Shown piece after piece: positions 1 to 32,000 of a stretch of 32,000 bases of DNA. The stretch is from assembly GCA_004284765.1 (NCBI GenBank), contig NQJD01000012.1, positions 1 to 32,000 on the forward strand, written 5' to 3'. The translations under genes were made by a program, and so were the position numbers. Every line of letters starts with the position of its first letter. Within the stretch, counting starts at the first letter, position 1. The stretch is from Candidatus Electronema aureum (GTDB taxonomy: Bacteria > Desulfobacterota > Desulfobulbia > Desulfobulbales > Desulfobulbaceae). Below the pieces are notes generated by a model. The model had not been told where the DNA came from, made no database searches, and saw only the letters and a list, made by a program, of their open reading frames with translations.

Positions 1-2
1 CT

Positions 3-212
3 TACGGAAAAGTATTTCCTGCGGAAAGACACAGCGTTGTCAGTAAAGGAAGCGGAAAAACAAGTCATATCGAAAGGATTAATTTAACATTCAGGCAGAG
101 AGTGTCGGCATTAGTCAGGAAGACATTTTCGTTTTCGAGAAGCATTGAAAACTTAACTGCATCTGTTTGGAGATTTATTAATCACTACAACGATTGTATT
201 TTATTTCATTGA
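3..212 (+). CDS. IS1-family transposase, C-terminal fragment (5' end lies outside the window)
   Basis: Own translation of frame 3 from the window edge gives YGKVFPAERHSVVSKGSGKTSHIERINLTFRQRVSALVRKTFSFSRSIENLTASVWRFINHYNDCILFH*, with stop TGA at 210-212. The pattern H-IER-N-x3-RQ-x5-RKT-x-SFS-x-S is the conserved C-terminus of IS1 InsB-type transposases. It is absent from the ORF track because it has no start in the window. Confidence 0.7.
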   Translation, partial: YGKVFPAERHSVVSKGSGKTSHIERINLTFRQRVSALVRKTFSFSRSIENLTASVWRFINHYNDCILFH

Positions 213-496
213 TCACTCACAGATCTCTATTACCCTTTTTTGGATAGTGTGTCGCTGAAGACAGTCTTACTGCGATTTTAATTTGATTGTGATCCCAACT
301 GGTTGACATGGTAACCCCATACTTGGGCATCTCGCCGTCTGCACATAATCAGGAAGTTTGCCGGGAAACAGTAGGCTCTCATTTGCTGAAATGTTTTAAA
401 GCAAACCTATTGAGCATACGATCTTTAGTGTTTTTAATATCGGCTATTCAGTACAATTCCTGTATTTTCAAGAGGCTATTTCGTGTAACTTGTAAG

Positions 497-1402
497 CTAA
501 AAAGAGTTGCACATTAGGTGAAATGTATTGTTAATGCGAATTAGGAGTTGAAAATAGGAGTAAGCAGCAACAGTAAGCAGCAACATGGCGGCCGCTAATT
601 TTCCATAGACATGAACAAGCAAGCCCTGTGTTGAGCGAACCTTTGAAGCAGTTTGGATGCCGGTTTTTTCGTCAATCCAGTTGAACAGCGACTCAATGGG
701 CTGCCTGACCATGCTGACAGCCGATGATAGGATTTCGTCCATCACGCTGAGTTTCTGCCCTTTCTTTCTTTTGAACGGCGTATTCAAAGAGGTGTTCTGT
801 TCTTCCAGACGCTGCTTGAGCGCATTGCTGACATACGCTTTGTCCGCATAGACAGAAGTGTCGTGCAAATCGTCGGCAATTTCTTTCAGGACATTAATGT
901 CCGCTGTGCTTGCCGGTGTGATTCCGATATAATCAGGCAGAGGAAGCCGCCCATTTCTTCGGACAGCAAAGATATGGAGCTTGAGGCCGCAAAAATACGT
1001 TTCTTTGACGGAATTATACCCTTTGTCGTTGATTTCACGGGAAACTTTCGCCCGGCTGCTGCGCCGGGCGTTTGCGGTCATGATCGGCATGGAGTCGATC
1101 AGGTGGACATATCCTGCGTCAGGCAGCGGAGCGAAATCATTCTGAATGAGAGAAAGCAGTCCGGCAAAAACTTGAGGGAGACGGTTCAGTCGCTGAATAT
1201 ACGTTGCATATGCCCGAAGTTTTGGAAACCATTCCTTCAGATGATTCCGAACGTATTCATAACTAGGCTTCACTTTCCGGTGACCATTCATAATCCCCCA
1301 CAAATAAACCGTCAGAACCTCGGCATCGCTGAATTCTGGATTGGAATTGTTGCTCATCCGTTCTGCACAAATAAACAGGCCGGATGCGCGATGCTTGTCC
1401 AT
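497..1402 (-). CDS. IS982-family DDE transposase
   Basis: 301-aa ORF. It has an N-terminal FSDAEVLTVYLWGI block, then HLIDSMPI, VYADKAY and RQPIESLFNWI..KVRS..GL..HVY blocks that I recognise as IS982-type. The ORF reads through the left IR (535-549) and stops only at 497-499 in flanking DNA. An alternative start is M16 at 1357. Confidence 0.85.
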   Translation of the reverse strand: MDKHRASGLFICAERMSNNSNPEFSDAEVLTVYLWGIMNGHRKVKPSYEYVRNHLKEWFPKLRAYATYIQRLNRLPQVFAGLLSLIQNDFAPLPDAGYVHLIDSMPIMTANARRSSRAKVSREINDKGYNSVKETYFCGLKLHIFAVRRNGRLPLPDYIGITPASTADINVLKEIADDLHDTSVYADKAYVSNALKQRLEEQNTSLNTPFKRKKGQKLSVMDEILSSAVSMVRQPIESLFNWIDEKTGIQTASKVRSTQGLLVHVYGKLAAAMLLLTVAAYSYFQLLIRINNTFHLMCNSF

Positions 1403-1530
1403 GTAATAAAAAAATGTTATAACACGTTATTGCCAATCCATTTATTCCTCCTGCGGTCAAGTCGGCAAAGATGGTGCTTTACCGGCGTATAGTACAGGAA
1501 TAATGGATTGGTTTTAACTCCTAATTCGCA
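535..1530 (-). mobile_element. Complete IS982-family insertion sequence (996 bp)
   Basis: TGCGAATTAGGAGTT at 535-549 is the exact reverse complement of 1516-1530 (15/15, or 18/20 when extended inward). The pair brackets one DDE transposase ORF, and the size fits IS982 (about 1 kb). The right boundary abuts the last homologous codon of an IS30 transposase gene. Confidence 0.8.
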
Positions 1531-1869
1531 TTGATAGATTCGTTCATGACTGACCTGAAGATTTTTGGTTGCGGATAGCCAGCCGCTGATGTGTTCAGGA
1601 CTCCAATCTTCGCAGAGAAGATCATTGACAATATGCCATATTTCTTCAGAAATTCTTAGCTTGGTCTTTTCTTGGCGGCGTTGACCAGACAGTTGTTGTG
1701 CCTGCTTGGGTCGATAGCCGCGTTCACCGCTATTACGCTGTAATTCTCGACCGATAGTTGATCTGTGTCGGCCAAGCTGCAAGGCTATGGCTGATTTCTG
1801 ATGCCCTGCTTGCTTTAAGGCGTAAATTTGGTTACGCTCTGCTTCGGTGAGTTGTGTGTAGTTTTTCAT
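1531..1869 (-). pseudogene. IS30-family transposase, N-terminal 113 codons only, truncated by the IS982 insertion
   Basis: From ATG 1867-1869 the translation is MKNYTQLTEAERNQIYALKQAGHQKSAIALQLGRHRSTIGRELQRN...WSPEHISGWL...VSHERIYQ. This is the HTH region plus the conserved SHE-IY motif of IS30 transposases. Sensible sequence ends at 1531, the base adjacent to the IS982 IR. The catalytic DDE part is missing from the window. ORF-track entry 1417..1917 is this fragment plus read-through into IS982. Confidence 0.75.
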
Positions 1870-2096
1870 CCGTGCTTCTCTTGCTTGCCGGTAAGAAATG
1901 AGCCAGCATACTACCACAACTCACTTTTCTTACAACCAGACAAAAGTTGCACTTACAAGTTGAATTCACCGCCACACCTTGATAACCAGCATCTGCCAGC
2001 AGCACGACATGCGCTTCTTATTTCAACTGCGTAACTCCTAAATATATCCAAAAAAAATAAAAATCAACGGATTTAACCCACAACCAGCTATCTCAC

Positions 2097-3104
2097 TTAC
2101 TTCTCAAACAGATTAGCAAGACCACCGATCACCGAACCTTGATCCACGCCCTTGCCTCCGGTCTGTGGCGCAGCCGTCCAAATTCTTCCAGCAAGACGTG
2201 AGAAAGGCAGTGATTGCAGCCAAACATGTCCCGGCCCCCGCAGCGTCGCAAAGAAGAAGCCTTCACCACCAAAGACCGCTGATTTAACGTTGCCCACATA
2301 CTCAATGTCGTACTTCACCGTCTGCGTCAGGGCAACGAGACAGCCCGTGTCAACCCGCAAGGTCTGGCCTGCTGCCAGTTCACGTTCAACAATGGTACCG
2401 CCCGCATGGACAAAGCAAAGGCCGTCGCCGTCTAATTGCTGCATGATGAAGCCTTCGCCACCGAAGAGGGCCACGCCGATCTTCTTCTGGAACGCCACGC
2501 CCACGGCAACTCCTTTAGCTGCGCAGAGGAAGGCATCTTTCTGGCAGATGATCCGTCCGCCGTATTTGCTCAGATCAAGCGGAATAATCTTGCCCGGATA
2601 CGGCGCAGCAAAGGCCGCTCGCCCCTTGCCTTGGCCGATAAAGGTAAACACGGTGATGAACAAACTCTCGCCGGTGATCAATCGCTTGCCTGCACCGAGC
2701 ATCTTATCAAAGAAGCCGCCCGACTGTGAGGAAGCAGAGCCGTCTCCGAAGATAGTATCCATGCGGATGCCATCGCTCATGTACATCATACTGCCTGCTT
2801 CAGCGATCACACTTTCCTGCGGGTCCAGCTCAACCTCAACAAACTGCATTTCATGTCCGAATATCTCATAATCAATCTCATGAGCATGATGACGGCTCAC
2901 CATAGGCGGGGGAGCTTGCCGCCCAGCTGCTGCGCTCGGATTCGCCAGTTCAGCGACTTGAGCAATCGGTAGCCAGTCGGAAAAACCCTCGCGCCAGACC
3001 ATTGTTGCGCTATTGTACTGCCCTGAACGCAGTCCGGCGAGTAGCTGATCTTGAGAAAACGGCCCTACAGTTTGTCCATTGACAGCAACATACCAATTGT
3101 ACAT
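2097..3104 (-). CDS. GYF_2 (DUF4339) domain fused to an AIM24/TIGR00266-family (DUF124) protein
   Basis: The N-terminus [47 protein letters not shown] is the bacterial GYF_2 motif. The remainder ([65 protein letters not shown]) fits AIM24/DUF124. An AGGAGG lies upstream, and the start is 2 nt after the bioG stop. Confidence 0.75.
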
Positions 3105-3106
3105 GA

Positions 3107-3787
3107 TTACACCTCCTGAGTTGGGATGATGATACGACGCTCTTGGCTATAGAATGGAAAGTGGGGCAGCGCTCCTAAGACGCAGTTTTCCTTGCCCCAC
3201 GCACGCACTTGATTGCGAGCCGGAAAGATGCGGTCGCGGGTGGTGATGATTCGGCGGTTGTAGATGTCTGGCAGCCGAGCCGAGGAGCTGCTGCGGCAGA
3301 GTTTATAGAGATTCTCCAGCTCATCCCAGAGCAGTTCCACCGAACGGCAGGGCTTGCAGAGCAAAAAGCGTTCCGCTTCTTCATCACAGTCGAACATCGA
3401 GCGGTAAAAAGACTCTTGCTTTGCTGGGGAGAAGCTGCCCAGCATCTCTTCAAAGTCTTGCACGGGAATGCCGCAACGGTTGTCAATGGGACTGAGTGTA
3501 CCGCCGATGGCCGTTGATGAGCTAAAACGCAGAGCAGCAAAGCGGGGGTCATGCTGCGAGAGCCAAGACGCTGCCCAGACTCCCATCGACCAAGCCAGCA
3601 GGTGTAAATTGCCCGCAGGCAGGAGGTTGAAGAGTTCGCTGCTGTCCATGCTGCGGTAATCAAAGACCATCAGCACATCGGCCAAGCCGAAATCCACCTC
3701 TGAGAACGGCTCTGGCCCCATGCCCCAGCCGCTCATGAACAGCAGACAGTCCTTACTACCCTTACGCTGGAGCCAGCAACTCTTCAT
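3107..3787 (-). CDS. bioG: Pimeloyl-ACP methyl ester esterase BioG (DUF452 family)
   Basis: 226 aa. [14 protein letters not shown] and [11 protein letters not shown] (serine nucleophile elbow) fit the DUF452/BioG alpha/beta-hydrolase pattern. There is a 4-nt overlap with the upstream bioF. Confidence 0.7.
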
Positions 3788-4986
3788 GGCTTGATTCTAG
3801 CTAAAATTTGTTCAGGCAAACCATCTAATTGCGTCGAGTTCATGGTCGCACTGAGGGAAAGACGGAGCCGAGCTGTATTCGGAGGGACAGTCGGTGGCCT
3901 GACTGCGTTTACCCACCAGCCTTGACCTTGCAGCTGCTCTGCTACAGCCACTGCTTGCGCCGAATCGCCGATCATAACCGGCACAATTTGACTCGAGCCA
4001 CCGGTGACAAGACCTAGCTGATGCAACCGAGTGCGTAGCTGATCGGCTAATTCGGTCAGACGCAGGCGTTCATCGGTCATCGTGACAATTTTTTGCAGGA
4101 CGAAATTGAGCCAATGGATGCAAATAGGCGGTAAAGCGGTAGTGAAGATCAACGAACGGGCTGTATTGACCAAAAAATCGCACAAAAGACGACTGCCAAC
4201 AACAAACGCACCCTGTCCGGCCAAAGCTTTACCAAAGGTACCGATGAGCAGATCAATCTGATCGAGGACATCCTGCTCTTCCGCCAGTCCCAAGCCACGC
4301 TCACCACGCACGCCCACCGCATGCGCCTCATCTACATACAGTACCGCCCCATATTTATGCCGTAGAGCCGCTAACGCGGGCAGATCAGCGCAGTCACCGT
4401 CCATCGAAAAGATAGATTCAGTGACGATGAAGACCATCCTGGATGGGCCGCAATGTTGCCGCAGTAGCTTCTCCAGCTTCTCGTAGTCAAGATGCGGATA
4501 ACGGATGACCTTCGCCCCTGTTAGCCGTAGCCCGTCAATCAGGCTGGCATGGCAGAGCCGATCAGCTAAGACAAAATCATCCTTGCGGATGATGGCCGAG
4601 AGCACGCCCGTGTTGAGCTGCCAGCCAGAGTTGAAGACCAATGCCCTTTCTTTGCCGTAGAGCCTAGCCAGCGAGTCCTCCAGCTGCTGATATGCTGCAC
4701 TACTACCGGTCATCAGACGGGATGCACCGCTTCCTAGAGCAAATAATCTACAATCGTTATCGCTTGTAAGGTTAGCGTAGAACTCGCGAAGTAAAGCTGC
4801 ATCACTGCCAAGGCCTAGGTAATCGTTGCCAGAGAGGTTGAGATACTGTTTGCCCTCAACCTCGATCCGTCCTTTGGCAAGCGGCTTCGTTTGCACGATA
4901 GAGCGCAACAGTCCCTGCGCATCAAGGGACTGAAGATGCTCGTGCAGACGGTGATCAAGATGTGTCATAATAGGCAGCTGAACCAT
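3784..4986 (-). CDS. bioF: 8-amino-7-oxononanoate synthase (KAPA synthase)
   Basis: 400 aa. It carries LSGNDYLGL, GSGASRLMTGS, VDEAHAVG and SIFSMDGD (PLP-lysine region replaced by the typical S-x-x-K context FGKALAG). This is a class-II aminotransferase of the BioF type and is adjacent to bioG. Confidence 0.9.
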   Translation of the reverse strand: MVQLPIMTHLDHRLHEHLQSLDAQGLLRSIVQTKPLAKGRIEVEGKQYLNLSGNDYLGLGSDAALLREFYANLTSDNDCRLFALGSGASRLMTGSSAAYQQLEDSLARLYGKERALVFNSGWQLNTGVLSAIIRKDDFVLADRLCHASLIDGLRLTGAKVIRYPHLDYEKLEKLLRQHCGPSRMVFIVTESIFSMDGDCADLPALAALRHKYGAVLYVDEAHAVGVRGERGLGLAEEQDVLDQIDLLIGTFGKALAGQGAFVVGSRLLCDFLVNTARSLIFTTALPPICIHWLNFVLQKIVTMTDERLRLTELADQLRTRLHQLGLVTGGSSQIVPVMIGDSAQAVAVAEQLQGQGWWVNAVRPPTVPPNTARLRLSLSATMNSTQLDGLPEQILARIKP

Positions 4987-5027
4987 TCAGGCTTCAGGGA
5001 AAAAAGGCATCGTCAGGTAATTTAAAT

Positions 5028-5078
5028 AGACCTCTTGCGTAAGCCGCAACTTGAGCCCCTGCTTAACGCAAGAGGTCT
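5028..5078. other. Perfect 13-bp inverted repeat (AGACCTCTTGCGT / ACGCAAGAGGTCT) with 25-nt spacer in the long bioF upstream gap
   Basis: 5028-5040 is the exact reverse complement of 5066-5078. The arms extend imperfectly (AAG / CTTA). It lies 42-92 nt upstream of the bioF ATG. No clean U-run follows on either strand. Confidence 0.5.
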
Positions 5079-5375
5079 GCTGGATATGTGCTATTGCCCC
5101 GGCAAAAGAACGAGTATCCCCCGGACAAAAGCACTCCCGATGAATGGTCGTGGGGATGAGCGATGATTTTTCGGAACACACCAACGGCTGCCTGCTACAA
5201 CTTTTGCCTTACATGAGGGACACAGTGCCATAACACAACCTCCTTGCGTTGGAGATAACCAATTCTGCCTATCCAGCACAATTGCAGACAGGTAGAAACT
5301 GGCTGATGGGCCAGATTAACTACCGGTACTGCCTCTGTCAACAGGGATATTGCCATAGCGCACTCAGCGCATGAT

Positions 5376-6074
5376 TCACAAAAAATACACCGCGCAGTAA
5401 TAGCCGCCCACCACGAGGAAGAGCAGGCCGGTTATGCGCCGCGCCCAGCGTTCAAAGGCAGTGATGCGGTTGAAGGCTTGGGCGACCTTGTTGGTGCCAA
5501 AGGCCAGCAGCAGGGCGAAGAGCAGCACCGGCAGGCCGGTGGCCAGTCCGTAGATGCCGGGAATGAGCAGGCTTGACTGCTGCTGCACGGCCAAGGGCAG
5601 GAGCGAGCCGAAGAACAGGGCCGCCGAGGTCGGGCAAAAGGAGAGGGCGAAGACCATGCCCAGCAGCCCGGCCCCGCCGATGCCAAGAGAATCAGCCTTG
5701 TTCTGCAAGGCCGCGCTCAGGCCGCCGCCCTTGCCCGCAGGCAGGCGGATGACCTCCAGCAGAATCAGGCCGACCACGATCAGCACCGGGCCGAGGGCCA
5801 TGTTCATGTGCTTTTGCAGCATCTGCGAGAGCGAGGGCGCAGAGAGCAGGCTGCCGACCAGCAGCACTCCGAGCAGCAGATAGGCCAGAGTGCGCCCGGC
5901 GGTGTAGAGCAGCCCTGCCTGCAAGACGCTGGCCGGTCTGCCCACCCGCCGTCCCACGTAGGAGATGGCGGCGATGTTGGTGGTCAGCGGGCAGGGGCTG
6001 ATGGAGGTGAGGATGCCGAGCCAGAAGGCCGAGGCCAGCGCCGAGGCCAGCGGCATGAGGATGGACTCGCTCAT
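5376..6074 (-). CDS. CcdA/DsbD-type transmembrane thiol-disulfide protein (ArsG-like permease family)
   Basis: 232 aa and very hydrophobic, with about 6 TM segments. Single cysteines sit in SISPCPL (TM1) and LSFCPTS (TM4), as in CcdA/DsbD-core proteins. A 4-nt overlap with the upstream gene suggests coupling. From memory, this family is named ArsG-like when found in ars clusters. Confidence 0.7.
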   Translation of the reverse strand: MSESILMPLASALASAFWLGILTSISPCPLTTNIAAISYVGRRVGRPASVLQAGLLYTAGRTLAYLLLGVLLVGSLLSAPSLSQMLQKHMNMALGPVLIVVGLILLEVIRLPAGKGGGLSAALQNKADSLGIGGAGLLGMVFALSFCPTSAALFFGSLLPLAVQQQSSLLIPGIYGLATGLPVLLFALLLAFGTNKVAQAFNRITAFERWARRITGLLFLVVGGYYCAVYFL

Positions 6075-6526
6075 GAGCCTGCGCCTTGGTTGAGAGCGGC
6101 TATCTCGGTGCGGAGGTAGTCGCTGAACGCAGGCTCGTCATGCACGAGCTGCCAAACCTTATCCAGCCGCCGCCACTTTGTTTCCTTGCCGCCCTCCATC
6201 TTGGAGACCACCACCGAGCGCGTTGCCAACTGATACTCTTCAACGAAGTGCTCGTTCTCGGTCTCGTCCACATTGACCACCTGCAATTCCACTGAGCCGT
6301 CCTTGAGCTGGGTGGCAAACCCTTCCTCCAAGGTCTTCTTGGTCAGGGCCTCAATCTTCTTGCAGGTCTTGCAGCGCATGTTGCCGTGGAAGTAATAGAC
6401 CCGCGTCTTGCTCTGCTCGACGCGCTGCGCCTGCCCGCTGGCCGGGGCTTCCTCAGCCAGTGCCGCGCCGCCGCTGAAGGCGAAGACCGACAGGGCCAAG
6501 GCGATGATGCGGATGCTCTTTCTCAT
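6071..6526 (-). CDS. Exported thioredoxin-like CxxC protein (ArsF-like family)
   Basis: It has a Sec signal peptide, MRKSIRIIALALSVFAFSGGAALA followed by EE. One CxxC (RCKTCKK) lies in a thioredoxin-like domain of about 120 aa. It has 4-nt overlaps with both neighbouring genes. Confidence 0.6.
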   Translation of the reverse strand: MRKSIRIIALALSVFAFSGGAALAEEAPASGQAQRVEQSKTRVYYFHGNMRCKTCKKIEALTKKTLEEGFATQLKDGSVELQVVNVDETENEHFVEEYQLATRSVVVSKMEGGKETKWRRLDKVWQLVHDEPAFSDYLRTEIAALNQGAGS

Positions 6527-6768
6527 TTTCCTGCTCCTCCTGCCAGCATAGCCTTCAGCTCATCCACCGAGGAAGCCTTGCCGACCAGTTTCACCTCGCC
6601 GTCCACAACCAAGGCAGGTGTCGTCATCACACCGAACGATATAATTTGACGGATGTCTGTGACCTTCTCGATCTGGCAGTCAAGCTGAAGGGCTTTGGCA
6701 GCAGCTTCGGCGTGTTCCGCCAGCTTCTTGCACTTGGGGCAGCCAGTGCCCAGTATCTGGATCTTCAT
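6523..6768 (-). CDS. Small thioredoxin-fold protein (redox-active disulfide protein 2, TM0996/MTH895-like)
   Basis: 81 aa. It has the MKIQILGTGCPKCKK CxxC at the N-terminus and TPALVVDGEV near the C-terminus. AAAGGAGA lies upstream. This family is frequently adjacent to arsenite permeases. Confidence 0.8.
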   Translation of the reverse strand: MKIQILGTGCPKCKKLAEHAEAAAKALQLDCQIEKVTDIRQIISFGVMTTPALVVDGEVKLVGKASSVDELKAMLAGGAGK

Positions 6769-6843
6769 TGCAGTCTCCTTTGTTGTTTGTTTATCTGGCT
6801 TGTGGCATTCTCAAGACCAGCTCCTTCGCTGGCAGCCAGCCGT

Positions 6844-7443
6844 CTATTTCCTCTTCTTTCTCTCACGGCCAAGGATCACAGCGAACAGCTCGTTGATGTT
6901 GAAGGTGATGCCGAGGATAGTGATCTTTGGTTCAACAACACGGTTGAACACCTCTGCCGCCGACTCCTTGTCCTCCTGCTGCTTATCTATGTTCTGCATG
7001 ACACTGCGCAGCTCTCCCTTGTCCTTCGGCTGCACCAGTCCCAGCAGCTCCTTCACGCTGTATTCCTTGTCCGAGCCATCGGGAATATACAGGTCATTGC
7101 CCCGCTGGGCGTGCTTGAGCAGGGTCTCGTAATCCGCCGTGCGTTCCGGGTCATCGGGCATGGGCACACGCTCCCGGACGCGCAGCTTCTCAAAGCTGGC
7201 GTTGATCTCCCGCAGCGAGTACCAGAGGAAGTGCAGGTACTCCTTGCGGCGCGGGCCGTTCACCCAGAGGCTGATGCGCCGCTTCTCGTAATCCGCCTTG
7301 ACCGCAGCCTGCGCGCCGCCGTCCTTGTCCTGCAAGACCACGCCGGTGCGCCAGTGCTGCTCGCCCTTGATGTCCTTATGCAGCTTGACCATGAAGCGGG
7401 GCAGCACGGACAGCGGCAGAAAGTCCTCATGGAGGAAGTCCAC
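6844..7443 (-). pseudogene. COR-domain (COR-B) C-terminal fragment of a ROCO protein
   Basis: The frame opens right after an in-frame TAG at 7468-7470. The first possible start is GTG 7441-7443, with no SD. FLPLSVLPRFMVKLH, WRTGVVL and RISLWVNGPRRKEYLHFLWYSLREIN resemble the C-terminal half of COR domains. No Roc GTPase P-loop is present anywhere nearby. Confidence 0.55.
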
Positions 7444-7488
7444 CAGCGTCGTAATTAGAGGAGCGACCTATGGCACCCTGAGAGCAAG

Positions 7489-8106
7489 CTATCTGCGTGT
7501 GTGTAGTGCGGTAAAATACTGGCGAACGGCATAAATCCCCTTAATAGCTATTTCATATGGTGGGGAGGTGAGAGGGTTGATGTCAAGGCCAAGCACCATC
7601 AGGCTGGTGAGCTGGAATAGCTCAAGCGGCAGGGCGGTGAGCTGGTTGTTGCGGAGGTCAAGTTGCTCCAGCTTTGCAAGCTGGCAGATTTCAGGCGGCA
7701 GAGTGGTGAGCTGGTTACCGCCGAGGTGAAACCCCGTCAGGCTGGTGAGCTGGAACAGCGCAGGCGGCAGGGTGGTGAACTTGTTGCCGCCGAGGTAAAG
7801 TTTGTCCAGCTTGGTGAGCTGGCAGATTTTAGGCGGCAGGGTAGTGAGCTGGTTGCCGCTGAGGTGAAGCCACGCCAGGCTGATGAGCTGGTTGAAGTTA
7901 AGGTAAAGCTCCGCTAGCATGGTGAGCTGGCCAATCTCAGGCGGCAGGGCGGTGAGCTGGTTGCCGCTGAGGTCAAGTGCTCCCAGATTACTGAGCTGGC
8001 CAATCTCAGGCGGCAGGACGGTTAATCCTTTATTGCATAGGTCAAGCTCAGTCGCCCTGTTTGCCTTTGCACTCTTTATCACCCTCAGTAGCTCGTCATT
8101 CGTCAT
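7489..8106 (-). CDS. Leucine-rich repeat protein (N-terminal LRR module of a former ROCO gene)
   Basis: The start is chosen at ATG 8104-8106 (MTNDELL), preceded by AGGAGA. There are six to seven 23-aa LRRs, LxxLxLxGNQLTxLPPEIxQLxx. One unit is only 13 aa long (LAELYLNFNQLIS). The protein ends NPLTSPPYEIAIKGIYAVRQYF, the linker that normally precedes a Roc domain, followed 7 codons later by TAG. The ORF-track N-terminal extension to 8307 runs through a 23-bp tandem repeat. Confidence 0.8.
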   Translation of the reverse strand: MTNDELLRVIKSAKANRATELDLCNKGLTVLPPEIGQLSNLGALDLSGNQLTALPPEIGQLTMLAELYLNFNQLISLAWLHLSGNQLTTLPPKICQLTKLDKLYLGGNKFTTLPPALFQLTSLTGFHLGGNQLTTLPPEICQLAKLEQLDLRNNQLTALPLELFQLTSLMVLGLDINPLTSPPYEIAIKGIYAVRQYFTALHTRR

Positions 8107-8148
8107 CGCCTGTTCTCCTGTGTTGTTTGTGGGGTTGTATGGCATTCG

Positions 8149-8286
8149 GAGCAAGCACGCTTGGTCAGCAGCAGTAAGCCTGCTTGCCGGGTTTGAGCAC
8201 GCATGTGTGCTGGGTGTGAGCAAGCGTGCGTGCTGGATACGAGCAAGCATGTGTGCTCGGCAGGAGGAACCATGCGTGCCGACGGC
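8149..8286. repeat. Tandem array, 6 units of exactly 23 bp, each with an imperfect 16-nt palindrome
   Basis: The units start at 8149, 8172, 8195, 8218, 8241 and 8264. The best-conserved are GAGCACGCATGTGTGCTGGGTGT, GAGCAAGCGTGCGTGCTGGATAC and GAGCAAGCATGTGTGCTCGGCAG. The outer units are degenerate. The period is not divisible by 3. The array lies between the acr3 stop and the LRR gene start. Confidence 0.7.
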
Positions 8287-8450
8287 ATCGTGGCGTAGGG
8301 GCAACAAATCTTTTGCCCTGTTTGGTATTACCGTGCTGGTGCCAGGGCGAAAGATTTTTCGCCGCTACCTGAATCATCCTCAAGGGTGCCCTGCTAAATG
8401 CCGGATGGAACTGGATGCTGCTGCGTCCATGATTGTGTTGCAGAAATTTA

Positions 8451-9509
8451 TCAAAGGCTGGGTTCATTGAACATCCGCTTCCGCAGCATGAAGGCCGCAT
8501 TGACCAGCGCGATCATCACTGGCACTTCGATCAGCGGCCCGATGACCGCCGCGAAGGCTGCGCCGGAACCGATGCCGAACACGGCCACTGCGACGGCAAT
8601 CGCCAGCTCAAAGTTGTTGCTGGCGGCAGTGAAGGCGAGCGTGACCGTCTTGCCGTAGTCTGCCCCGACCATGCGCCCCATGAAAAAGGAGGCAAAGAAC
8701 ATGATCAGGAAGTAGATCAGCAGCGGCACAGCGATGCGCAGCACGTCCAAGGGCAGCGAGACGATGGCATCGCCCTTGAGGGAGAACATCACCACGATGG
8801 TGAAGAGCAGAGAGATCAGCGTGAGCGGGCTGATGCGCGGCACAAAGACGCTGTGATACCAGTCTTTGCCCTTGGCACGGATGAGCAGCAGGCGGGTGAA
8901 GAAGCCTGCCAGAAAGGGAATGCCCAGATAGATGAACACGCTCTTGGCGATTTCGCTAATGGTGATGTCAACGATGCTGCCTGTCATCCCGAACCATCCC
9001 GGCAGGACGGTGATGAACACCCAGGCGTACAGGCTGTAGAACAGAACTTGGAAGATGCTGTTGAAGGCCACCAGACCGGCGGCGTACTCGTTGTCGCCCT
9101 TGGCCAGCTCATTCCAGACAATGACCATTGCTATGCAGCGGGCCAGACCGATCAGGATGAGACCAGTCATGTATTCGGGGTAATCGCGCAGAAAGATGAC
9201 AGCAAGCAGGAACATCAGGACCGGGCCGATCAGCCAGTTCTGCACGAGCGACAAACCGAGGACTTTCCAGTTGCGGAACACATCGCCCAGCTCTTCATAA
9301 TGCACCTTGGCTAATGGCGGATACATCATGAGGATCAGGCCGACCGCAATCGGGATGTTGGTCGTGCCGACTGAGACCATGCTGTTCAAGCTGCTGACAG
9401 CACGGGGGAAGGCAAAGCCGATGCCGACCCCGATGCCCATTGCCAGAAATATCCACAGGGTCAGGTAGTGGTCGAGAAAGGACAGCTCTTTCGGTGATTC
9501 CTGCGTCAT
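8451..9509 (-). CDS. acr3: ACR3-family arsenite efflux permease
   Basis: 352 aa with about 10 TM segments. It carries [22 protein letters not shown], the hallmark [19 protein letters not shown] and [22 protein letters not shown] lies 6 nt upstream. Confidence 0.9.
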
Positions 9510-9629
9510 CGCGTTTCCTCCTGAGAATTAAAGGTGCCGCATCAGCGCGGCTTGGTCTTTGCCCTGCGTTTTGATCACCGCCTCAACGCAGTTCATGAAA
9601 ATTGCTTGCGGATGACTTATGCAGGAGGT

Positions 9630-10208
9630 CTAGTAAGCGGCCTCAGGCTTCAGTGTCATCAAAAACCTGCCTATCTCCTCGATAGTCAGCACCTGATCAG
9701 CGTGCACACAAAGTAGGGCAGAACGCGGCATTTCTGGGAACTGGGCGGTCTCAGGTCGCTGCACCAAGGTCAGGCCACCACAGTCCTTGATTCGTTTCAG
9801 GCCGAGTGCGCCGTCGCTATTGGCACCGGTAAGAACAACTCCAGCCAAGGCAGGGCCATAGACATCAGCCGCGCTCTCAAATAGCACATCAATTGAAGGA
9901 CGACAGAAGTTGACCTTCTCCTCCACCGACAAGGAAAAGGTCTCATCGTGCTCAATCAACAAGTGGTAGTCAGGAGGAGCTACATAGACATTGCCGGGCA
10001 ATATCTTCTCTCTCTCAGACGCTTCCTGTACCTTGAGATGGGTGCTGCTGCTGTAAAAGCGAAACAGGTATTCGCCCTGTTCGCGGTGCAGATGCTGAAC
10101 AATGATCAGCGGCAACCGAAAGCTCGTACCTAACTGGGCCAGCAGCGTCGCCACGGCCTGCATTCCACCTGCGGAGCAACCTGCAACCACAGCTCGGTAC
10201 TTCTTCAT
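9630..10208 (-). CDS. cheB: CheB-type protein-glutamate methylesterase, catalytic domain only (no receiver domain)
   Basis: 192 aa. It carries VVAGCSAGGMQA (nucleophile Ser region), PLIIVQHL (His) and VVLTGANSDGALG (Asp). There is a 4-nt overlap with cheR. Confidence 0.85.
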   Translation of the reverse strand: MKKYRAVVAGCSAGGMQAVATLLAQLGTSFRLPLIIVQHLHREQGEYLFRFYSSSTHLKVQEASEREKILPGNVYVAPPDYHLLIEHDETFSLSVEEKVNFCRPSIDVLFESAADVYGPALAGVVLTGANSDGALGLKRIKDCGGLTLVQRPETAQFPEMPRSALLCVHADQVLTIEEIGRFLMTLKPEAAY

Positions 10209-11056
10209 CGCGTGCGTCCTTCTCCGGCTTCCAGTACCCGCTTGCGGTAGATTCTATTCTTGCTATCGATCTCGTCATGGCGACCATCACCACAGGAGAA
10301 GCGCAGGCTTTCCTTGGTGCCGAGACAGAGGAAACCGCCCCGGATCAGACTGCTGTCTAAGAGTCGCAGCACCCGATCTTTCAGTTCCCGATCAAAGTAG
10401 ATCATCACATTGCGGCAAAGAATAAGGTGCATCTCGGCAAAGACGTGATCAGAGACTAAGTTATGATTAGCAAAGGTGATGCTCTTTTTTAGTTCTCGGT
10501 TCATGACGATGTGGTCATGCGAGGCGTGATAATATCTGCTGAACGAATCGTGCGGCCCGCTCTTCTGATAGTTCTCTGTGTATTCTCGTACTTGCCGGAG
10601 CGGATAGATACCCTCTTTCGCCACCGCTAATGCTTGGTCGTTGATGTCGGTAGCATAGATAGTTGAGTGAGCAGCTAATCCTTCCTCTTTGAGCAGAATA
10701 GCCAAGGAGTAGGCTTCCTCGCCGCAAGCACAGCCTGCTACCCAGACTCGGATAAAGGGGTACGTCTTGAGCAGTGGCACCACGTTCTCCCTCAGCGAAC
10801 GGAAGAACTCTGGGTCACGAAACATGCCGGACACAGTGATCGAGAAGGCAAAAAGCAGCTCTTGGAAGAAGGCAGGTTCATGCAGCAACTTGGGGATCAA
10901 CTCGCCTACCGAGGCAATGCCGCTCTGCTCCAGCAGGAGCCGCAGCCGCCGTACCACGCTGGCCCGCGCATAGCTGCGGAAGTCGTAGCCATAACGACGG
11001 AAGACTGCTTCTAACAGCAGATCGATCTCGATAGCCTCCAGCTCGCCTGAAGTCAT
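10205..11056 (-). CDS. cheR: CheR-type protein-glutamate O-methyltransferase
   Basis: 283 aa. The CheR N-domain is YGYDFRSYARASVVRRL. It is followed by MFRDPEFF, then the SAM-binding block IRVWVAGCACGEEAYSLAILL and ATDIN. Confidence 0.9.
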   Translation of the reverse strand: MTSGELEAIEIDLLLEAVFRRYGYDFRSYARASVVRRLRLLLEQSGIASVGELIPKLLHEPAFFQELLFAFSITVSGMFRDPEFFRSLRENVVPLLKTYPFIRVWVAGCACGEEAYSLAILLKEEGLAAHSTIYATDINDQALAVAKEGIYPLRQVREYTENYQKSGPHDSFSRYYHASHDHIVMNRELKKSITFANHNLVSDHVFAEMHLILCRNVMIYFDRELKDRVLRLLDSSLIRGGFLCLGTKESLRFSCGDGRHDEIDSKNRIYRKRVLEAGEGRTR

Positions 11057-11078
11057 CGCCCATCCCTTGCCGAGCCAC

Positions 11079-11216
11079 AGGTACGAGAGTACCTTCTCGT
11101 TGAGTACGAGAGTACCTTCTCGTTGAGTACGAGAGTACCTCCCCGTTTGGTATGGGAATACCTTTCCGTTGGGTACGAGAATACCTTTCCGTTAGGTATG
11201 AGAATACCTAACCAGA
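11079..11216. repeat. Tandem array, 6 units of exactly 23 bp, each carrying a hairpin-forming palindrome
   Basis: The units start at 11079, 11102, 11125, 11148, 11171 and 11194. Units 1-2 are GAGTACGAGAGTACCTTCTCGTT (unit 1 has A for the first G). The later units drift (TGGTATGGGAATACCTTTCCGTT and similar). Within a unit, GGTAC-N4-GTACC and ACGAGA-N6-TCTCGT are self-complementary. The array lies between the kinase stop (11302) and the cheR start (11056). Confidence 0.85.
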
Positions 11217-11301
11217 AACTACTCTGGTACCTTGGTACCAACCACTCTGGTGATTGACCGACAGGCTCTTTTCTTGTTATCAGCATGAATATCTTGACTA
11301 T

Positions 11302-14300
11302 CTATCTGTATAACCAAACTCGCATCATCGACAGCAACCGCTCTAAGTCAATCGGCTTGGCCAAGTAGTCGCTGGCTCCGGCCTCAATACACTTTTCCCG
11401 GTCTTCCTTCATTGCCTTGGCAGTCAGGGCAATCACCGGCAGATCGCGGAACTCGCGCTGCGCCCTGATCTTACGGGTGGCCTCGTAGCCGTCCATCTCT
11501 GGCATCATGATGTCCATCAGCACTAAATCAATTTGCCCGTCTTCAGCTAAAGCCTTCAGGGCTTTCTTCCCATCTTCAGCGATGATCACTTCCATGCCTT
11601 TGTCCTCTAAAATACCAGAGAGGGCAAAGACATTCCGCATGTCATCATCAACCAAAAGGATACGCTTGCCCTTGAAGATGTTCTCTTGATCGTACAGTCC
11701 GGTGATGATCTCTTGCTTCTTGTCTGGCATTTGCTCCACCACCCGATGCAGAAAGAGCGAGGTCTCGTCTAAAAGCCGTTCGCGGGAGCGGGCATTCTTA
11801 ATGATGATCGACTCGGCATACTTGTTCAGCTCTTTCTCCTCGTCGCGGCTCAGTTCCCTACCAGTGTAGATAATCACCGGCGGCACCCTGAGACCTTGCT
11901 CGGCGACTAACGTGCGCAGCAGCTCGATGCCGTTGCAGTCGGGTAAGCCTAAGTCTAAGACCATGCAGTCGAACTGCTGGCTGTGCAGCAATTCATTGGC
12001 TTCTGCACCGGTCTTGGCCTCCTCAATCACGGTGTCCTCGCTGCCTACCAGCTCAACCAAAGCGGCTCGCAGGACATTGTCGTCCTCCACCACCAAAAGT
12101 CGCTTGACCTTGCTGCTACTGATTGACTCAAAGCGGGCCAGTGCCTCAGCGATCTGTTCCTGATCTACTGGCTTAGTGAAGAAGCCCACCGCACCCTGCC
12201 GGAAGGCTTCTCGACTGCCTTCCTCCACTGACATCATATGTACCGGGATATGCCGGGTGCTGGGATTGGTCTTCAGACTGGTTAGCACGGTCCAGCCGTC
12301 AATGCCGGGCAGCTTGATGTCAAGGATAATGCCAGTGGGCTGATGCCGCTCGGCCAGCTGAAGTCCCTCTTCACCGGTCTCAGCAGCCAAGACTTTGAAG
12401 CTGCGCTGACGGCATTGATCCATGAGAATCTTAGCGAACTTGCGGTCATCCTCAATGATCAGGATGCTGCGCGTCTCAGGAGTCAGGCGGTTGCGGTCGT
12501 CAGTAGGTATCTCCTGCGGCGGCTGCTGTCTGGGTGATAACGAGAAGGCAGCAGGCCGAGGCGGTGCAGTCGGTGTTCTTTCCTTTTCGTCTGGGGTCTC
12601 AGGACAGCTCAGGGGTAGATAGAGGGTGAAGACTGAGCCTTTGCCCGGCTCACTGACGAGTTGAATCTCGCCGCCAAGCAACGCAGCTAACTCCCGCGAA
12701 ATCGACAAGCCAAGGCCAGTACCGCCGTACTTGCGGCCAGTGGAGCCGTCTGCCTGCTGGAACGCCTCAAAGATGATCTTCTGCTTATCCTGCGGAATGC
12801 CAATGCCGGTGTCAGTCACGCTGATCGCAATACTCTCGTCAGCCAGCAAACCCTCACGGCGGAGGCGAGTGTTCTTTGGCGGTTGGGTGAAAGCCAGCCT
12901 AACGCTGCCTGTTTCAGTGAACTTGATGCTGTTGCCGATGAAGTTCTTCACAATCTGCTCGATTCGCTTGCGGTCGGTGAAGATGTTCTCTGGCAAGGCG
13001 GGATCAATGCTGACCGAGAACTCTAACCCTTTCAGCTCGGCCATGTGCCGGAAGAGATTGCGGGCGTTCTCAGCCACCTCGGTCAACGGCACTTCCTCGG
13101 CTTCCACTTCCACCCGACCTGCCTCAATCTTAGACAGATCAAGTATCTCGTTGATCAGGTTGAGCAGGTCTTTACCTGACTCAACAATCACTCCGGCAGC
13201 TTCCTGCTGATGTTCGGTCAGATTGCCCTGCTTGTTATCCGATAGCGTCTGGGAGAGCAGCAGCAGGCTGTTGAGCGGGGTGCGCAGCTCGTGGCTCATG
13301 TTGGCCAAGAACTCGGACTTATACTTGGAAGCCAAGGCTAAATCGCGCGAACGCTCCTCAATCTCCTCGCGGGCGGCAATCAGCTCTTGGTTGCGTGTCT
13401 CAATCTCATTCTTCTGTGAGATCAGTGCCTCGGTTTTCTCTTTGAGGCGGGAGTTGGTGGCCTCTAACTCCGCTTGCTGGCTTTCTAATTCCTCTTGGAA
13501 CTCTTTCAGCGCAACGGTCTGCGCCTCTAATTCCTCGTTGGTCGTCTTCAGCTCTTCGCTCTGATGCCGCAGTTCCTCAGACTGCCGTTGGGTCTCTTCC
13601 AGCAGCTCCTGCACCTCTTGGCGACGACGGGCGACATCAAAGACAATGGCAATGCTGCTGGTTACATCGCGGAGGAAATTCATATCCGCATCAGAGAATT
13701 CTTTGAACGAGGCCAGCTCAATCACACCCACCAACCGGTCTTCATGAAGAAAAGGAGCAGCCACGATGTTACAAGGCGCAGCGTCACCCAGCGTCGAGCT
13801 GATGCGAACATAGCCTTCAGGTAGATCAGTGACAGAGATGAGCGACTTCTCCAGCGCGGCCTGCCCGGCCAACCCCTCGCCCAGCTCAATCATCGAATTG
13901 AGGCCCTTGCGTTTACTGAAGGCGTAGCTGCCGGTCATAAGTAAGGCTTTTCCACTTTTGTCAGCAAGATAAAGCGAGGCCATCTGCGCACCAAGATAGC
14001 GGACGAGAAAGCTGGTGATGGTCTGGGCCAGCATTCGTGCATCCTGCTGTCCTCGAGTCTGCTCAGACAACTCAGCGATGCCAGCCTTATGGCGGAAGTT
14101 CTTGGCCACCGTATCAACCATAAAGTCGAGCGCATCGGCCAGCTGGCCGATTTCATCCGAACGCCGCAGATGAAGCCGCTGCGTAAGGTCACCTGCGGCA
14201 ATGATATCTGCCACTCCTGCTGCATAGATAATTGGCTTGCTGATTGAACGGGCAATGAACCACGCTACCGCACCCACTGCCAAAAAAGTCAGCAGCAGGG

Positions 14301-15375
14301 CAGCGATGATGGAGTTCACCACTTGACGGCTTGCCTCGGCACTGGTCTTGTTCATCACGGTCTTGTAGCGCAGGGCTTCACTCTCGTTGACCTCGCAAAT
14401 CAGTGCCCAGCGCACGCCAAAGACATCAACCGAACTCCACGAGGACAGCACTGTGTTACCCAGATAATCCGTAATAACTCCGGTGCCGCTTTCGCCTTTG
14501 AGTGCGTTGCGGCTGGCCTCAGTGTTGACTTTGTTGCCCTGCCGAAAAGACTCCACCCGACTGTAGCGTTCCGGGGCCACCAATGAATCAGACCGCATGT
14601 AGCCGTCCTTGCCCACTAAATACGCCTCTAATGTTTTTTTATGCTCAGAGACTAACCTGATCATATTCCGCAGTGCTTCTGTGGAAGGCTGCACTGCCAG
14701 AAAGATATTGCCTTCGCCCTTGTTCTTGATTCTAGTGATGAGAAAGGCAGAAGGCTCGTTATTGAGTGGTGCGTAGGGCGCGTAATCGCCAAAAGCCATC
14801 TCTTGGCCAGAGTTCTGCTGGAGTTGAGCAAAAGCCCTGCCTAATGAACTGCTCATCAGTGGCGGACGACTGAGAGACAGGCCGAGGTCAGAGGCTTTGT
14901 TCAAGGAATAAATGATGCTGCCTTGAGCGTTAATCAAAAAGACGTTGTGCCAGTCAAAATCACGGCAGACATCTTGGAAGAGGAAGTCATTTTCTTTGGC
15001 TATCTTTTGCCACGCATCCGAGCTTACGGAGTTACCTGCACCCGCAAAAACTTGGCCAAATTCTTGAGACACCTGCATTAACCAAGGATTGTCCCGAAGC
15101 ATATACATCTGCCCTTCCATCTTCTTGAAAAAGGAGGCAATCTGCTTTTCCTTGATTTGGCACATGACCTTCAGCTCGTCGTAGGCAGCCTGCTCCACAG
15201 CGGCAACCCCTTGGCCGCCCACCGTCTTCAGTCCCTGCGAGGCGATCAACCACAGCATCACCCCGATGAAGAGCAGGGGAATAATGCCCACACAGAGATG
15301 GGAGGCGATCAGTCTGGTGTGCAGACCGCCTTTGACGGCGGTGCGACTACGGCTGGCGGCTGGCTGGTTCTTCAT
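11302..15375 (-). CDS. Hybrid sensor histidine kinase: TM, Cache-like periplasmic domain, TM, HAMP, GAF, long coiled coil, HisKA, HATPase_c, three receiver domains
   Basis: 1357 aa with two hydrophobic segments (aa ~22-45 and ~353-375). The HAMP region is SISKPIIYAAGVADIIAAGDLTQRL. A GAF-like region spans aa ~440-580. The H-box is FLANMSHELRTPLN, and the G-boxes are DTGIGI and GGTGLGLSISRELA. The three REC domains are ILIIEDD..ILDIKLPGIDG, LLVVEDD..VLDLGLPDCNG and ILLVDDD..LMDIMMPEMDG. Confidence 0.9.
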   Translation of the reverse strand: MKNQPAASRSRTAVKGGLHTRLIASHLCVGIIPLLFIGVMLWLIASQGLKTVGGQGVAAVEQAAYDELKVMCQIKEKQIASFFKKMEGQMYMLRDNPWLMQVSQEFGQVFAGAGNSVSSDAWQKIAKENDFLFQDVCRDFDWHNVFLINAQGSIIYSLNKASDLGLSLSRPPLMSSSLGRAFAQLQQNSGQEMAFGDYAPYAPLNNEPSAFLITRIKNKGEGNIFLAVQPSTEALRNMIRLVSEHKKTLEAYLVGKDGYMRSDSLVAPERYSRVESFRQGNKVNTEASRNALKGESGTGVITDYLGNTVLSSWSSVDVFGVRWALICEVNESEALRYKTVMNKTSAEASRQVVNSIIAALLLTFLAVGAVAWFIARSISKPIIYAAGVADIIAAGDLTQRLHLRRSDEIGQLADALDFMVDTVAKNFRHKAGIAELSEQTRGQQDARMLAQTITSFLVRYLGAQMASLYLADKSGKALLMTGSYAFSKRKGLNSMIELGEGLAGQAALEKSLISVTDLPEGYVRISSTLGDAAPCNIVAAPFLHEDRLVGVIELASFKEFSDADMNFLRDVTSSIAIVFDVARRRQEVQELLEETQRQSEELRHQSEELKTTNEELEAQTVALKEFQEELESQQAELEATNSRLKEKTEALISQKNEIETRNQELIAAREEIEERSRDLALASKYKSEFLANMSHELRTPLNSLLLLSQTLSDNKQGNLTEHQQEAAGVIVESGKDLLNLINEILDLSKIEAGRVEVEAEEVPLTEVAENARNLFRHMAELKGLEFSVSIDPALPENIFTDRKRIEQIVKNFIGNSIKFTETGSVRLAFTQPPKNTRLRREGLLADESIAISVTDTGIGIPQDKQKIIFEAFQQADGSTGRKYGGTGLGLSISRELAALLGGEIQLVSEPGKGSVFTLYLPLSCPETPDEKERTPTAPPRPAAFSLSPRQQPPQEIPTDDRNRLTPETRSILIIEDDRKFAKILMDQCRQRSFKVLAAETGEEGLQLAERHQPTGIILDIKLPGIDGWTVLTSLKTNPSTRHIPVHMMSVEEGSREAFRQGAVGFFTKPVDQEQIAEALARFESISSSKVKRLLVVEDDNVLRAALVELVGSEDTVIEEAKTGAEANELLHSQQFDCMVLDLGLPDCNGIELLRTLVAEQGLRVPPVIIYTGRELSRDEEKELNKYAESIIIKNARSRERLLDETSLFLHRVVEQMPDKKQEIITGLYDQENIFKGKRILLVDDDMRNVFALSGILEDKGMEVIIAEDGKKALKALAEDGQIDLVLMDIMMPEMDGYEATRKIRAQREFRDLPVIALTAKAMKEDREKCIEAGASDYLAKPIDLERLLSMMRVWLYR

Positions 15376-16357
15376 CGGCGCATTGATTGGTCAGGCTGTT
15401 GTAAACGATCACTCGGTTTCTGCCGCTTTCTTTGGCGCGGTACAGGGCGCGGTCGGCGCAGCAGATCAAGTCATCGGGTTGCTGCGGCTGGTGATTTTGA
15501 TACGAAGCGATGCCGATGCTGACAGTCATGCTGATACTGAATTGACCGTTGGCAAAGGGTTGTTCTAAGCAGTGATTGCGAATTTTCTCCGCCGCGATTA
15601 ACGCACCGCTGACATTGGTCTGTGGCAGCAGAATGATGAATTCCTCACCGCCAAAGCGAAAAGAAAAATCTGAACTACGGAGACCGGTGAGAATACGAGC
15701 AGCAAATTCTTTAATCACATAGTCGCCGAAATCGTGGCCGTAGCTGTCATTCACCTGTTTAAAATAGTCGAGATCGAGCATAAGCAACGACAGCTCGGTG
15801 CCGTAGCGTCGGCTCCGTTCCACCTCTCGCTTCATGACTTCAGCCAGCTTGCGCCGATTACAGAGACCGGTTAGTTCATCATGGGTAGCTAACCGCTCTA
15901 ACTGCCGGTTTTGTTCCAGCACTAATTGCTTAGTTCGCTCTAATTCACTGATGGTTTCTTTCAGTTGTTGCTGTTGTCGATAGATTTCTATGAAGAAAAG
16001 TACCTTGCCGATCAGGATTTCTGGGTGAAACGGCTTGGTGATGAAATCTACCGCTCCTGAATTATAGCCTTTGAAGATGTGAAAGCTGTCAGAATAAATG
16101 GCGGAGAGAAAAATAATTGGCAAACGACTGGTCTTCTCTCGGCCTCGGATTAGTCGGGCTAATTCGTAGCCGTCCATTTCCGGCATCTGCACATCAAGAA
16201 TGGCTAAGGCAAAGTCGTGATGAAGCAGCTCTCTAAGTGCGTCGTTGCCACTGGTGGCCTCGACAAACTCTGCCGTCACCTCTTGGAGAACGGTTTTCAG
16301 GGTGAAAAGATTGTTCGGTTTATCATCGACAATCAGTATCTTGATCTGCTCCGCCAT
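15347..16357 (-). CDS. Response regulator with GGDEF output (diguanylate cyclase)
   Basis: 336 aa. The REC domain is KILIVDDKPNN..ILDVQMPEMDGYEL. A coiled linker follows, then the GGDEF domain with LTGLCNRR and the RFGGEEF active site. Its 3' end overlaps the kinase start by 29 nt. Confidence 0.9.
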   Translation of the reverse strand: MAEQIKILIVDDKPNNLFTLKTVLQEVTAEFVEATSGNDALRELLHHDFALAILDVQMPEMDGYELARLIRGREKTSRLPIIFLSAIYSDSFHIFKGYNSGAVDFITKPFHPEILIGKVLFFIEIYRQQQQLKETISELERTKQLVLEQNRQLERLATHDELTGLCNRRKLAEVMKREVERSRRYGTELSLLMLDLDYFKQVNDSYGHDFGDYVIKEFAARILTGLRSSDFSFRFGGEEFIILLPQTNVSGALIAAEKIRNHCLEQPFANGQFSISMTVSIGIASYQNHQPQQPDDLICCADRALYRAKESGRNRVIVYNSLTNQCADEEPASRQP

Positions 16358-16381
16358 CGCCCTTACCTGAGTTGAATCGTG

Positions 16382-17392
16382 TCACCGGTCCCGACTGAGA
16401 ACATAATGAGCCAACCTACGGAGAATAGCCACGTTTTCTTGCTGATTGTCCTCAGTAAAGCAGGAGAGCGCGGCTAATCCGGTTGCCATTTCTTCTTCGG
16501 CCCGTTGGCGGCAGTAGATGAAACTGCCCAAGTTATTCATCACTTGTCGCACAATTACACAGGCCGCGCTATGGCGATCACCCTGAATGCTGTGCAGAAG
16601 CTCGGCTTTGTCCTGCCCTTCGGCACGACTGAGGGCATGAATCAGGGGTAAGGTCATTTTTCCTTCGGCAAAATCGTTGCCGACCTTCTTGCCGGTGGCC
16701 TGCTCGTCACCAAGATAATCAAGCAAATCATCAGCAATTTGAAAGGACAGGCCGATTTTTTCACCGTACAGCGTTAATGCCGCAAGCTGCTCTGAGTTGC
16801 CTTGCCCGTGCAGCGCACCCACTGCGCAGGCCGCGCTGATCAGTCCAGCAGTTTTCTTGCTAATAACCGCCAGATAGTGCGCTTCAGTTACAGTAGGATC
16901 GGCCACGCAGCGCATTTGAAGAAATTCACCGTCAACCATGCCTGCGGTGGCTGCGCAGAATACCTCTAAAGCCTGCGGTCCGGCCAGCGCACCGATCAGG
17001 TGCATGGAGCGGGCGTGCAGCCAGTCTCCGGCCAGAATAGCAGCGGCTGTGCCGTATTGACTGACTACGGACTTGCGGCCACGGCGGTTCTCGGCGTGAT
17101 CCAGCACATCGTCGTGAAGCAGGGTGGCGGTGTGCAGATATTCAAAGGCAGCGGCCAGTAGGCGGAGCTGCTGCCTATCGCCTTTGCCGCAAAGCCGCGA
17201 GCTGATCGCAGTCAGCAGAGGCCGCAGGCGTTTGCCACCGCCCAGCAGGGCGTAATTCAACACCTCGGCCAGCAGCGGATCGCTGCCGCGCAGCGTAGCG
17301 GCAAGATCAGAGCGCATGGACTCTTCGGCGTGGGCGGCGTTGTCAGCGATCTGAGCAAACAGGGCAGCAGTTTCCGCTGCGGACGGCTTCAT
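16382..17392 (-). CDS. Polyprenyl diphosphate synthase (trans-IPPS, IspB-like long-chain type)
   Basis: 336 aa. The first Asp-rich motif is LLHDDVLD and the second is QIADDLLD. GKRLRP is also present. Confidence 0.85.
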   Translation of the reverse strand: MKPSAAETAALFAQIADNAAHAEESMRSDLAATLRGSDPLLAEVLNYALLGGGKRLRPLLTAISSRLCGKGDRQQLRLLAAAFEYLHTATLLHDDVLDHAENRRGRKSVVSQYGTAAAILAGDWLHARSMHLIGALAGPQALEVFCAATAGMVDGEFLQMRCVADPTVTEAHYLAVISKKTAGLISAACAVGALHGQGNSEQLAALTLYGEKIGLSFQIADDLLDYLGDEQATGKKVGNDFAEGKMTLPLIHALSRAEGQDKAELLHSIQGDRHSAACVIVRQVMNNLGSFIYCRQRAEEEMATGLAALSCFTEDNQQENVAILRRLAHYVLSRDR

Positions 17393-17437
17393 CTTTTTTT
17401 CTTCCTTGGTATAATAACAGGTGAACTGCGGATTGGT

Positions 17438-19405
17438 TCAAGAGGCGAAGAATTTTTTTACCTCCCGCATGGTGCGAGTCAGCGGCGAAGGCGGTAGGCT
17501 GGCAATGAACCTGCCGCCGTAAGGCTTGGTGAACAGGCGCACGTCAAGGACAGCAGCCACGCCTCGGTCTCCGGCCCGACGCATCAACCTACCCACGCCC
17601 TGCCGCAGGCCGAGAATTGCCCTTGGCACCTGAAATTCCGAAAACGGATTGCCGCCCGTAGCCTTGATCCGTTCAATCCGAGCCAACAGCACCGGATCAG
17701 TGGGAACTTCAAAAGGCAGTTTGTCGATGATGACCATGCTCAGAGATTCTCCCGGCACATCAACCCCTTCCCAAAAGCTGGCCACCGCAAAGAGTACCGA
17801 GTCGGTTTCCTCGCTGAAACGGGTCAATAGCTGCTGGCGGGAAGCTGTACCTTGACGGAGCAACGGGTAGTTCAGCTCGTCACGCAGGCTGTGCCAAGCT
17901 AACTCCAAGGCTTGGAAAGAGGTAAACAGCACCAAGGCGCGCCCGCGTGAGCAGATGAGCAAATTTTTGATTTCCTGATGCAGCTTTTCCCGGTAGCCAG
18001 GGCCGTTGGGTTCAGGAAAACTGCCGTCTGGCACATAGAGCAGGGTTCGCTTTTTGTAATCAAATGGCGAAGGAAAGGAAAGAGACGGGCTGTTTTCTGG
18101 AATACCAAGGCGACGGCTGAAATAGCCAAAGCCTACGCCCGCGCTGAGGGTGGCCGAGGTAAAAACACAGTGCTGCACCTGAGCAAAAAGCACCTTTTGC
18201 AGGTCAGTAGCGACATCAATGGGTGTGGCAGTCAGGGTGAGGTTTTTTTCGCTCCGCTCAAACCAGCGGACATGGCTGCTTTGCTCGGCAGTGGGCTGGG
18301 TCGTGATTTGGTCGAGGCAATCGCCCATGTCTTCGCAGCGGGGCAAGAATTGCTTCCACGGGCCGTCGGTTTCTTTTTCAGCAGTTAGCTCTAACTGGTC
18401 GGCCAAAAATTCCAGATCAGCGCGGAGCGCGTCTTTGAGCGGAACAAGCACGGGTTGCGCTGCAAAAAGGTCAGGCAGCGAGAAGCGGCCTTTAGGTGGC
18501 GGGAAAAGGTTGAAAAAACGTTCGCCTATTCCTGCTAAGTTTTCCACCGCAGTGAAAATTTTTTTATGCTTCCGCTTGCCGCCGCTCTCCCGCGCTGCTT
18601 TTTCAACATCAGCAATCAGGTCAACGAGCTGGTAGCGGGAAAAGGAGAAGCCGAAGAATTGGGCGGCAATGTCTTCCAAATGATGCGCTTCATCAAAAAT
18701 AACAGTTTCATAACGAGGCAGCACTTCGCCATAACCGCTCCGGCGCACCGCCAAGTCGGAAAAAAGAAGATGGTGATTAACCACCAAAAGCTGGCAAGTG
18801 GCGGCTTCACGACGAACTTTGTTCAGATAGCAGCGGCTGTGATCAGGACAGTCCGAGCCGAGGCAGAAATGAGTCTGGCAGCAAATTTTCTGCCAGAGCG
18901 ACGAGCTGCCAGAAAGACTGGGGAGTTCGGCCCGATCAGCAAAGGTAGTTTTTTTTAGCCAAGCGCGGAGCTGGGCTGTTGTGATGTCCCCGCTTTCCTC
19001 GGCAGCGGCGAACAATTCCTGCTGGCCACCTGCCGTGAGCTGGTGCCAGCGGTGCAGACAGAGGTAGTTTTGGCGGCCTTTGACGCACATCGCCTTGAGA
19101 TCAGGGGCAAGATGCTCGCGAATGAAAGGAATCTCGCGGCTAAGGATTTGATCTTGCAAATTGCGGGTATTGGTTGAGACCATTGCCTTGCGTCCGCTCA
19201 GAACAGTCGGAATCAGATAAGCCAAGGTCTTACCTAAACCGGTTTCTGCTTCCACGATCAGGCAGGCAGCAGGCGGGTCGTCTTGCCGCGCCAGCAGCTT
19301 GGCAACTGCCGCAGCCATTTTTTGTTGGCCAAGACGGGCCTCGTGTTCTGGTAAGTGCCGGGATAAAATACCTGCCGGGCCGAAAATTTCTTTCATCTGC
19401 TCCAT
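17438..19405 (-). CDS. dinG: ATP-dependent DNA helicase, DinG/XPD (Rad3) family with Fe-S cluster cysteines
   Basis: 655 aa. Walker A is ETGLGKTLAYLIP and the DEAH box is FDEAHHLED. A Cys cluster (C..CLHRW ... CCQTHFCLGSDCPDHSRCYL) lies between motifs I and II, as in XPD-type helicases. The C-terminal motifs are SATLS and GVGRLMR. Confidence 0.85.
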   Translation of the reverse strand: MEQMKEIFGPAGILSRHLPEHEARLGQQKMAAAVAKLLARQDDPPAACLIVEAETGLGKTLAYLIPTVLSGRKAMVSTNTRNLQDQILSREIPFIREHLAPDLKAMCVKGRQNYLCLHRWHQLTAGGQQELFAAAEESGDITTAQLRAWLKKTTFADRAELPSLSGSSSLWQKICCQTHFCLGSDCPDHSRCYLNKVRREAATCQLLVVNHHLLFSDLAVRRSGYGEVLPRYETVIFDEAHHLEDIAAQFFGFSFSRYQLVDLIADVEKAARESGGKRKHKKIFTAVENLAGIGERFFNLFPPPKGRFSLPDLFAAQPVLVPLKDALRADLEFLADQLELTAEKETDGPWKQFLPRCEDMGDCLDQITTQPTAEQSSHVRWFERSEKNLTLTATPIDVATDLQKVLFAQVQHCVFTSATLSAGVGFGYFSRRLGIPENSPSLSFPSPFDYKKRTLLYVPDGSFPEPNGPGYREKLHQEIKNLLICSRGRALVLFTSFQALELAWHSLRDELNYPLLRQGTASRQQLLTRFSEETDSVLFAVASFWEGVDVPGESLSMVIIDKLPFEVPTDPVLLARIERIKATGGNPFSEFQVPRAILGLRQGVGRLMRRAGDRGVAAVLDVRLFTKPYGGRFIASLPPSPLTRTMREVKKFFAS

Positions 19406-19545
19406 AGTCTCTGATTATCTCCTCCGGGGCGCAGCATAACGTTGACGTTTTTCAGTTGTCAACAACAAAGGCATAAAGTAGTAATGATTATTGAGGAGAT
19501 TCATTCCTGTTCCTCTGCCGCAGAACCTTTACCCGTAAAACGGCC

Positions 19546-21369
19546 ATGTGTGATCCAGCTCCCCATCAGCCTGCCGCGCTCCTGCATGAGGATGTCTATC
19601 TTGAGGATGGCGAAGTCGTCCTTGCGGTGGATGATTTCGTCCAGATAGCCGATATCATTCAGGCGTATCTCCAGCACCGCTGCCTCAAAACCATGACCGC
19701 TGGTTCGGTGGCCGAATTTCGGCAGATGCTGAAGCAGGTGCCGGTGGCTTTGGTGCTGTTGGATATTAATCTACCTGACGGCAACGGCGCGGATTTGATC
19801 CCAGAAATTAAGGCAGCTTATCCCGATACCGCTGTGATTATGCTCTCCGGCGTGACTGATCTCCAGACCGCGCTCAAGTGCATCCGCCACGGCGCGGACG
19901 ATTACCTGACCAAGCCGGTGCAGTTTGAGCCATTCTGGGAGACGGTGCGCAAGGTACTGGAAAAACGACGGCTGAAGATCAACAACCGTCGTTATCAAAA
20001 GCAGATTGAGCAGGCAAATTTTCGCCTTCAATTGATGCATGAGCTGTCAGTAAAGATGAACACGGCCTACCTCAGCATGAATGCCTTGGATGAAATTCTG
20101 CGGGCTATTTTGGTAGGTATCACCGCTGAAGAAGGGCTGGGCTTCAACCGAGCCTTTCTCGCTCTTTTCGATGACTCCGAGCAGATACTCGAAGGCCGGA
20201 TGGCAATCGGGCCAGGCCGCCGAGAGGACGCGCTCCGCATCTGGCAGGAGATTAACAAACAAGACCTCAGTTTTCACGATCTCATCGATTCTGTCCGTGG
20301 GCATGATTTTCATGAGGATAGCGAAGTGAACCGGATTGTCAGGGCATTGCGGATTGAGTCTGCCGACAAAGAGCATCTGCTCTTCCGCGCTGCCTCAGAA
20401 CGCCGGACTATTAATGTTTGCAGCGGCCAATGCGACTGCCCGGTGCCGGTGGAGTTGATGGGTCTTTTGGAGGAGGACAGCTTTGTGGTGGTGCCGCTTT
20501 TCTCCCAGAATCATTCGTTAGGTGTGATCATTGCCGATAATTTTGTCACTGGCAAGCAGATTGATGAAGAATTAGTTCATGCTTTGGAGAGCTTTGCCAG
20601 CCAAGCCAGTTTAGCAATTGAACATTGGCGAATGTACATGCATATGGAGCATAAAATCAATGAGTTAGAGACAGTCACCGAGGAATTAGACAAGAACAAA
20701 GATATGTTAGTGGAGGCCGAGCGTTATGCTGCGGTTGGCCAAGTAGCGGCACAGTTAGCCCACAACATCCGCAATCCGGTCACGGCTATTGGCGGCACCG
20801 CTCGATTGCTCAGTCGGAAGATCAGTGATCCGCAACAGCTCAATTTTCTCAGCATGATGATTAAAGAGGCAGTCAAAATTGAGCATACGCTGGAGGACTT
20901 GCTTAACTTTGTCGATAAAGAACAGCCTGCGATAGAACAGGTGCTGCTCTATCCATTGCTCATCAAATCACTGATGCTATTTTACAGCACTATGCAGAAG
21001 CAGGGGATTGAATACGAGGTGATCATGATTGATCGCCAGCTCATCTGTATGGTTGATCCCAAACAGATGAGACAGGTTTTTGTTCATCTGATCCGCAATG
21101 CAGTAGAGGCGATGGAGCAGGGCGGCAAGCTGATCATAGAAGCAGCGACCGCAGACGGACAGCTGCGCATCGCAGTGCGAGACAGCGGTCTTGGTATTGC
21201 TGAAGCGGACATCCGCCGGGCAACTGATCCCTTCTACACCACCAAGATCGCAGGCACTGGCGTTGGTTTGGCTTTAGTACAACGGGTGATCAAGGATCAC
21301 AACGGCTCGATGATTATTAGCAGGCGACCAAGCGGTGGCACGAAAGTTGCCCTTGTTCTGCCTGGATAA
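19546..21369 (+). CDS. Sensor histidine kinase with N-terminal receiver and GAF-like domain
   Basis: 607 aa. The REC domain is VLAVDD..LLDINLPDGNGADL..LSG..K. A GAF-like middle region follows. The H-box is AAQLAHNIRNPVTAIGG, and the HATPase motifs are HLIRNAVEAM, DSGLGI and GTGVGLALV. The frame opens at 19495 and the first start codon is ATG 19546. Confidence 0.85.
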   Translation: MCDPAPHQPAALLHEDVYLEDGEVVLAVDDFVQIADIIQAYLQHRCLKTMTAGSVAEFRQMLKQVPVALVLLDINLPDGNGADLIPEIKAAYPDTAVIMLSGVTDLQTALKCIRHGADDYLTKPVQFEPFWETVRKVLEKRRLKINNRRYQKQIEQANFRLQLMHELSVKMNTAYLSMNALDEILRAILVGITAEEGLGFNRAFLALFDDSEQILEGRMAIGPGRREDALRIWQEINKQDLSFHDLIDSVRGHDFHEDSEVNRIVRALRIESADKEHLLFRAASERRTINVCSGQCDCPVPVELMGLLEEDSFVVVPLFSQNHSLGVIIADNFVTGKQIDEELVHALESFASQASLAIEHWRMYMHMEHKINELETVTEELDKNKDMLVEAERYAAVGQVAAQLAHNIRNPVTAIGGTARLLSRKISDPQQLNFLSMMIKEAVKIEHTLEDLLNFVDKEQPAIEQVLLYPLLIKSLMLFYSTMQKQGIEYEVIMIDRQLICMVDPKQMRQVFVHLIRNAVEAMEQGGKLIIEAATADGQLRIAVRDSGLGIAEADIRRATDPFYTTKIAGTGVGLALVQRVIKDHNGSMIISRRPSGGTKVALVLPG

Positions 21370-21459
21370 GCACGTTTGCAGTTGCTAAAACAGAGCGAAC
21401 CTGATACAGAAGGGAAGCATTTTCATCCCTATAAACATATTCTTCATAAGGAACAGATC

Positions 21460-22671
21460 ATGGCTCAGGAAATCATCCATCTTGCCGAACGGGTGCTACA
21501 AGTACCGCCTTCGCCGACGCTGGCAGTCAACGCCAAGGCCAAAGCACTCAAGGCAGCTGGTGAGGATATTTTGAATTTCAGCGTGGGTGAGCCGGATTTC
21601 GACACCCCGGAGCATGTACGCGAGGCCGGAAAAAAGGCGATTGATGACGGCCACACTCGTTACACGGCGGTACCCGGCATTCCAGAGCTGCGCGAGGCGG
21701 TCTGTATGCGCTTTAAGGAGGATCACGACTGGGACTATCATCCTGATCAGATTCAGGTTTGCTGCGGCGGCAAACAAGGGTTGTACAACATCTTTCAGGC
21801 CATGCTCAATCCCGGCGATGAAGTGCTGATTCCGGCTCCGTACTGGGTTTCTTATCCGCCGATCGTCCAGCTTGCGGGCGGTGTGCCGGTCGAGGTACCT
21901 TTGGATGAGGCAATGAATTTTGATCTCAACCCTAACACGTTAGCCGCTAAAGTAACCAGCAAGACTAAGGCTATTTTCCTCAACAGTCCGTCCAACCCAG
22001 CAGGCTCGATTTTCTCCGCCACGGCACTGGAAGCAGTGGCAAAAATGGCCTTGGAACGCGGCTGGTTAGTGGTTACAGACGACATCTATGAGACCATTAC
22101 CTATTTGGACGGCAAACTGCCGCACATTCTGGATGTGGAGCCGCGCCTGAAGACACAGACCGTGGTGCTGAACGGGGTGTCGAAATCCTTTGCCATGACT
22201 GGTTGGCGGATCGGCTACTGCGCCGGGCCTGCCCATTTGATCAAGGCAATGAACAAAATTCAGAGCCAATCGACTTCTAACCCCTGCACCCCGGCCCAGT
22301 ACGCGGCCTTAGCTGCTTTGATCGGGCCGCAGGATTTTCCCGGCATCATGAAGCAGGCTTTCCTGCCCCGGCGTGATTTCTTTGTTCAAGATTTGGAGTC
22401 GATTGAAGGCGTGAGTTGTGTCAATCCGAGCGGGGCATTCTATGTCTTTCCGAATTTCTCTGCGTATTACGGCAAATCATTCAAGGGCAAGGTGATTAAA
22501 GATTCAGTGGCAATGGCGGATTATTTCTTAGACGAGGCCAAAGTTGCCTCAGTGCCGGGTGCAGCTTTTGGTGCAGATGCCTTTGTTCGTTTTTCGTTTG
22601 CCACCTCAATGGAGGTTATTCAAGAAGGAATGACGCGGATTAAACAGGCGTTGGCTGCTTTGGCTGGTTGA
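21460..22671 (+). CDS. Class-I pyridoxal-phosphate aminotransferase (aspartate aminotransferase type)
   Basis: The start is moved to ATG 21460 (MAQEIIHLA), which has AAGGAA upstream; the ORF-track start at 21376 is a TTG. It carries LNFSVGEPDFDTP, HTRYT, YWVSYP and the PLP-lysine block NGVSKSFAMTGWRIGY. Confidence 0.85.
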   Translation: MAQEIIHLAERVLQVPPSPTLAVNAKAKALKAAGEDILNFSVGEPDFDTPEHVREAGKKAIDDGHTRYTAVPGIPELREAVCMRFKEDHDWDYHPDQIQVCCGGKQGLYNIFQAMLNPGDEVLIPAPYWVSYPPIVQLAGGVPVEVPLDEAMNFDLNPNTLAAKVTSKTKAIFLNSPSNPAGSIFSATALEAVAKMALERGWLVVTDDIYETITYLDGKLPHILDVEPRLKTQTVVLNGVSKSFAMTGWRIGYCAGPAHLIKAMNKIQSQSTSNPCTPAQYAALAALIGPQDFPGIMKQAFLPRRDFFVQDLESIEGVSCVNPSGAFYVFPNFSAYYGKSFKGKVIKDSVAMADYFLDEAKVASVPGAAFGADAFVRFSFATSMEVIQEGMTRIKQALAALAG

Positions 22672-22693
22672 TGCAAGAAGATTGATCTGCCGT

Positions 22694-22727
22694 GGGGACG
22701 GTTTTCGCACCGTCCCTTGTTTTTTAT
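22694..22727 (+). terminator. Rho-independent terminator after the aminotransferase gene
   Basis: The stem is GGGACGGT (22695-22702) paired with ACCGTCCC (22709-22716). The loop is 6 nt, and the stem is followed by TTGTTTTTTATT. Confidence 0.7.
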
Positions 22728-22824
22728 TAAACCTCCTGCATAACTCATTCGCTGAAATCAGTAGGGTCACGGCGCGTATTTTTCTGGCGCATTGAATAAC
22801 GAGCGTAAATCCTTATCAAATATT

Positions 22825-23700
22825 ATGCCGAATAAACCCAAACCACTCTTTGAATCTCCTCAGCAGGTAATCAGTGACATCGTCCTGCTCTGCATCGGCA
22901 GCAGCCTCTGCGCCACGGCTGTTAATGGTATTTTGATTCCAAATAATTTCGTCACCGGTGGTGTTACCGGCATTGCCTTGATCTTGCATAAAATACTTCC
23001 GGTGCTTGATGTCGGTATGATTTACCTGTTGCTGAACGTGCCGCTTTTTGCCTTAGCTTGGATGACCATTGGAAGAAGATTTTTCTTTTACAGTATCATC
23101 GGTACGATGACATTGACATTTGCTCTGCTTTTTGTTAACTTCATTCACTTCAATCTTGCTGACAAAATGCTGAATGCCCTGCTTGCTGGTTTGATTCTTG
23201 GCGGTGGAGCAGGACTTTGCTTGCGGACTTCTGGTTCGCAAGGCGGCATGGATATTCTTTCTGTGGTTATGCTCAAGCGTTTTTCGATTAACATCGGCAA
23301 TACCATTCTAACTGTCAATTGTATTGTCCTGCTGATCATTTCAGTGTATTATTCCATTGAATCCGTACTTTACACCATGATTGTAGTTTACGTCACCTCC
23401 AAGGTGCTTAATATCGTGGTGACAGGTCTCAGTCAAAGGAAATCAGTCTTTATTATTTCGCCAAAATGGGAAGAAATTGCTCAGGAAATCCTAAAAGACA
23501 TCCGACGTGGAGCCACAATCATCAAAGGCCGAGGAGCATACAGCAGAAATGAAGAGCATATTCTCTATGCAGTGATCACCTTTACAGAAATTGGTCAGCT
23601 CAAGCGAATTGTCCGCAGCATTGATCCAGGAGCTTTTGTAGTTATCAGCGATACGCTGGAGGTAATGAACTACCGCATTGGTAATCAGCCGCATTGGTAA
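22825..23700 (+). CDS. YitT-family membrane protein (DUF2179 C-terminal domain)
   Basis: It has multiple TM segments with GGVTGIALIL and SQGGMDIL motifs, plus a C-terminal soluble domain (RGATIIKGRGAYS...VVISDTLEV). The start is ambiguous. ATG 22825 is chosen over the ORF-track TTG 22792. Neither has a clear SD. Confidence 0.75.
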   Translation: MPNKPKPLFESPQQVISDIVLLCIGSSLCATAVNGILIPNNFVTGGVTGIALILHKILPVLDVGMIYLLLNVPLFALAWMTIGRRFFFYSIIGTMTLTFALLFVNFIHFNLADKMLNALLAGLILGGGAGLCLRTSGSQGGMDILSVVMLKRFSINIGNTILTVNCIVLLIISVYYSIESVLYTMIVVYVTSKVLNIVVTGLSQRKSVFIISPKWEEIAQEILKDIRRGATIIKGRGAYSRNEEHILYAVITFTEIGQLKRIVRSIDPGAFVVISDTLEVMNYRIGNQPHW

Positions 23701-23727
23701 TAATTTTTCTCAGCTACAGGATAACTT

Positions 23728-24891
23728 ATGCAAAACTTTGTCTTTCATAATCCAACCAAGATCATCTTCGGACGTGGTACAGTGCCATCTATTGGCAAAG
23801 AAAGTGCTGAATTTGGCAACCGCGCTCTGTTAGTCTATGGTCAGAACAGCATCAAAAAGAATGGCTTGCACGGGCAGGTCGTAGCCTCACTTGCTCAGGC
23901 CGGACTTACAGTGATTGAACACGGCGGAGTCTGCTCAAATCCGCTGCTGGAGCATGTGCGGGCCGGCATCGCCAAGGTGCGCGAGCATGATATTCAGGTG
24001 ATTGTCGCGGTGGGTGGTGGTTCGGTGATTGACACGGCCAAGGCTATTGCCGCAGGTAGCCCAGCAGATTGCGATGTCTGGAATTTTTTCATCGGCAAGC
24101 AAACCCTTAAAACCGCCCTGCCGATCACAACGGTGCTCACGTTAGCCGCCACTGGTTCAGAAATGAATGCTGGTACAGTGATCACTAACGAGGCCAGCAA
24201 AGGAAAATTTGCATTAAGCCATCGCCTGCTCTACCCAAAGGTGTCCATCCTTGACCCGGAACAAACCTTCACAGTGCCGCCGAGCTACACCGCTTACGGT
24301 GCCGTGGATGCCATCGCCCATGTGTTGGAATTCTACATGACTACCACGGATGAGGACGTGCCGGTGCAGGCGGAGTTGATGGAAGGGTTGATTCGTAATG
24401 CGATGCAATCCTGCGAACGCTGCCTCGCTGATCCTTGCGACTACGGCGGACGCTCTGCTTTGATGTGGACGGCAACGTTAGCTCTGAATGGCCTCACCGG
24501 TGCTGGTTTAGGGCAAACCGCCTTTCCCATGCACATGATTGAACATTCTCTGAGCGCATTGTATAACGTTGCGCACGGGGCAGGTCTGGCTGTGGTCATT
24601 CCGGGCTGGCTGCGCTGGCGGCTGCCGCAGGACGCAGCTCGGATTGCTCGACTGGGCCGCAGTGTCTTTAATCTGGTCGGTGGAACAGATGCGGAACGTG
24701 CCGAACAGACTATCCTTGCCTTCCGCAACTGGTTCAGCAAAGTCGGCAGCCCGGTCACTTTAGCCGAGCTGAATATCCCAGCCAGCGATACTTCTCAAAT
24801 TGCTGCCAACGCGTTGACTCTGGCCCGTCTCTGGCGGTTAGACGCATATTCGCAGGAGAACATCGAGGCTGTTCTTTCCCTCTGTCAATAA
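23728..24891 (+). CDS. Iron-containing (group III) alcohol dehydrogenase, butanol-dehydrogenase/YqhD-like
   Basis: 387 aa. It carries FHNPTKIIFGRG, VAVGGGSVIDTAKAIA and LTLAATGSEMN. The metal-binding His region is DAIAHVLE...HMIEHSLSALYNVAHGAGLA. Confidence 0.85.
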   Translation: MQNFVFHNPTKIIFGRGTVPSIGKESAEFGNRALLVYGQNSIKKNGLHGQVVASLAQAGLTVIEHGGVCSNPLLEHVRAGIAKVREHDIQVIVAVGGGSVIDTAKAIAAGSPADCDVWNFFIGKQTLKTALPITTVLTLAATGSEMNAGTVITNEASKGKFALSHRLLYPKVSILDPEQTFTVPPSYTAYGAVDAIAHVLEFYMTTTDEDVPVQAELMEGLIRNAMQSCERCLADPCDYGGRSALMWTATLALNGLTGAGLGQTAFPMHMIEHSLSALYNVAHGAGLAVVIPGWLRWRLPQDAARIARLGRSVFNLVGGTDAERAEQTILAFRNWFSKVGSPVTLAELNIPASDTSQIAANALTLARLWRLDAYSQENIEAVLSLCQ

Positions 24892-24988
24892 AAGATACAG
24901 CACGGTAGCAGAAAAAACATGACAATTGCTTTGATCTACGTTACAAAAGAAGAATCTGCCCTCCCGCTGCCGTAGAGCAGAAAAGCAG

Positions 24989-25016
24989 TTGCAAGCCGCG
25001 CCGGAACAGCTATACT
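24989..25016 (+). promoter_or_regulatory. Candidate sigma70-type promoter for glgB
   Basis: TTGCAA (24989-24994) is followed by a 16-nt spacer and then TATACT (25011-25016). This lies about 90 nt upstream of the glgB ATG. The ORF-track TTG start at 24989 coincides with this -35 box. Confidence 0.4.
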
Positions 25017-25105
25017 ATCCGCTGTTTTCCAGATTAATCTCCGGCAGCAGTTCAGCGGCCCCGCCGTTCTGTCCTGTTGCTTTCAGCTTGAAGGTGTCCT
25101 GTCAG

Positions 25106-27037
25106 ATGACCACGAATTCCATATCCTTCCCCGGCCAGCCCGCGCCCGCAACGTGGCTCAGTGATTTTGACAAATACCTGATCGGAGAAGGTACGCATGA
25201 GCGGGCCTATGAAAAACTCGGTGCGCATCTGGTCTCCTTTGAAGGGAAGGCGGGCATCGTTTTCGCGGTCTGGGCACCCAATGCCCGCGAGGTCAGCATA
25301 ATCGGCGATTTCAATGACTGGGACGGGAAGTGCCATCCCATGCACTCCAGCGATTCCGGTATCTGGAGTCTCTTCATCCCCGGCTTGAAAGAATACACAG
25401 TCTATAAATACCGGCTCATCACCCAGCAGGGCGAGCAGTTTGACAAGTCCGACCCTTACGGCTTTGCGATGGAGCTGCGGCCTGCCACCGGTTCAGTGGC
25501 GGTTAACTTGGACAGCTACCAGTGGGGCGATGGCCAGTGGCTGAACGAACGGGCGCAGCGGCAGTCCTTAGACAGCCCAATTTCTATTTATGAAGTGCAT
25601 CTTGCTTCTTGGCAGAGGCAGCCGGACGAGAAATACGGCAGCCGCTATCTGACCTACCGAGAGCTGGCCGAGACCCTGATTCCCTATGTTCTCAAGATGG
25701 GTTATACGCACATTGAGCTGCTGCCCATTGCCGAGCATCCTTTTGACGGATCTTGGGGGTATCAGGTGCTGGGCTTCTTCGCCCCAACCAGCCGCTTCGG
25801 CACCCCGCAGGATTTCATGTATTTTGTCGATCAATGCCACCAGCATAATATCGGCGTAATCGTGGACTGGGTGCCTGCTCATTTCCCGAAAGATGGCGCG
25901 GGCCTCAACTATTTTGACGGCACCCATCTTTACGCTCACGAAGACCCCCGCCAAGGTGAGCATCAGGATTGGGGTACGATGATTTTCAACTATGGCCGCA
26001 ACGAGGTGCGTTCTTTCCTGATCTCCAACGCCCTGTTCTGGATTGATAAATATCACATTGACGGTCTGCGAGTGGATGCGGTGGCCTCGATGCTCTATCT
26101 CGATTACTCGCGCAAAGAAGGCGAGTGGTTGCCCAACGAGCACGGCGGTCGCGAAAATTTGGCCGCGATCAGTTTTCTCCGCAAGACCAACGAGGTGGTG
26201 CATGGCCTGTTTCCGGGCGTTCTCACTATTGCCGAGGAATCGACCTCTTGGCCGATGGTCTCGCGGCCCACTTGGTCAGGTGGCCTCGGCTTCAGCCTGA
26301 AATGGAACATGGGCTGGATGCACGATACCCTCAGCTATATGTGCCACGACTCGATTCACCGCCGTTTTCATCACAACGAAATTACCTTCGGGATGCTCTA
26401 CGCCTTCCATGAGAATTTCATCCTGCCGATTTCGCATGATGAGGTAGTGCATGGCAAAGGCTCCTTGGTCAACAAAATGCCCGGTGACGACTGGCAGAAA
26501 TTCGCTAATTTGCGCGCTTATCTTGGCTTCATGTGGAGCTATCCGGGCAAAAAGCTGCTCTTCATGGGTTGCGATTTTGGCCAGTGGCAAGAATGGAATC
26601 ACGACAAGGGATTGGAATGGCAGGCATTAGAAGCAGAAAATCATCAGGGTGTACAGCGTTTTGTGCAGGACTTAAACCAAGTGTACAAAAATGAGCCTAC
26701 CCTGCATGAGAACGACTACGACTGGACCGGCTTTTCTTGGATCAACGCTAATGATTCGGACAACTCGGTGTTTTCCTTCATTCGTCGAGCAAAAAACACT
26801 GGCGACCAGTTGGTGGTGGTTTGCAATTTAACCCCAGTGGTGCGGGAGAAATACCGGATCGGTACGCCTCAGGGCGGCGAATGGCGCGAACTGATCAACA
26901 GCGATTTAGCGATATACTGGGGAAGCGGCATTAGCAGCGGCGTGACCGCCAGCCAGTCGGAACCGTCGCATGGCTGTGAGCATACTCTTGAGCTGACCTT
27001 GCCGCCGCTCTCTGTCCTGATTCTGAAACCGGCCTGA
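25106..27037 (+). CDS. glgB: 1,4-alpha-glucan branching enzyme
   Basis: The start is set at ATG 25106 (MTTNSISF), with AAGGTG upstream. It carries [50 protein letters not shown] and [12 protein letters not shown], which are the GH13 branching-enzyme catalytic blocks. Confidence 0.9.
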
Positions 27038-27106
27038 TTTTTTACCGCCAGCCTGCTATCTGACCTGATATATTGTTCATCACAAACGCAACTTAGGGGT
27101 TTTAAC

Positions 27107-30100
27107 ATGACATTCACACCAAAGCGCACCGCTCTTTATATTACAGTCGGCATTTTAGCTTACATCGCTCTTGCAAGCTACCACGGGCATCTCAAAAATC
27201 GTTATGCCGAAGCCGATGGCCAAGGGCATAAAGAGGTCAGTCAGCAACAAAATCAGGCTGATGCGTACGCAAAAGAAATAGATGCAGCAAGAATTGCGGC
27301 AGGCGAAGCGCGGGCAGAAGAGCAAATGGTACGCAAAGAGCTTGAAGGATCCCAAGCAGCAGTGAAAAAAGAACGGGCGCTTCAGTTTCAGCTCAAAACT
27401 GAATTAGCCCGGCAGCAGGAGGCAGCACAAGCTGCTGTCGTTCAGCATGAGATGCAAATCAAGGCATTACAGGAGGAGCTGAACAATGCGAATAGCAAGA
27501 TTGAAGCTCTCAGCAAAGATGAAAATGCCGCCAGTCGCCAGCTGTTAGAAAAACTGAAGCAGCGCGAGGAAGAGCTTGCTCGCTCGCAGGTTACTGCTTT
27601 AGAGCTGGAGCAGACCAAACAGTCTTTGGCCGCCGAGCTGGAAAAAGTGCAGGCGGAATATCAGCAGGAGAATACCGCTGCTGCCCAGAATCAAGCGGCT
27701 GCGGCTGAAAAGCTGCAAACGCTGGAGCAAGAATTGGTTCAGCGACAGGAACATGCCGCAGAGTTGGAAAAAGTGCGAGCAGAATATCAGCAAAGCCGGA
27801 CGGAAGCGGATAGCCGCATAGCTGAACTGACTCGTCAAGTAGAGCAAGCTGAAACTGAGCTGGACGCGGCGCAAAAGCAAGTTGCCATTTTGGAGGAGGC
27901 CCAGCGTAAGACTGACCTGAAAGCTGAAGCCTTGATGCAATACGGCAAAGAGCAGGAAGAGAAGTTGGCTCCAACCGAGCAGCAAGTAGCTGAACTCCAG
28001 AGCCAGAATGTGGCACAGCAGGAGCAGGTAGCAACAGCTCAAAAGCAACTGCAACAGCAACAGACGCAGTACGTTGCTACACGCCAAGAGCTGGAAAAGG
28101 TTATCGCTGAACGCACTCAGCTGACGGGCGAGATCAAAAAAATAACCGAGCAACTGGCAACAGCTCAAAAGCAATTACAACAGCAACAGACGCAGTACGT
28201 TGCTACACGCCAGGAGCTGGAAAAAATTACCGCTGAACGCACTCAGCTGACGGGTGAGATCAAAAAAATAACCGAGCAACTGGCAGCGAAGGAAGGCGAG
28301 GCGGCCCAGCAGGGCGGTAAGGCGCAGGCTGCGGCGGCTAAAATCGTTGAACTCCAGCTGGCCTTGCAAAAAGCTGAGGTAGCTAAAGCCGCTGCTGAAA
28401 AAATTTCGGCAGAGATTGGACAGCAAGAGGAAGCCCGGCAGACCGCTCTGAGCGAGCAACAGGCCAAGTTAGATAATCAGAAAACGCTGCTGATAGAAAA
28501 CGCTGCTCGTATTTCTGAATTAGAAAAATCCTTAAAGGAAGCACAGCTTAAAGCTGAGGCCATGCTTCAGTACGGCAAGCAAAAGGCGCAGGAGTCCGCG
28601 CCCTCGGAGCAGCAAATTGCCGAGCTGCAAAGCCAGTTAGCTGAAAAGCAACAGCAGGTAGACGCAGCCCAGCAGCAGCTGAAAGATGCAGAGACCAACG
28701 GGCAGGAATTAGTAACTCAAGTTGCCGGGCTGACTGAAGCAAAAACCGTGCAGGAAAAGGAAGCCCAGCAGCAGGCGCAGGAGCTTGAGCAGAAGACCGC
28801 TGCGGTCGCCGAGCTGGAAAAGCAGCTGGCTGAAACACAGGTAGCCTTAAAAACTGCCGAAGAAGCTGTGGCTGCGGCAGCAGCAAAAGAGCAAGGTCTC
28901 CAGCAGGGTTTGACTGGCAAAGGTGAGGAGCTGACGGTTCTCAAGACGGAAAGCGAGAAACTTCAAGCCGAGTTAGCTGAGAAGAATAAGCAAGCGGAAG
29001 AATTGAGCAATCAGCTCACTGCACTCACCGCTGAAAAAGAAAAATTGACTGGTGAACTGACTGCGCTCACAGAAAAACAGACCACCACTGCCCAGCAGTT
29101 GGAAGAAAAAACCACTGCGCTGGCAGCAGCAGTGACCGCTGCTGAAGAGTCGAGCAGCAAAATTACTGCTTTAGAGACTAAGGCTGCCGAGGCAGACAAG
29201 GAGCTGACCGCCCTTCGCGAAAAAACTGCGGCTCAAGAGGCACAGTTAGCCGAACTCCAATCGATTCAGCAAAAGGTGCAGGCTGCTCAGGAGCAAGTTA
29301 CTACCTTGGAAGCAGAGGTTGCCAATAAACAAGCATTGCAGGACAGCTTGGCTGCCGCACAGGGAAAGGTTGCCGCTTTGGAAGGTGAGCTAACGCAGGC
29401 CCAAGCGCAGGTTACGGAGTTAGCTACGTTAAAAGAGAAGGCCGCAGGACTGGAGGCGCAGCTTGCAGATTTGAAGACTGCTCAGGAAAAAGCGGTTGCA
29501 TTAGAGGCTGAACTTTCTGCTGTGCAAGGCAAGCTGACAGAAGCACAGGCTGCCCAGCAGACGCAGGCTGATGCGGTGGCTAAGATTCCTGCTTTAGAGG
29601 AAGAAATCACCGGGCTGAAGAAGAGTCTTGGGGAAAAGGAGGCTGCACTCGCTCAGACTCAGACACAAGCGGCTGAATTGACTGCACTGAAAGAGAAGTT
29701 AGTGGCTCAGGAAGTTCAAGTAGCTGCGGTTTCCCAAGCGACTGAGCAAACGCAGCAGGTGCAGACAGAACTCACAGCCAAGGTCGCTGAAATTGCTGCG
29801 CTCAAGAAGAGCTTGGAGGAAAAGGAGACCGCGCTATCGCAATCTCAGGCCCAAGCCGAAAAAACAGCGGTGCTGGAAACTGAATTGACTGCGGCGCAGG
29901 CTAAATTAGCGGAAGCAACTGCGGCAGTTCAAACTGTTGAGCAAACCCAGCAGGTTCAGACAGCAACAGCGGCTAAGGTTTCCGGCTTGGAAGAGGAAAT
30001 AACTGGGCTAAAGAAGAATTTGGAAGAGAAGGAAACCGCGCTCGCCCAAGCTCAAGCTCAGGCTGCTGAATTAATTGCTCTGAAGGAAAAATCTACAGCT

Positions 30101-30865
30101 TTGGAAGCTCAAGTTGCAGAACTGAAAACTAATGCCGAGCAGCTCAAAACCGTTCAGGAAAAAACTGCCGCTTTAGAGGCTGAATTGGTTGTCGCTCAAG
30201 AAAAGCTGACTGAAACAGCGGGTTCTCAAAATGCCCAGCAGACACAGGAAGATGCGGCCAAGCTGACTGCGGAACTGGAGGAGAGTCGGACGAAAATTGC
30301 TGAATTGGAGCAGAGCATCGCTGCACTTCAAGCAGAGTTAGACGCACTCAAAAACAAAACGGAGCAGCAAATTTCTCCTCCTGCGGAAACTCAGCAACAA
30401 AATTCTGTTCAGCAATCTGCGCCGCCTGCGGACAAGGACGGTGATGGTGTTGTTGATGCTCAGGATCTCTGCCCAGACAGCGCGACTGGAACCGAAGTTA
30501 ACACAACAGGTTGCGCGGATAGGAGTGCCATTGTCCTTTCTGGTGTGAATTTTACCAAAGGTACTGCGGAGTTGACCGAAGAGGCAAAAAAAAGTCTGAC
30601 CGCCACGGCTGCTTTGCTCAAGCAATCTGCGTCTGATCAAAAATTTGAGATCGCAGGTTACACGGACATTACTGGCTCTTCGGCTAAGAATAAAGTTGTT
30701 TCGCAGCAGCGGGCAGATGCAGTACGAAATTTTTTGGTCAGCCAAGGTATCAAGCAAGAGCAAATGATCAGCAAAGGATATGGGAATGCCAATCCTATTG
30801 CTGACAACAGCACCAAAGAAGGACAGGCCAAGAACCGACGAGTGGAGCTGCACTTGCAGGAGTAA
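27107..30865 (+). CDS. Giant coiled-coil protein with N-terminal hydrophobic anchor/signal and C-terminal OmpA-type peptidoglycan-binding domain
   Basis: 1252 aa. The N-terminus is KRTALYITVGILAYIALASY. About 1040 residues of A/E/Q/K/L-rich heptad-like sequence follow, with no Pro, Gly-rich or Cys interruption. Next come a P/Q linker and a thrombospondin-type-3-like DKDGDGVVDAQDLCPDS. The protein ends in an OmpA_C-like region (FEIAGYTDITGSSAKNKVVSQQRADAVRNFL...NRRVELHL). Confidence 0.85.
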   Translation: MTFTPKRTALYITVGILAYIALASYHGHLKNRYAEADGQGHKEVSQQQNQADAYAKEIDAARIAAGEARAEEQMVRKELEGSQAAVKKERALQFQLKTELARQQEAAQAAVVQHEMQIKALQEELNNANSKIEALSKDENAASRQLLEKLKQREEELARSQVTALELEQTKQSLAAELEKVQAEYQQENTAAAQNQAAAAEKLQTLEQELVQRQEHAAELEKVRAEYQQSRTEADSRIAELTRQVEQAETELDAAQKQVAILEEAQRKTDLKAEALMQYGKEQEEKLAPTEQQVAELQSQNVAQQEQVATAQKQLQQQQTQYVATRQELEKVIAERTQLTGEIKKITEQLATAQKQLQQQQTQYVATRQELEKITAERTQLTGEIKKITEQLAAKEGEAAQQGGKAQAAAAKIVELQLALQKAEVAKAAAEKISAEIGQQEEARQTALSEQQAKLDNQKTLLIENAARISELEKSLKEAQLKAEAMLQYGKQKAQESAPSEQQIAELQSQLAEKQQQVDAAQQQLKDAETNGQELVTQVAGLTEAKTVQEKEAQQQAQELEQKTAAVAELEKQLAETQVALKTAEEAVAAAAAKEQGLQQGLTGKGEELTVLKTESEKLQAELAEKNKQAEELSNQLTALTAEKEKLTGELTALTEKQTTTAQQLEEKTTALAAAVTAAEESSSKITALETKAAEADKELTALREKTAAQEAQLAELQSIQQKVQAAQEQVTTLEAEVANKQALQDSLAAAQGKVAALEGELTQAQAQVTELATLKEKAAGLEAQLADLKTAQEKAVALEAELSAVQGKLTEAQAAQQTQADAVAKIPALEEEITGLKKSLGEKEAALAQTQTQAAELTALKEKLVAQEVQVAAVSQATEQTQQVQTELTAKVAEIAALKKSLEEKETALSQSQAQAEKTAVLETELTAAQAKLAEATAAVQTVEQTQQVQTATAAKVSGLEEEITGLKKNLEEKETALAQAQAQAAELIALKEKSTALEAQVAELKTNAEQLKTVQEKTAALEAELVVAQEKLTETAGSQNAQQTQEDAAKLTAELEESRTKIAELEQSIAALQAELDALKNKTEQQISPPAETQQQNSVQQSAPPADKDGDGVVDAQDLCPDSATGTEVNTTGCADRSAIVLSGVNFTKGTAELTEEAKKSLTATAALLKQSASDQKFEIAGYTDITGSSAKNKVVSQQRADAVRNFLVSQGIKQEQMISKGYGNANPIADNSTKEGQAKNRRVELHLQE
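28031..28282 (+). repeat. In-frame tandem duplication, 2 x 126 bp (42 aa), inside the coiled-coil gene
   Basis: Hand alignment of 28031-28156 against 28157-28282 gives 119/126 identical positions. Both copies encode ATAQKQLQQQQTQYVATRQELEK(V/I)(I/T)AERTQLTGEIKKITEQL. Confidence 0.9.
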
Positions 30866-30881
30866 GCAAGAAGCATATTCT

Positions 30882-30916
30882 AAAAAAAAGAAGGCGGTAC
30901 TGCCGTCTTCTTTTTA
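30882..30916 (+). terminator. Rho-independent (potentially bidirectional) terminator after the coiled-coil gene
   Basis: An A-run is followed by the stem AAGAAGGCGG (30888-30897) paired with CCGTCTTCTT (30903-30912, one G-U pair). The loop is 5 nt, and the stem is followed by TTT. Confidence 0.7.
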
Positions 30917-30995
30917 CTTCCGCTCATGGGTTGTAGTATGATGATCATGTCAACGTTGTTCTGCTGTCAAACTTTTATCTGAATGGAGAAAGAGG

Positions 30996-31706
30996 ATGAA
31001 CTTTCATGAACACGCCTACGAAAAGCTGATTGACCTGTACCATAATCATGGGCATGAAGTGGGAAGCGAGCTGCAAAAAAGTGATCCGCTTACTTACGGA
31101 TCATACAAATCCACAAACTGCATCACCTATGTCTTGAATGTCCTCAGTCATGCTTTTGAAAGCATCGGAGATGCTAAAGCATCCCAGCATGTATGGACGC
31201 TTGCGAAGCATGGCACAGAACTGGCTCAGTATCTTGTCACGAAACATGGCTGGAAAGGTATTTATATCAATCCTGATGTAAATCATCCACGTGATGCTCC
31301 TGATCCGCGCTGTAGCGAACACCCCTATTCGCATTATTTAGCCAACAAGACCTGCAAGTATTATAAGATTCCATTACACTACAAGGTGATCAATTATACG
31401 CCAACCCCAAAGGACGATCCTGCCTTTCAGCAGCTCAACGAACATCTCAGTGAAACAGCACTCAATAATATTGACATTGCTGGGTTAGAAAAAGTCAAAT
31501 TTGGTTTTGGTGTTTCCCGTGGAGGAATGCATACTTGGGTTTATGCCGAAGGCTATGTTTATGAAGTACATTGGAATGCAATAGGTGCTGATCTGTATGA
31601 AGCCACGCCGTTGCGTTTGTTTCCTTGGTTGAGCGGCGCAATCGTGATTCCGCCGGATTTGGCCGGAGTGATCCCTGCTTCTGCCAAACTGAGCTGCGCC
31701 AGTTAA
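30996..31706 (+). CDS. Hypothetical protein; putative papain-fold Cys/His amidase (distantly Tae4/NlpC-P60-like), no signal peptide
   Basis: 236 aa with a strong SD (GGAGAAAGAGG). The candidate nucleophile is in YKSTNCITYVLNVL (Cys42). The candidate His is in GVSRGGMHTWVYAEGYVYEVHW (His179). The order and context resemble my recollection of Tae4 (..NACxIRMSYxLN.. and ..GHVTLW.G..), with a large insertion between them. The coding call is solid; the function is an inference. Confidence 0.5.
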   Translation: MNFHEHAYEKLIDLYHNHGHEVGSELQKSDPLTYGSYKSTNCITYVLNVLSHAFESIGDAKASQHVWTLAKHGTELAQYLVTKHGWKGIYINPDVNHPRDAPDPRCSEHPYSHYLANKTCKYYKIPLHYKVINYTPTPKDDPAFQQLNEHLSETALNNIDIAGLEKVKFGFGVSRGGMHTWVYAEGYVYEVHWNAIGADLYEATPLRLFPWLSGAIVIPPDLAGVIPASAKLSCAS

Positions 31707-31707
31707 G

Positions 31708-32000
31708 ATGCTTCGGAATTTCTTATTTTTTTTGACTTTTTTCCTGCTTTGCTCGTGCGCTGTTGGCTCTGAATCAGCGACCGCCCTGTTTACCTACGAG
31801 GATTTTGGCCCGCCGTCTATGTCTAATGAGATAATAGGCATGGACTGGTGGCAGTGGCAGGAACATGGCGATTCGCACCAGAAAACATATGATATCAAGG
31901 TGGTGGTGTATCGAAACATCAGCCTTGATGAAGTGAAGAAAAAGTATCCGGTTGTGCCGGAGCAACTCAAGGACTACCGGTACGCGGAATACTCAAAGGC
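31708..32000 (+). CDS. Signal-peptide/lipoprotein-like protein, 5' part (runs off the window)
   Basis: Own translation from ATG 31708 gives MLRNFLFFLTFFLLCSCAVGSESATALFTYEDFGPPSMSNEIIGMDWWQWQEHGDSHQKTYDIKVVVYRNISLDEVKKKYPVVPEQLKDYRYAEYSKG, with no stop before 32000. It has a basic n-region, a hydrophobic core and an L-C-S-C lipobox-like site. The ATG lies 1 nt after the TAA of the preceding gene. It is absent from the ORF track because it is open-ended. Confidence 0.6.
   Translation, partial: MLRNFLFFLTFFLLCSCAVGSESATALFTYEDFGPPSMSNEIIGMDWWQWQEHGDSHQKTYDIKVVVYRNISLDEVKKKYPVVPEQLKDYRYAEYSK

What the first reader, a model, noticed from the sequence alone, without database searches (positions are those of the whole stretch)
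9630..16357. CheR + REC-less CheB coupled to a classical hybrid histidine kinase and a REC-GGDEF: chemotaxis-style adaptation without MCP, CheW or CheA
Four co-directional genes read as one unit.
- REC-GGDEF (16357 to 15347); its stop overlaps the kinase start by 29 nt.
- A 1357-aa kinase (TM, Cache-like, TM, HAMP, GAF, coiled coil, HisKA, HATPase, REC x3).
- CheR and CheB, which overlap by 4 nt.

CheR and CheB are established as modifiers of glutamates on MCP signalling helices. Here there is no MCP, CheW or CheA. CheB also lacks the receiver domain through which CheA normally controls it.

The output side resembles Wsp (CheR/CheB plus a REC-GGDEF). In this cluster, however, a class-I HisKA kinase replaces the MCP/CheW/CheA core.

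The simplest hypothesis is that the kinase itself is the methylation/demethylation substrate. This would give a two-component c-di-GMP pathway with sensory adaptation. Fused CheB-CheR-PAS-kinase proteins exist in databases, but to my knowledge they are essentially uncharacterised.
Basis: partly seen in the sequence, partly recalled or inferred. Interest (0 to 1): 0.7.

Follow-up and report, generated by a model that had tools for sequence, protein, structure and literature searches.

The report
Methylation-tuned histidine kinase signalling module
A membrane sensor kinase that feeds a c-di-GMP-making enzyme sits beside its own chemotaxis-type methyl-adding (CheR) and methyl-removing (CheB) enzymes; this widespread module has been demonstrated once, in Bacillus cereus, so the find is real but not a new kind of system.

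Summary
Four co-directional genes on the minus strand encode REC-GGDEF, a 1357-aa hybrid kinase (TM, Cache-like, TM, HAMP, GAF, about 100-aa coiled coil, HisKA, HATPase, three REC), CheR, and a 192-aa CheB with no receiver domain. The 32-kb window has no MCP, CheW or CheA.

The arrangement is not chance.
- In 80 loci found through the CheB alone (at least 10 phyla), CheR is adjacent in 76. The same type of kinase lies on the same strand in 61.
- These kinases carry an invariant Leu heptad, usually preceded by a Glu-Glu pair, at fixed distances from the phospho-histidine.
- In a reciprocal kinase-anchored search, kinases with the Glu-Glu motif had CheR next door in 13 of 17 cases. Sister kinases without it had CheR in 0 of 17.

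It is not new. B. cereus RsbK (CHASE3-HAMP-GAF-S-helix-kinase-REC) is methylated on its S-helix by the neighbouring CheR-type enzyme RsbM. RsbK-like kinases were reported in 10 phyla.

This locus is a further member of that family. It adds a dedicated esterase, three receivers and a c-di-GMP output. Interest is moderate.

The parts
15347..16357 (-). REC-GGDEF response regulator (336 aa): receiver residues 7-118 (Asp55), GGDEF residues 157-315 with GGEEF at 236 and an RSSD I-site at 227
   Evidence: Pfam (GGDEF 1.5e-47, Response_reg 1.6e-24). Motifs. The same gene sits 5' of the kinase in Electrothrix loci L001/L002 and in near-identical strain L161.
11302..15375 (-). Hybrid histidine kinase, 1357 aa: TM1, periplasmic Cache-like domain, TM2, HAMP, GAF, S-helix, HisKA (His695), HATPase, REC x3. 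No HPt domain.
   Evidence: Pfam, hydropathy. The same architecture is linked to CheR-CheB in 61 of 80 loci.
14398..15198 (-). Periplasmic sensor region (residues 60-326), dCache_1-like
   Evidence: Pfam: E 1.4e-07 and 31.7 bits, below the 45-bit gathering score. The precomputed Pfam hit for the identical protein in L161 is dCache_1. TM segments flank the region.
13639..14259 (-). HAMP (residues 373-422) and GAF (residues 445-579)
   Evidence: Pfam (HAMP 1.6e-11, GAF_2 3.2e-17).
13327..13623 (-). S-helix (residues about 585-683): coiled coil running from GAF into the DHp helix, with Leu every 7 residues. Predicted methyl-accepting Glu pairs: E600/E601, E607/E608, E614/E615, E628/E629 and A635/E636 (nt 13468-13578).
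   Evidence: Across 77 CheR-linked kinases (61 in the profile) Leu is invariant at -65, -58 and -51 and at 88-98% at -86, -79 and -72. The preceding pair is EE in 84-97% at -88/-87, -81/-80 and -53/-52. No Pfam family covers this segment.
12610..13320 (-). HisKA (residues 686-753, phospho-acceptor His695) and HATPase_c (residues 801-922)
   Evidence: Pfam. H-box SHELRTP located.
11323..12471 (-). Three receiver domains (about residues 969-1088, 1091-1215, 1237-1351), with acceptor Asp1019, Asp1141 and Asp1288 all present
   Evidence: Pfam (three stretches). Motif positions. In one search, 52 of the 61 linked kinases carry three RECs.
11080..11209 (-). 23-bp tandem repeat (5.7 copies) of small palindromes (GGTAY-TCYC-RTACC) in the kinase-cheR gap, preceded by a terminator-like hairpin at 11224-11241
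   Evidence: Conserved in 98%-related strains with paired T:A to C:G changes. RNA fold z-score -3.6. Absent from Electrothrix relatives, where the gap is 25-50 nt.
10205..11056 (-). CheR-type protein-glutamate methyltransferase (283 aa): all-alpha N-domain plus SAM-binding domain
   Evidence: Pfam (CheR 5.8e-42, CheR_N 4.4e-10). Motifs VAGCACGEE, ATDIN and CRNVMIYF are present. The closest solved structure is B. subtilis CheR 5FTW. It scores below the NCBIfam chemotaxis CheR cut-off (84 vs 435 bits).
9630..10208 (-). Stand-alone CheB methylesterase/deamidase catalytic domain (192 aa), no receiver domain; catalytic Ser12, His39, Asp132
   Evidence: Pfam. The triad columns are invariant in 28 homologues and were mapped on the T. 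maritima CheB catalytic domain 3SFT; residue numbers. All 120 best homologues are 181-230 aa single-domain proteins.

Best explanation
This is a two-component c-di-GMP pathway whose sensor kinase is covalently tuned by its own CheR/CheB pair.

Proposed signal path:
1. The periplasmic Cache-like domain senses a ligand.
2. The signal passes through HAMP and GAF into a coiled coil of about 100 residues (the S-helix), which is continuous with the helix carrying His695.
3. That coiled coil has Leu at one core position and mostly Asn/Gln at the other. It exposes Glu-Glu pairs once per heptad.
4. CheR methylates these glutamates using SAM. The receiver-less, presumably constitutively active CheB hydrolyses the esters, and may deamidate Gln.
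5. The number of neutralised glutamates changes the stability or rotation of the helix. This biases the balance between kinase and phosphatase activity.
6. Phosphoryl groups go directly from His695 to the N-terminal receiver of the REC-GGDEF protein (no HPt domain is present). The three C-terminal receivers of the kinase act as internal regulators or sinks.

What is shown:
- the domain anatomy;
- intact catalytic residues;
- the conserved linkage;
- the motif and its co-variation with CheR.

What is inferred:
- that the kinase is the substrate;
- the direction of the effect;
- that the cycle gives adaptation rather than a simple on/off lock.

Feedback, if any, would have to come from conformation-dependent access of the two enzymes to the helix, because CheB has no receiver domain to be phosphorylated.
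For: 1. Linkage.
- Eighty loci were found with a REC-less CheB profile in one genome per species; at least 597 loci exist.
- CheR is adjacent in 76 of them.
- A HAMP-GAF-coiled coil-HisKA-HATPase-REC(2-4) kinase lies on the same strand in 61 (55 within 600 nt).
- The kinase is upstream in 42 and downstream in 19. This argues for selection on linkage rather than inherited gene order.
- The phyla include Desulfobacterota, Bacteroidota, Nitrospirota, Planctomycetota, Chloroflexota, Omnitrophota, Spirochaetota, Armatimonadota and Gammaproteobacteria. Alphaproteobacterial plasmids also carry the module.

2. No chemoreceptor core.
- No MCP-signalling or CheW-like ORF occurs in 160 related loci.
- The search seeds were validated against Pfam.
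- No other gene family is conserved across the loci, and no conserved HPt partner emerged.

3. Substrate-like motif.
- Positions are anchored on the phospho-His. Leu recurs every 7 residues from -93 to -16.
- The two preceding residues are Glu-Glu in 53% of 616 slots in 77 CheR-linked kinases, against 16% of 192 slots in 24 CheR-less relatives.
- Three sites are 83-97% Glu.

4. Reciprocal test.
- Kinase-anchored loci came from metagenomes.
- With the motif, CheR is adjacent in 13 of 17. Without it, 0 of 17 (Fisher p = 5e-6).

5. Enzymes look active.
- The CheB Ser/His/Asp triad is invariant.
- The CheR SAM motifs are present.

6. Precedent.
- The B. cereus CheR-type enzyme RsbM methylates the hybrid kinase RsbK (CHASE3-HAMP-GAF-S-helix-HK-CA-REC) on its S-helix. 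This is needed to keep the kinase off (PMC4574943; PMC12848376; PMC10950880).
- From my memory of Chen et al. 2012, the sites are E439 and E446, with His505 as phospho-acceptor. Those are His-66 and His-59. In this kinase the same offsets are E629 and E636, each the residue just before a heptad Leu.

7. Fused proteins.
- Fused CheB-CheR-PAS-kinase proteins in Flavobacterium loci carry a similar NEEL-type heptad coiled coil after the CheR domain.
Against: - There is no biochemical evidence for this protein or for any esterase-containing member of the family.
- The kinase and cheR are separated by 245 nt carrying hairpin repeats and a terminator-like hairpin, so cheRB may be transcribed or regulated separately here.
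- This kinase, like its Electrothrix relatives, has lost the family's best-conserved site at -53/-52. It has S642/R643 there.
- Nine CheB-anchored loci with ample flanks have CheR-CheB but no such kinase nearby. They have only a REC-kinase or REC-GGDEF neighbour. The pair can therefore act in trans or on another partner.
- The known CheR/CheB substrate is an antiparallel four-helix bundle. An S-helix is expected to be a parallel two-helix coiled coil, and it shows no detectable similarity to MCPsignal.
- The rest of the genome is unseen, so MCPs may exist elsewhere.
- The Fisher test is not corrected for phylogeny. Many motif-less kinases belong to one clade.
Confidence: 0.7

Rival explanations
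1. The CheR/CheB pair serves ordinary MCPs encoded elsewhere in the genome. It lies next to the kinase only for co-regulation, for example so that the two-component system controls the level of adaptation enzymes.
For: The rest of the genome is unseen. The 245-nt gap with hairpins could make cheRB its own transcription unit. Both proteins belong to the CheR and CheB families by Pfam. Nine related loci lack the big kinase.
Against: - Linkage to one specific kinase architecture holds in at least 10 phyla and in both gene orders.
- No MCP or CheW occurs in 160 loci.
- The Glu-Glu motif of the kinase tracks the presence of CheR.
- CheB lacks the receiver through which CheA controls it.
- Both enzymes score far below the NCBIfam chemotaxis cut-offs.
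- The clade is abundant in Bacteroidota such as Flavobacterium, which to my knowledge are non-flagellated and generally lack CheA/CheW/MCP. This last point was not tested here.
Confidence: 0.12
2. CheR/CheB modify a receiver domain or the partner response regulator rather than the S-helix. Candidates are one of the kinase's three RECs or the REC-GGDEF. This would resemble the reported methylation of PhoP by CheR in Salmonella.
For: The kinase carries three receivers and every conserved neighbour starts with a receiver. CheR methylates Glu/Asp pairs of the response regulator PhoP (PMC8546571 abstract).
Against: The feature that co-varies with CheR is the Glu-Glu heptad on the helix. CheR-less sister kinases keep three RECs and the same C-terminal end. 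The B. cereus precedent places methylation on the S-helix.
Confidence: 0.08
3. The kinase is the substrate, but methylation is a static lock, as proposed for RsbK, and not an adaptation cycle. CheR keeps the kinase off by promoting binding of an inhibitory receiver. CheB serves only as a release or maturation (deamidation) enzyme.
For: In B. cereus, loss of RsbM or of the C-terminal REC gives constitutive output. Methylation strengthens the REC-S-helix interaction (PMC4574943). CheB here has no receiver for feedback.
Against: A dedicated esterase is co-inherited with CheR in 76 of 80 loci. That is hard to explain without turnover of the methyl groups. Multiple heptad-spaced sites resemble the graded multi-site code of MCPs.
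Confidence: 0.25

Closest known systems
RsbK-RsbM-RsbY module of Bacillus cereus (Chen et al. 2012; Chen et al. 2015, PMC4574943; de Been et al. 2010/2011)
   Same: - Both have a membrane hybrid kinase with extracellular sensor, HAMP, GAF, S-helix, HisKA, HATPase and C-terminal REC.
- Both have a CheR-type methyltransferase gene next to the kinase gene.
- Both have a cognate regulator with an N-terminal REC, and no HPt.
- In RsbK, methylation of the helix preceding the H-box controls output.
- RsbK-like kinases were reported in 10 phyla.
   Different: - This module has a dedicated REC-less CheB esterase. RsbM is described as an orphan methyltransferase.
- It has three receivers instead of one.
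- Its sensor is Cache-like rather than CHASE3.
- Its output is a diguanylate cyclase rather than a PP2C phosphatase feeding sigma-B.
- Direct sequence comparison with RsbK and RsbM could not be made here.
Wsp chemosensory system (WspA-F, WspR) of Pseudomonas
   Same: CheR (WspC) and CheB (WspF) adjust a signalling complex whose output is phosphorylation of a REC-GGDEF (WspR). This statement rests on established knowledge.
   Different: Wsp has an MCP (WspA), CheW-like proteins (WspB/D), a CheA-REC kinase (WspE), and a CheB with a receiver. None of these is present in this locus. Here a HisKA-class kinase is sensor, putative methyl-acceptor and phosphodonor in one protein.
Classical MCP adaptation system (CheR, CheB, MCP methylation helices)
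   Same: - The enzyme families are the same, with an intact CheB triad and CheR SAM site.
- Candidate sites are Glu-Glu pairs spaced 7 residues apart on a long helix. This resembles the MCP site consensus Glu-Glu-x-x-Ala-Ser/Thr, for example window NEELEAQT and AELEAT.
   Different: - The S-helix has no MCPsignal similarity.
- The substrate is expected to be a parallel two-helix coiled coil, not an antiparallel four-helix bundle.
- There is no CheA-to-CheB phosphorylation feedback.
- There is no NWETF-type tether. The conserved C-terminal RVWLY(K/R/Q) also occurs in CheR-less relatives.
Fused CheB-CheR-PAS-histidine kinase proteins (KEGG 'CheBR fusion')
   Same: They have a REC-less CheB domain and a CheR joined to a class-I kinase. 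A heptad NEEL-type coiled coil follows CheR (L063 protein). They occur within 7 kb of the stand-alone module in three Flavobacterium loci.
   Different: The enzymes are fused to the kinase rather than separate. Similarity to the window's proteins is only moderate: CheB 37-39% and CheR 28% identity. No function has been reported in the papers I could search.

Membership tests
RsbK/RsbM-type methylatable hybrid kinase module | Hybrid kinase with sensor, HAMP, GAF, S-helix, HisKA, HATPase and C-terminal REC | tested here: met
   Pfam. Heptad helix shown. RsbK architecture as described in PMC4574943.
RsbK/RsbM-type methylatable hybrid kinase module | CheR-type methyltransferase gene adjacent to the kinase gene | tested here: met
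   cheR lies 245 nt downstream of the kinase. Linkage of CheR-CheB to this kinase type is conserved in 61 of 80 related loci.
RsbK/RsbM-type methylatable hybrid kinase module | Glutamates on the S-helix at the positions methylated in RsbK (E439 and E446, relative to His505) | tested here: inconclusive
   His-66 and His-59 in the window kinase are E629 and E636, each just before a heptad Leu. The RsbK site numbers come from my memory of Chen et al. 2012. Only His505 was verified. No RsbK sequence was available to align.
RsbK/RsbM-type methylatable hybrid kinase module | Detectable sequence homology of the kinase to RsbK and of CheR to RsbM | not testable with these tools
   The RsbK and RsbM sequences (e.g. 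WP_002197482.1) could not be fetched.
RsbK/RsbM-type methylatable hybrid kinase module | SAM-dependent methyl transfer from the CheR-type enzyme to the kinase | not testable with these tools
   This needs biochemistry. It has been shown only for RsbM/RsbK.
RsbK/RsbM-type methylatable hybrid kinase module | Adjacent cognate regulator with an N-terminal receiver, and no HPt | tested here: met
   REC-GGDEF overlaps the kinase start. No HPt domain occurs in the kinase, and no conserved HPt-like partner gene emerged among the loci. The output domain differs from RsbY (PP2C).
Classical chemosensory pathway (MCP-CheW-CheA core) | MCP with signalling domain in the cluster | tested here: not met
   No MCPsignal in any scanned window ORF (150 aa or longer), nor in 160 related loci.
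Classical chemosensory pathway (MCP-CheW-CheA core) | CheA kinase and CheW coupling protein | tested here: not met
   No CheW-like domain (also part of CheA) in the window or in the 160 loci. The rest of the genome was not seen.
Classical chemosensory pathway (MCP-CheW-CheA core) | CheB with an N-terminal receiver domain phosphorylated by CheA | tested here: not met
   CheB is 192 aa and consists of the catalytic domain only. All 120 best homologues are also single-domain.
Wsp-type chemosensory c-di-GMP system | MCP (WspA), CheW-like proteins and a CheA-REC kinase upstream of the REC-GGDEF | tested here: not met
   Only CheR, CheB and REC-GGDEF are shared. The core is replaced by a HisKA-class kinase.
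CheB methylesterase/deamidase family | Ser-His-Asp catalytic triad | tested here: met
   Ser12, His39 and Asp132. The columns are invariant in 28 homologues. They align with T. maritima CheBc. The triad definition is taken from PMC7698151.
CheR methyltransferase family | Two-domain fold with an intact SAM-binding motif | tested here: met
   CheR_N plus CheR in Pfam. Aligns over residues 22-251 with B. subtilis CheR 5FTW. Motifs confirmed.
Active diguanylate cyclases (GGDEF) | GG(D/E)EF active site; RxxD inhibitory site | tested here: met
   GGEEF at residue 236 and RSSD at residue 227, with the usual five-residue spacing.

The most novel reading that the evidence does not exclude
The stand-alone CheR plus REC-less CheB pair, together with the Glu-Glu heptad S-helix, forms a complete and reversible methylation-adaptation device for ordinary two-component kinases.
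- It would be independent of MCP arrays and present in hundreds of species over at least 10 phyla, including non-flagellated lineages.
- It would work on a parallel coiled coil.
- It would obtain feedback purely from conformation-dependent substrate access, because CheB cannot be phosphorylated.
- The presence or absence of the Glu-Glu code would then predict which kinases adapt.
- Reversible methylation (the esterase half) has never been demonstrated for any such kinase.
Probability: 0.45. Interest if true: 0.55.

Novelty: new member of a known kind. Interest (0 to 1): 0.4.

Why it matters
Two-component kinases are usually thought to lack the covalent 'memory' that lets chemoreceptors adapt. 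The RsbK/RsbM work showed that one kinase is methylated. That system has no esterase and is read as an off-lock.

The family seen here is much larger, and it nearly always keeps a dedicated esterase. It has a simple sequence signature: Glu-Glu before each heptad Leu, at fixed distance from the phospho-His. That signature predicts whether CheR is next door.

The signature gives concrete residues to mutate. The family also includes culturable organisms, notably Flavobacterium species and Rhizobium, Sphingobium, Brucella anthropi and Photobacterium strains. These hosts could be used to test whether a two-component or c-di-GMP pathway truly adapts.

For this particular genome, a relative of cable bacteria, the module points to an adaptively tuned c-di-GMP input whose signal is unknown.

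Tried and rejected
1. Has a CheB-type receiver moved onto the kinase?
- REC1 and REC2 were searched against solved structures. They match PleD, Spo0F, NtrC and similar proteins, and CheB is not among the best 60. Rejected.

2. Is the strikingly conserved C-terminus RVWLY(K/R/Q) a CheR/CheB tether like NWETF?
- CheR-less sister kinases end in LRMWLHR or RVWLYR as well. It is not specific to the methylation module.

3. Is the S-helix homologous to MCP methylation helices?
- Pfam at E up to 10 gave only generic coiled-coil noise.

4. Is there another conserved partner, such as HPt, MCP or CheW?
- Clustering of 1086 other ORFs from the first 80 loci found nothing conserved beyond lineage-specific synteny, at most 10 loci.

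5. Is there a named equivalent in NCBIfam?
- None passes its cut-off.

6. Can the window kinase be aligned directly to RsbK?
- The sequence was not obtainable, and the papers by de Been 2011 and Chen 2012 are not held.

7. Has any CheB-containing kinase module been characterised?
- Ten literature searches found none in the held library.
- The Caulobacter Hmr pathway and the Azospirillum survey turned out to be unrelated or merely descriptive.

8. Does the kinase-cheR intergenic repeat match a known RNA?
- Rfam and the tRNA scan found nothing in the window.


Full report
**What is there**

The minus strand between 16357 and 9630 carries four ORFs.
- A 336-aa REC-GGDEF at 15347-16357.
- A 1357-aa kinase at 11302-15375, whose start overlaps the previous stop by 29 nt.
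- A 283-aa CheR at 10205-11056.
- A 192-aa CheB at 9630-10208, overlapping CheR by 4 nt.

- The kinase has HAMP, GAF, HisKA, HATPase_c and three receiver stretches. It also has a weak dCache_1 match (31.7 bits against a 45-bit cut-off).
- That weak match lies between two hydrophobic segments at about residues 22-50 and 351-378.
- CheB is the catalytic domain only.

The catalytic machinery looks intact.
- The CheB Ser12/His39/Asp132 triad is present.
- The CheR SAM-binding motifs are present.
- The cyclase has GGEEF and an RSSD inhibitory site.
- All three kinase receivers keep their acceptor Asp.
- No HPt domain is present in the kinase.

The other 19 ORFs scanned (150 aa or longer) encode unrelated functions. 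None is an MCP, CheW or CheA. They include:
- a polyprenyl synthase;
- a DinG-like helicase;
- an SBF symporter;
- an LRR protein;
- biotin-pathway enzymes;
- a second REC-GAF kinase;
- GlgB;
- an OmpA-family giant protein;
- a transposase.

- It holds a 23-bp tandem repeat of small palindromes (11080-11209).
- It also holds a terminator-like hairpin.

**Is it more than a chance juxtaposition?**

The best homologues of the CheB come from cable bacteria (Ca. Electrothrix, Ca. Electronema). All 120 best hits are 181-230 aa single-domain proteins. Receiver-less CheB is therefore a large family, not a truncation.

A profile of 28 of these proteins was used to scan one genome per species.
- At least 597 loci encode a relative, and the best 80 were fetched with 10-kb flanks.
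- I called ORFs in those loci and searched them with the window's own domains.
- CheR is directly adjacent in 76 of 80.
- A kinase with HAMP-GAF-coiled coil-HisKA-HATPase followed by two to four receivers (three in 52 cases) lies on the same strand in 61 of 80. It lies within 600 nt in 55.
- Of the 19 exceptions, 10 are contigs cut less than 3.5 kb upstream of cheB. Nine have ample flanks and really lack the kinase.
- The kinase is upstream of cheRB in 42 loci and downstream in 19. The linkage has therefore been kept through rearrangements.

The loci come from many lineages.
- They include Desulfobacterota, Bacteroidota (with cultured Flavobacterium, Botryobacter and Longitalea) and Nitrospirota.
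- They also include Planctomycetota (Scalindua), Chloroflexota, Omnitrophota, Spirochaetota, Armatimonadota and Cloacimonadota.
- Gammaproteobacteria are represented by Photobacterium and Beggiatoa.
- The same module sits on alphaproteobacterial plasmids such as Rhizobium sp. BG4 pRPC2 and a Sphingobium baderi plasmid.

A further protein that begins with a receiver is usually present. It may be REC-HisKA-HATPase-REC, REC-PAS-kinase, REC-GGDEF or REC-PAS-GGDEF-EAL. The output is variable, and c-di-GMP synthesis is one of several options.

No other gene family is conserved across the loci, and no conserved HPt partner emerged. No MCP-signalling or CheW-like ORF occurs in any of the 160 loci examined.

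**A substrate-like signature on the kinase**

I aligned the kinases on the phospho-histidine, which is His695 in the window.
- This reveals a gap-free heptad. Leu recurs every seventh residue from -93 to -16 and runs straight into the H-box helix.
- The position three residues before each Leu is mostly Asn, Gln or Thr. That suggests a marginally stable coiled coil with a polar core (my inference).
- The two residues immediately before each Leu are Glu-Glu. The frequencies are 84/97% at -88/-87, 93/88% at -81/-80, 83/90% at -53/-52 and 57/63% at -60/-59.
- The family consensus reads QQEELRxxNEELEEQ, and it appears twice.

The window kinase has E600/E601, E607/E608, E614/E615, E628/E629 and A635/E636. 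Like its Electrothrix relatives, it has lost the -53/-52 pair and carries S642/R643 there.

Pfam has no model for this segment, and it does not resemble MCPsignal.

**Reciprocal test**

I built a profile of the S-helix plus DHp region and used it to scan metagenome contigs. This returned 80 kinase-anchored loci chosen without reference to CheR or CheB.
- I considered only loci with at least 2 kb on both sides of the kinase.
- Kinases with the EEL-x3-(N/Q/S/T)(E/A)EL motif have CheR next door in 13 of 17 cases.
- Kinases without the motif have CheR in 0 of 17 (Fisher p = 5e-6).
- Over both data sets, the pair before the heptad Leu is Glu-Glu in 53% of slots in 77 CheR-linked kinases. It is Glu-Glu in 16% of slots in 24 CheR-less ones.
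- The CheR-less kinases have a shorter helix with Lys-Glu and Glu-Gln at the corresponding places.
- The test is not corrected for phylogeny, and many motif-less kinases form one clade of about 2100-aa proteins. It is supportive rather than conclusive.

**What is already known**

The literature search turned up a direct precedent.
- In Bacillus cereus the hybrid kinase RsbK has CHASE3, HAMP, GAF, S-helix, HK, CA and REC domains.
- RsbK is methylated on its S-helix by RsbM (BC1007, annotated cheR), which is encoded in the same operon.
- Loss of RsbM, or of the C-terminal REC, gives constitutive sigma-B activity. Methylation strengthens the REC-S-helix interaction (PMC4574943; PMC12848376; PMC10950880; gene table in PMC3788345).
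- PMC4574943 states that the RsbK-M-Y mode is widespread. It also states that 127 RsbK-like kinases occur in 10 phyla, and that RsbM has no cognate methylesterase.
- PMC12848376 notes that de Been and colleagues found a genomic association between RsbK and CheR.

Two further points rest on my memory of papers that are not held.
- de Been et al. 2011 proposed sensitisation and desensitisation of RsbK-type kinases by methylation and demethylation of the helix preceding the H-box.
- Chen et al. 2012 identified Glu439 as the preferred site and Glu446 as a minor one.

With His505 as phospho-acceptor (verified), those sites are His-66 and His-59. In the window kinase the same offsets are E629 and E636, each the residue just before a heptad Leu. 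This agrees with the motif found here, but it rests partly on recollection. I could not obtain an RsbK sequence to align.

**Most likely mechanism**

1. The kinase senses a periplasmic signal through its Cache-like domain.
2. HAMP and GAF transmit the signal into the long S-helix.
3. CheR methylates the exposed Glu pairs and CheB removes the methyl groups.
4. The resulting charge pattern changes helix stability or rotation, and with it the kinase/phosphatase balance at His695.
5. The phosphoryl group passes directly to the REC-GGDEF.
6. The kinase's own receivers act as internal regulators, as the single REC of RsbK does.

CheB lacks a receiver. Removal of the receiver is known to activate E. 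coli-type CheB (established knowledge; receiver phosphorylation stimulates CheB). The esterase is therefore probably constitutively active. Any feedback must come from conformation-dependent access of the two enzymes to the helix.

The anatomy, the linkage and the motif are shown. The identity of the substrate, the sign of the effect and true adaptation are inferred. I put 0.7 on the kinase being the substrate. Within that, I leave substantial room for a static-lock reading rather than adaptation.

**Rivals**

- The pair might serve MCPs encoded elsewhere. This is disfavoured by the cross-phylum linkage, the missing receiver and the motif co-variation. It is not excluded, because the genome is unseen and nine related loci lack the kinase.
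- The pair might modify a receiver domain, as CheR does with PhoP in Salmonella (PMC8546571). However, CheR-less sister kinases keep the same receivers and C-terminus.

**Rejected ideas**

- The kinase's receivers are not CheB-like.
- The conserved C-terminal RVWLY(K/R/Q) is not specific to CheR-linked kinases.

**Verdict**

The locus belongs to an already described kind: RsbK/RsbM-type methylatable hybrid kinases.

It differs from the one characterised example in four ways.
- It has a dedicated REC-less esterase.
- It has three receivers.
- It has a Cache-like sensor.
- It has a diguanylate cyclase output.

The esterase half of the cycle, and adaptation itself, remain untested anywhere. That keeps the finding moderately interesting (0.4) rather than ordinary.

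Noticed in passing
window 11080-11209 (and hairpin at 11224-11241), minus strand: The kinase-cheR gap holds a 23-bp tandem repeat (5.7 copies) of small palindromes, GGTAY-TCYC-RTACC. It occurs nowhere else in the window. Strains with 98%-identical CheB (L161, L162) keep the same number of units, and the two arms of the palindrome change together (T:A to C:G). The RNA fold z-score is -3.6. Electrothrix relatives lack it (their gap is 25-50 nt). It could be a hairpin array or an array of sites for a dimeric DNA-binding protein.
   Followed up: partly
L063 16950-20561, L064 17163-20549, L068 8013-11686: Three Flavobacterium loci carry the stand-alone CheR-CheB plus S-helix kinase. Within 7 kb they also carry a fused CheB-CheR-PAS-HisKA-HATPase protein. 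That protein has its own heptad coiled coil (EELQAANEEIVSSNEEFQTLNEELETSKEEIEATNEEL) about 200 residues after the CheR domain.
   Followed up: partly
L109, L113, L114, L120, L122, L124, L127, L130 and others (kinase-anchored metagenome loci): A sister clade of about 2100-aa kinases has nearly the same DHp and three receivers but no CheR/CheB. Its pre-H-box helix is shorter, and the Glu-Glu pairs are replaced by Lys-Glu and Glu-Gln (KELQQTNEQL). Each is followed by a REC-PAS-HisKA_3 kinase.
   Followed up: partly
C-termini of the kinases in L001-L160; window 11305-11322: The hybrid kinases end almost invariantly in (L/M)RVWLY(K/R/Q) directly at the C-terminus, across phyla. CheR-less relatives end in LRMWLHR. 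The reason for a conserved aromatic C-terminal end is not known.
   Followed up: partly
window 19546-21369 (+): A second signalling protein, REC-GAF-HisKA-HATPase (607 aa), is transcribed divergently from the helicase gene, 3 kb from the module. A possible connection with the module's phosphorelay was not examined.
   Followed up: no
window 27107-30865 (+): A 1252-aa ORF has a C-terminal OmpA domain and a long coiled-coil-like body. It contains a 126-bp tandem repeat (28031-28285) and shows unusually strong AT skew (0.27-0.43 over 27-30 kb).
   Followed up: no
window 497-1917 (-): A DDE transposase (301 aa) and an HTH protein (166 aa) lie at the low-GC end of the window (GC 0.43-0.46 against about 0.54 elsewhere). 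This is probably an insertion sequence.
   Followed up: no
window 7489-8307 (-): A leucine-rich-repeat protein (272 aa) has DNA-level repeats of 69 and 138 bp (7599-7891).
   Followed up: no
L162 5966-7996 versus window 8451-9509: In one strain with a 98%-identical CheB, the gene after cheB is a sulfatase instead of the SBF symporter seen here. The conserved block therefore ends right after cheB.
   Followed up: no

Follow-up and report, generated by a model that had tools for sequence, protein, structure and literature searches.

Chemoreceptors (MCPs) such as Tar and Tsr carry pairs of Glu or Gln residues on long helices, which serve as the substrate of CheR and CheB, and the classical consensus of their methylation sites is Glu-Glu-x-x-Ala-Ser/Thr. 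The proteins of the "methyl-accepting coiled-coil" class, MAC1 and MAC2, were described by Wuichet & Zhulin (2010, Sci Signal 3:ra50) and are taken up in PMC6943060 (MiST 3.0), which describes a profile HMM for MAC2, and in bioRxiv 10.1101/2022.05.07.491037. In the latter two sources, MAC2 stands for sensor and kinase in one protein, a coil that is the predicted methyl acceptor, and separate CheR and CheB proteins; the published scheme treats the coils of MAC1 and MAC2 as a single class. According to the 2022 preprint, MAC proteins are experimentally uncharacterised (bioRxiv 10.1101/2022.05.07.491037). In Bacillus cereus, the CheR-type protein RsbM methylates the kinase RsbK, as seen by in vitro labelling, and the modification was assigned by the authors to a segment that they call the S-helix (PMC4574943). 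The receiver domain of RsbK contacts this helix in part, and two-hybrid assays indicated a stronger contact upon co-expression of RsbM (PMC4574943). In Pseudomonas putida, CfcA is needed for the receiver-diguanylate-cyclase regulator CfcR (PMC4951495, PMC6849547).

The DNA analysed here, referred to as the window, comprises positions 1-32,000 (32,000 nucleotides) of contig NQJD01000012.1 of Candidatus Electronema aureum (GCA_004284765.1), a cable bacterium without genetics. Its minus strand contains an operon of four genes. In transcriptional order and identified by Pfam, these encode a REC-GGDEF response regulator (336 aa; 15347..16357), a hybrid sensor histidine kinase (1357 aa; 11302..15375; also supported by its open reading frame, translation and homology to RsbK), a CheR with CheR_N and CheR domains (283 aa; 10205..11056) and a CheB (192 aa; 9630..10208). 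The stop of the REC-GGDEF gene overlaps the annotated start of the kinase gene by 29 nt, and cheB overlaps cheR by 4 nt. Kinase gene and cheR are separated by a spacer of 245 nt, within which Tandem Repeats Finder detected 5.7 copies of a 23-bp unit (11080..11209, no strand assigned); the array is hence intra-operonic. RNA-library contigs from two studies match, with at least 99% identity, portions of each of the four genes and of the spacer, where positions 11111-11303 are covered. These contigs carry no information on the level, strand or co-transcription of the genes, and gaps in their coverage have no meaning.

The motifs expected for activity are present in the three partners of the kinase. 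CheR has kept the SAM-binding block in comparison to B. subtilis CheR (5FTW), and identity and tree place it in the RsbM-type lineage of kinase-linked CheRs. The catalytic Ser/His/Asp motifs of CheB (GCSAGG, VQH and SDG) align with those of T. maritima CheB (3SFT). While the receiver domain of canonical CheB couples the enzyme to CheA, the protein encoded here consists of the methylesterase catalytic domain only (Pfam match 1-173/174) and has no receiver domain. The translation of the REC-GGDEF gene contains the receiver Asp in LAILDVQMP, an intact GGEEF motif and the I-site RSSD, and this regulator is likely the output of the operon via the synthesis of c-di-GMP. A genome search revealed no MCP, CheA or CheW on the contig of the kinase. 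The two MCPs of the genome and all CheW and CheA matches reside on three other contigs (C4, C5 and C67), one of which, C67, has a CheR/CheB pair of its own.

The operon thus resembles MAC2 in its kinase with a coil bearing Glu pairs and in its separate downstream cheR and cheB genes without MCP, CheA or CheW. Compared by the described layout, there is no difference in kind between the two, and the operon is on this basis a further example of the published MAC2 design and not a new principle.

The kinase joins sensory input and HisKA/HATPase modules in one polypeptide, which would make CheW and CheA unnecessary. According to Pfam, it consists of a transmembrane segment, a dCache_1 domain (aa 60-326), a second transmembrane segment, HAMP (373-422), GAF (445-579), HisKA (686-753), HATPase_c (801-922) and three receiver domains; the protein matches neither MCPsignal (PF00015) nor CheB or CheR domains. 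The codon of the phospho-accepting His695 lies at positions 13291..13293 (minus strand) within the H-box SKYKSEFLANMSHELRTPL, as indicated by the HisKA match and by an alignment column that is invariant in both alignments (A1 and A2). Between GAF and H-box, where the initial annotation had placed it, runs a heptad repeat whose 77-residue core (aa 599-675; window positions 13351-13581, minus strand) is an exact translation of the DNA. As had been noted there, all 11 heptads of this core have Leu or Ile at the same position (L602, L609, L616, L623, L630, L637, L644, L651, I658, L665 and I672). The register extends to both sides: the full signalling coiled coil, defined by heptad register, AlphaFold2 model and family conservation, covers 14 heptads without a break (aa 585-682; 13330..13623, minus strand) and continues in phase to M693/H695 in the first DHp helix. 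Position a is polar (N/S/T/Q/K/R), b and c are often E-E, and d is Leu or Ile.

The initial annotation had also considered an antiparallel-capable coil of the MCP type, which we rejected. MCPs form an antiparallel hairpin bundle with MCPsignal, while the coil of the window kinase, lacking that domain, most plausibly forms a single continuous helix. AlphaFold2, run on the monomer with an alignment of 45 sequences, predicted a single unbroken helix for aa 562-713 with pLDDT values of 92-98 up to about aa 669; a monomer model is uninformative on dimerisation and on the docking of enzymes. Pro occurs within the coil in only two of 119 relatives, and the segment is conserved without gaps throughout the family, apart from a length that varies in whole heptads. 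A need to keep GAF and DHp in phase would produce such quantisation. The coil is probably a parallel dimer.

The Glu content of the repeat is less regular than its Leu/Ile positions. The description as eleven x-E-E-L heptads was overstated, as E-E-[LI] is found in five of the 11 (starting at aa 599, 606, 613, 627 and 669) and Q-E-L in one (start 662). The reported E-E or Q-E pairs before Leu/Ile are therefore present in six heptads and missing from the five that read VAL, AEL, SRL, EAL and NEI. Nevertheless, the repeat stands out in the genome. The in-register run of L/I/M/V in the kinase (12) is the longest among all 10,863 six-frame open reading frames with 80 aa or more, and five in-register EE-[LIMV] triplets occur in only two of these frames, the kinase and a CheB-CheR fusion. 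The next best frame has three triplets, and 35 frames have two.

Two parts of the coil appear as candidate acceptor regions. Block 1, SEELRHQ SEELKTT NEELEAQ (aa 599-619; 13519..13581, minus strand), contains the E-E pairs that are best conserved among the relatives of the kinase. The Glu residues at b and c are found in 91-96% of 119 relatives for the two most conserved heptads; for the heptad at aa 599, the values are 66% and 71%. Block 2, QEELESQ QAELEAT (aa 627-640; 13456..13497, minus strand), is, judged from the sequence and a per-heptad comparison, a degenerate copy of the second block of the family, QQEEL..NEELEEK, and the following heptad, NSRLKEK, has lost its E-E pair. Like MCP helices, the coil offers adjacent Glu pairs. 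The pattern [EQ][EQ]xx[ASTG][ASTG], our rendering of the MCP consensus, fits two of its pairs (EELKTT and QELIAA), nearly fits AELEAT and fits no others.

The closest studied relative of the kinase is RsbK, which we recognised in a B. cereus-group genome by published landmarks (896 aa, H505, D827, N625, K879, T857, M829 and D782-783). BLAST aligned the two kinases with 35% identity over 731 aa (E 9e-132). Both share the HAMP-GAF-helix-HisKA-HATPase-REC core, the H-box SKYKSEFLANMSHELRTPL, xEELxxx heptads and a CheR-type partner gene directly downstream. At the position of RsbM, 8 nt downstream of RsbK, lies an open reading frame of 289 aa, which shares 48% identity with the window CheR over 270 aa (E 3e-93). 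These similarities place RsbK and the RsbM-position frame in the same family as the kinase and CheR of the window. Block 1 aligns with TEELQVQ SEELQTQ AEELQMQ of RsbK. RsbK is reportedly methylated at E439 and E446; our literature search found nothing on these two residues. For the S-helix as such, Anantharaman, Balaji and Aravind (2006) reportedly described a module of some five heptads whose centre holds a conserved polar motif. The window coil, with 14 heptads compared to 10 in the RsbK helix, is much longer than an S-helix, the name given by the RsbK authors to the homologous segment (PMC4574943). Further differences concern input and output: RsbK carries CHASE3 as its sensor and a single receiver domain, lacks a CheB partner and acts through the RsbY phosphatase on sigma B, whereas the window kinase combines dCache with three receivers and is accompanied by a receiver-less CheB and by REC-GGDEF as output gene. 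It is due to the co-operonic REC-GGDEF and the presence of CheB that we assign the operon to MAC2 and not to the sigma B module.

Homology of both kinase and CheR to RsbK and the RsbM-position frame makes methylation of the RsbK type likely here. Together with the published methylation of RsbK, it upholds the earlier suggestion of a CheR/CheB target helix, and the coil likely serves a MAC2/RsbK-type sensor kinase as its methyl-accepting signalling helix. Judged by conservation and by the alignment with RsbK, E601, E608 and E615, all at position c, are the most likely candidates for methyl-accepting Glu residues, and E629 and E636 are possible secondary sites. The ladder could instead serve mainly to dock the receivers of the kinase itself or the REC-GGDEF regulator, so that methylation would tune this contact and not the packing of the coil. 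The partial receiver contact of the RsbK helix and its strengthening by RsbM (PMC4574943) as well as the three receiver domains of the window kinase are in line with such docking. However, it would be a variant of the main explanation and not an alternative, as the helix would remain a CheR substrate; sequence data do not separate the two mechanisms, and we regard docking as the main role of the ladder as very improbable.

The association with CheR extends far beyond this locus. In 32 of 72 loci with related kinases and a visible downstream region, a cheR gene follows the kinase gene directly on the same strand. CheB is encoded there as well in 24 of these cases, in 22 of which no more than 36 residues precede its catalytic domain, while eight of the 72 loci have CheR without CheB. 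In the phylogenetic tree, 33 kinase-linked CheRs, the RsbM-position frame and two orthologues from cable bacteria form one clade (SH-aLRT 99) that spans more than 10 phyla, and within the sampled loci the lineage of the window CheR is found only beside such kinases. Clade and gene order bear out the proposed evolutionary link between the coil and the modifying enzymes.

In the remaining 40 of the 72 related kinases, the coil is present and CheR is absent nearby, which indicates that the coil is primarily a signal transmitter. This could mean that it is merely a generic signal-transmitting helix whose Glu residues provide solubility and salt bridges, and that CheR and CheB act elsewhere in the kinase or on the two MCPs of the genome. 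Glu-rich heptads are frequent in coiled coils in any case, and the density of E-E pairs, although correlated with CheR linkage in the raw data (Fisher p 6e-6), is not significantly so after phylogenetic correction: with the coil left out of the kinase tree, the independent-pairs test offered only three supported contrasts and thus no statistical power. We do not claim this correlation, as it is confounded by shared ancestry. However, a purely generic helix is difficult to reconcile with the methylation of the homologous RsbK helix by RsbM (PMC4574943), with a CheR lineage confined in our sample to the neighbourhood of such kinases, and with an E-E-L ladder that the genome contains only twice, both times in CheR/CheB systems. 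Furthermore, the MCPs are encoded on other contigs, and C67 carries its own CheR and CheB. We therefore regard the generic helix as improbable and favour the coil as a signal transmitter that also accepts methyl groups.

The second ladder of the genome belongs to the CheB-CheR fusion gene on contig C37 (7267-10191), the MAC1 type, in which coil and enzymes share one polypeptide instead of being encoded by separate genes as in the window. The (S/T)xNEEL repeat that the initial annotation had named for the position after CheR was confirmed in 112 of 120 fusions, and the fusion protein of the same genome has it as well. The ladder of the fusions is made of N-E-E-L-x-[AS]-[STV] heptads. As in the kinase coil, N is at a, E-E at b-c and L at d. 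The fusion coil is shorter (six perfect heptads), far more uniform and located between CheR and PAS_10, in contrast to the position of the kinase coil between GAF and HisKA. The fusion gene ends with an in-frame stop before an open reading frame for PAS-HisKA. We discarded the idea of a broken gene, as orthologues of 973-985 aa terminate at the same point and the stop is thus the natural gene end. A MASE3 kinase beside the fusion gene (C37:3298-4986) also matched the kinase-coil profile (E 0.0016) and was not counted, its coil being short.

Alignment of the two coils, as had been proposed, gave an asymmetric similarity. The profile of the kinase coil matched all 120 fusions with 28-42 bits, compared to at most 19.7 bits for reversed sequences. 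Its best non-self match in the genome was the fusion coil (E 3.7e-9), and a 1252-aa coiled-coil protein also encoded in the window gave no match. In hhalign, kinase and fusion coil aligned with 96% probability and in heptad register, and the published MAC class unites both. On the other hand, coiled-coil similarity is notoriously unreliable, and the reciprocal search with the fusion-coil profile ranked the kinase below an unrelated frame, with a weak score of 13 bits (E 0.047). The CheR domains of the fusions form a clade apart from the kinase-linked CheRs, and the tree does not resolve the two as sister groups (branch length 0.034). The resemblance could thus be due to convergence or composition instead of common descent, with two systems unrelated beyond their CheR-type enzymes. 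Given the bit scores, the retained register and the unmatched coiled-coil protein, we find this the less likely reading. It might further be speculated that the NEEL ladder is a portable methyl-acceptor code for two dedicated CheR lineages, MAC1 and MAC2, that CheR and the receiver-less CheB provide an ordinary dCache kinase with genuine sensory adaptation of its c-di-GMP output, and that the only two such coils of the genome might undergo cross-methylation. A filamentous, electrically conducting organism would then possess, in two-component signalling of the classical kind, a memory like that of chemotaxis, which would feed into its behaviour. We give this reading as a whole only a small chance.

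A locus of Pseudomonas viridiflava in our sample (L070) has the layout of the cfc cluster, and from this locus CfcA probably belongs to the same kinase family. The P. putida cluster cfcABCDE comprises five genes compared to four in the window operon. CfcR is encoded away from the cluster and has an additional EAL domain, whereas REC-GGDEF is the first gene of the window operon.

For the window kinase, we infer methylation, its sites, the sign of its effect and the route of phosphotransfer, and the operon may function as follows. The periplasmic dCache domain would detect a ligand, and HAMP and GAF would relay the signal to the long coil, the heptad phase of which is fixed into the DHp helix with His695. 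The adjacent dedicated CheR would use SAM as donor to methylate the second Glu (position c) of E-E-L triplets, with E601, E608 and E615 as the probable first sites, followed by E629 and E636, and the adjacent receiver-less CheB would strip the methyl groups. Neutralisation of charge may alter the stability or packing of a coil that would be only marginally stable, with polar residues at a and Leu only at d. The altered coil could then reset the balance between the on and off states of the kinase, resulting in adaptation or gain control. Phosphoryl groups would pass to the three receiver domains and the co-operonic REC-GGDEF and thereby control c-di-GMP synthesis.

Reversible methylation is the basis of memory in chemotaxis, and kinases of the MAC2 type would bring such memory to ordinary two-component signalling. 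By our comparison, the family of this operon includes RsbK/RsbM, the one case with biochemistry, and probably CfcABC/CfcR, for which there is genetic work. To these, the operon adds a four-gene unit with c-di-GMP output and candidate sites at E601, E608 and E615 and then at E629 and E636.

The 77 residues reported in the initial annotation (13351-13581, minus strand) were reproduced exactly by translation and correspond to amino acids 599-675 of the hybrid sensor histidine kinase (ORF 11302-15375, minus strand, 1357 amino acids). According to Pfam, this protein carries dCache_1, HAMP, GAF (amino acids 445-579), HisKA (686-753), HATPase_c and three receiver domains, and the coil segment occupies the gap between GAF and HisKA. 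As annotated, each of the 11 heptads has Leu or Ile at one constant position. Their register is wider than the segment on both sides (amino acids 585-682) and stays in phase up to M693 and the phospho-accepting H695. The description as eleven E-E-L heptads was overstated: five of the 11 read E-E-[LI], one reads Q-E-L and five read neither. If Leu is assigned to position d, the Glu pairs fall on b and c, and every position a holds a polar residue (S, S, N, T, Q, Q, N, T, K, N, R). In a comparison of 10,863 six-frame ORFs from the genome, the kinase showed the longest in-register hydrophobic run (12), and five in-register EE-[LIMV] triplets were found only in the kinase and in a CheB-CheR fusion protein, three being the highest count elsewhere. 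AlphaFold2 modelling of the monomer, with a 45-sequence alignment as input, predicted amino acids 562-713 as one unbroken helix of 152 residues (pLDDT 92-98 to about amino acid 669). The heptads, together with general knowledge of HisKA kinases, suggest a dimeric coiled coil.

For the GAF-coil-HisKA portion of the kinase, more than 8000 relatives are distributed over many phyla (at least 50% identity among the best 120), and their coils align without gaps backwards from the H-box. The family consensus comprises two blocks, QQEELRxxNEELEEQT and QQEELxxxNEELEEKT, and the two best heptads carry Glu at b and c with 91-96% conservation. The window kinase has kept block 1 (SEELRHQ SEELKTT NEELEAQ), while block 2 is degenerate (QEELESQ QAELEAT NSRLKEK). 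Coil length is quantised in heptads, as 158 of 180 motif-to-His distances are congruent modulo 7 (76, 83, 97, 104, 111, 118, 132 residues), which fits a rigid helix with a GAF-DHp phase that must be kept. A short-coil subfamily with 8-10 heptads and the start motif NTIEATMRTE.. retains a single QxEL-NxEL block. Its members are very long kinases from groups including Acidobacteriota and Actinomycetota (sampled loci L029-L038, L045, L050-L052, L057-L059, L066, L069, L076-L086 and L088), and none had a CheR match within 10 kb.

The kinase gene belongs to a unit of four co-directional genes. It is accompanied by genes for a REC-GGDEF protein (15347-16357), in which the GGEEF motif is intact and both an RSSD I-site and the receiver Asp are present; a CheR (10205-11056) with the SAM-binding block kept; and a CheB (9630-10208) consisting of the catalytic domain alone, with its Ser, His and Asp motifs kept. 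Genome-wide, three CheR and six CheB matches were detected. No MCP, CheW or CheA was found on the window's contig; the two MCPs and all CheW and CheA matches of the genome are located on contigs C4, C5 and C67, which places the window's CheR/CheB pair outside any chemosensory cluster. Three further CheB-domain matches (C5:6766-24398, loci L091 and L092; open frames of 474, 345 and 596 amino acids) lie near one of the MCPs and two CheW-domain matches, making that chemosensory cluster unusually CheB-rich. Portions of all four operon genes are present in RNA-library contigs from two studies, which hints at expression of the operon. Such contigs also span the REC-GGDEF/kinase junction (15237-15476 and 15279-15517), where the REC-GGDEF stop and the annotated kinase start overlap by 29 nt (15347-15375); this could mean translational coupling of the two genes or a kinase start further downstream than annotated. 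Repeated 23-bp units in tandem (11080-11209, 5.7 copies, 85% matches) occupy much of the 245 nt that separate the kinase stop from the cheR start, and RNA-library contigs covering 11111-11303 overlap them; in related loci, the distance from the kinase end to the start of the CheR match is mostly no more than about 140 nt.

A precedent for methylation of such a helix is the Bacillus cereus kinase RsbK (CHASE3-HAMP-GAF-S-helix-HisKA-HATPase-REC), which is methylated by the CheR-type RsbM; the authors locate the modification on the signalling helix, and methylation keeps the pathway off (PMC4574943). The genomic association of RsbK with CheR was noted by De Been and colleagues, as cited in PMC12848376. 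We found B. cereus-group RsbK in Bacillales genomes with all published landmarks present (896 amino acids, H505, D827, N625, K879, T857, M829, D782-783). Its helix reads TEELQVQ SEELQTQ AEELQMQ AEELRTT NEQLESR, is four heptads shorter than that of the window kinase and is followed, as in the latter, by the H-box SKYKSEFLANMSHELRTP. The two kinases share 35% identity over 731 amino acids (BLAST, E 9e-132), and the window CheR is 48% identical (E 3e-93) to the 289-amino-acid CheR-type ORF located 8 nt after RsbK, in the RsbM position. In a 2012 study of RsbK, methyl groups were reportedly mapped to E439 and E446. Each of these positions in the recovered sequence holds the second Glu of an E-E-L triplet, and the BLAST alignment pairs them with E608 and E615 of the window kinase.

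In a sample of 80 reference-genome loci, 72 of which showed a family kinase with a visible downstream region, a same-strand CheR gene followed the kinase directly in 32, and 24 of these 32 also encoded CheB. CheB without a receiver is the rule in these kinase-CheR-CheB loci (at most 36 residues before the catalytic domain in 22 of 24). Strict E-E-L heptads averaged 3.5 in CheR-linked and 1.1 in unlinked kinases (Fisher p 6e-6); as this comparison is confounded by subfamily and an independent-pairs test gave only three supported contrasts, we do not claim an association. A tree was built from 88 CheR sequences. One clade (SH-aLRT 99) united every one of the 33 kinase-linked CheRs with the RsbM-position ORF and two orthologues from cable bacteria; the 34 fusion CheRs all fell into another (99), and eighteen other CheRs of related genomes were placed apart from both. 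A simple diagnostic of the kinase-linked lineage, the window CheR included, is a Pfam CheR score of about 127-146 bits with a match ending near profile position 180, compared with about 178-218 bits for the canonical CheRs and the fusion CheRs in those genomes. In five of the 24 loci (L013, L024, L027, L063, L068), CheB is directly followed by a second kinase, a small receiver-HisKA protein (524-629 amino acids), an arrangement that recalls the five-gene cfcABCDE cluster of Pseudomonas putida; the window lacks such a gene, and cheB is followed there by one for an SBF-family (ACR3-like) permease.

The initial annotation had also mentioned an NEEL repeat behind CheR in fusion proteins, and six consecutive N-E-E-L-x-[AS]-[STV] heptads were indeed present in 112 of the best 120 relatives of the genome's own CheB-CheR-coil-PAS_10-PAS protein (C37:7267-10191, locus L090), whose coil reads RESLQAA NEQLQTS NEELLAS NEELLAS NEELQST NEELNSV NEELSTV. 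A profile built solely from kinase coils ranked this coil second among all genome ORFs (E 3.7e-9), with no match to the window's 1252-amino-acid coiled-coil protein. With this profile all 120 fusions reached 28-42 bits, and their reversed sequences no more than 19.7 bits. Hhalign aligned both coils in register with 96% probability; the reciprocal search with a fusion-coil profile was weak (13 bits). The motif shared by the two coils is real, and the likeness may reflect common descent or convergence. The C37 fusion is followed by a single stop, a same-frame PAS-PAS-HisKA-HATPase ORF (10195-12372) and a lone receiver gene. Since its cable-bacterial orthologues have the same end point (973-985 amino acids), the enzyme-plus-coil part and the kinase part seem to be a pair that is split naturally.

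The initial annotation holds in its essentials, and what it points to is not a new kind of system: the methyl-accepting coiled-coil (MAC) class has already been described. This class comprises CheB-CheR fusions with a coil (MAC1), the type of the C37 protein, and sensor kinases with separate CheR and CheB genes (MAC2); a 2022 preprint describes MAC proteins as experimentally uncharacterised (bioRxiv 10.1101/2022.05.07.491037). In P. putida, CfcR, a diguanylate-cyclase regulator, is reported to require the CfcA kinase (PMC4951495). By its gene content, the window operon is a MAC2 system, with the predicted CfcR-like output regulator, the REC-GGDEF protein, encoded in cis. We consider it likely that CheR methylates the c-position Glu of the E-E-L heptads, with E601, E608 and E615 of block 1 as first candidate sites, and that the receiver-less CheB removes the methyl groups from the same residues. 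Methylation would adjust how this marginally stable coil packs and, through that, the set point of the kinase; c-di-GMP would be the output of the pathway. With no receiver domain in this CheB, feedback of any kind would have to arise from the conformation of the substrate rather than from CheB phosphorylation.

Follow-up and report, generated by a model that had tools for sequence, protein, structure and literature searches.

A predicted periplasmic rod protein with a peptidoglycan-binding domain in the cable bacterium Candidatus Electronema aureum GS

Do some bacteria possess a lateral periplasmic skeleton? The question is raised by one gene of Candidatus Electronema aureum GS, a cable bacterium, in the stretch of DNA analysed here (the window, 32,000 nt of contig NQJD01000012.1). 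Its product is predicted to be exported and to bind the wall, and is geometrically incompatible with a normal periplasm. To our knowledge, a structural role has so far been assigned to none of the proteins of the unusual envelope of cable bacteria, with its ridges, basal sheath and junction lamellae. The features of the locus are as follows.

25106..27037, +: glgB, 1,4-alpha-glucan branching enzyme (Pfam CBM_48, Alpha-amylase, Alpha-amylase_C), conserved upstream partner, probably co-transcribed
27038..27106, +: 69-nt spacer between glgB and the rod-protein gene, no terminator (sequence; fold against shuffles)
27095-27099, +: Shine-Dalgarno sequence AGGGG, 7 nt upstream of the ATG (sequence)
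27107..30865, +: whole ORF, 1252 aa, 135.4 kDa, pI 4.8 (ATG start; exact match in GCA_942492785.1)
27128..27181, +: N-terminal hydrophobic segment, aa 8-25 (TALYITVGILAYIALASY), signal anchor or cleavable Sec signal with a site between ALA and S (hydropathy, family conservation)
27239..30370, +: segmented alpha-helical coiled-coil rod, aa about 45-1088, net charge about -61 (periodicity, register and core composition, AlphaFold2 helices, internal duplications)
27917..27985, +: hinge motif 1, aa 271-293 (LKAEALMQYGKEQEEKLAPTEQQ) (family-wide motif; HMM domain aa 256-317, 71.9 bits; AlphaFold2 break at aa 283-286)
28031..28285, +: tandem duplication, 126 bp x 2 (42 aa x 2, aa 309-392, 38/40 identical; TRF score 461, protein self-comparison)
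28547..28615, +: hinge motif 2, aa 481-503 (LKAEAMLQYGKQKAQESAPSEQQ) (family-wide motif; HMM 77.8 bits; AlphaFold2 break at aa 497-500)
30371..30427, +: P/Q-rich flexible linker, aa 1089-1107 (sequence; no regular structure in AlphaFold2, pLDDT below 50)
30431..30514, +: thrombospondin-type-3 (TSP3)-like Ca2+-binding unit with Cys1122 and Cys1136 (alignment to PDB 5wtl_A; conserved Asp)
30551..30838, +: predicted OmpA-like peptidoglycan-binding domain, aa 1149-1244 (PF00691; PDB 5wtl, 2k1s (YiaD) and others)
30885..30915, +: intrinsic terminator hairpin with A-run and U-run flanks, possibly bidirectional (RNA fold)

Architecture of the protein

The ORF, which has an ATG start, agrees exactly in coordinates and length with that of an earlier note on this DNA, which also had the order of the parts right: a hydrophobic N-terminus, a rod of about 1040 residues, a P/Q linker, a TSP3-like motif and an OmpA-like domain. 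The whole protein is composed mainly of A (18.7%), Q (14.3%), E (14.0%), L (10.5%), K (8.8%) and T (8.3%). Residues 8-25 form the sole hydrophobic segment, as had been claimed, with the ten best 19-residue Kyte-Doolittle windows all beginning at residues 3-12. The segment contains no acidic residue (D or E). The N-terminus would direct Sec export, which would place the rod and the OmpA-like domain in the periplasm. The protein has no lipobox of a Braun-type or other lipoprotein anchor; the pattern [LVI][ASTVI][GAS]C has no match in the first 60 residues, and only 3 of 35 family members carry a Cys at the end of the segment (aa 22-25), none as a canonical lipobox.

The rod is heptad-periodic. 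Over aa 45-1085, the power is 3.88 at a period of 3.5, 0.81 at 3.4 and 0.43 at 7, with 0.01-0.16 at most other periods tested; in sliding windows, z reaches up to 9. By a crude heptad score, 657 residues lie above the 99th percentile of shuffled sequence. Position a of the heptad core is occupied by L, I, V and A (38, 14, 13 and 13%) and position d by L and A (43 and 19%). Single-sequence AlphaFold2 models (pTM 0.33), which are silent on packing and fold-back, place helices at residues 5-157, 163-282, 287-398, 408-496, 501-601, 606-912, 917-1036 and 1042-1088; pLDDT is 60-86 for most 10-residue blocks and falls to 38-56 around the helix breaks. The earlier note had named disorder as the outcome that would speak against a coil; helix is what AlphaFold2 predicts. 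The earlier note's description of an uninterrupted coil of about 1040 residues stands as to the heptad-periodic helical rod but not as to continuity: the rod contains 3 Pro and 26 Gly, and the helix is predicted to break seven times, twice at a conserved motif.

This motif, the rod hinge (consensus LKAEAMLxYGKEKxxxLAPSEQ), is common to the family, and AlphaFold2 interrupts the helix there. By HMM, the Electronema/Electrothrix-type members have two to eight copies (at least two in 15/15). Among the non-cable members, one strong match is found in 15/20 and none in 4/20; a further member, P0164, has one strong match and a marginal second at 7 bits. Across the family, with 1-8 hinges, successive hinges are 119-266 residues apart. 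We propose that the rods are built in evolution from a hinge-plus-helix unit and that their length would evolve by duplication of this module.

At the C-terminus, the motif DKDGDGVVDAQDLCP...GC aligns to the TSP3 units of PDB 5wtl, and the Asp residues in it are fully or almost fully conserved across the family. For the DxDxDG motif reported earlier, Pfam TSP_3 (PF02412) scores 13.7 bits in the window protein, below the threshold of 25 bits; in the distant member P0164, it reaches 27.8 bits. Electronema retains the Cys pair of the unit, Desulfobulbus-like members have it twice, and most Electrothrix have lost it. Together with the OmpA-like domain, the Cys pair implies an oxidising periplasmic location. 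The OmpA-type domain is confirmed by PF00691 (aa 1149-1244, E = 2.5e-22, 79.5 bits against a gathering cut-off of 27.2). GYTDITGSSAKNKVVSQQRADAV aligns with YiaD and 5wtl; the GYTD...N..SQQRA motif is conserved, and the peptidoglycan-contacting Asp (of TD) and Arg (of RA) are invariant in the family alignments. The domain would be predicted to bind peptidoglycan stem peptides non-covalently.

Family, distribution and abundance

The window protein is the founding member of an undescribed and uncurated Desulfobulbaceae family with an anchor, a hinge rod and an OmpA-like domain. No curated NCBIfam equivalog reaches its cut-off for the protein. The family comprises at least 35 members of 862-2561 residues (15 of Electronema/Electrothrix type and 20 others), to which the N-terminal anchor, the rod hinge motif and an upstream glgB are common. 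All four defining features (anchor segment, at least one hinge, C-terminal OmpA-like domain and upstream glgB) are present in the window protein. Non-cable Desulfobulbaceae, among them Ca. Desulfobulbus rimicarensis, also encode family members, again with glgB upstream, and one host is a Desulfobulbaceae epibiont that carries no description as filamentous. A span over several cells' worth of envelope, one of the options in the earlier note, is hypothetical. The rod varies from 613 to 2349 residues (91-349 nm), an almost four-fold range, which argues against a fixed upright ruler.

The protein is present in published proteomes and abundant; absence from them had been named in the earlier note as a refuting outcome. 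CAK8711138.1, which corresponds to the window protein by gene and accession order rather than by sequence, has an iBAQ of 7.4e7 and ranks about 110 of 1274 (PMC13293266 Data Supplement 2). This matches the values of ribosomal proteins L14, L15 and S2 and is a third of that of Pal, in a source that leaves unstated how iBAQ was pooled across data sets (PMC13293266). At 135 kDa, a per-molecule abundance like that of ribosomal proteins means much more by mass. The orthologue of E. communis RB, WLE98275.1, is likewise detected (PMC13293266 Data Supplement 2). The transcript of CAK8711138.1 is below 500 TPM (PMC13293266), which was counted against the reading as an abundant structural protein. The public annotation of CAK8711138.1 is "Chromosome segregation ATPase", and as a supposed SMC-type ATPase the protein has been overlooked.

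Proposed role and alternatives

We tentatively favour a role as an abundant structural tether from the inner membrane to the peptidoglycan, running along the wall or zig-zagging at the hinges. The rod chains would associate in parallel as a homo-oligomeric coiled coil. With a rise of about 0.15 nm for each residue, the 1046 residues of the rod amount to about 155 nm, several times the usual periplasmic width cited in the earlier note, which leaves only a course roughly along the wall or a zig-zag with turns at the hinges. The geometric argument made there, that such a rod is incompatible with an upright Lpp-like spacer, holds. The value of about 150 nm is an upper bound, since a rod that doubles back at its conserved hinges could be much shorter. 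At such copy number, the rods would make a dense layer or mesh, through which inner membrane and sacculus would be coupled over lateral distances of about 100 nm. The proteins would define a family of giant tethers running from the inner-membrane side to a terminal wall-binding domain; a length evolving by hinge-plus-helix duplication contrasts with the periplasm-tuned length of Lpp-type spacers.

Parts of this design are found in known systems. YiaD, Pal, MotB/PomB and the 5wtl protein have the same C-terminal OmpA-like domain of 100 residues with the TD...N..S..RA signature; in the 5wtl protein, TSP3 Ca2+ units lie ahead of it, as does the TSP3-like unit of the window protein, and MotB likewise combines it with an N-terminal inner-membrane helix. 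Unlike these anchors, the window protein has about 1040 residues of coiled coil between anchor and domain and lacks a stator Asp, a MotA partner and a lipobox. Lpp, OmpM/SlpA and Thermotoga Omp-alpha likewise link membrane to peptidoglycan as abundant alpha-helical coiled coils; in their case the membrane is the outer one, and each has a length that fits the gap it bridges (Lpp about 8 nm, Omp-alpha tens of nm). The window protein, in contrast, begins on the inner-membrane side, reaches up to about 155 nm with a four-fold length range between species and uses an OmpA-like domain, not an SLH domain or a covalent Lys. TolA also starts with an inner-membrane anchor at its N-terminus, which leads into a long periplasmic helical domain rich in Ala, Glu and Lys; its C-terminal domain, SHLS-type helix motif and tolQR neighbours are absent here, and the rod of the window protein is about four times longer and heptad-periodic. 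PRK09039-type peptidoglycan-binding proteins (NF006542, NF006543) consist of a coiled coil with a C-terminal OmpA/MotB-like domain and may share the general layout. Identity with them was rejected, the matches (45.7 against 305 and 41.6 against 388 bits) being limited to the OmpA-like domain; the N-terminus differs and the hinge motif is not found in that type. CrvA of Vibrio is a periplasmic structural protein of coiled-coil type that forms a filament and, as far as we know, has no OmpA-like wall anchor. The likeness is an analogy, and polymerisation of the window protein is hypothetical.

Whether the tether begins in the inner membrane depends on the fate of the N-terminus. Cleavage of a Sec signal peptide between ALA and SY would give a mature soluble periplasmic rod held only by its OmpA-like end, a wall-bound filament or brush nearer to the CrvA-type idea and devoid of an inner-membrane link. 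The n-h-c layout, 23 residues long, would suit cleavage, and the putative site is AXA-like, with A, S or T at -1 in 35/35 members and a small residue at -3 in 27/35; such a site fits cleavage and a retained anchor equally well. A polar c-region is absent, and the hydrophobic core stays conserved even where overall identity has fallen to 27-35%; a conserved YH..LKK stretch comes after it. The consensus R..LL..GI..YI.LA.YH is kept across 35 members, with Tyr19 invariant, Arg7 nearly so and Gly15/Ile16 as consensus, a conservation that is atypical of a cleaved signal peptide and was counted for a retained anchor. We regard the soluble rod as somewhat unlikely, and a retained N-in/C-out signal anchor is mildly favoured over cleavage from the alignment. 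Public E. aureum proteome data (MassIVE MSV000099164, MSV000099166) bear on N-terminal processing and on the extraction fraction.

The rod could also fold back at its hinges into an antiparallel multi-helix bundle of a few tens of nanometres, standing more or less upright and acting as a spacer or strut to fix the local distance from the inner membrane to the wall or outer membrane. Helix breaks do coincide exactly with conserved Gly/Pro-containing motifs, and periplasm-spanning helical spacers are generally known (Lpp, TolA, OmpM/Omp-alpha). Both the bundle and its role as a spacer appear unlikely, however, as the number of modules and the hinge spacing vary widely, the rod length varies almost four-fold, and GS membranes are nearly apposed between ridges (PMC11976967).

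A further reading is that of a dedicated part in the conduction apparatus of cable bacteria. The protein is abundant in filaments, its multiplied hinge modules are confined to the cable clade, and its predicted peptidoglycan binding would match fibres that rest on a polysaccharide (peptidoglycan-like) sheath (PMC8238962); the fibres unwind to 3.1-nm strands (PMC11976967), about the width of a coiled coil. It would be a long shot that the multi-hinge version is a cable-clade innovation forming an ordered periplasmic coiled-coil lattice on the peptidoglycan sheath that positions, spaces or anchors the conductive fibres or makes up a repetitive junction-lamella core; if true, this would be the first structural protein to be identified for the conduction architecture of cable bacteria. 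A dedicated conductive-fibre role, as a scaffold fixing or ordering the fibres on the peptidoglycan-like basal sheath or as a component of the 3-nm fibre strands or junction lamellae, is possible but very unlikely because the family, with its glgB context, is also found outside cable bacteria. In addition, the amide I band of the fibre sheath at 1643 cm-1 was interpreted as not alpha-helical, and the sheath shows all three aromatic residue types (PMC8238962), whereas the window protein has no Trp and only 5 Phe by composition count. No Cys- or His-rich metal site is present in the rod.

The publicly annotated cytoplasmic SMC-type ATPase and a MotB-type stator anchor both have a negligible chance: NCBIfam SMC models match the rod at 51-68 bits, far under their cut-offs of 567 and 729 (TIGR02168, 67.7 against 567) and on the coil only, with no Walker A and no head (SMC_N) or hinge domain in Pfam, and the MotB/PomB reading, for which the shared OmpA-like type of the C-terminal domain speaks, meets a membrane segment without Asp, no MotA-type neighbour and a model score of 40.4 against 259 (NF006508).

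The glgB locus and transcription

A same-strand glgB lies directly upstream in all orthologous loci that have upstream sequence, at a distance of 33-122 nt in the 21 loci with a measurable gap; two distant loci also have glgB directly upstream. In the 69-nt gap of the window, no terminator-like fold was found (z = +0.74, no better than shuffles), and a consensus scan gave no sigma-70 site. With glgB so close and conserved on the same strand and no terminator between the genes, the earlier suggestion of a probably monocistronic gene is unsupported. The gene does have its own Shine-Dalgarno sequence and terminator, as had been proposed; the hairpin (-19.3 kcal/mol, z = -3.97, 0/200 shuffles as good) is followed by a U-run. 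Surface-exposed adhesins had been raised as an alternative, and no secretion-system or adhesin gene context was found. The conserved glgB linkage is left unexplained by the structural-tether model. An extended -10 sequence, TGnTATATT, can be seen by eye at 27066-27074.

Gene, rod and terminal modules

On the favoured reading, the window protein is a modular giant tether that begins on the inner-membrane side; its public annotation is wrong. Its reading frame begins with ATG and encodes 1252 residues, as the earlier note had proposed, giving a protein of 135.4 kDa with a pI of 4.8. AGGGG is located 7 nt 5′ of the start codon. The gene and the signal that follows it are:

27107–30865, + strand: gene of the window protein
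30885–30915, 3′ of the gene: hairpin followed by a U-run (−19.3 kcal/mol, z = −3.97, RNA folding)

The hairpin was missed by the consensus terminator scan and confirmed by folding. It carries an A-run on one flank and a T-run on the other, and thus could terminate transcription from both directions. OW818638.1 carries the gene for an identical protein; it belongs to GCA_942492785.1, the closed genome of the freshwater cable bacterium Candidatus Electronema aureum GS (PMC13047784; PMC11976967).

The sole hydrophobic stretch is formed by residues 8–25 and contains no acidic residue; a search of the first 60 residues for a lipobox gave none. The composition is mostly A, Q, E, L, K and T. Between residues 45 and 1085, the spacing of hydrophobic residues has a sharply defined period of 3.5 (power 3.88; other periods mostly 0.01–0.16, with 0.81 at 3.4 and 0.43 at 7), with local z-scores up to 9. 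In a crude register assignment, L/I/V/A occupy 78% of the a positions and L/A 62% of the d positions, with several stutter-like register shifts. Single-sequence AlphaFold2 gives eight helices (5–157, 163–282, 287–398, 408–496, 501–601, 606–912, 917–1036, and 1042–1088) followed by an unstructured linker. The pLDDT is 60–86 in most 10-residue blocks and falls to 38–56 near the helix breaks. The periodicity and register are those of a coiled coil; neither a lone charged helix nor disorder would fit them. Periodicity, register, and predicted helices thus agree with the coiled coil that had been proposed, but the rod is not uninterrupted as described, since it is predicted to be divided into eight helices with breaks at both copies of a hinge motif. 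Offset-identity self-comparison also detects a recent 42-residue tandem duplication.

The C-terminal OmpA-like domain (PF00691, 79.5 bits) carries the signature TD...N..SQQRA and was modelled poorly by AlphaFold2 without an alignment. N-terminal to it is a single DKDGDGVVDAQDLCP...GC unit, which can be aligned to Ca2+-binding TSP3 units in PDB 5wtl but scores below the Pfam threshold.

Family and hinge motif

A C-terminal profile was run against one genome per GTDB species, and ORFs were then extracted, yielding 21 full-length orthologues. The carriers are:

Electronema: full-length in PJ, TJ, JM, KV, and halotolerans; 5′-truncated copies only, at contig ends, in E. nielsenii and JC
Electrothrix: gigas, YB6, marina, laxa, and two uncultured Electrothrix MAGs; a truncated copy only in E. 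aarhusensis
Others: MAGs labelled Desulfobulbaceae or Desulfobulbus, Ca. Desulfobulbus rimicarensis among them

A further 13 members, all more distant (27–35% identical, 862–1109 residues), came from an exhaustive search with phmmer. The top of the full-library list consisted mostly of multi-OmpA-domain proteins (P0122, P0123, and P0127), and the distant members were told apart by their N-terminal motif; their taxonomy was taken from 72–75% GlgB identity and synteny alone. A full-length word-indexed search was dominated by coiled-coil words and returned one unrelated OmpA/SPOR protein. A chimeric profile of N-terminus and C-terminus retrieved mainly short multi-TSP3 OmpA proteins and was uninformative on taxonomy. 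Family members are 862–2561 residues long, with rods of 613–2349 residues. No model in Pfam or NCBIfam covers the anchor or the rod. The TSP3 cysteine pattern in the family alignment follows lineage, with one CxC pair in Electronema, two pairs in Desulfobulbus-like members, and none in most Electrothrix; where the cysteines are absent, the unit has shrunk to DNDHDGNVD, and the P/Q/E linker is longer in most.

All members share the N-terminal segment R..LL..GI..YI.LA.YH..LKK, with Tyr19 invariant in a 28-sequence alignment. Conservation of the hydrophobic core and of the YH..LKK after it far exceeds that of usual signal peptides, and we therefore lean towards a retained anchor, although a conserved AXA-like site favours cleavage. 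A resemblance of the N-terminus to DivIC (12.7 bits) was dismissed as noise.

A second signature, LKAEAMLxYGKEKxxxLAPSEQ, is located inside the rod. The copies of this hinge in the window protein are:

Residues 271–293: AlphaFold2 helix break at 283–286
Residues 481–503: AlphaFold2 helix break at 497–500

A hinge HMM finds 2–8 copies in all 15 Electronema/Electrothrix-type members. Among the 20 Desulfobulbus-like and distant members, 15 have one strong match and 4 have none; the distant protein P0164 has one strong match and a marginal second of 7 bits. As the copy number is 2–8 in the first type and mostly one elsewhere, we conclude that the rod has grown by duplication of a hinge-plus-helix module. 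The 2561-residue E. halotolerans orthologue (locus L009, OW818675.1, 2912–10597) contains eight such modules, with hinge copies about 172–186 residues apart. Within it, 60-residue stretches also recur with perfect identity 60, 186, and 558 residues apart, the product either of tandem amplification that is very recent or of long-read assembly. Searches of PDB and Pfam gave no relative of the hinge profile.

Gene neighbourhood

In every locus with upstream sequence, including two distant loci (one from a wastewater metagenome), glgB lies directly 5′ on the same strand, with gaps of 33–122 nt. In the window, this gap measures 69 nt and forms no more stable a fold than shuffled sequence does. The conserved adjacency and the gap without notable fold make co-transcription with glgB more likely than the monocistronic arrangement that the earlier note had thought probable. 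An internal promoter in the gap is possible, the candidate being TGnTATATT at 27066–27074, found by eye.

The genes 3′ of the family gene vary between loci. Most Electronema have an rlmD-like gene, which lies directly 3′ of the OmpA gene except where two small ORFs, of 236 and 132 residues, are inserted; this insertion is confined to E. aureum, E. nielsenii, and Electronema sp. PJ. In the window, the larger is:

30996–31706, + strand: 236-residue ORF directly 3′ of the window-protein gene, without a match in Pfam or an obvious export signal

It corresponds by accession order to CAK8711133.1 (LDFHOB_00245) and is expressed (iBAQ 1.28e7, TPM 698). The genes of two distant family members (L083, 13965–18280; L086, 9462–14097) are located 3–7 kb from a cluster of ftsE, ftsX, an EnvC-like M23 peptidase, and CtpB. 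This proximity is absent from the other loci searched and from the GS locus L001, and we treat it as coincidental.

Abundance, geometry and proposed role

For proteins of E. aureum GS, iBAQ and TPM values are tabulated in Data Supplement 2 of PMC13293266. The accession order there, RlmD (...123), LDFHOB_00240 (...128), LDFHOB_00245 (...133), CAK8711138.1, GlgB (...143), Fe-ADH (...148), aminotransferase (...158), response regulator (...163), and polyprenyl synthetase (...173), matches the gene order in L001. From this we infer that CAK8711138.1, labelled ‘Chromosome segregation ATPase’, is the window protein, which fits its sub-threshold SMC matches. Judged from the sequence, the label is a coiled-coil artefact because there is no Walker A motif and the scores against SMC HMMs fall far short of the cut-offs. 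A literature search found the accession in no paper text. CAK8718650.1, which that table names ‘Chromosome partition protein Smc’, is also abundant (iBAQ 1.2e8; PMC13293266), and its label may be open to similar doubt.

The iBAQ of CAK8711138.1 is 74,084,272 (about rank 110 of 1274), on a par with the ribosomal proteins L14, L15, and S2 and at roughly one-third of the Pal value; the transcript stays under 500 TPM (PMC13293266). As iBAQ is a per-molecule measure, a 135-kDa protein at such a level would be a major mass component. In E. communis RB, the orthologue WLE98275.1, which is annotated ‘OmpA family protein’ and adjoins GlgB WLE98274.1, was detected as well (PMC13293266).

With one hydrophobic segment and a periplasm-type C-terminal module with a Cys pair, the whole rod would have to be periplasmic. 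Fully extended, it would be about 155 nm long, and the inner and outer membranes of GS are nearly apposed between ridges (PMC11976967), which bears out the earlier view that the rod is too long to stand upright across the periplasm. It would thus follow the wall or bend back and forth at its hinges. The almost four-fold variation in rod length between species would argue against a precise upright ruler. Geometry combined with abundance makes a structural layer tying the inner membrane to peptidoglycan the best reading.

The C-terminal part resembles wall anchors of the MotB/YiaD type, while the protein as a whole resembles the inner-membrane-anchored helix of TolA and the coiled-coil tethers Lpp/OmpM; by analogy, it would work like a functional hybrid of the three. 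In terms of sequence membership, it belongs to the OmpA-like domain superfamily only. MotB, SMC, lipoprotein, and PRK09039 identities were rejected, as each fails on defining features. Literature searches for characterised OmpA-like proteins of the inner-membrane coiled-coil kind were of no help.

A role in the cable-bacterial conduction apparatus is improbable. It is suggested by the conductive fibres, which rest on a peptidoglycan-like sheath (PMC8238962) and fray into 3.1-nm strands (PMC11976967), and by the restriction of hinge multiplication to the cable clade. The family and its glgB context are, however, older than cable bacteria and present in Ca. D. rimicarensis, in whose description ‘filamentous’ is used for other epibionts only and cable bacteria are never mentioned (PMC7117923). 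Furthermore, the amide I band of the sheath was taken to be non-helical, and each of the three aromatic residue types was found in the sheath (PMC8238962), whereas the window protein has no Trp and 5 Phe; its rod has no metal-binding motif. Localisation to ridges, sheath, or junctions would sharply raise the significance of the protein.

Elsewhere in the window, three other genes were recorded:

497–1402, − strand: DDE-type (IS4/IS5-like) transposase ORF, within the part of lowest GC (0.425, first kb)
2097–3104, − strand: protein with GYF_2 and AIM24 domains, an unusual pairing
11302–15375, − strand: 1357-residue hybrid sensor kinase with dCache, HAMP, GAF, HisKA, HATPase, and three receiver domains
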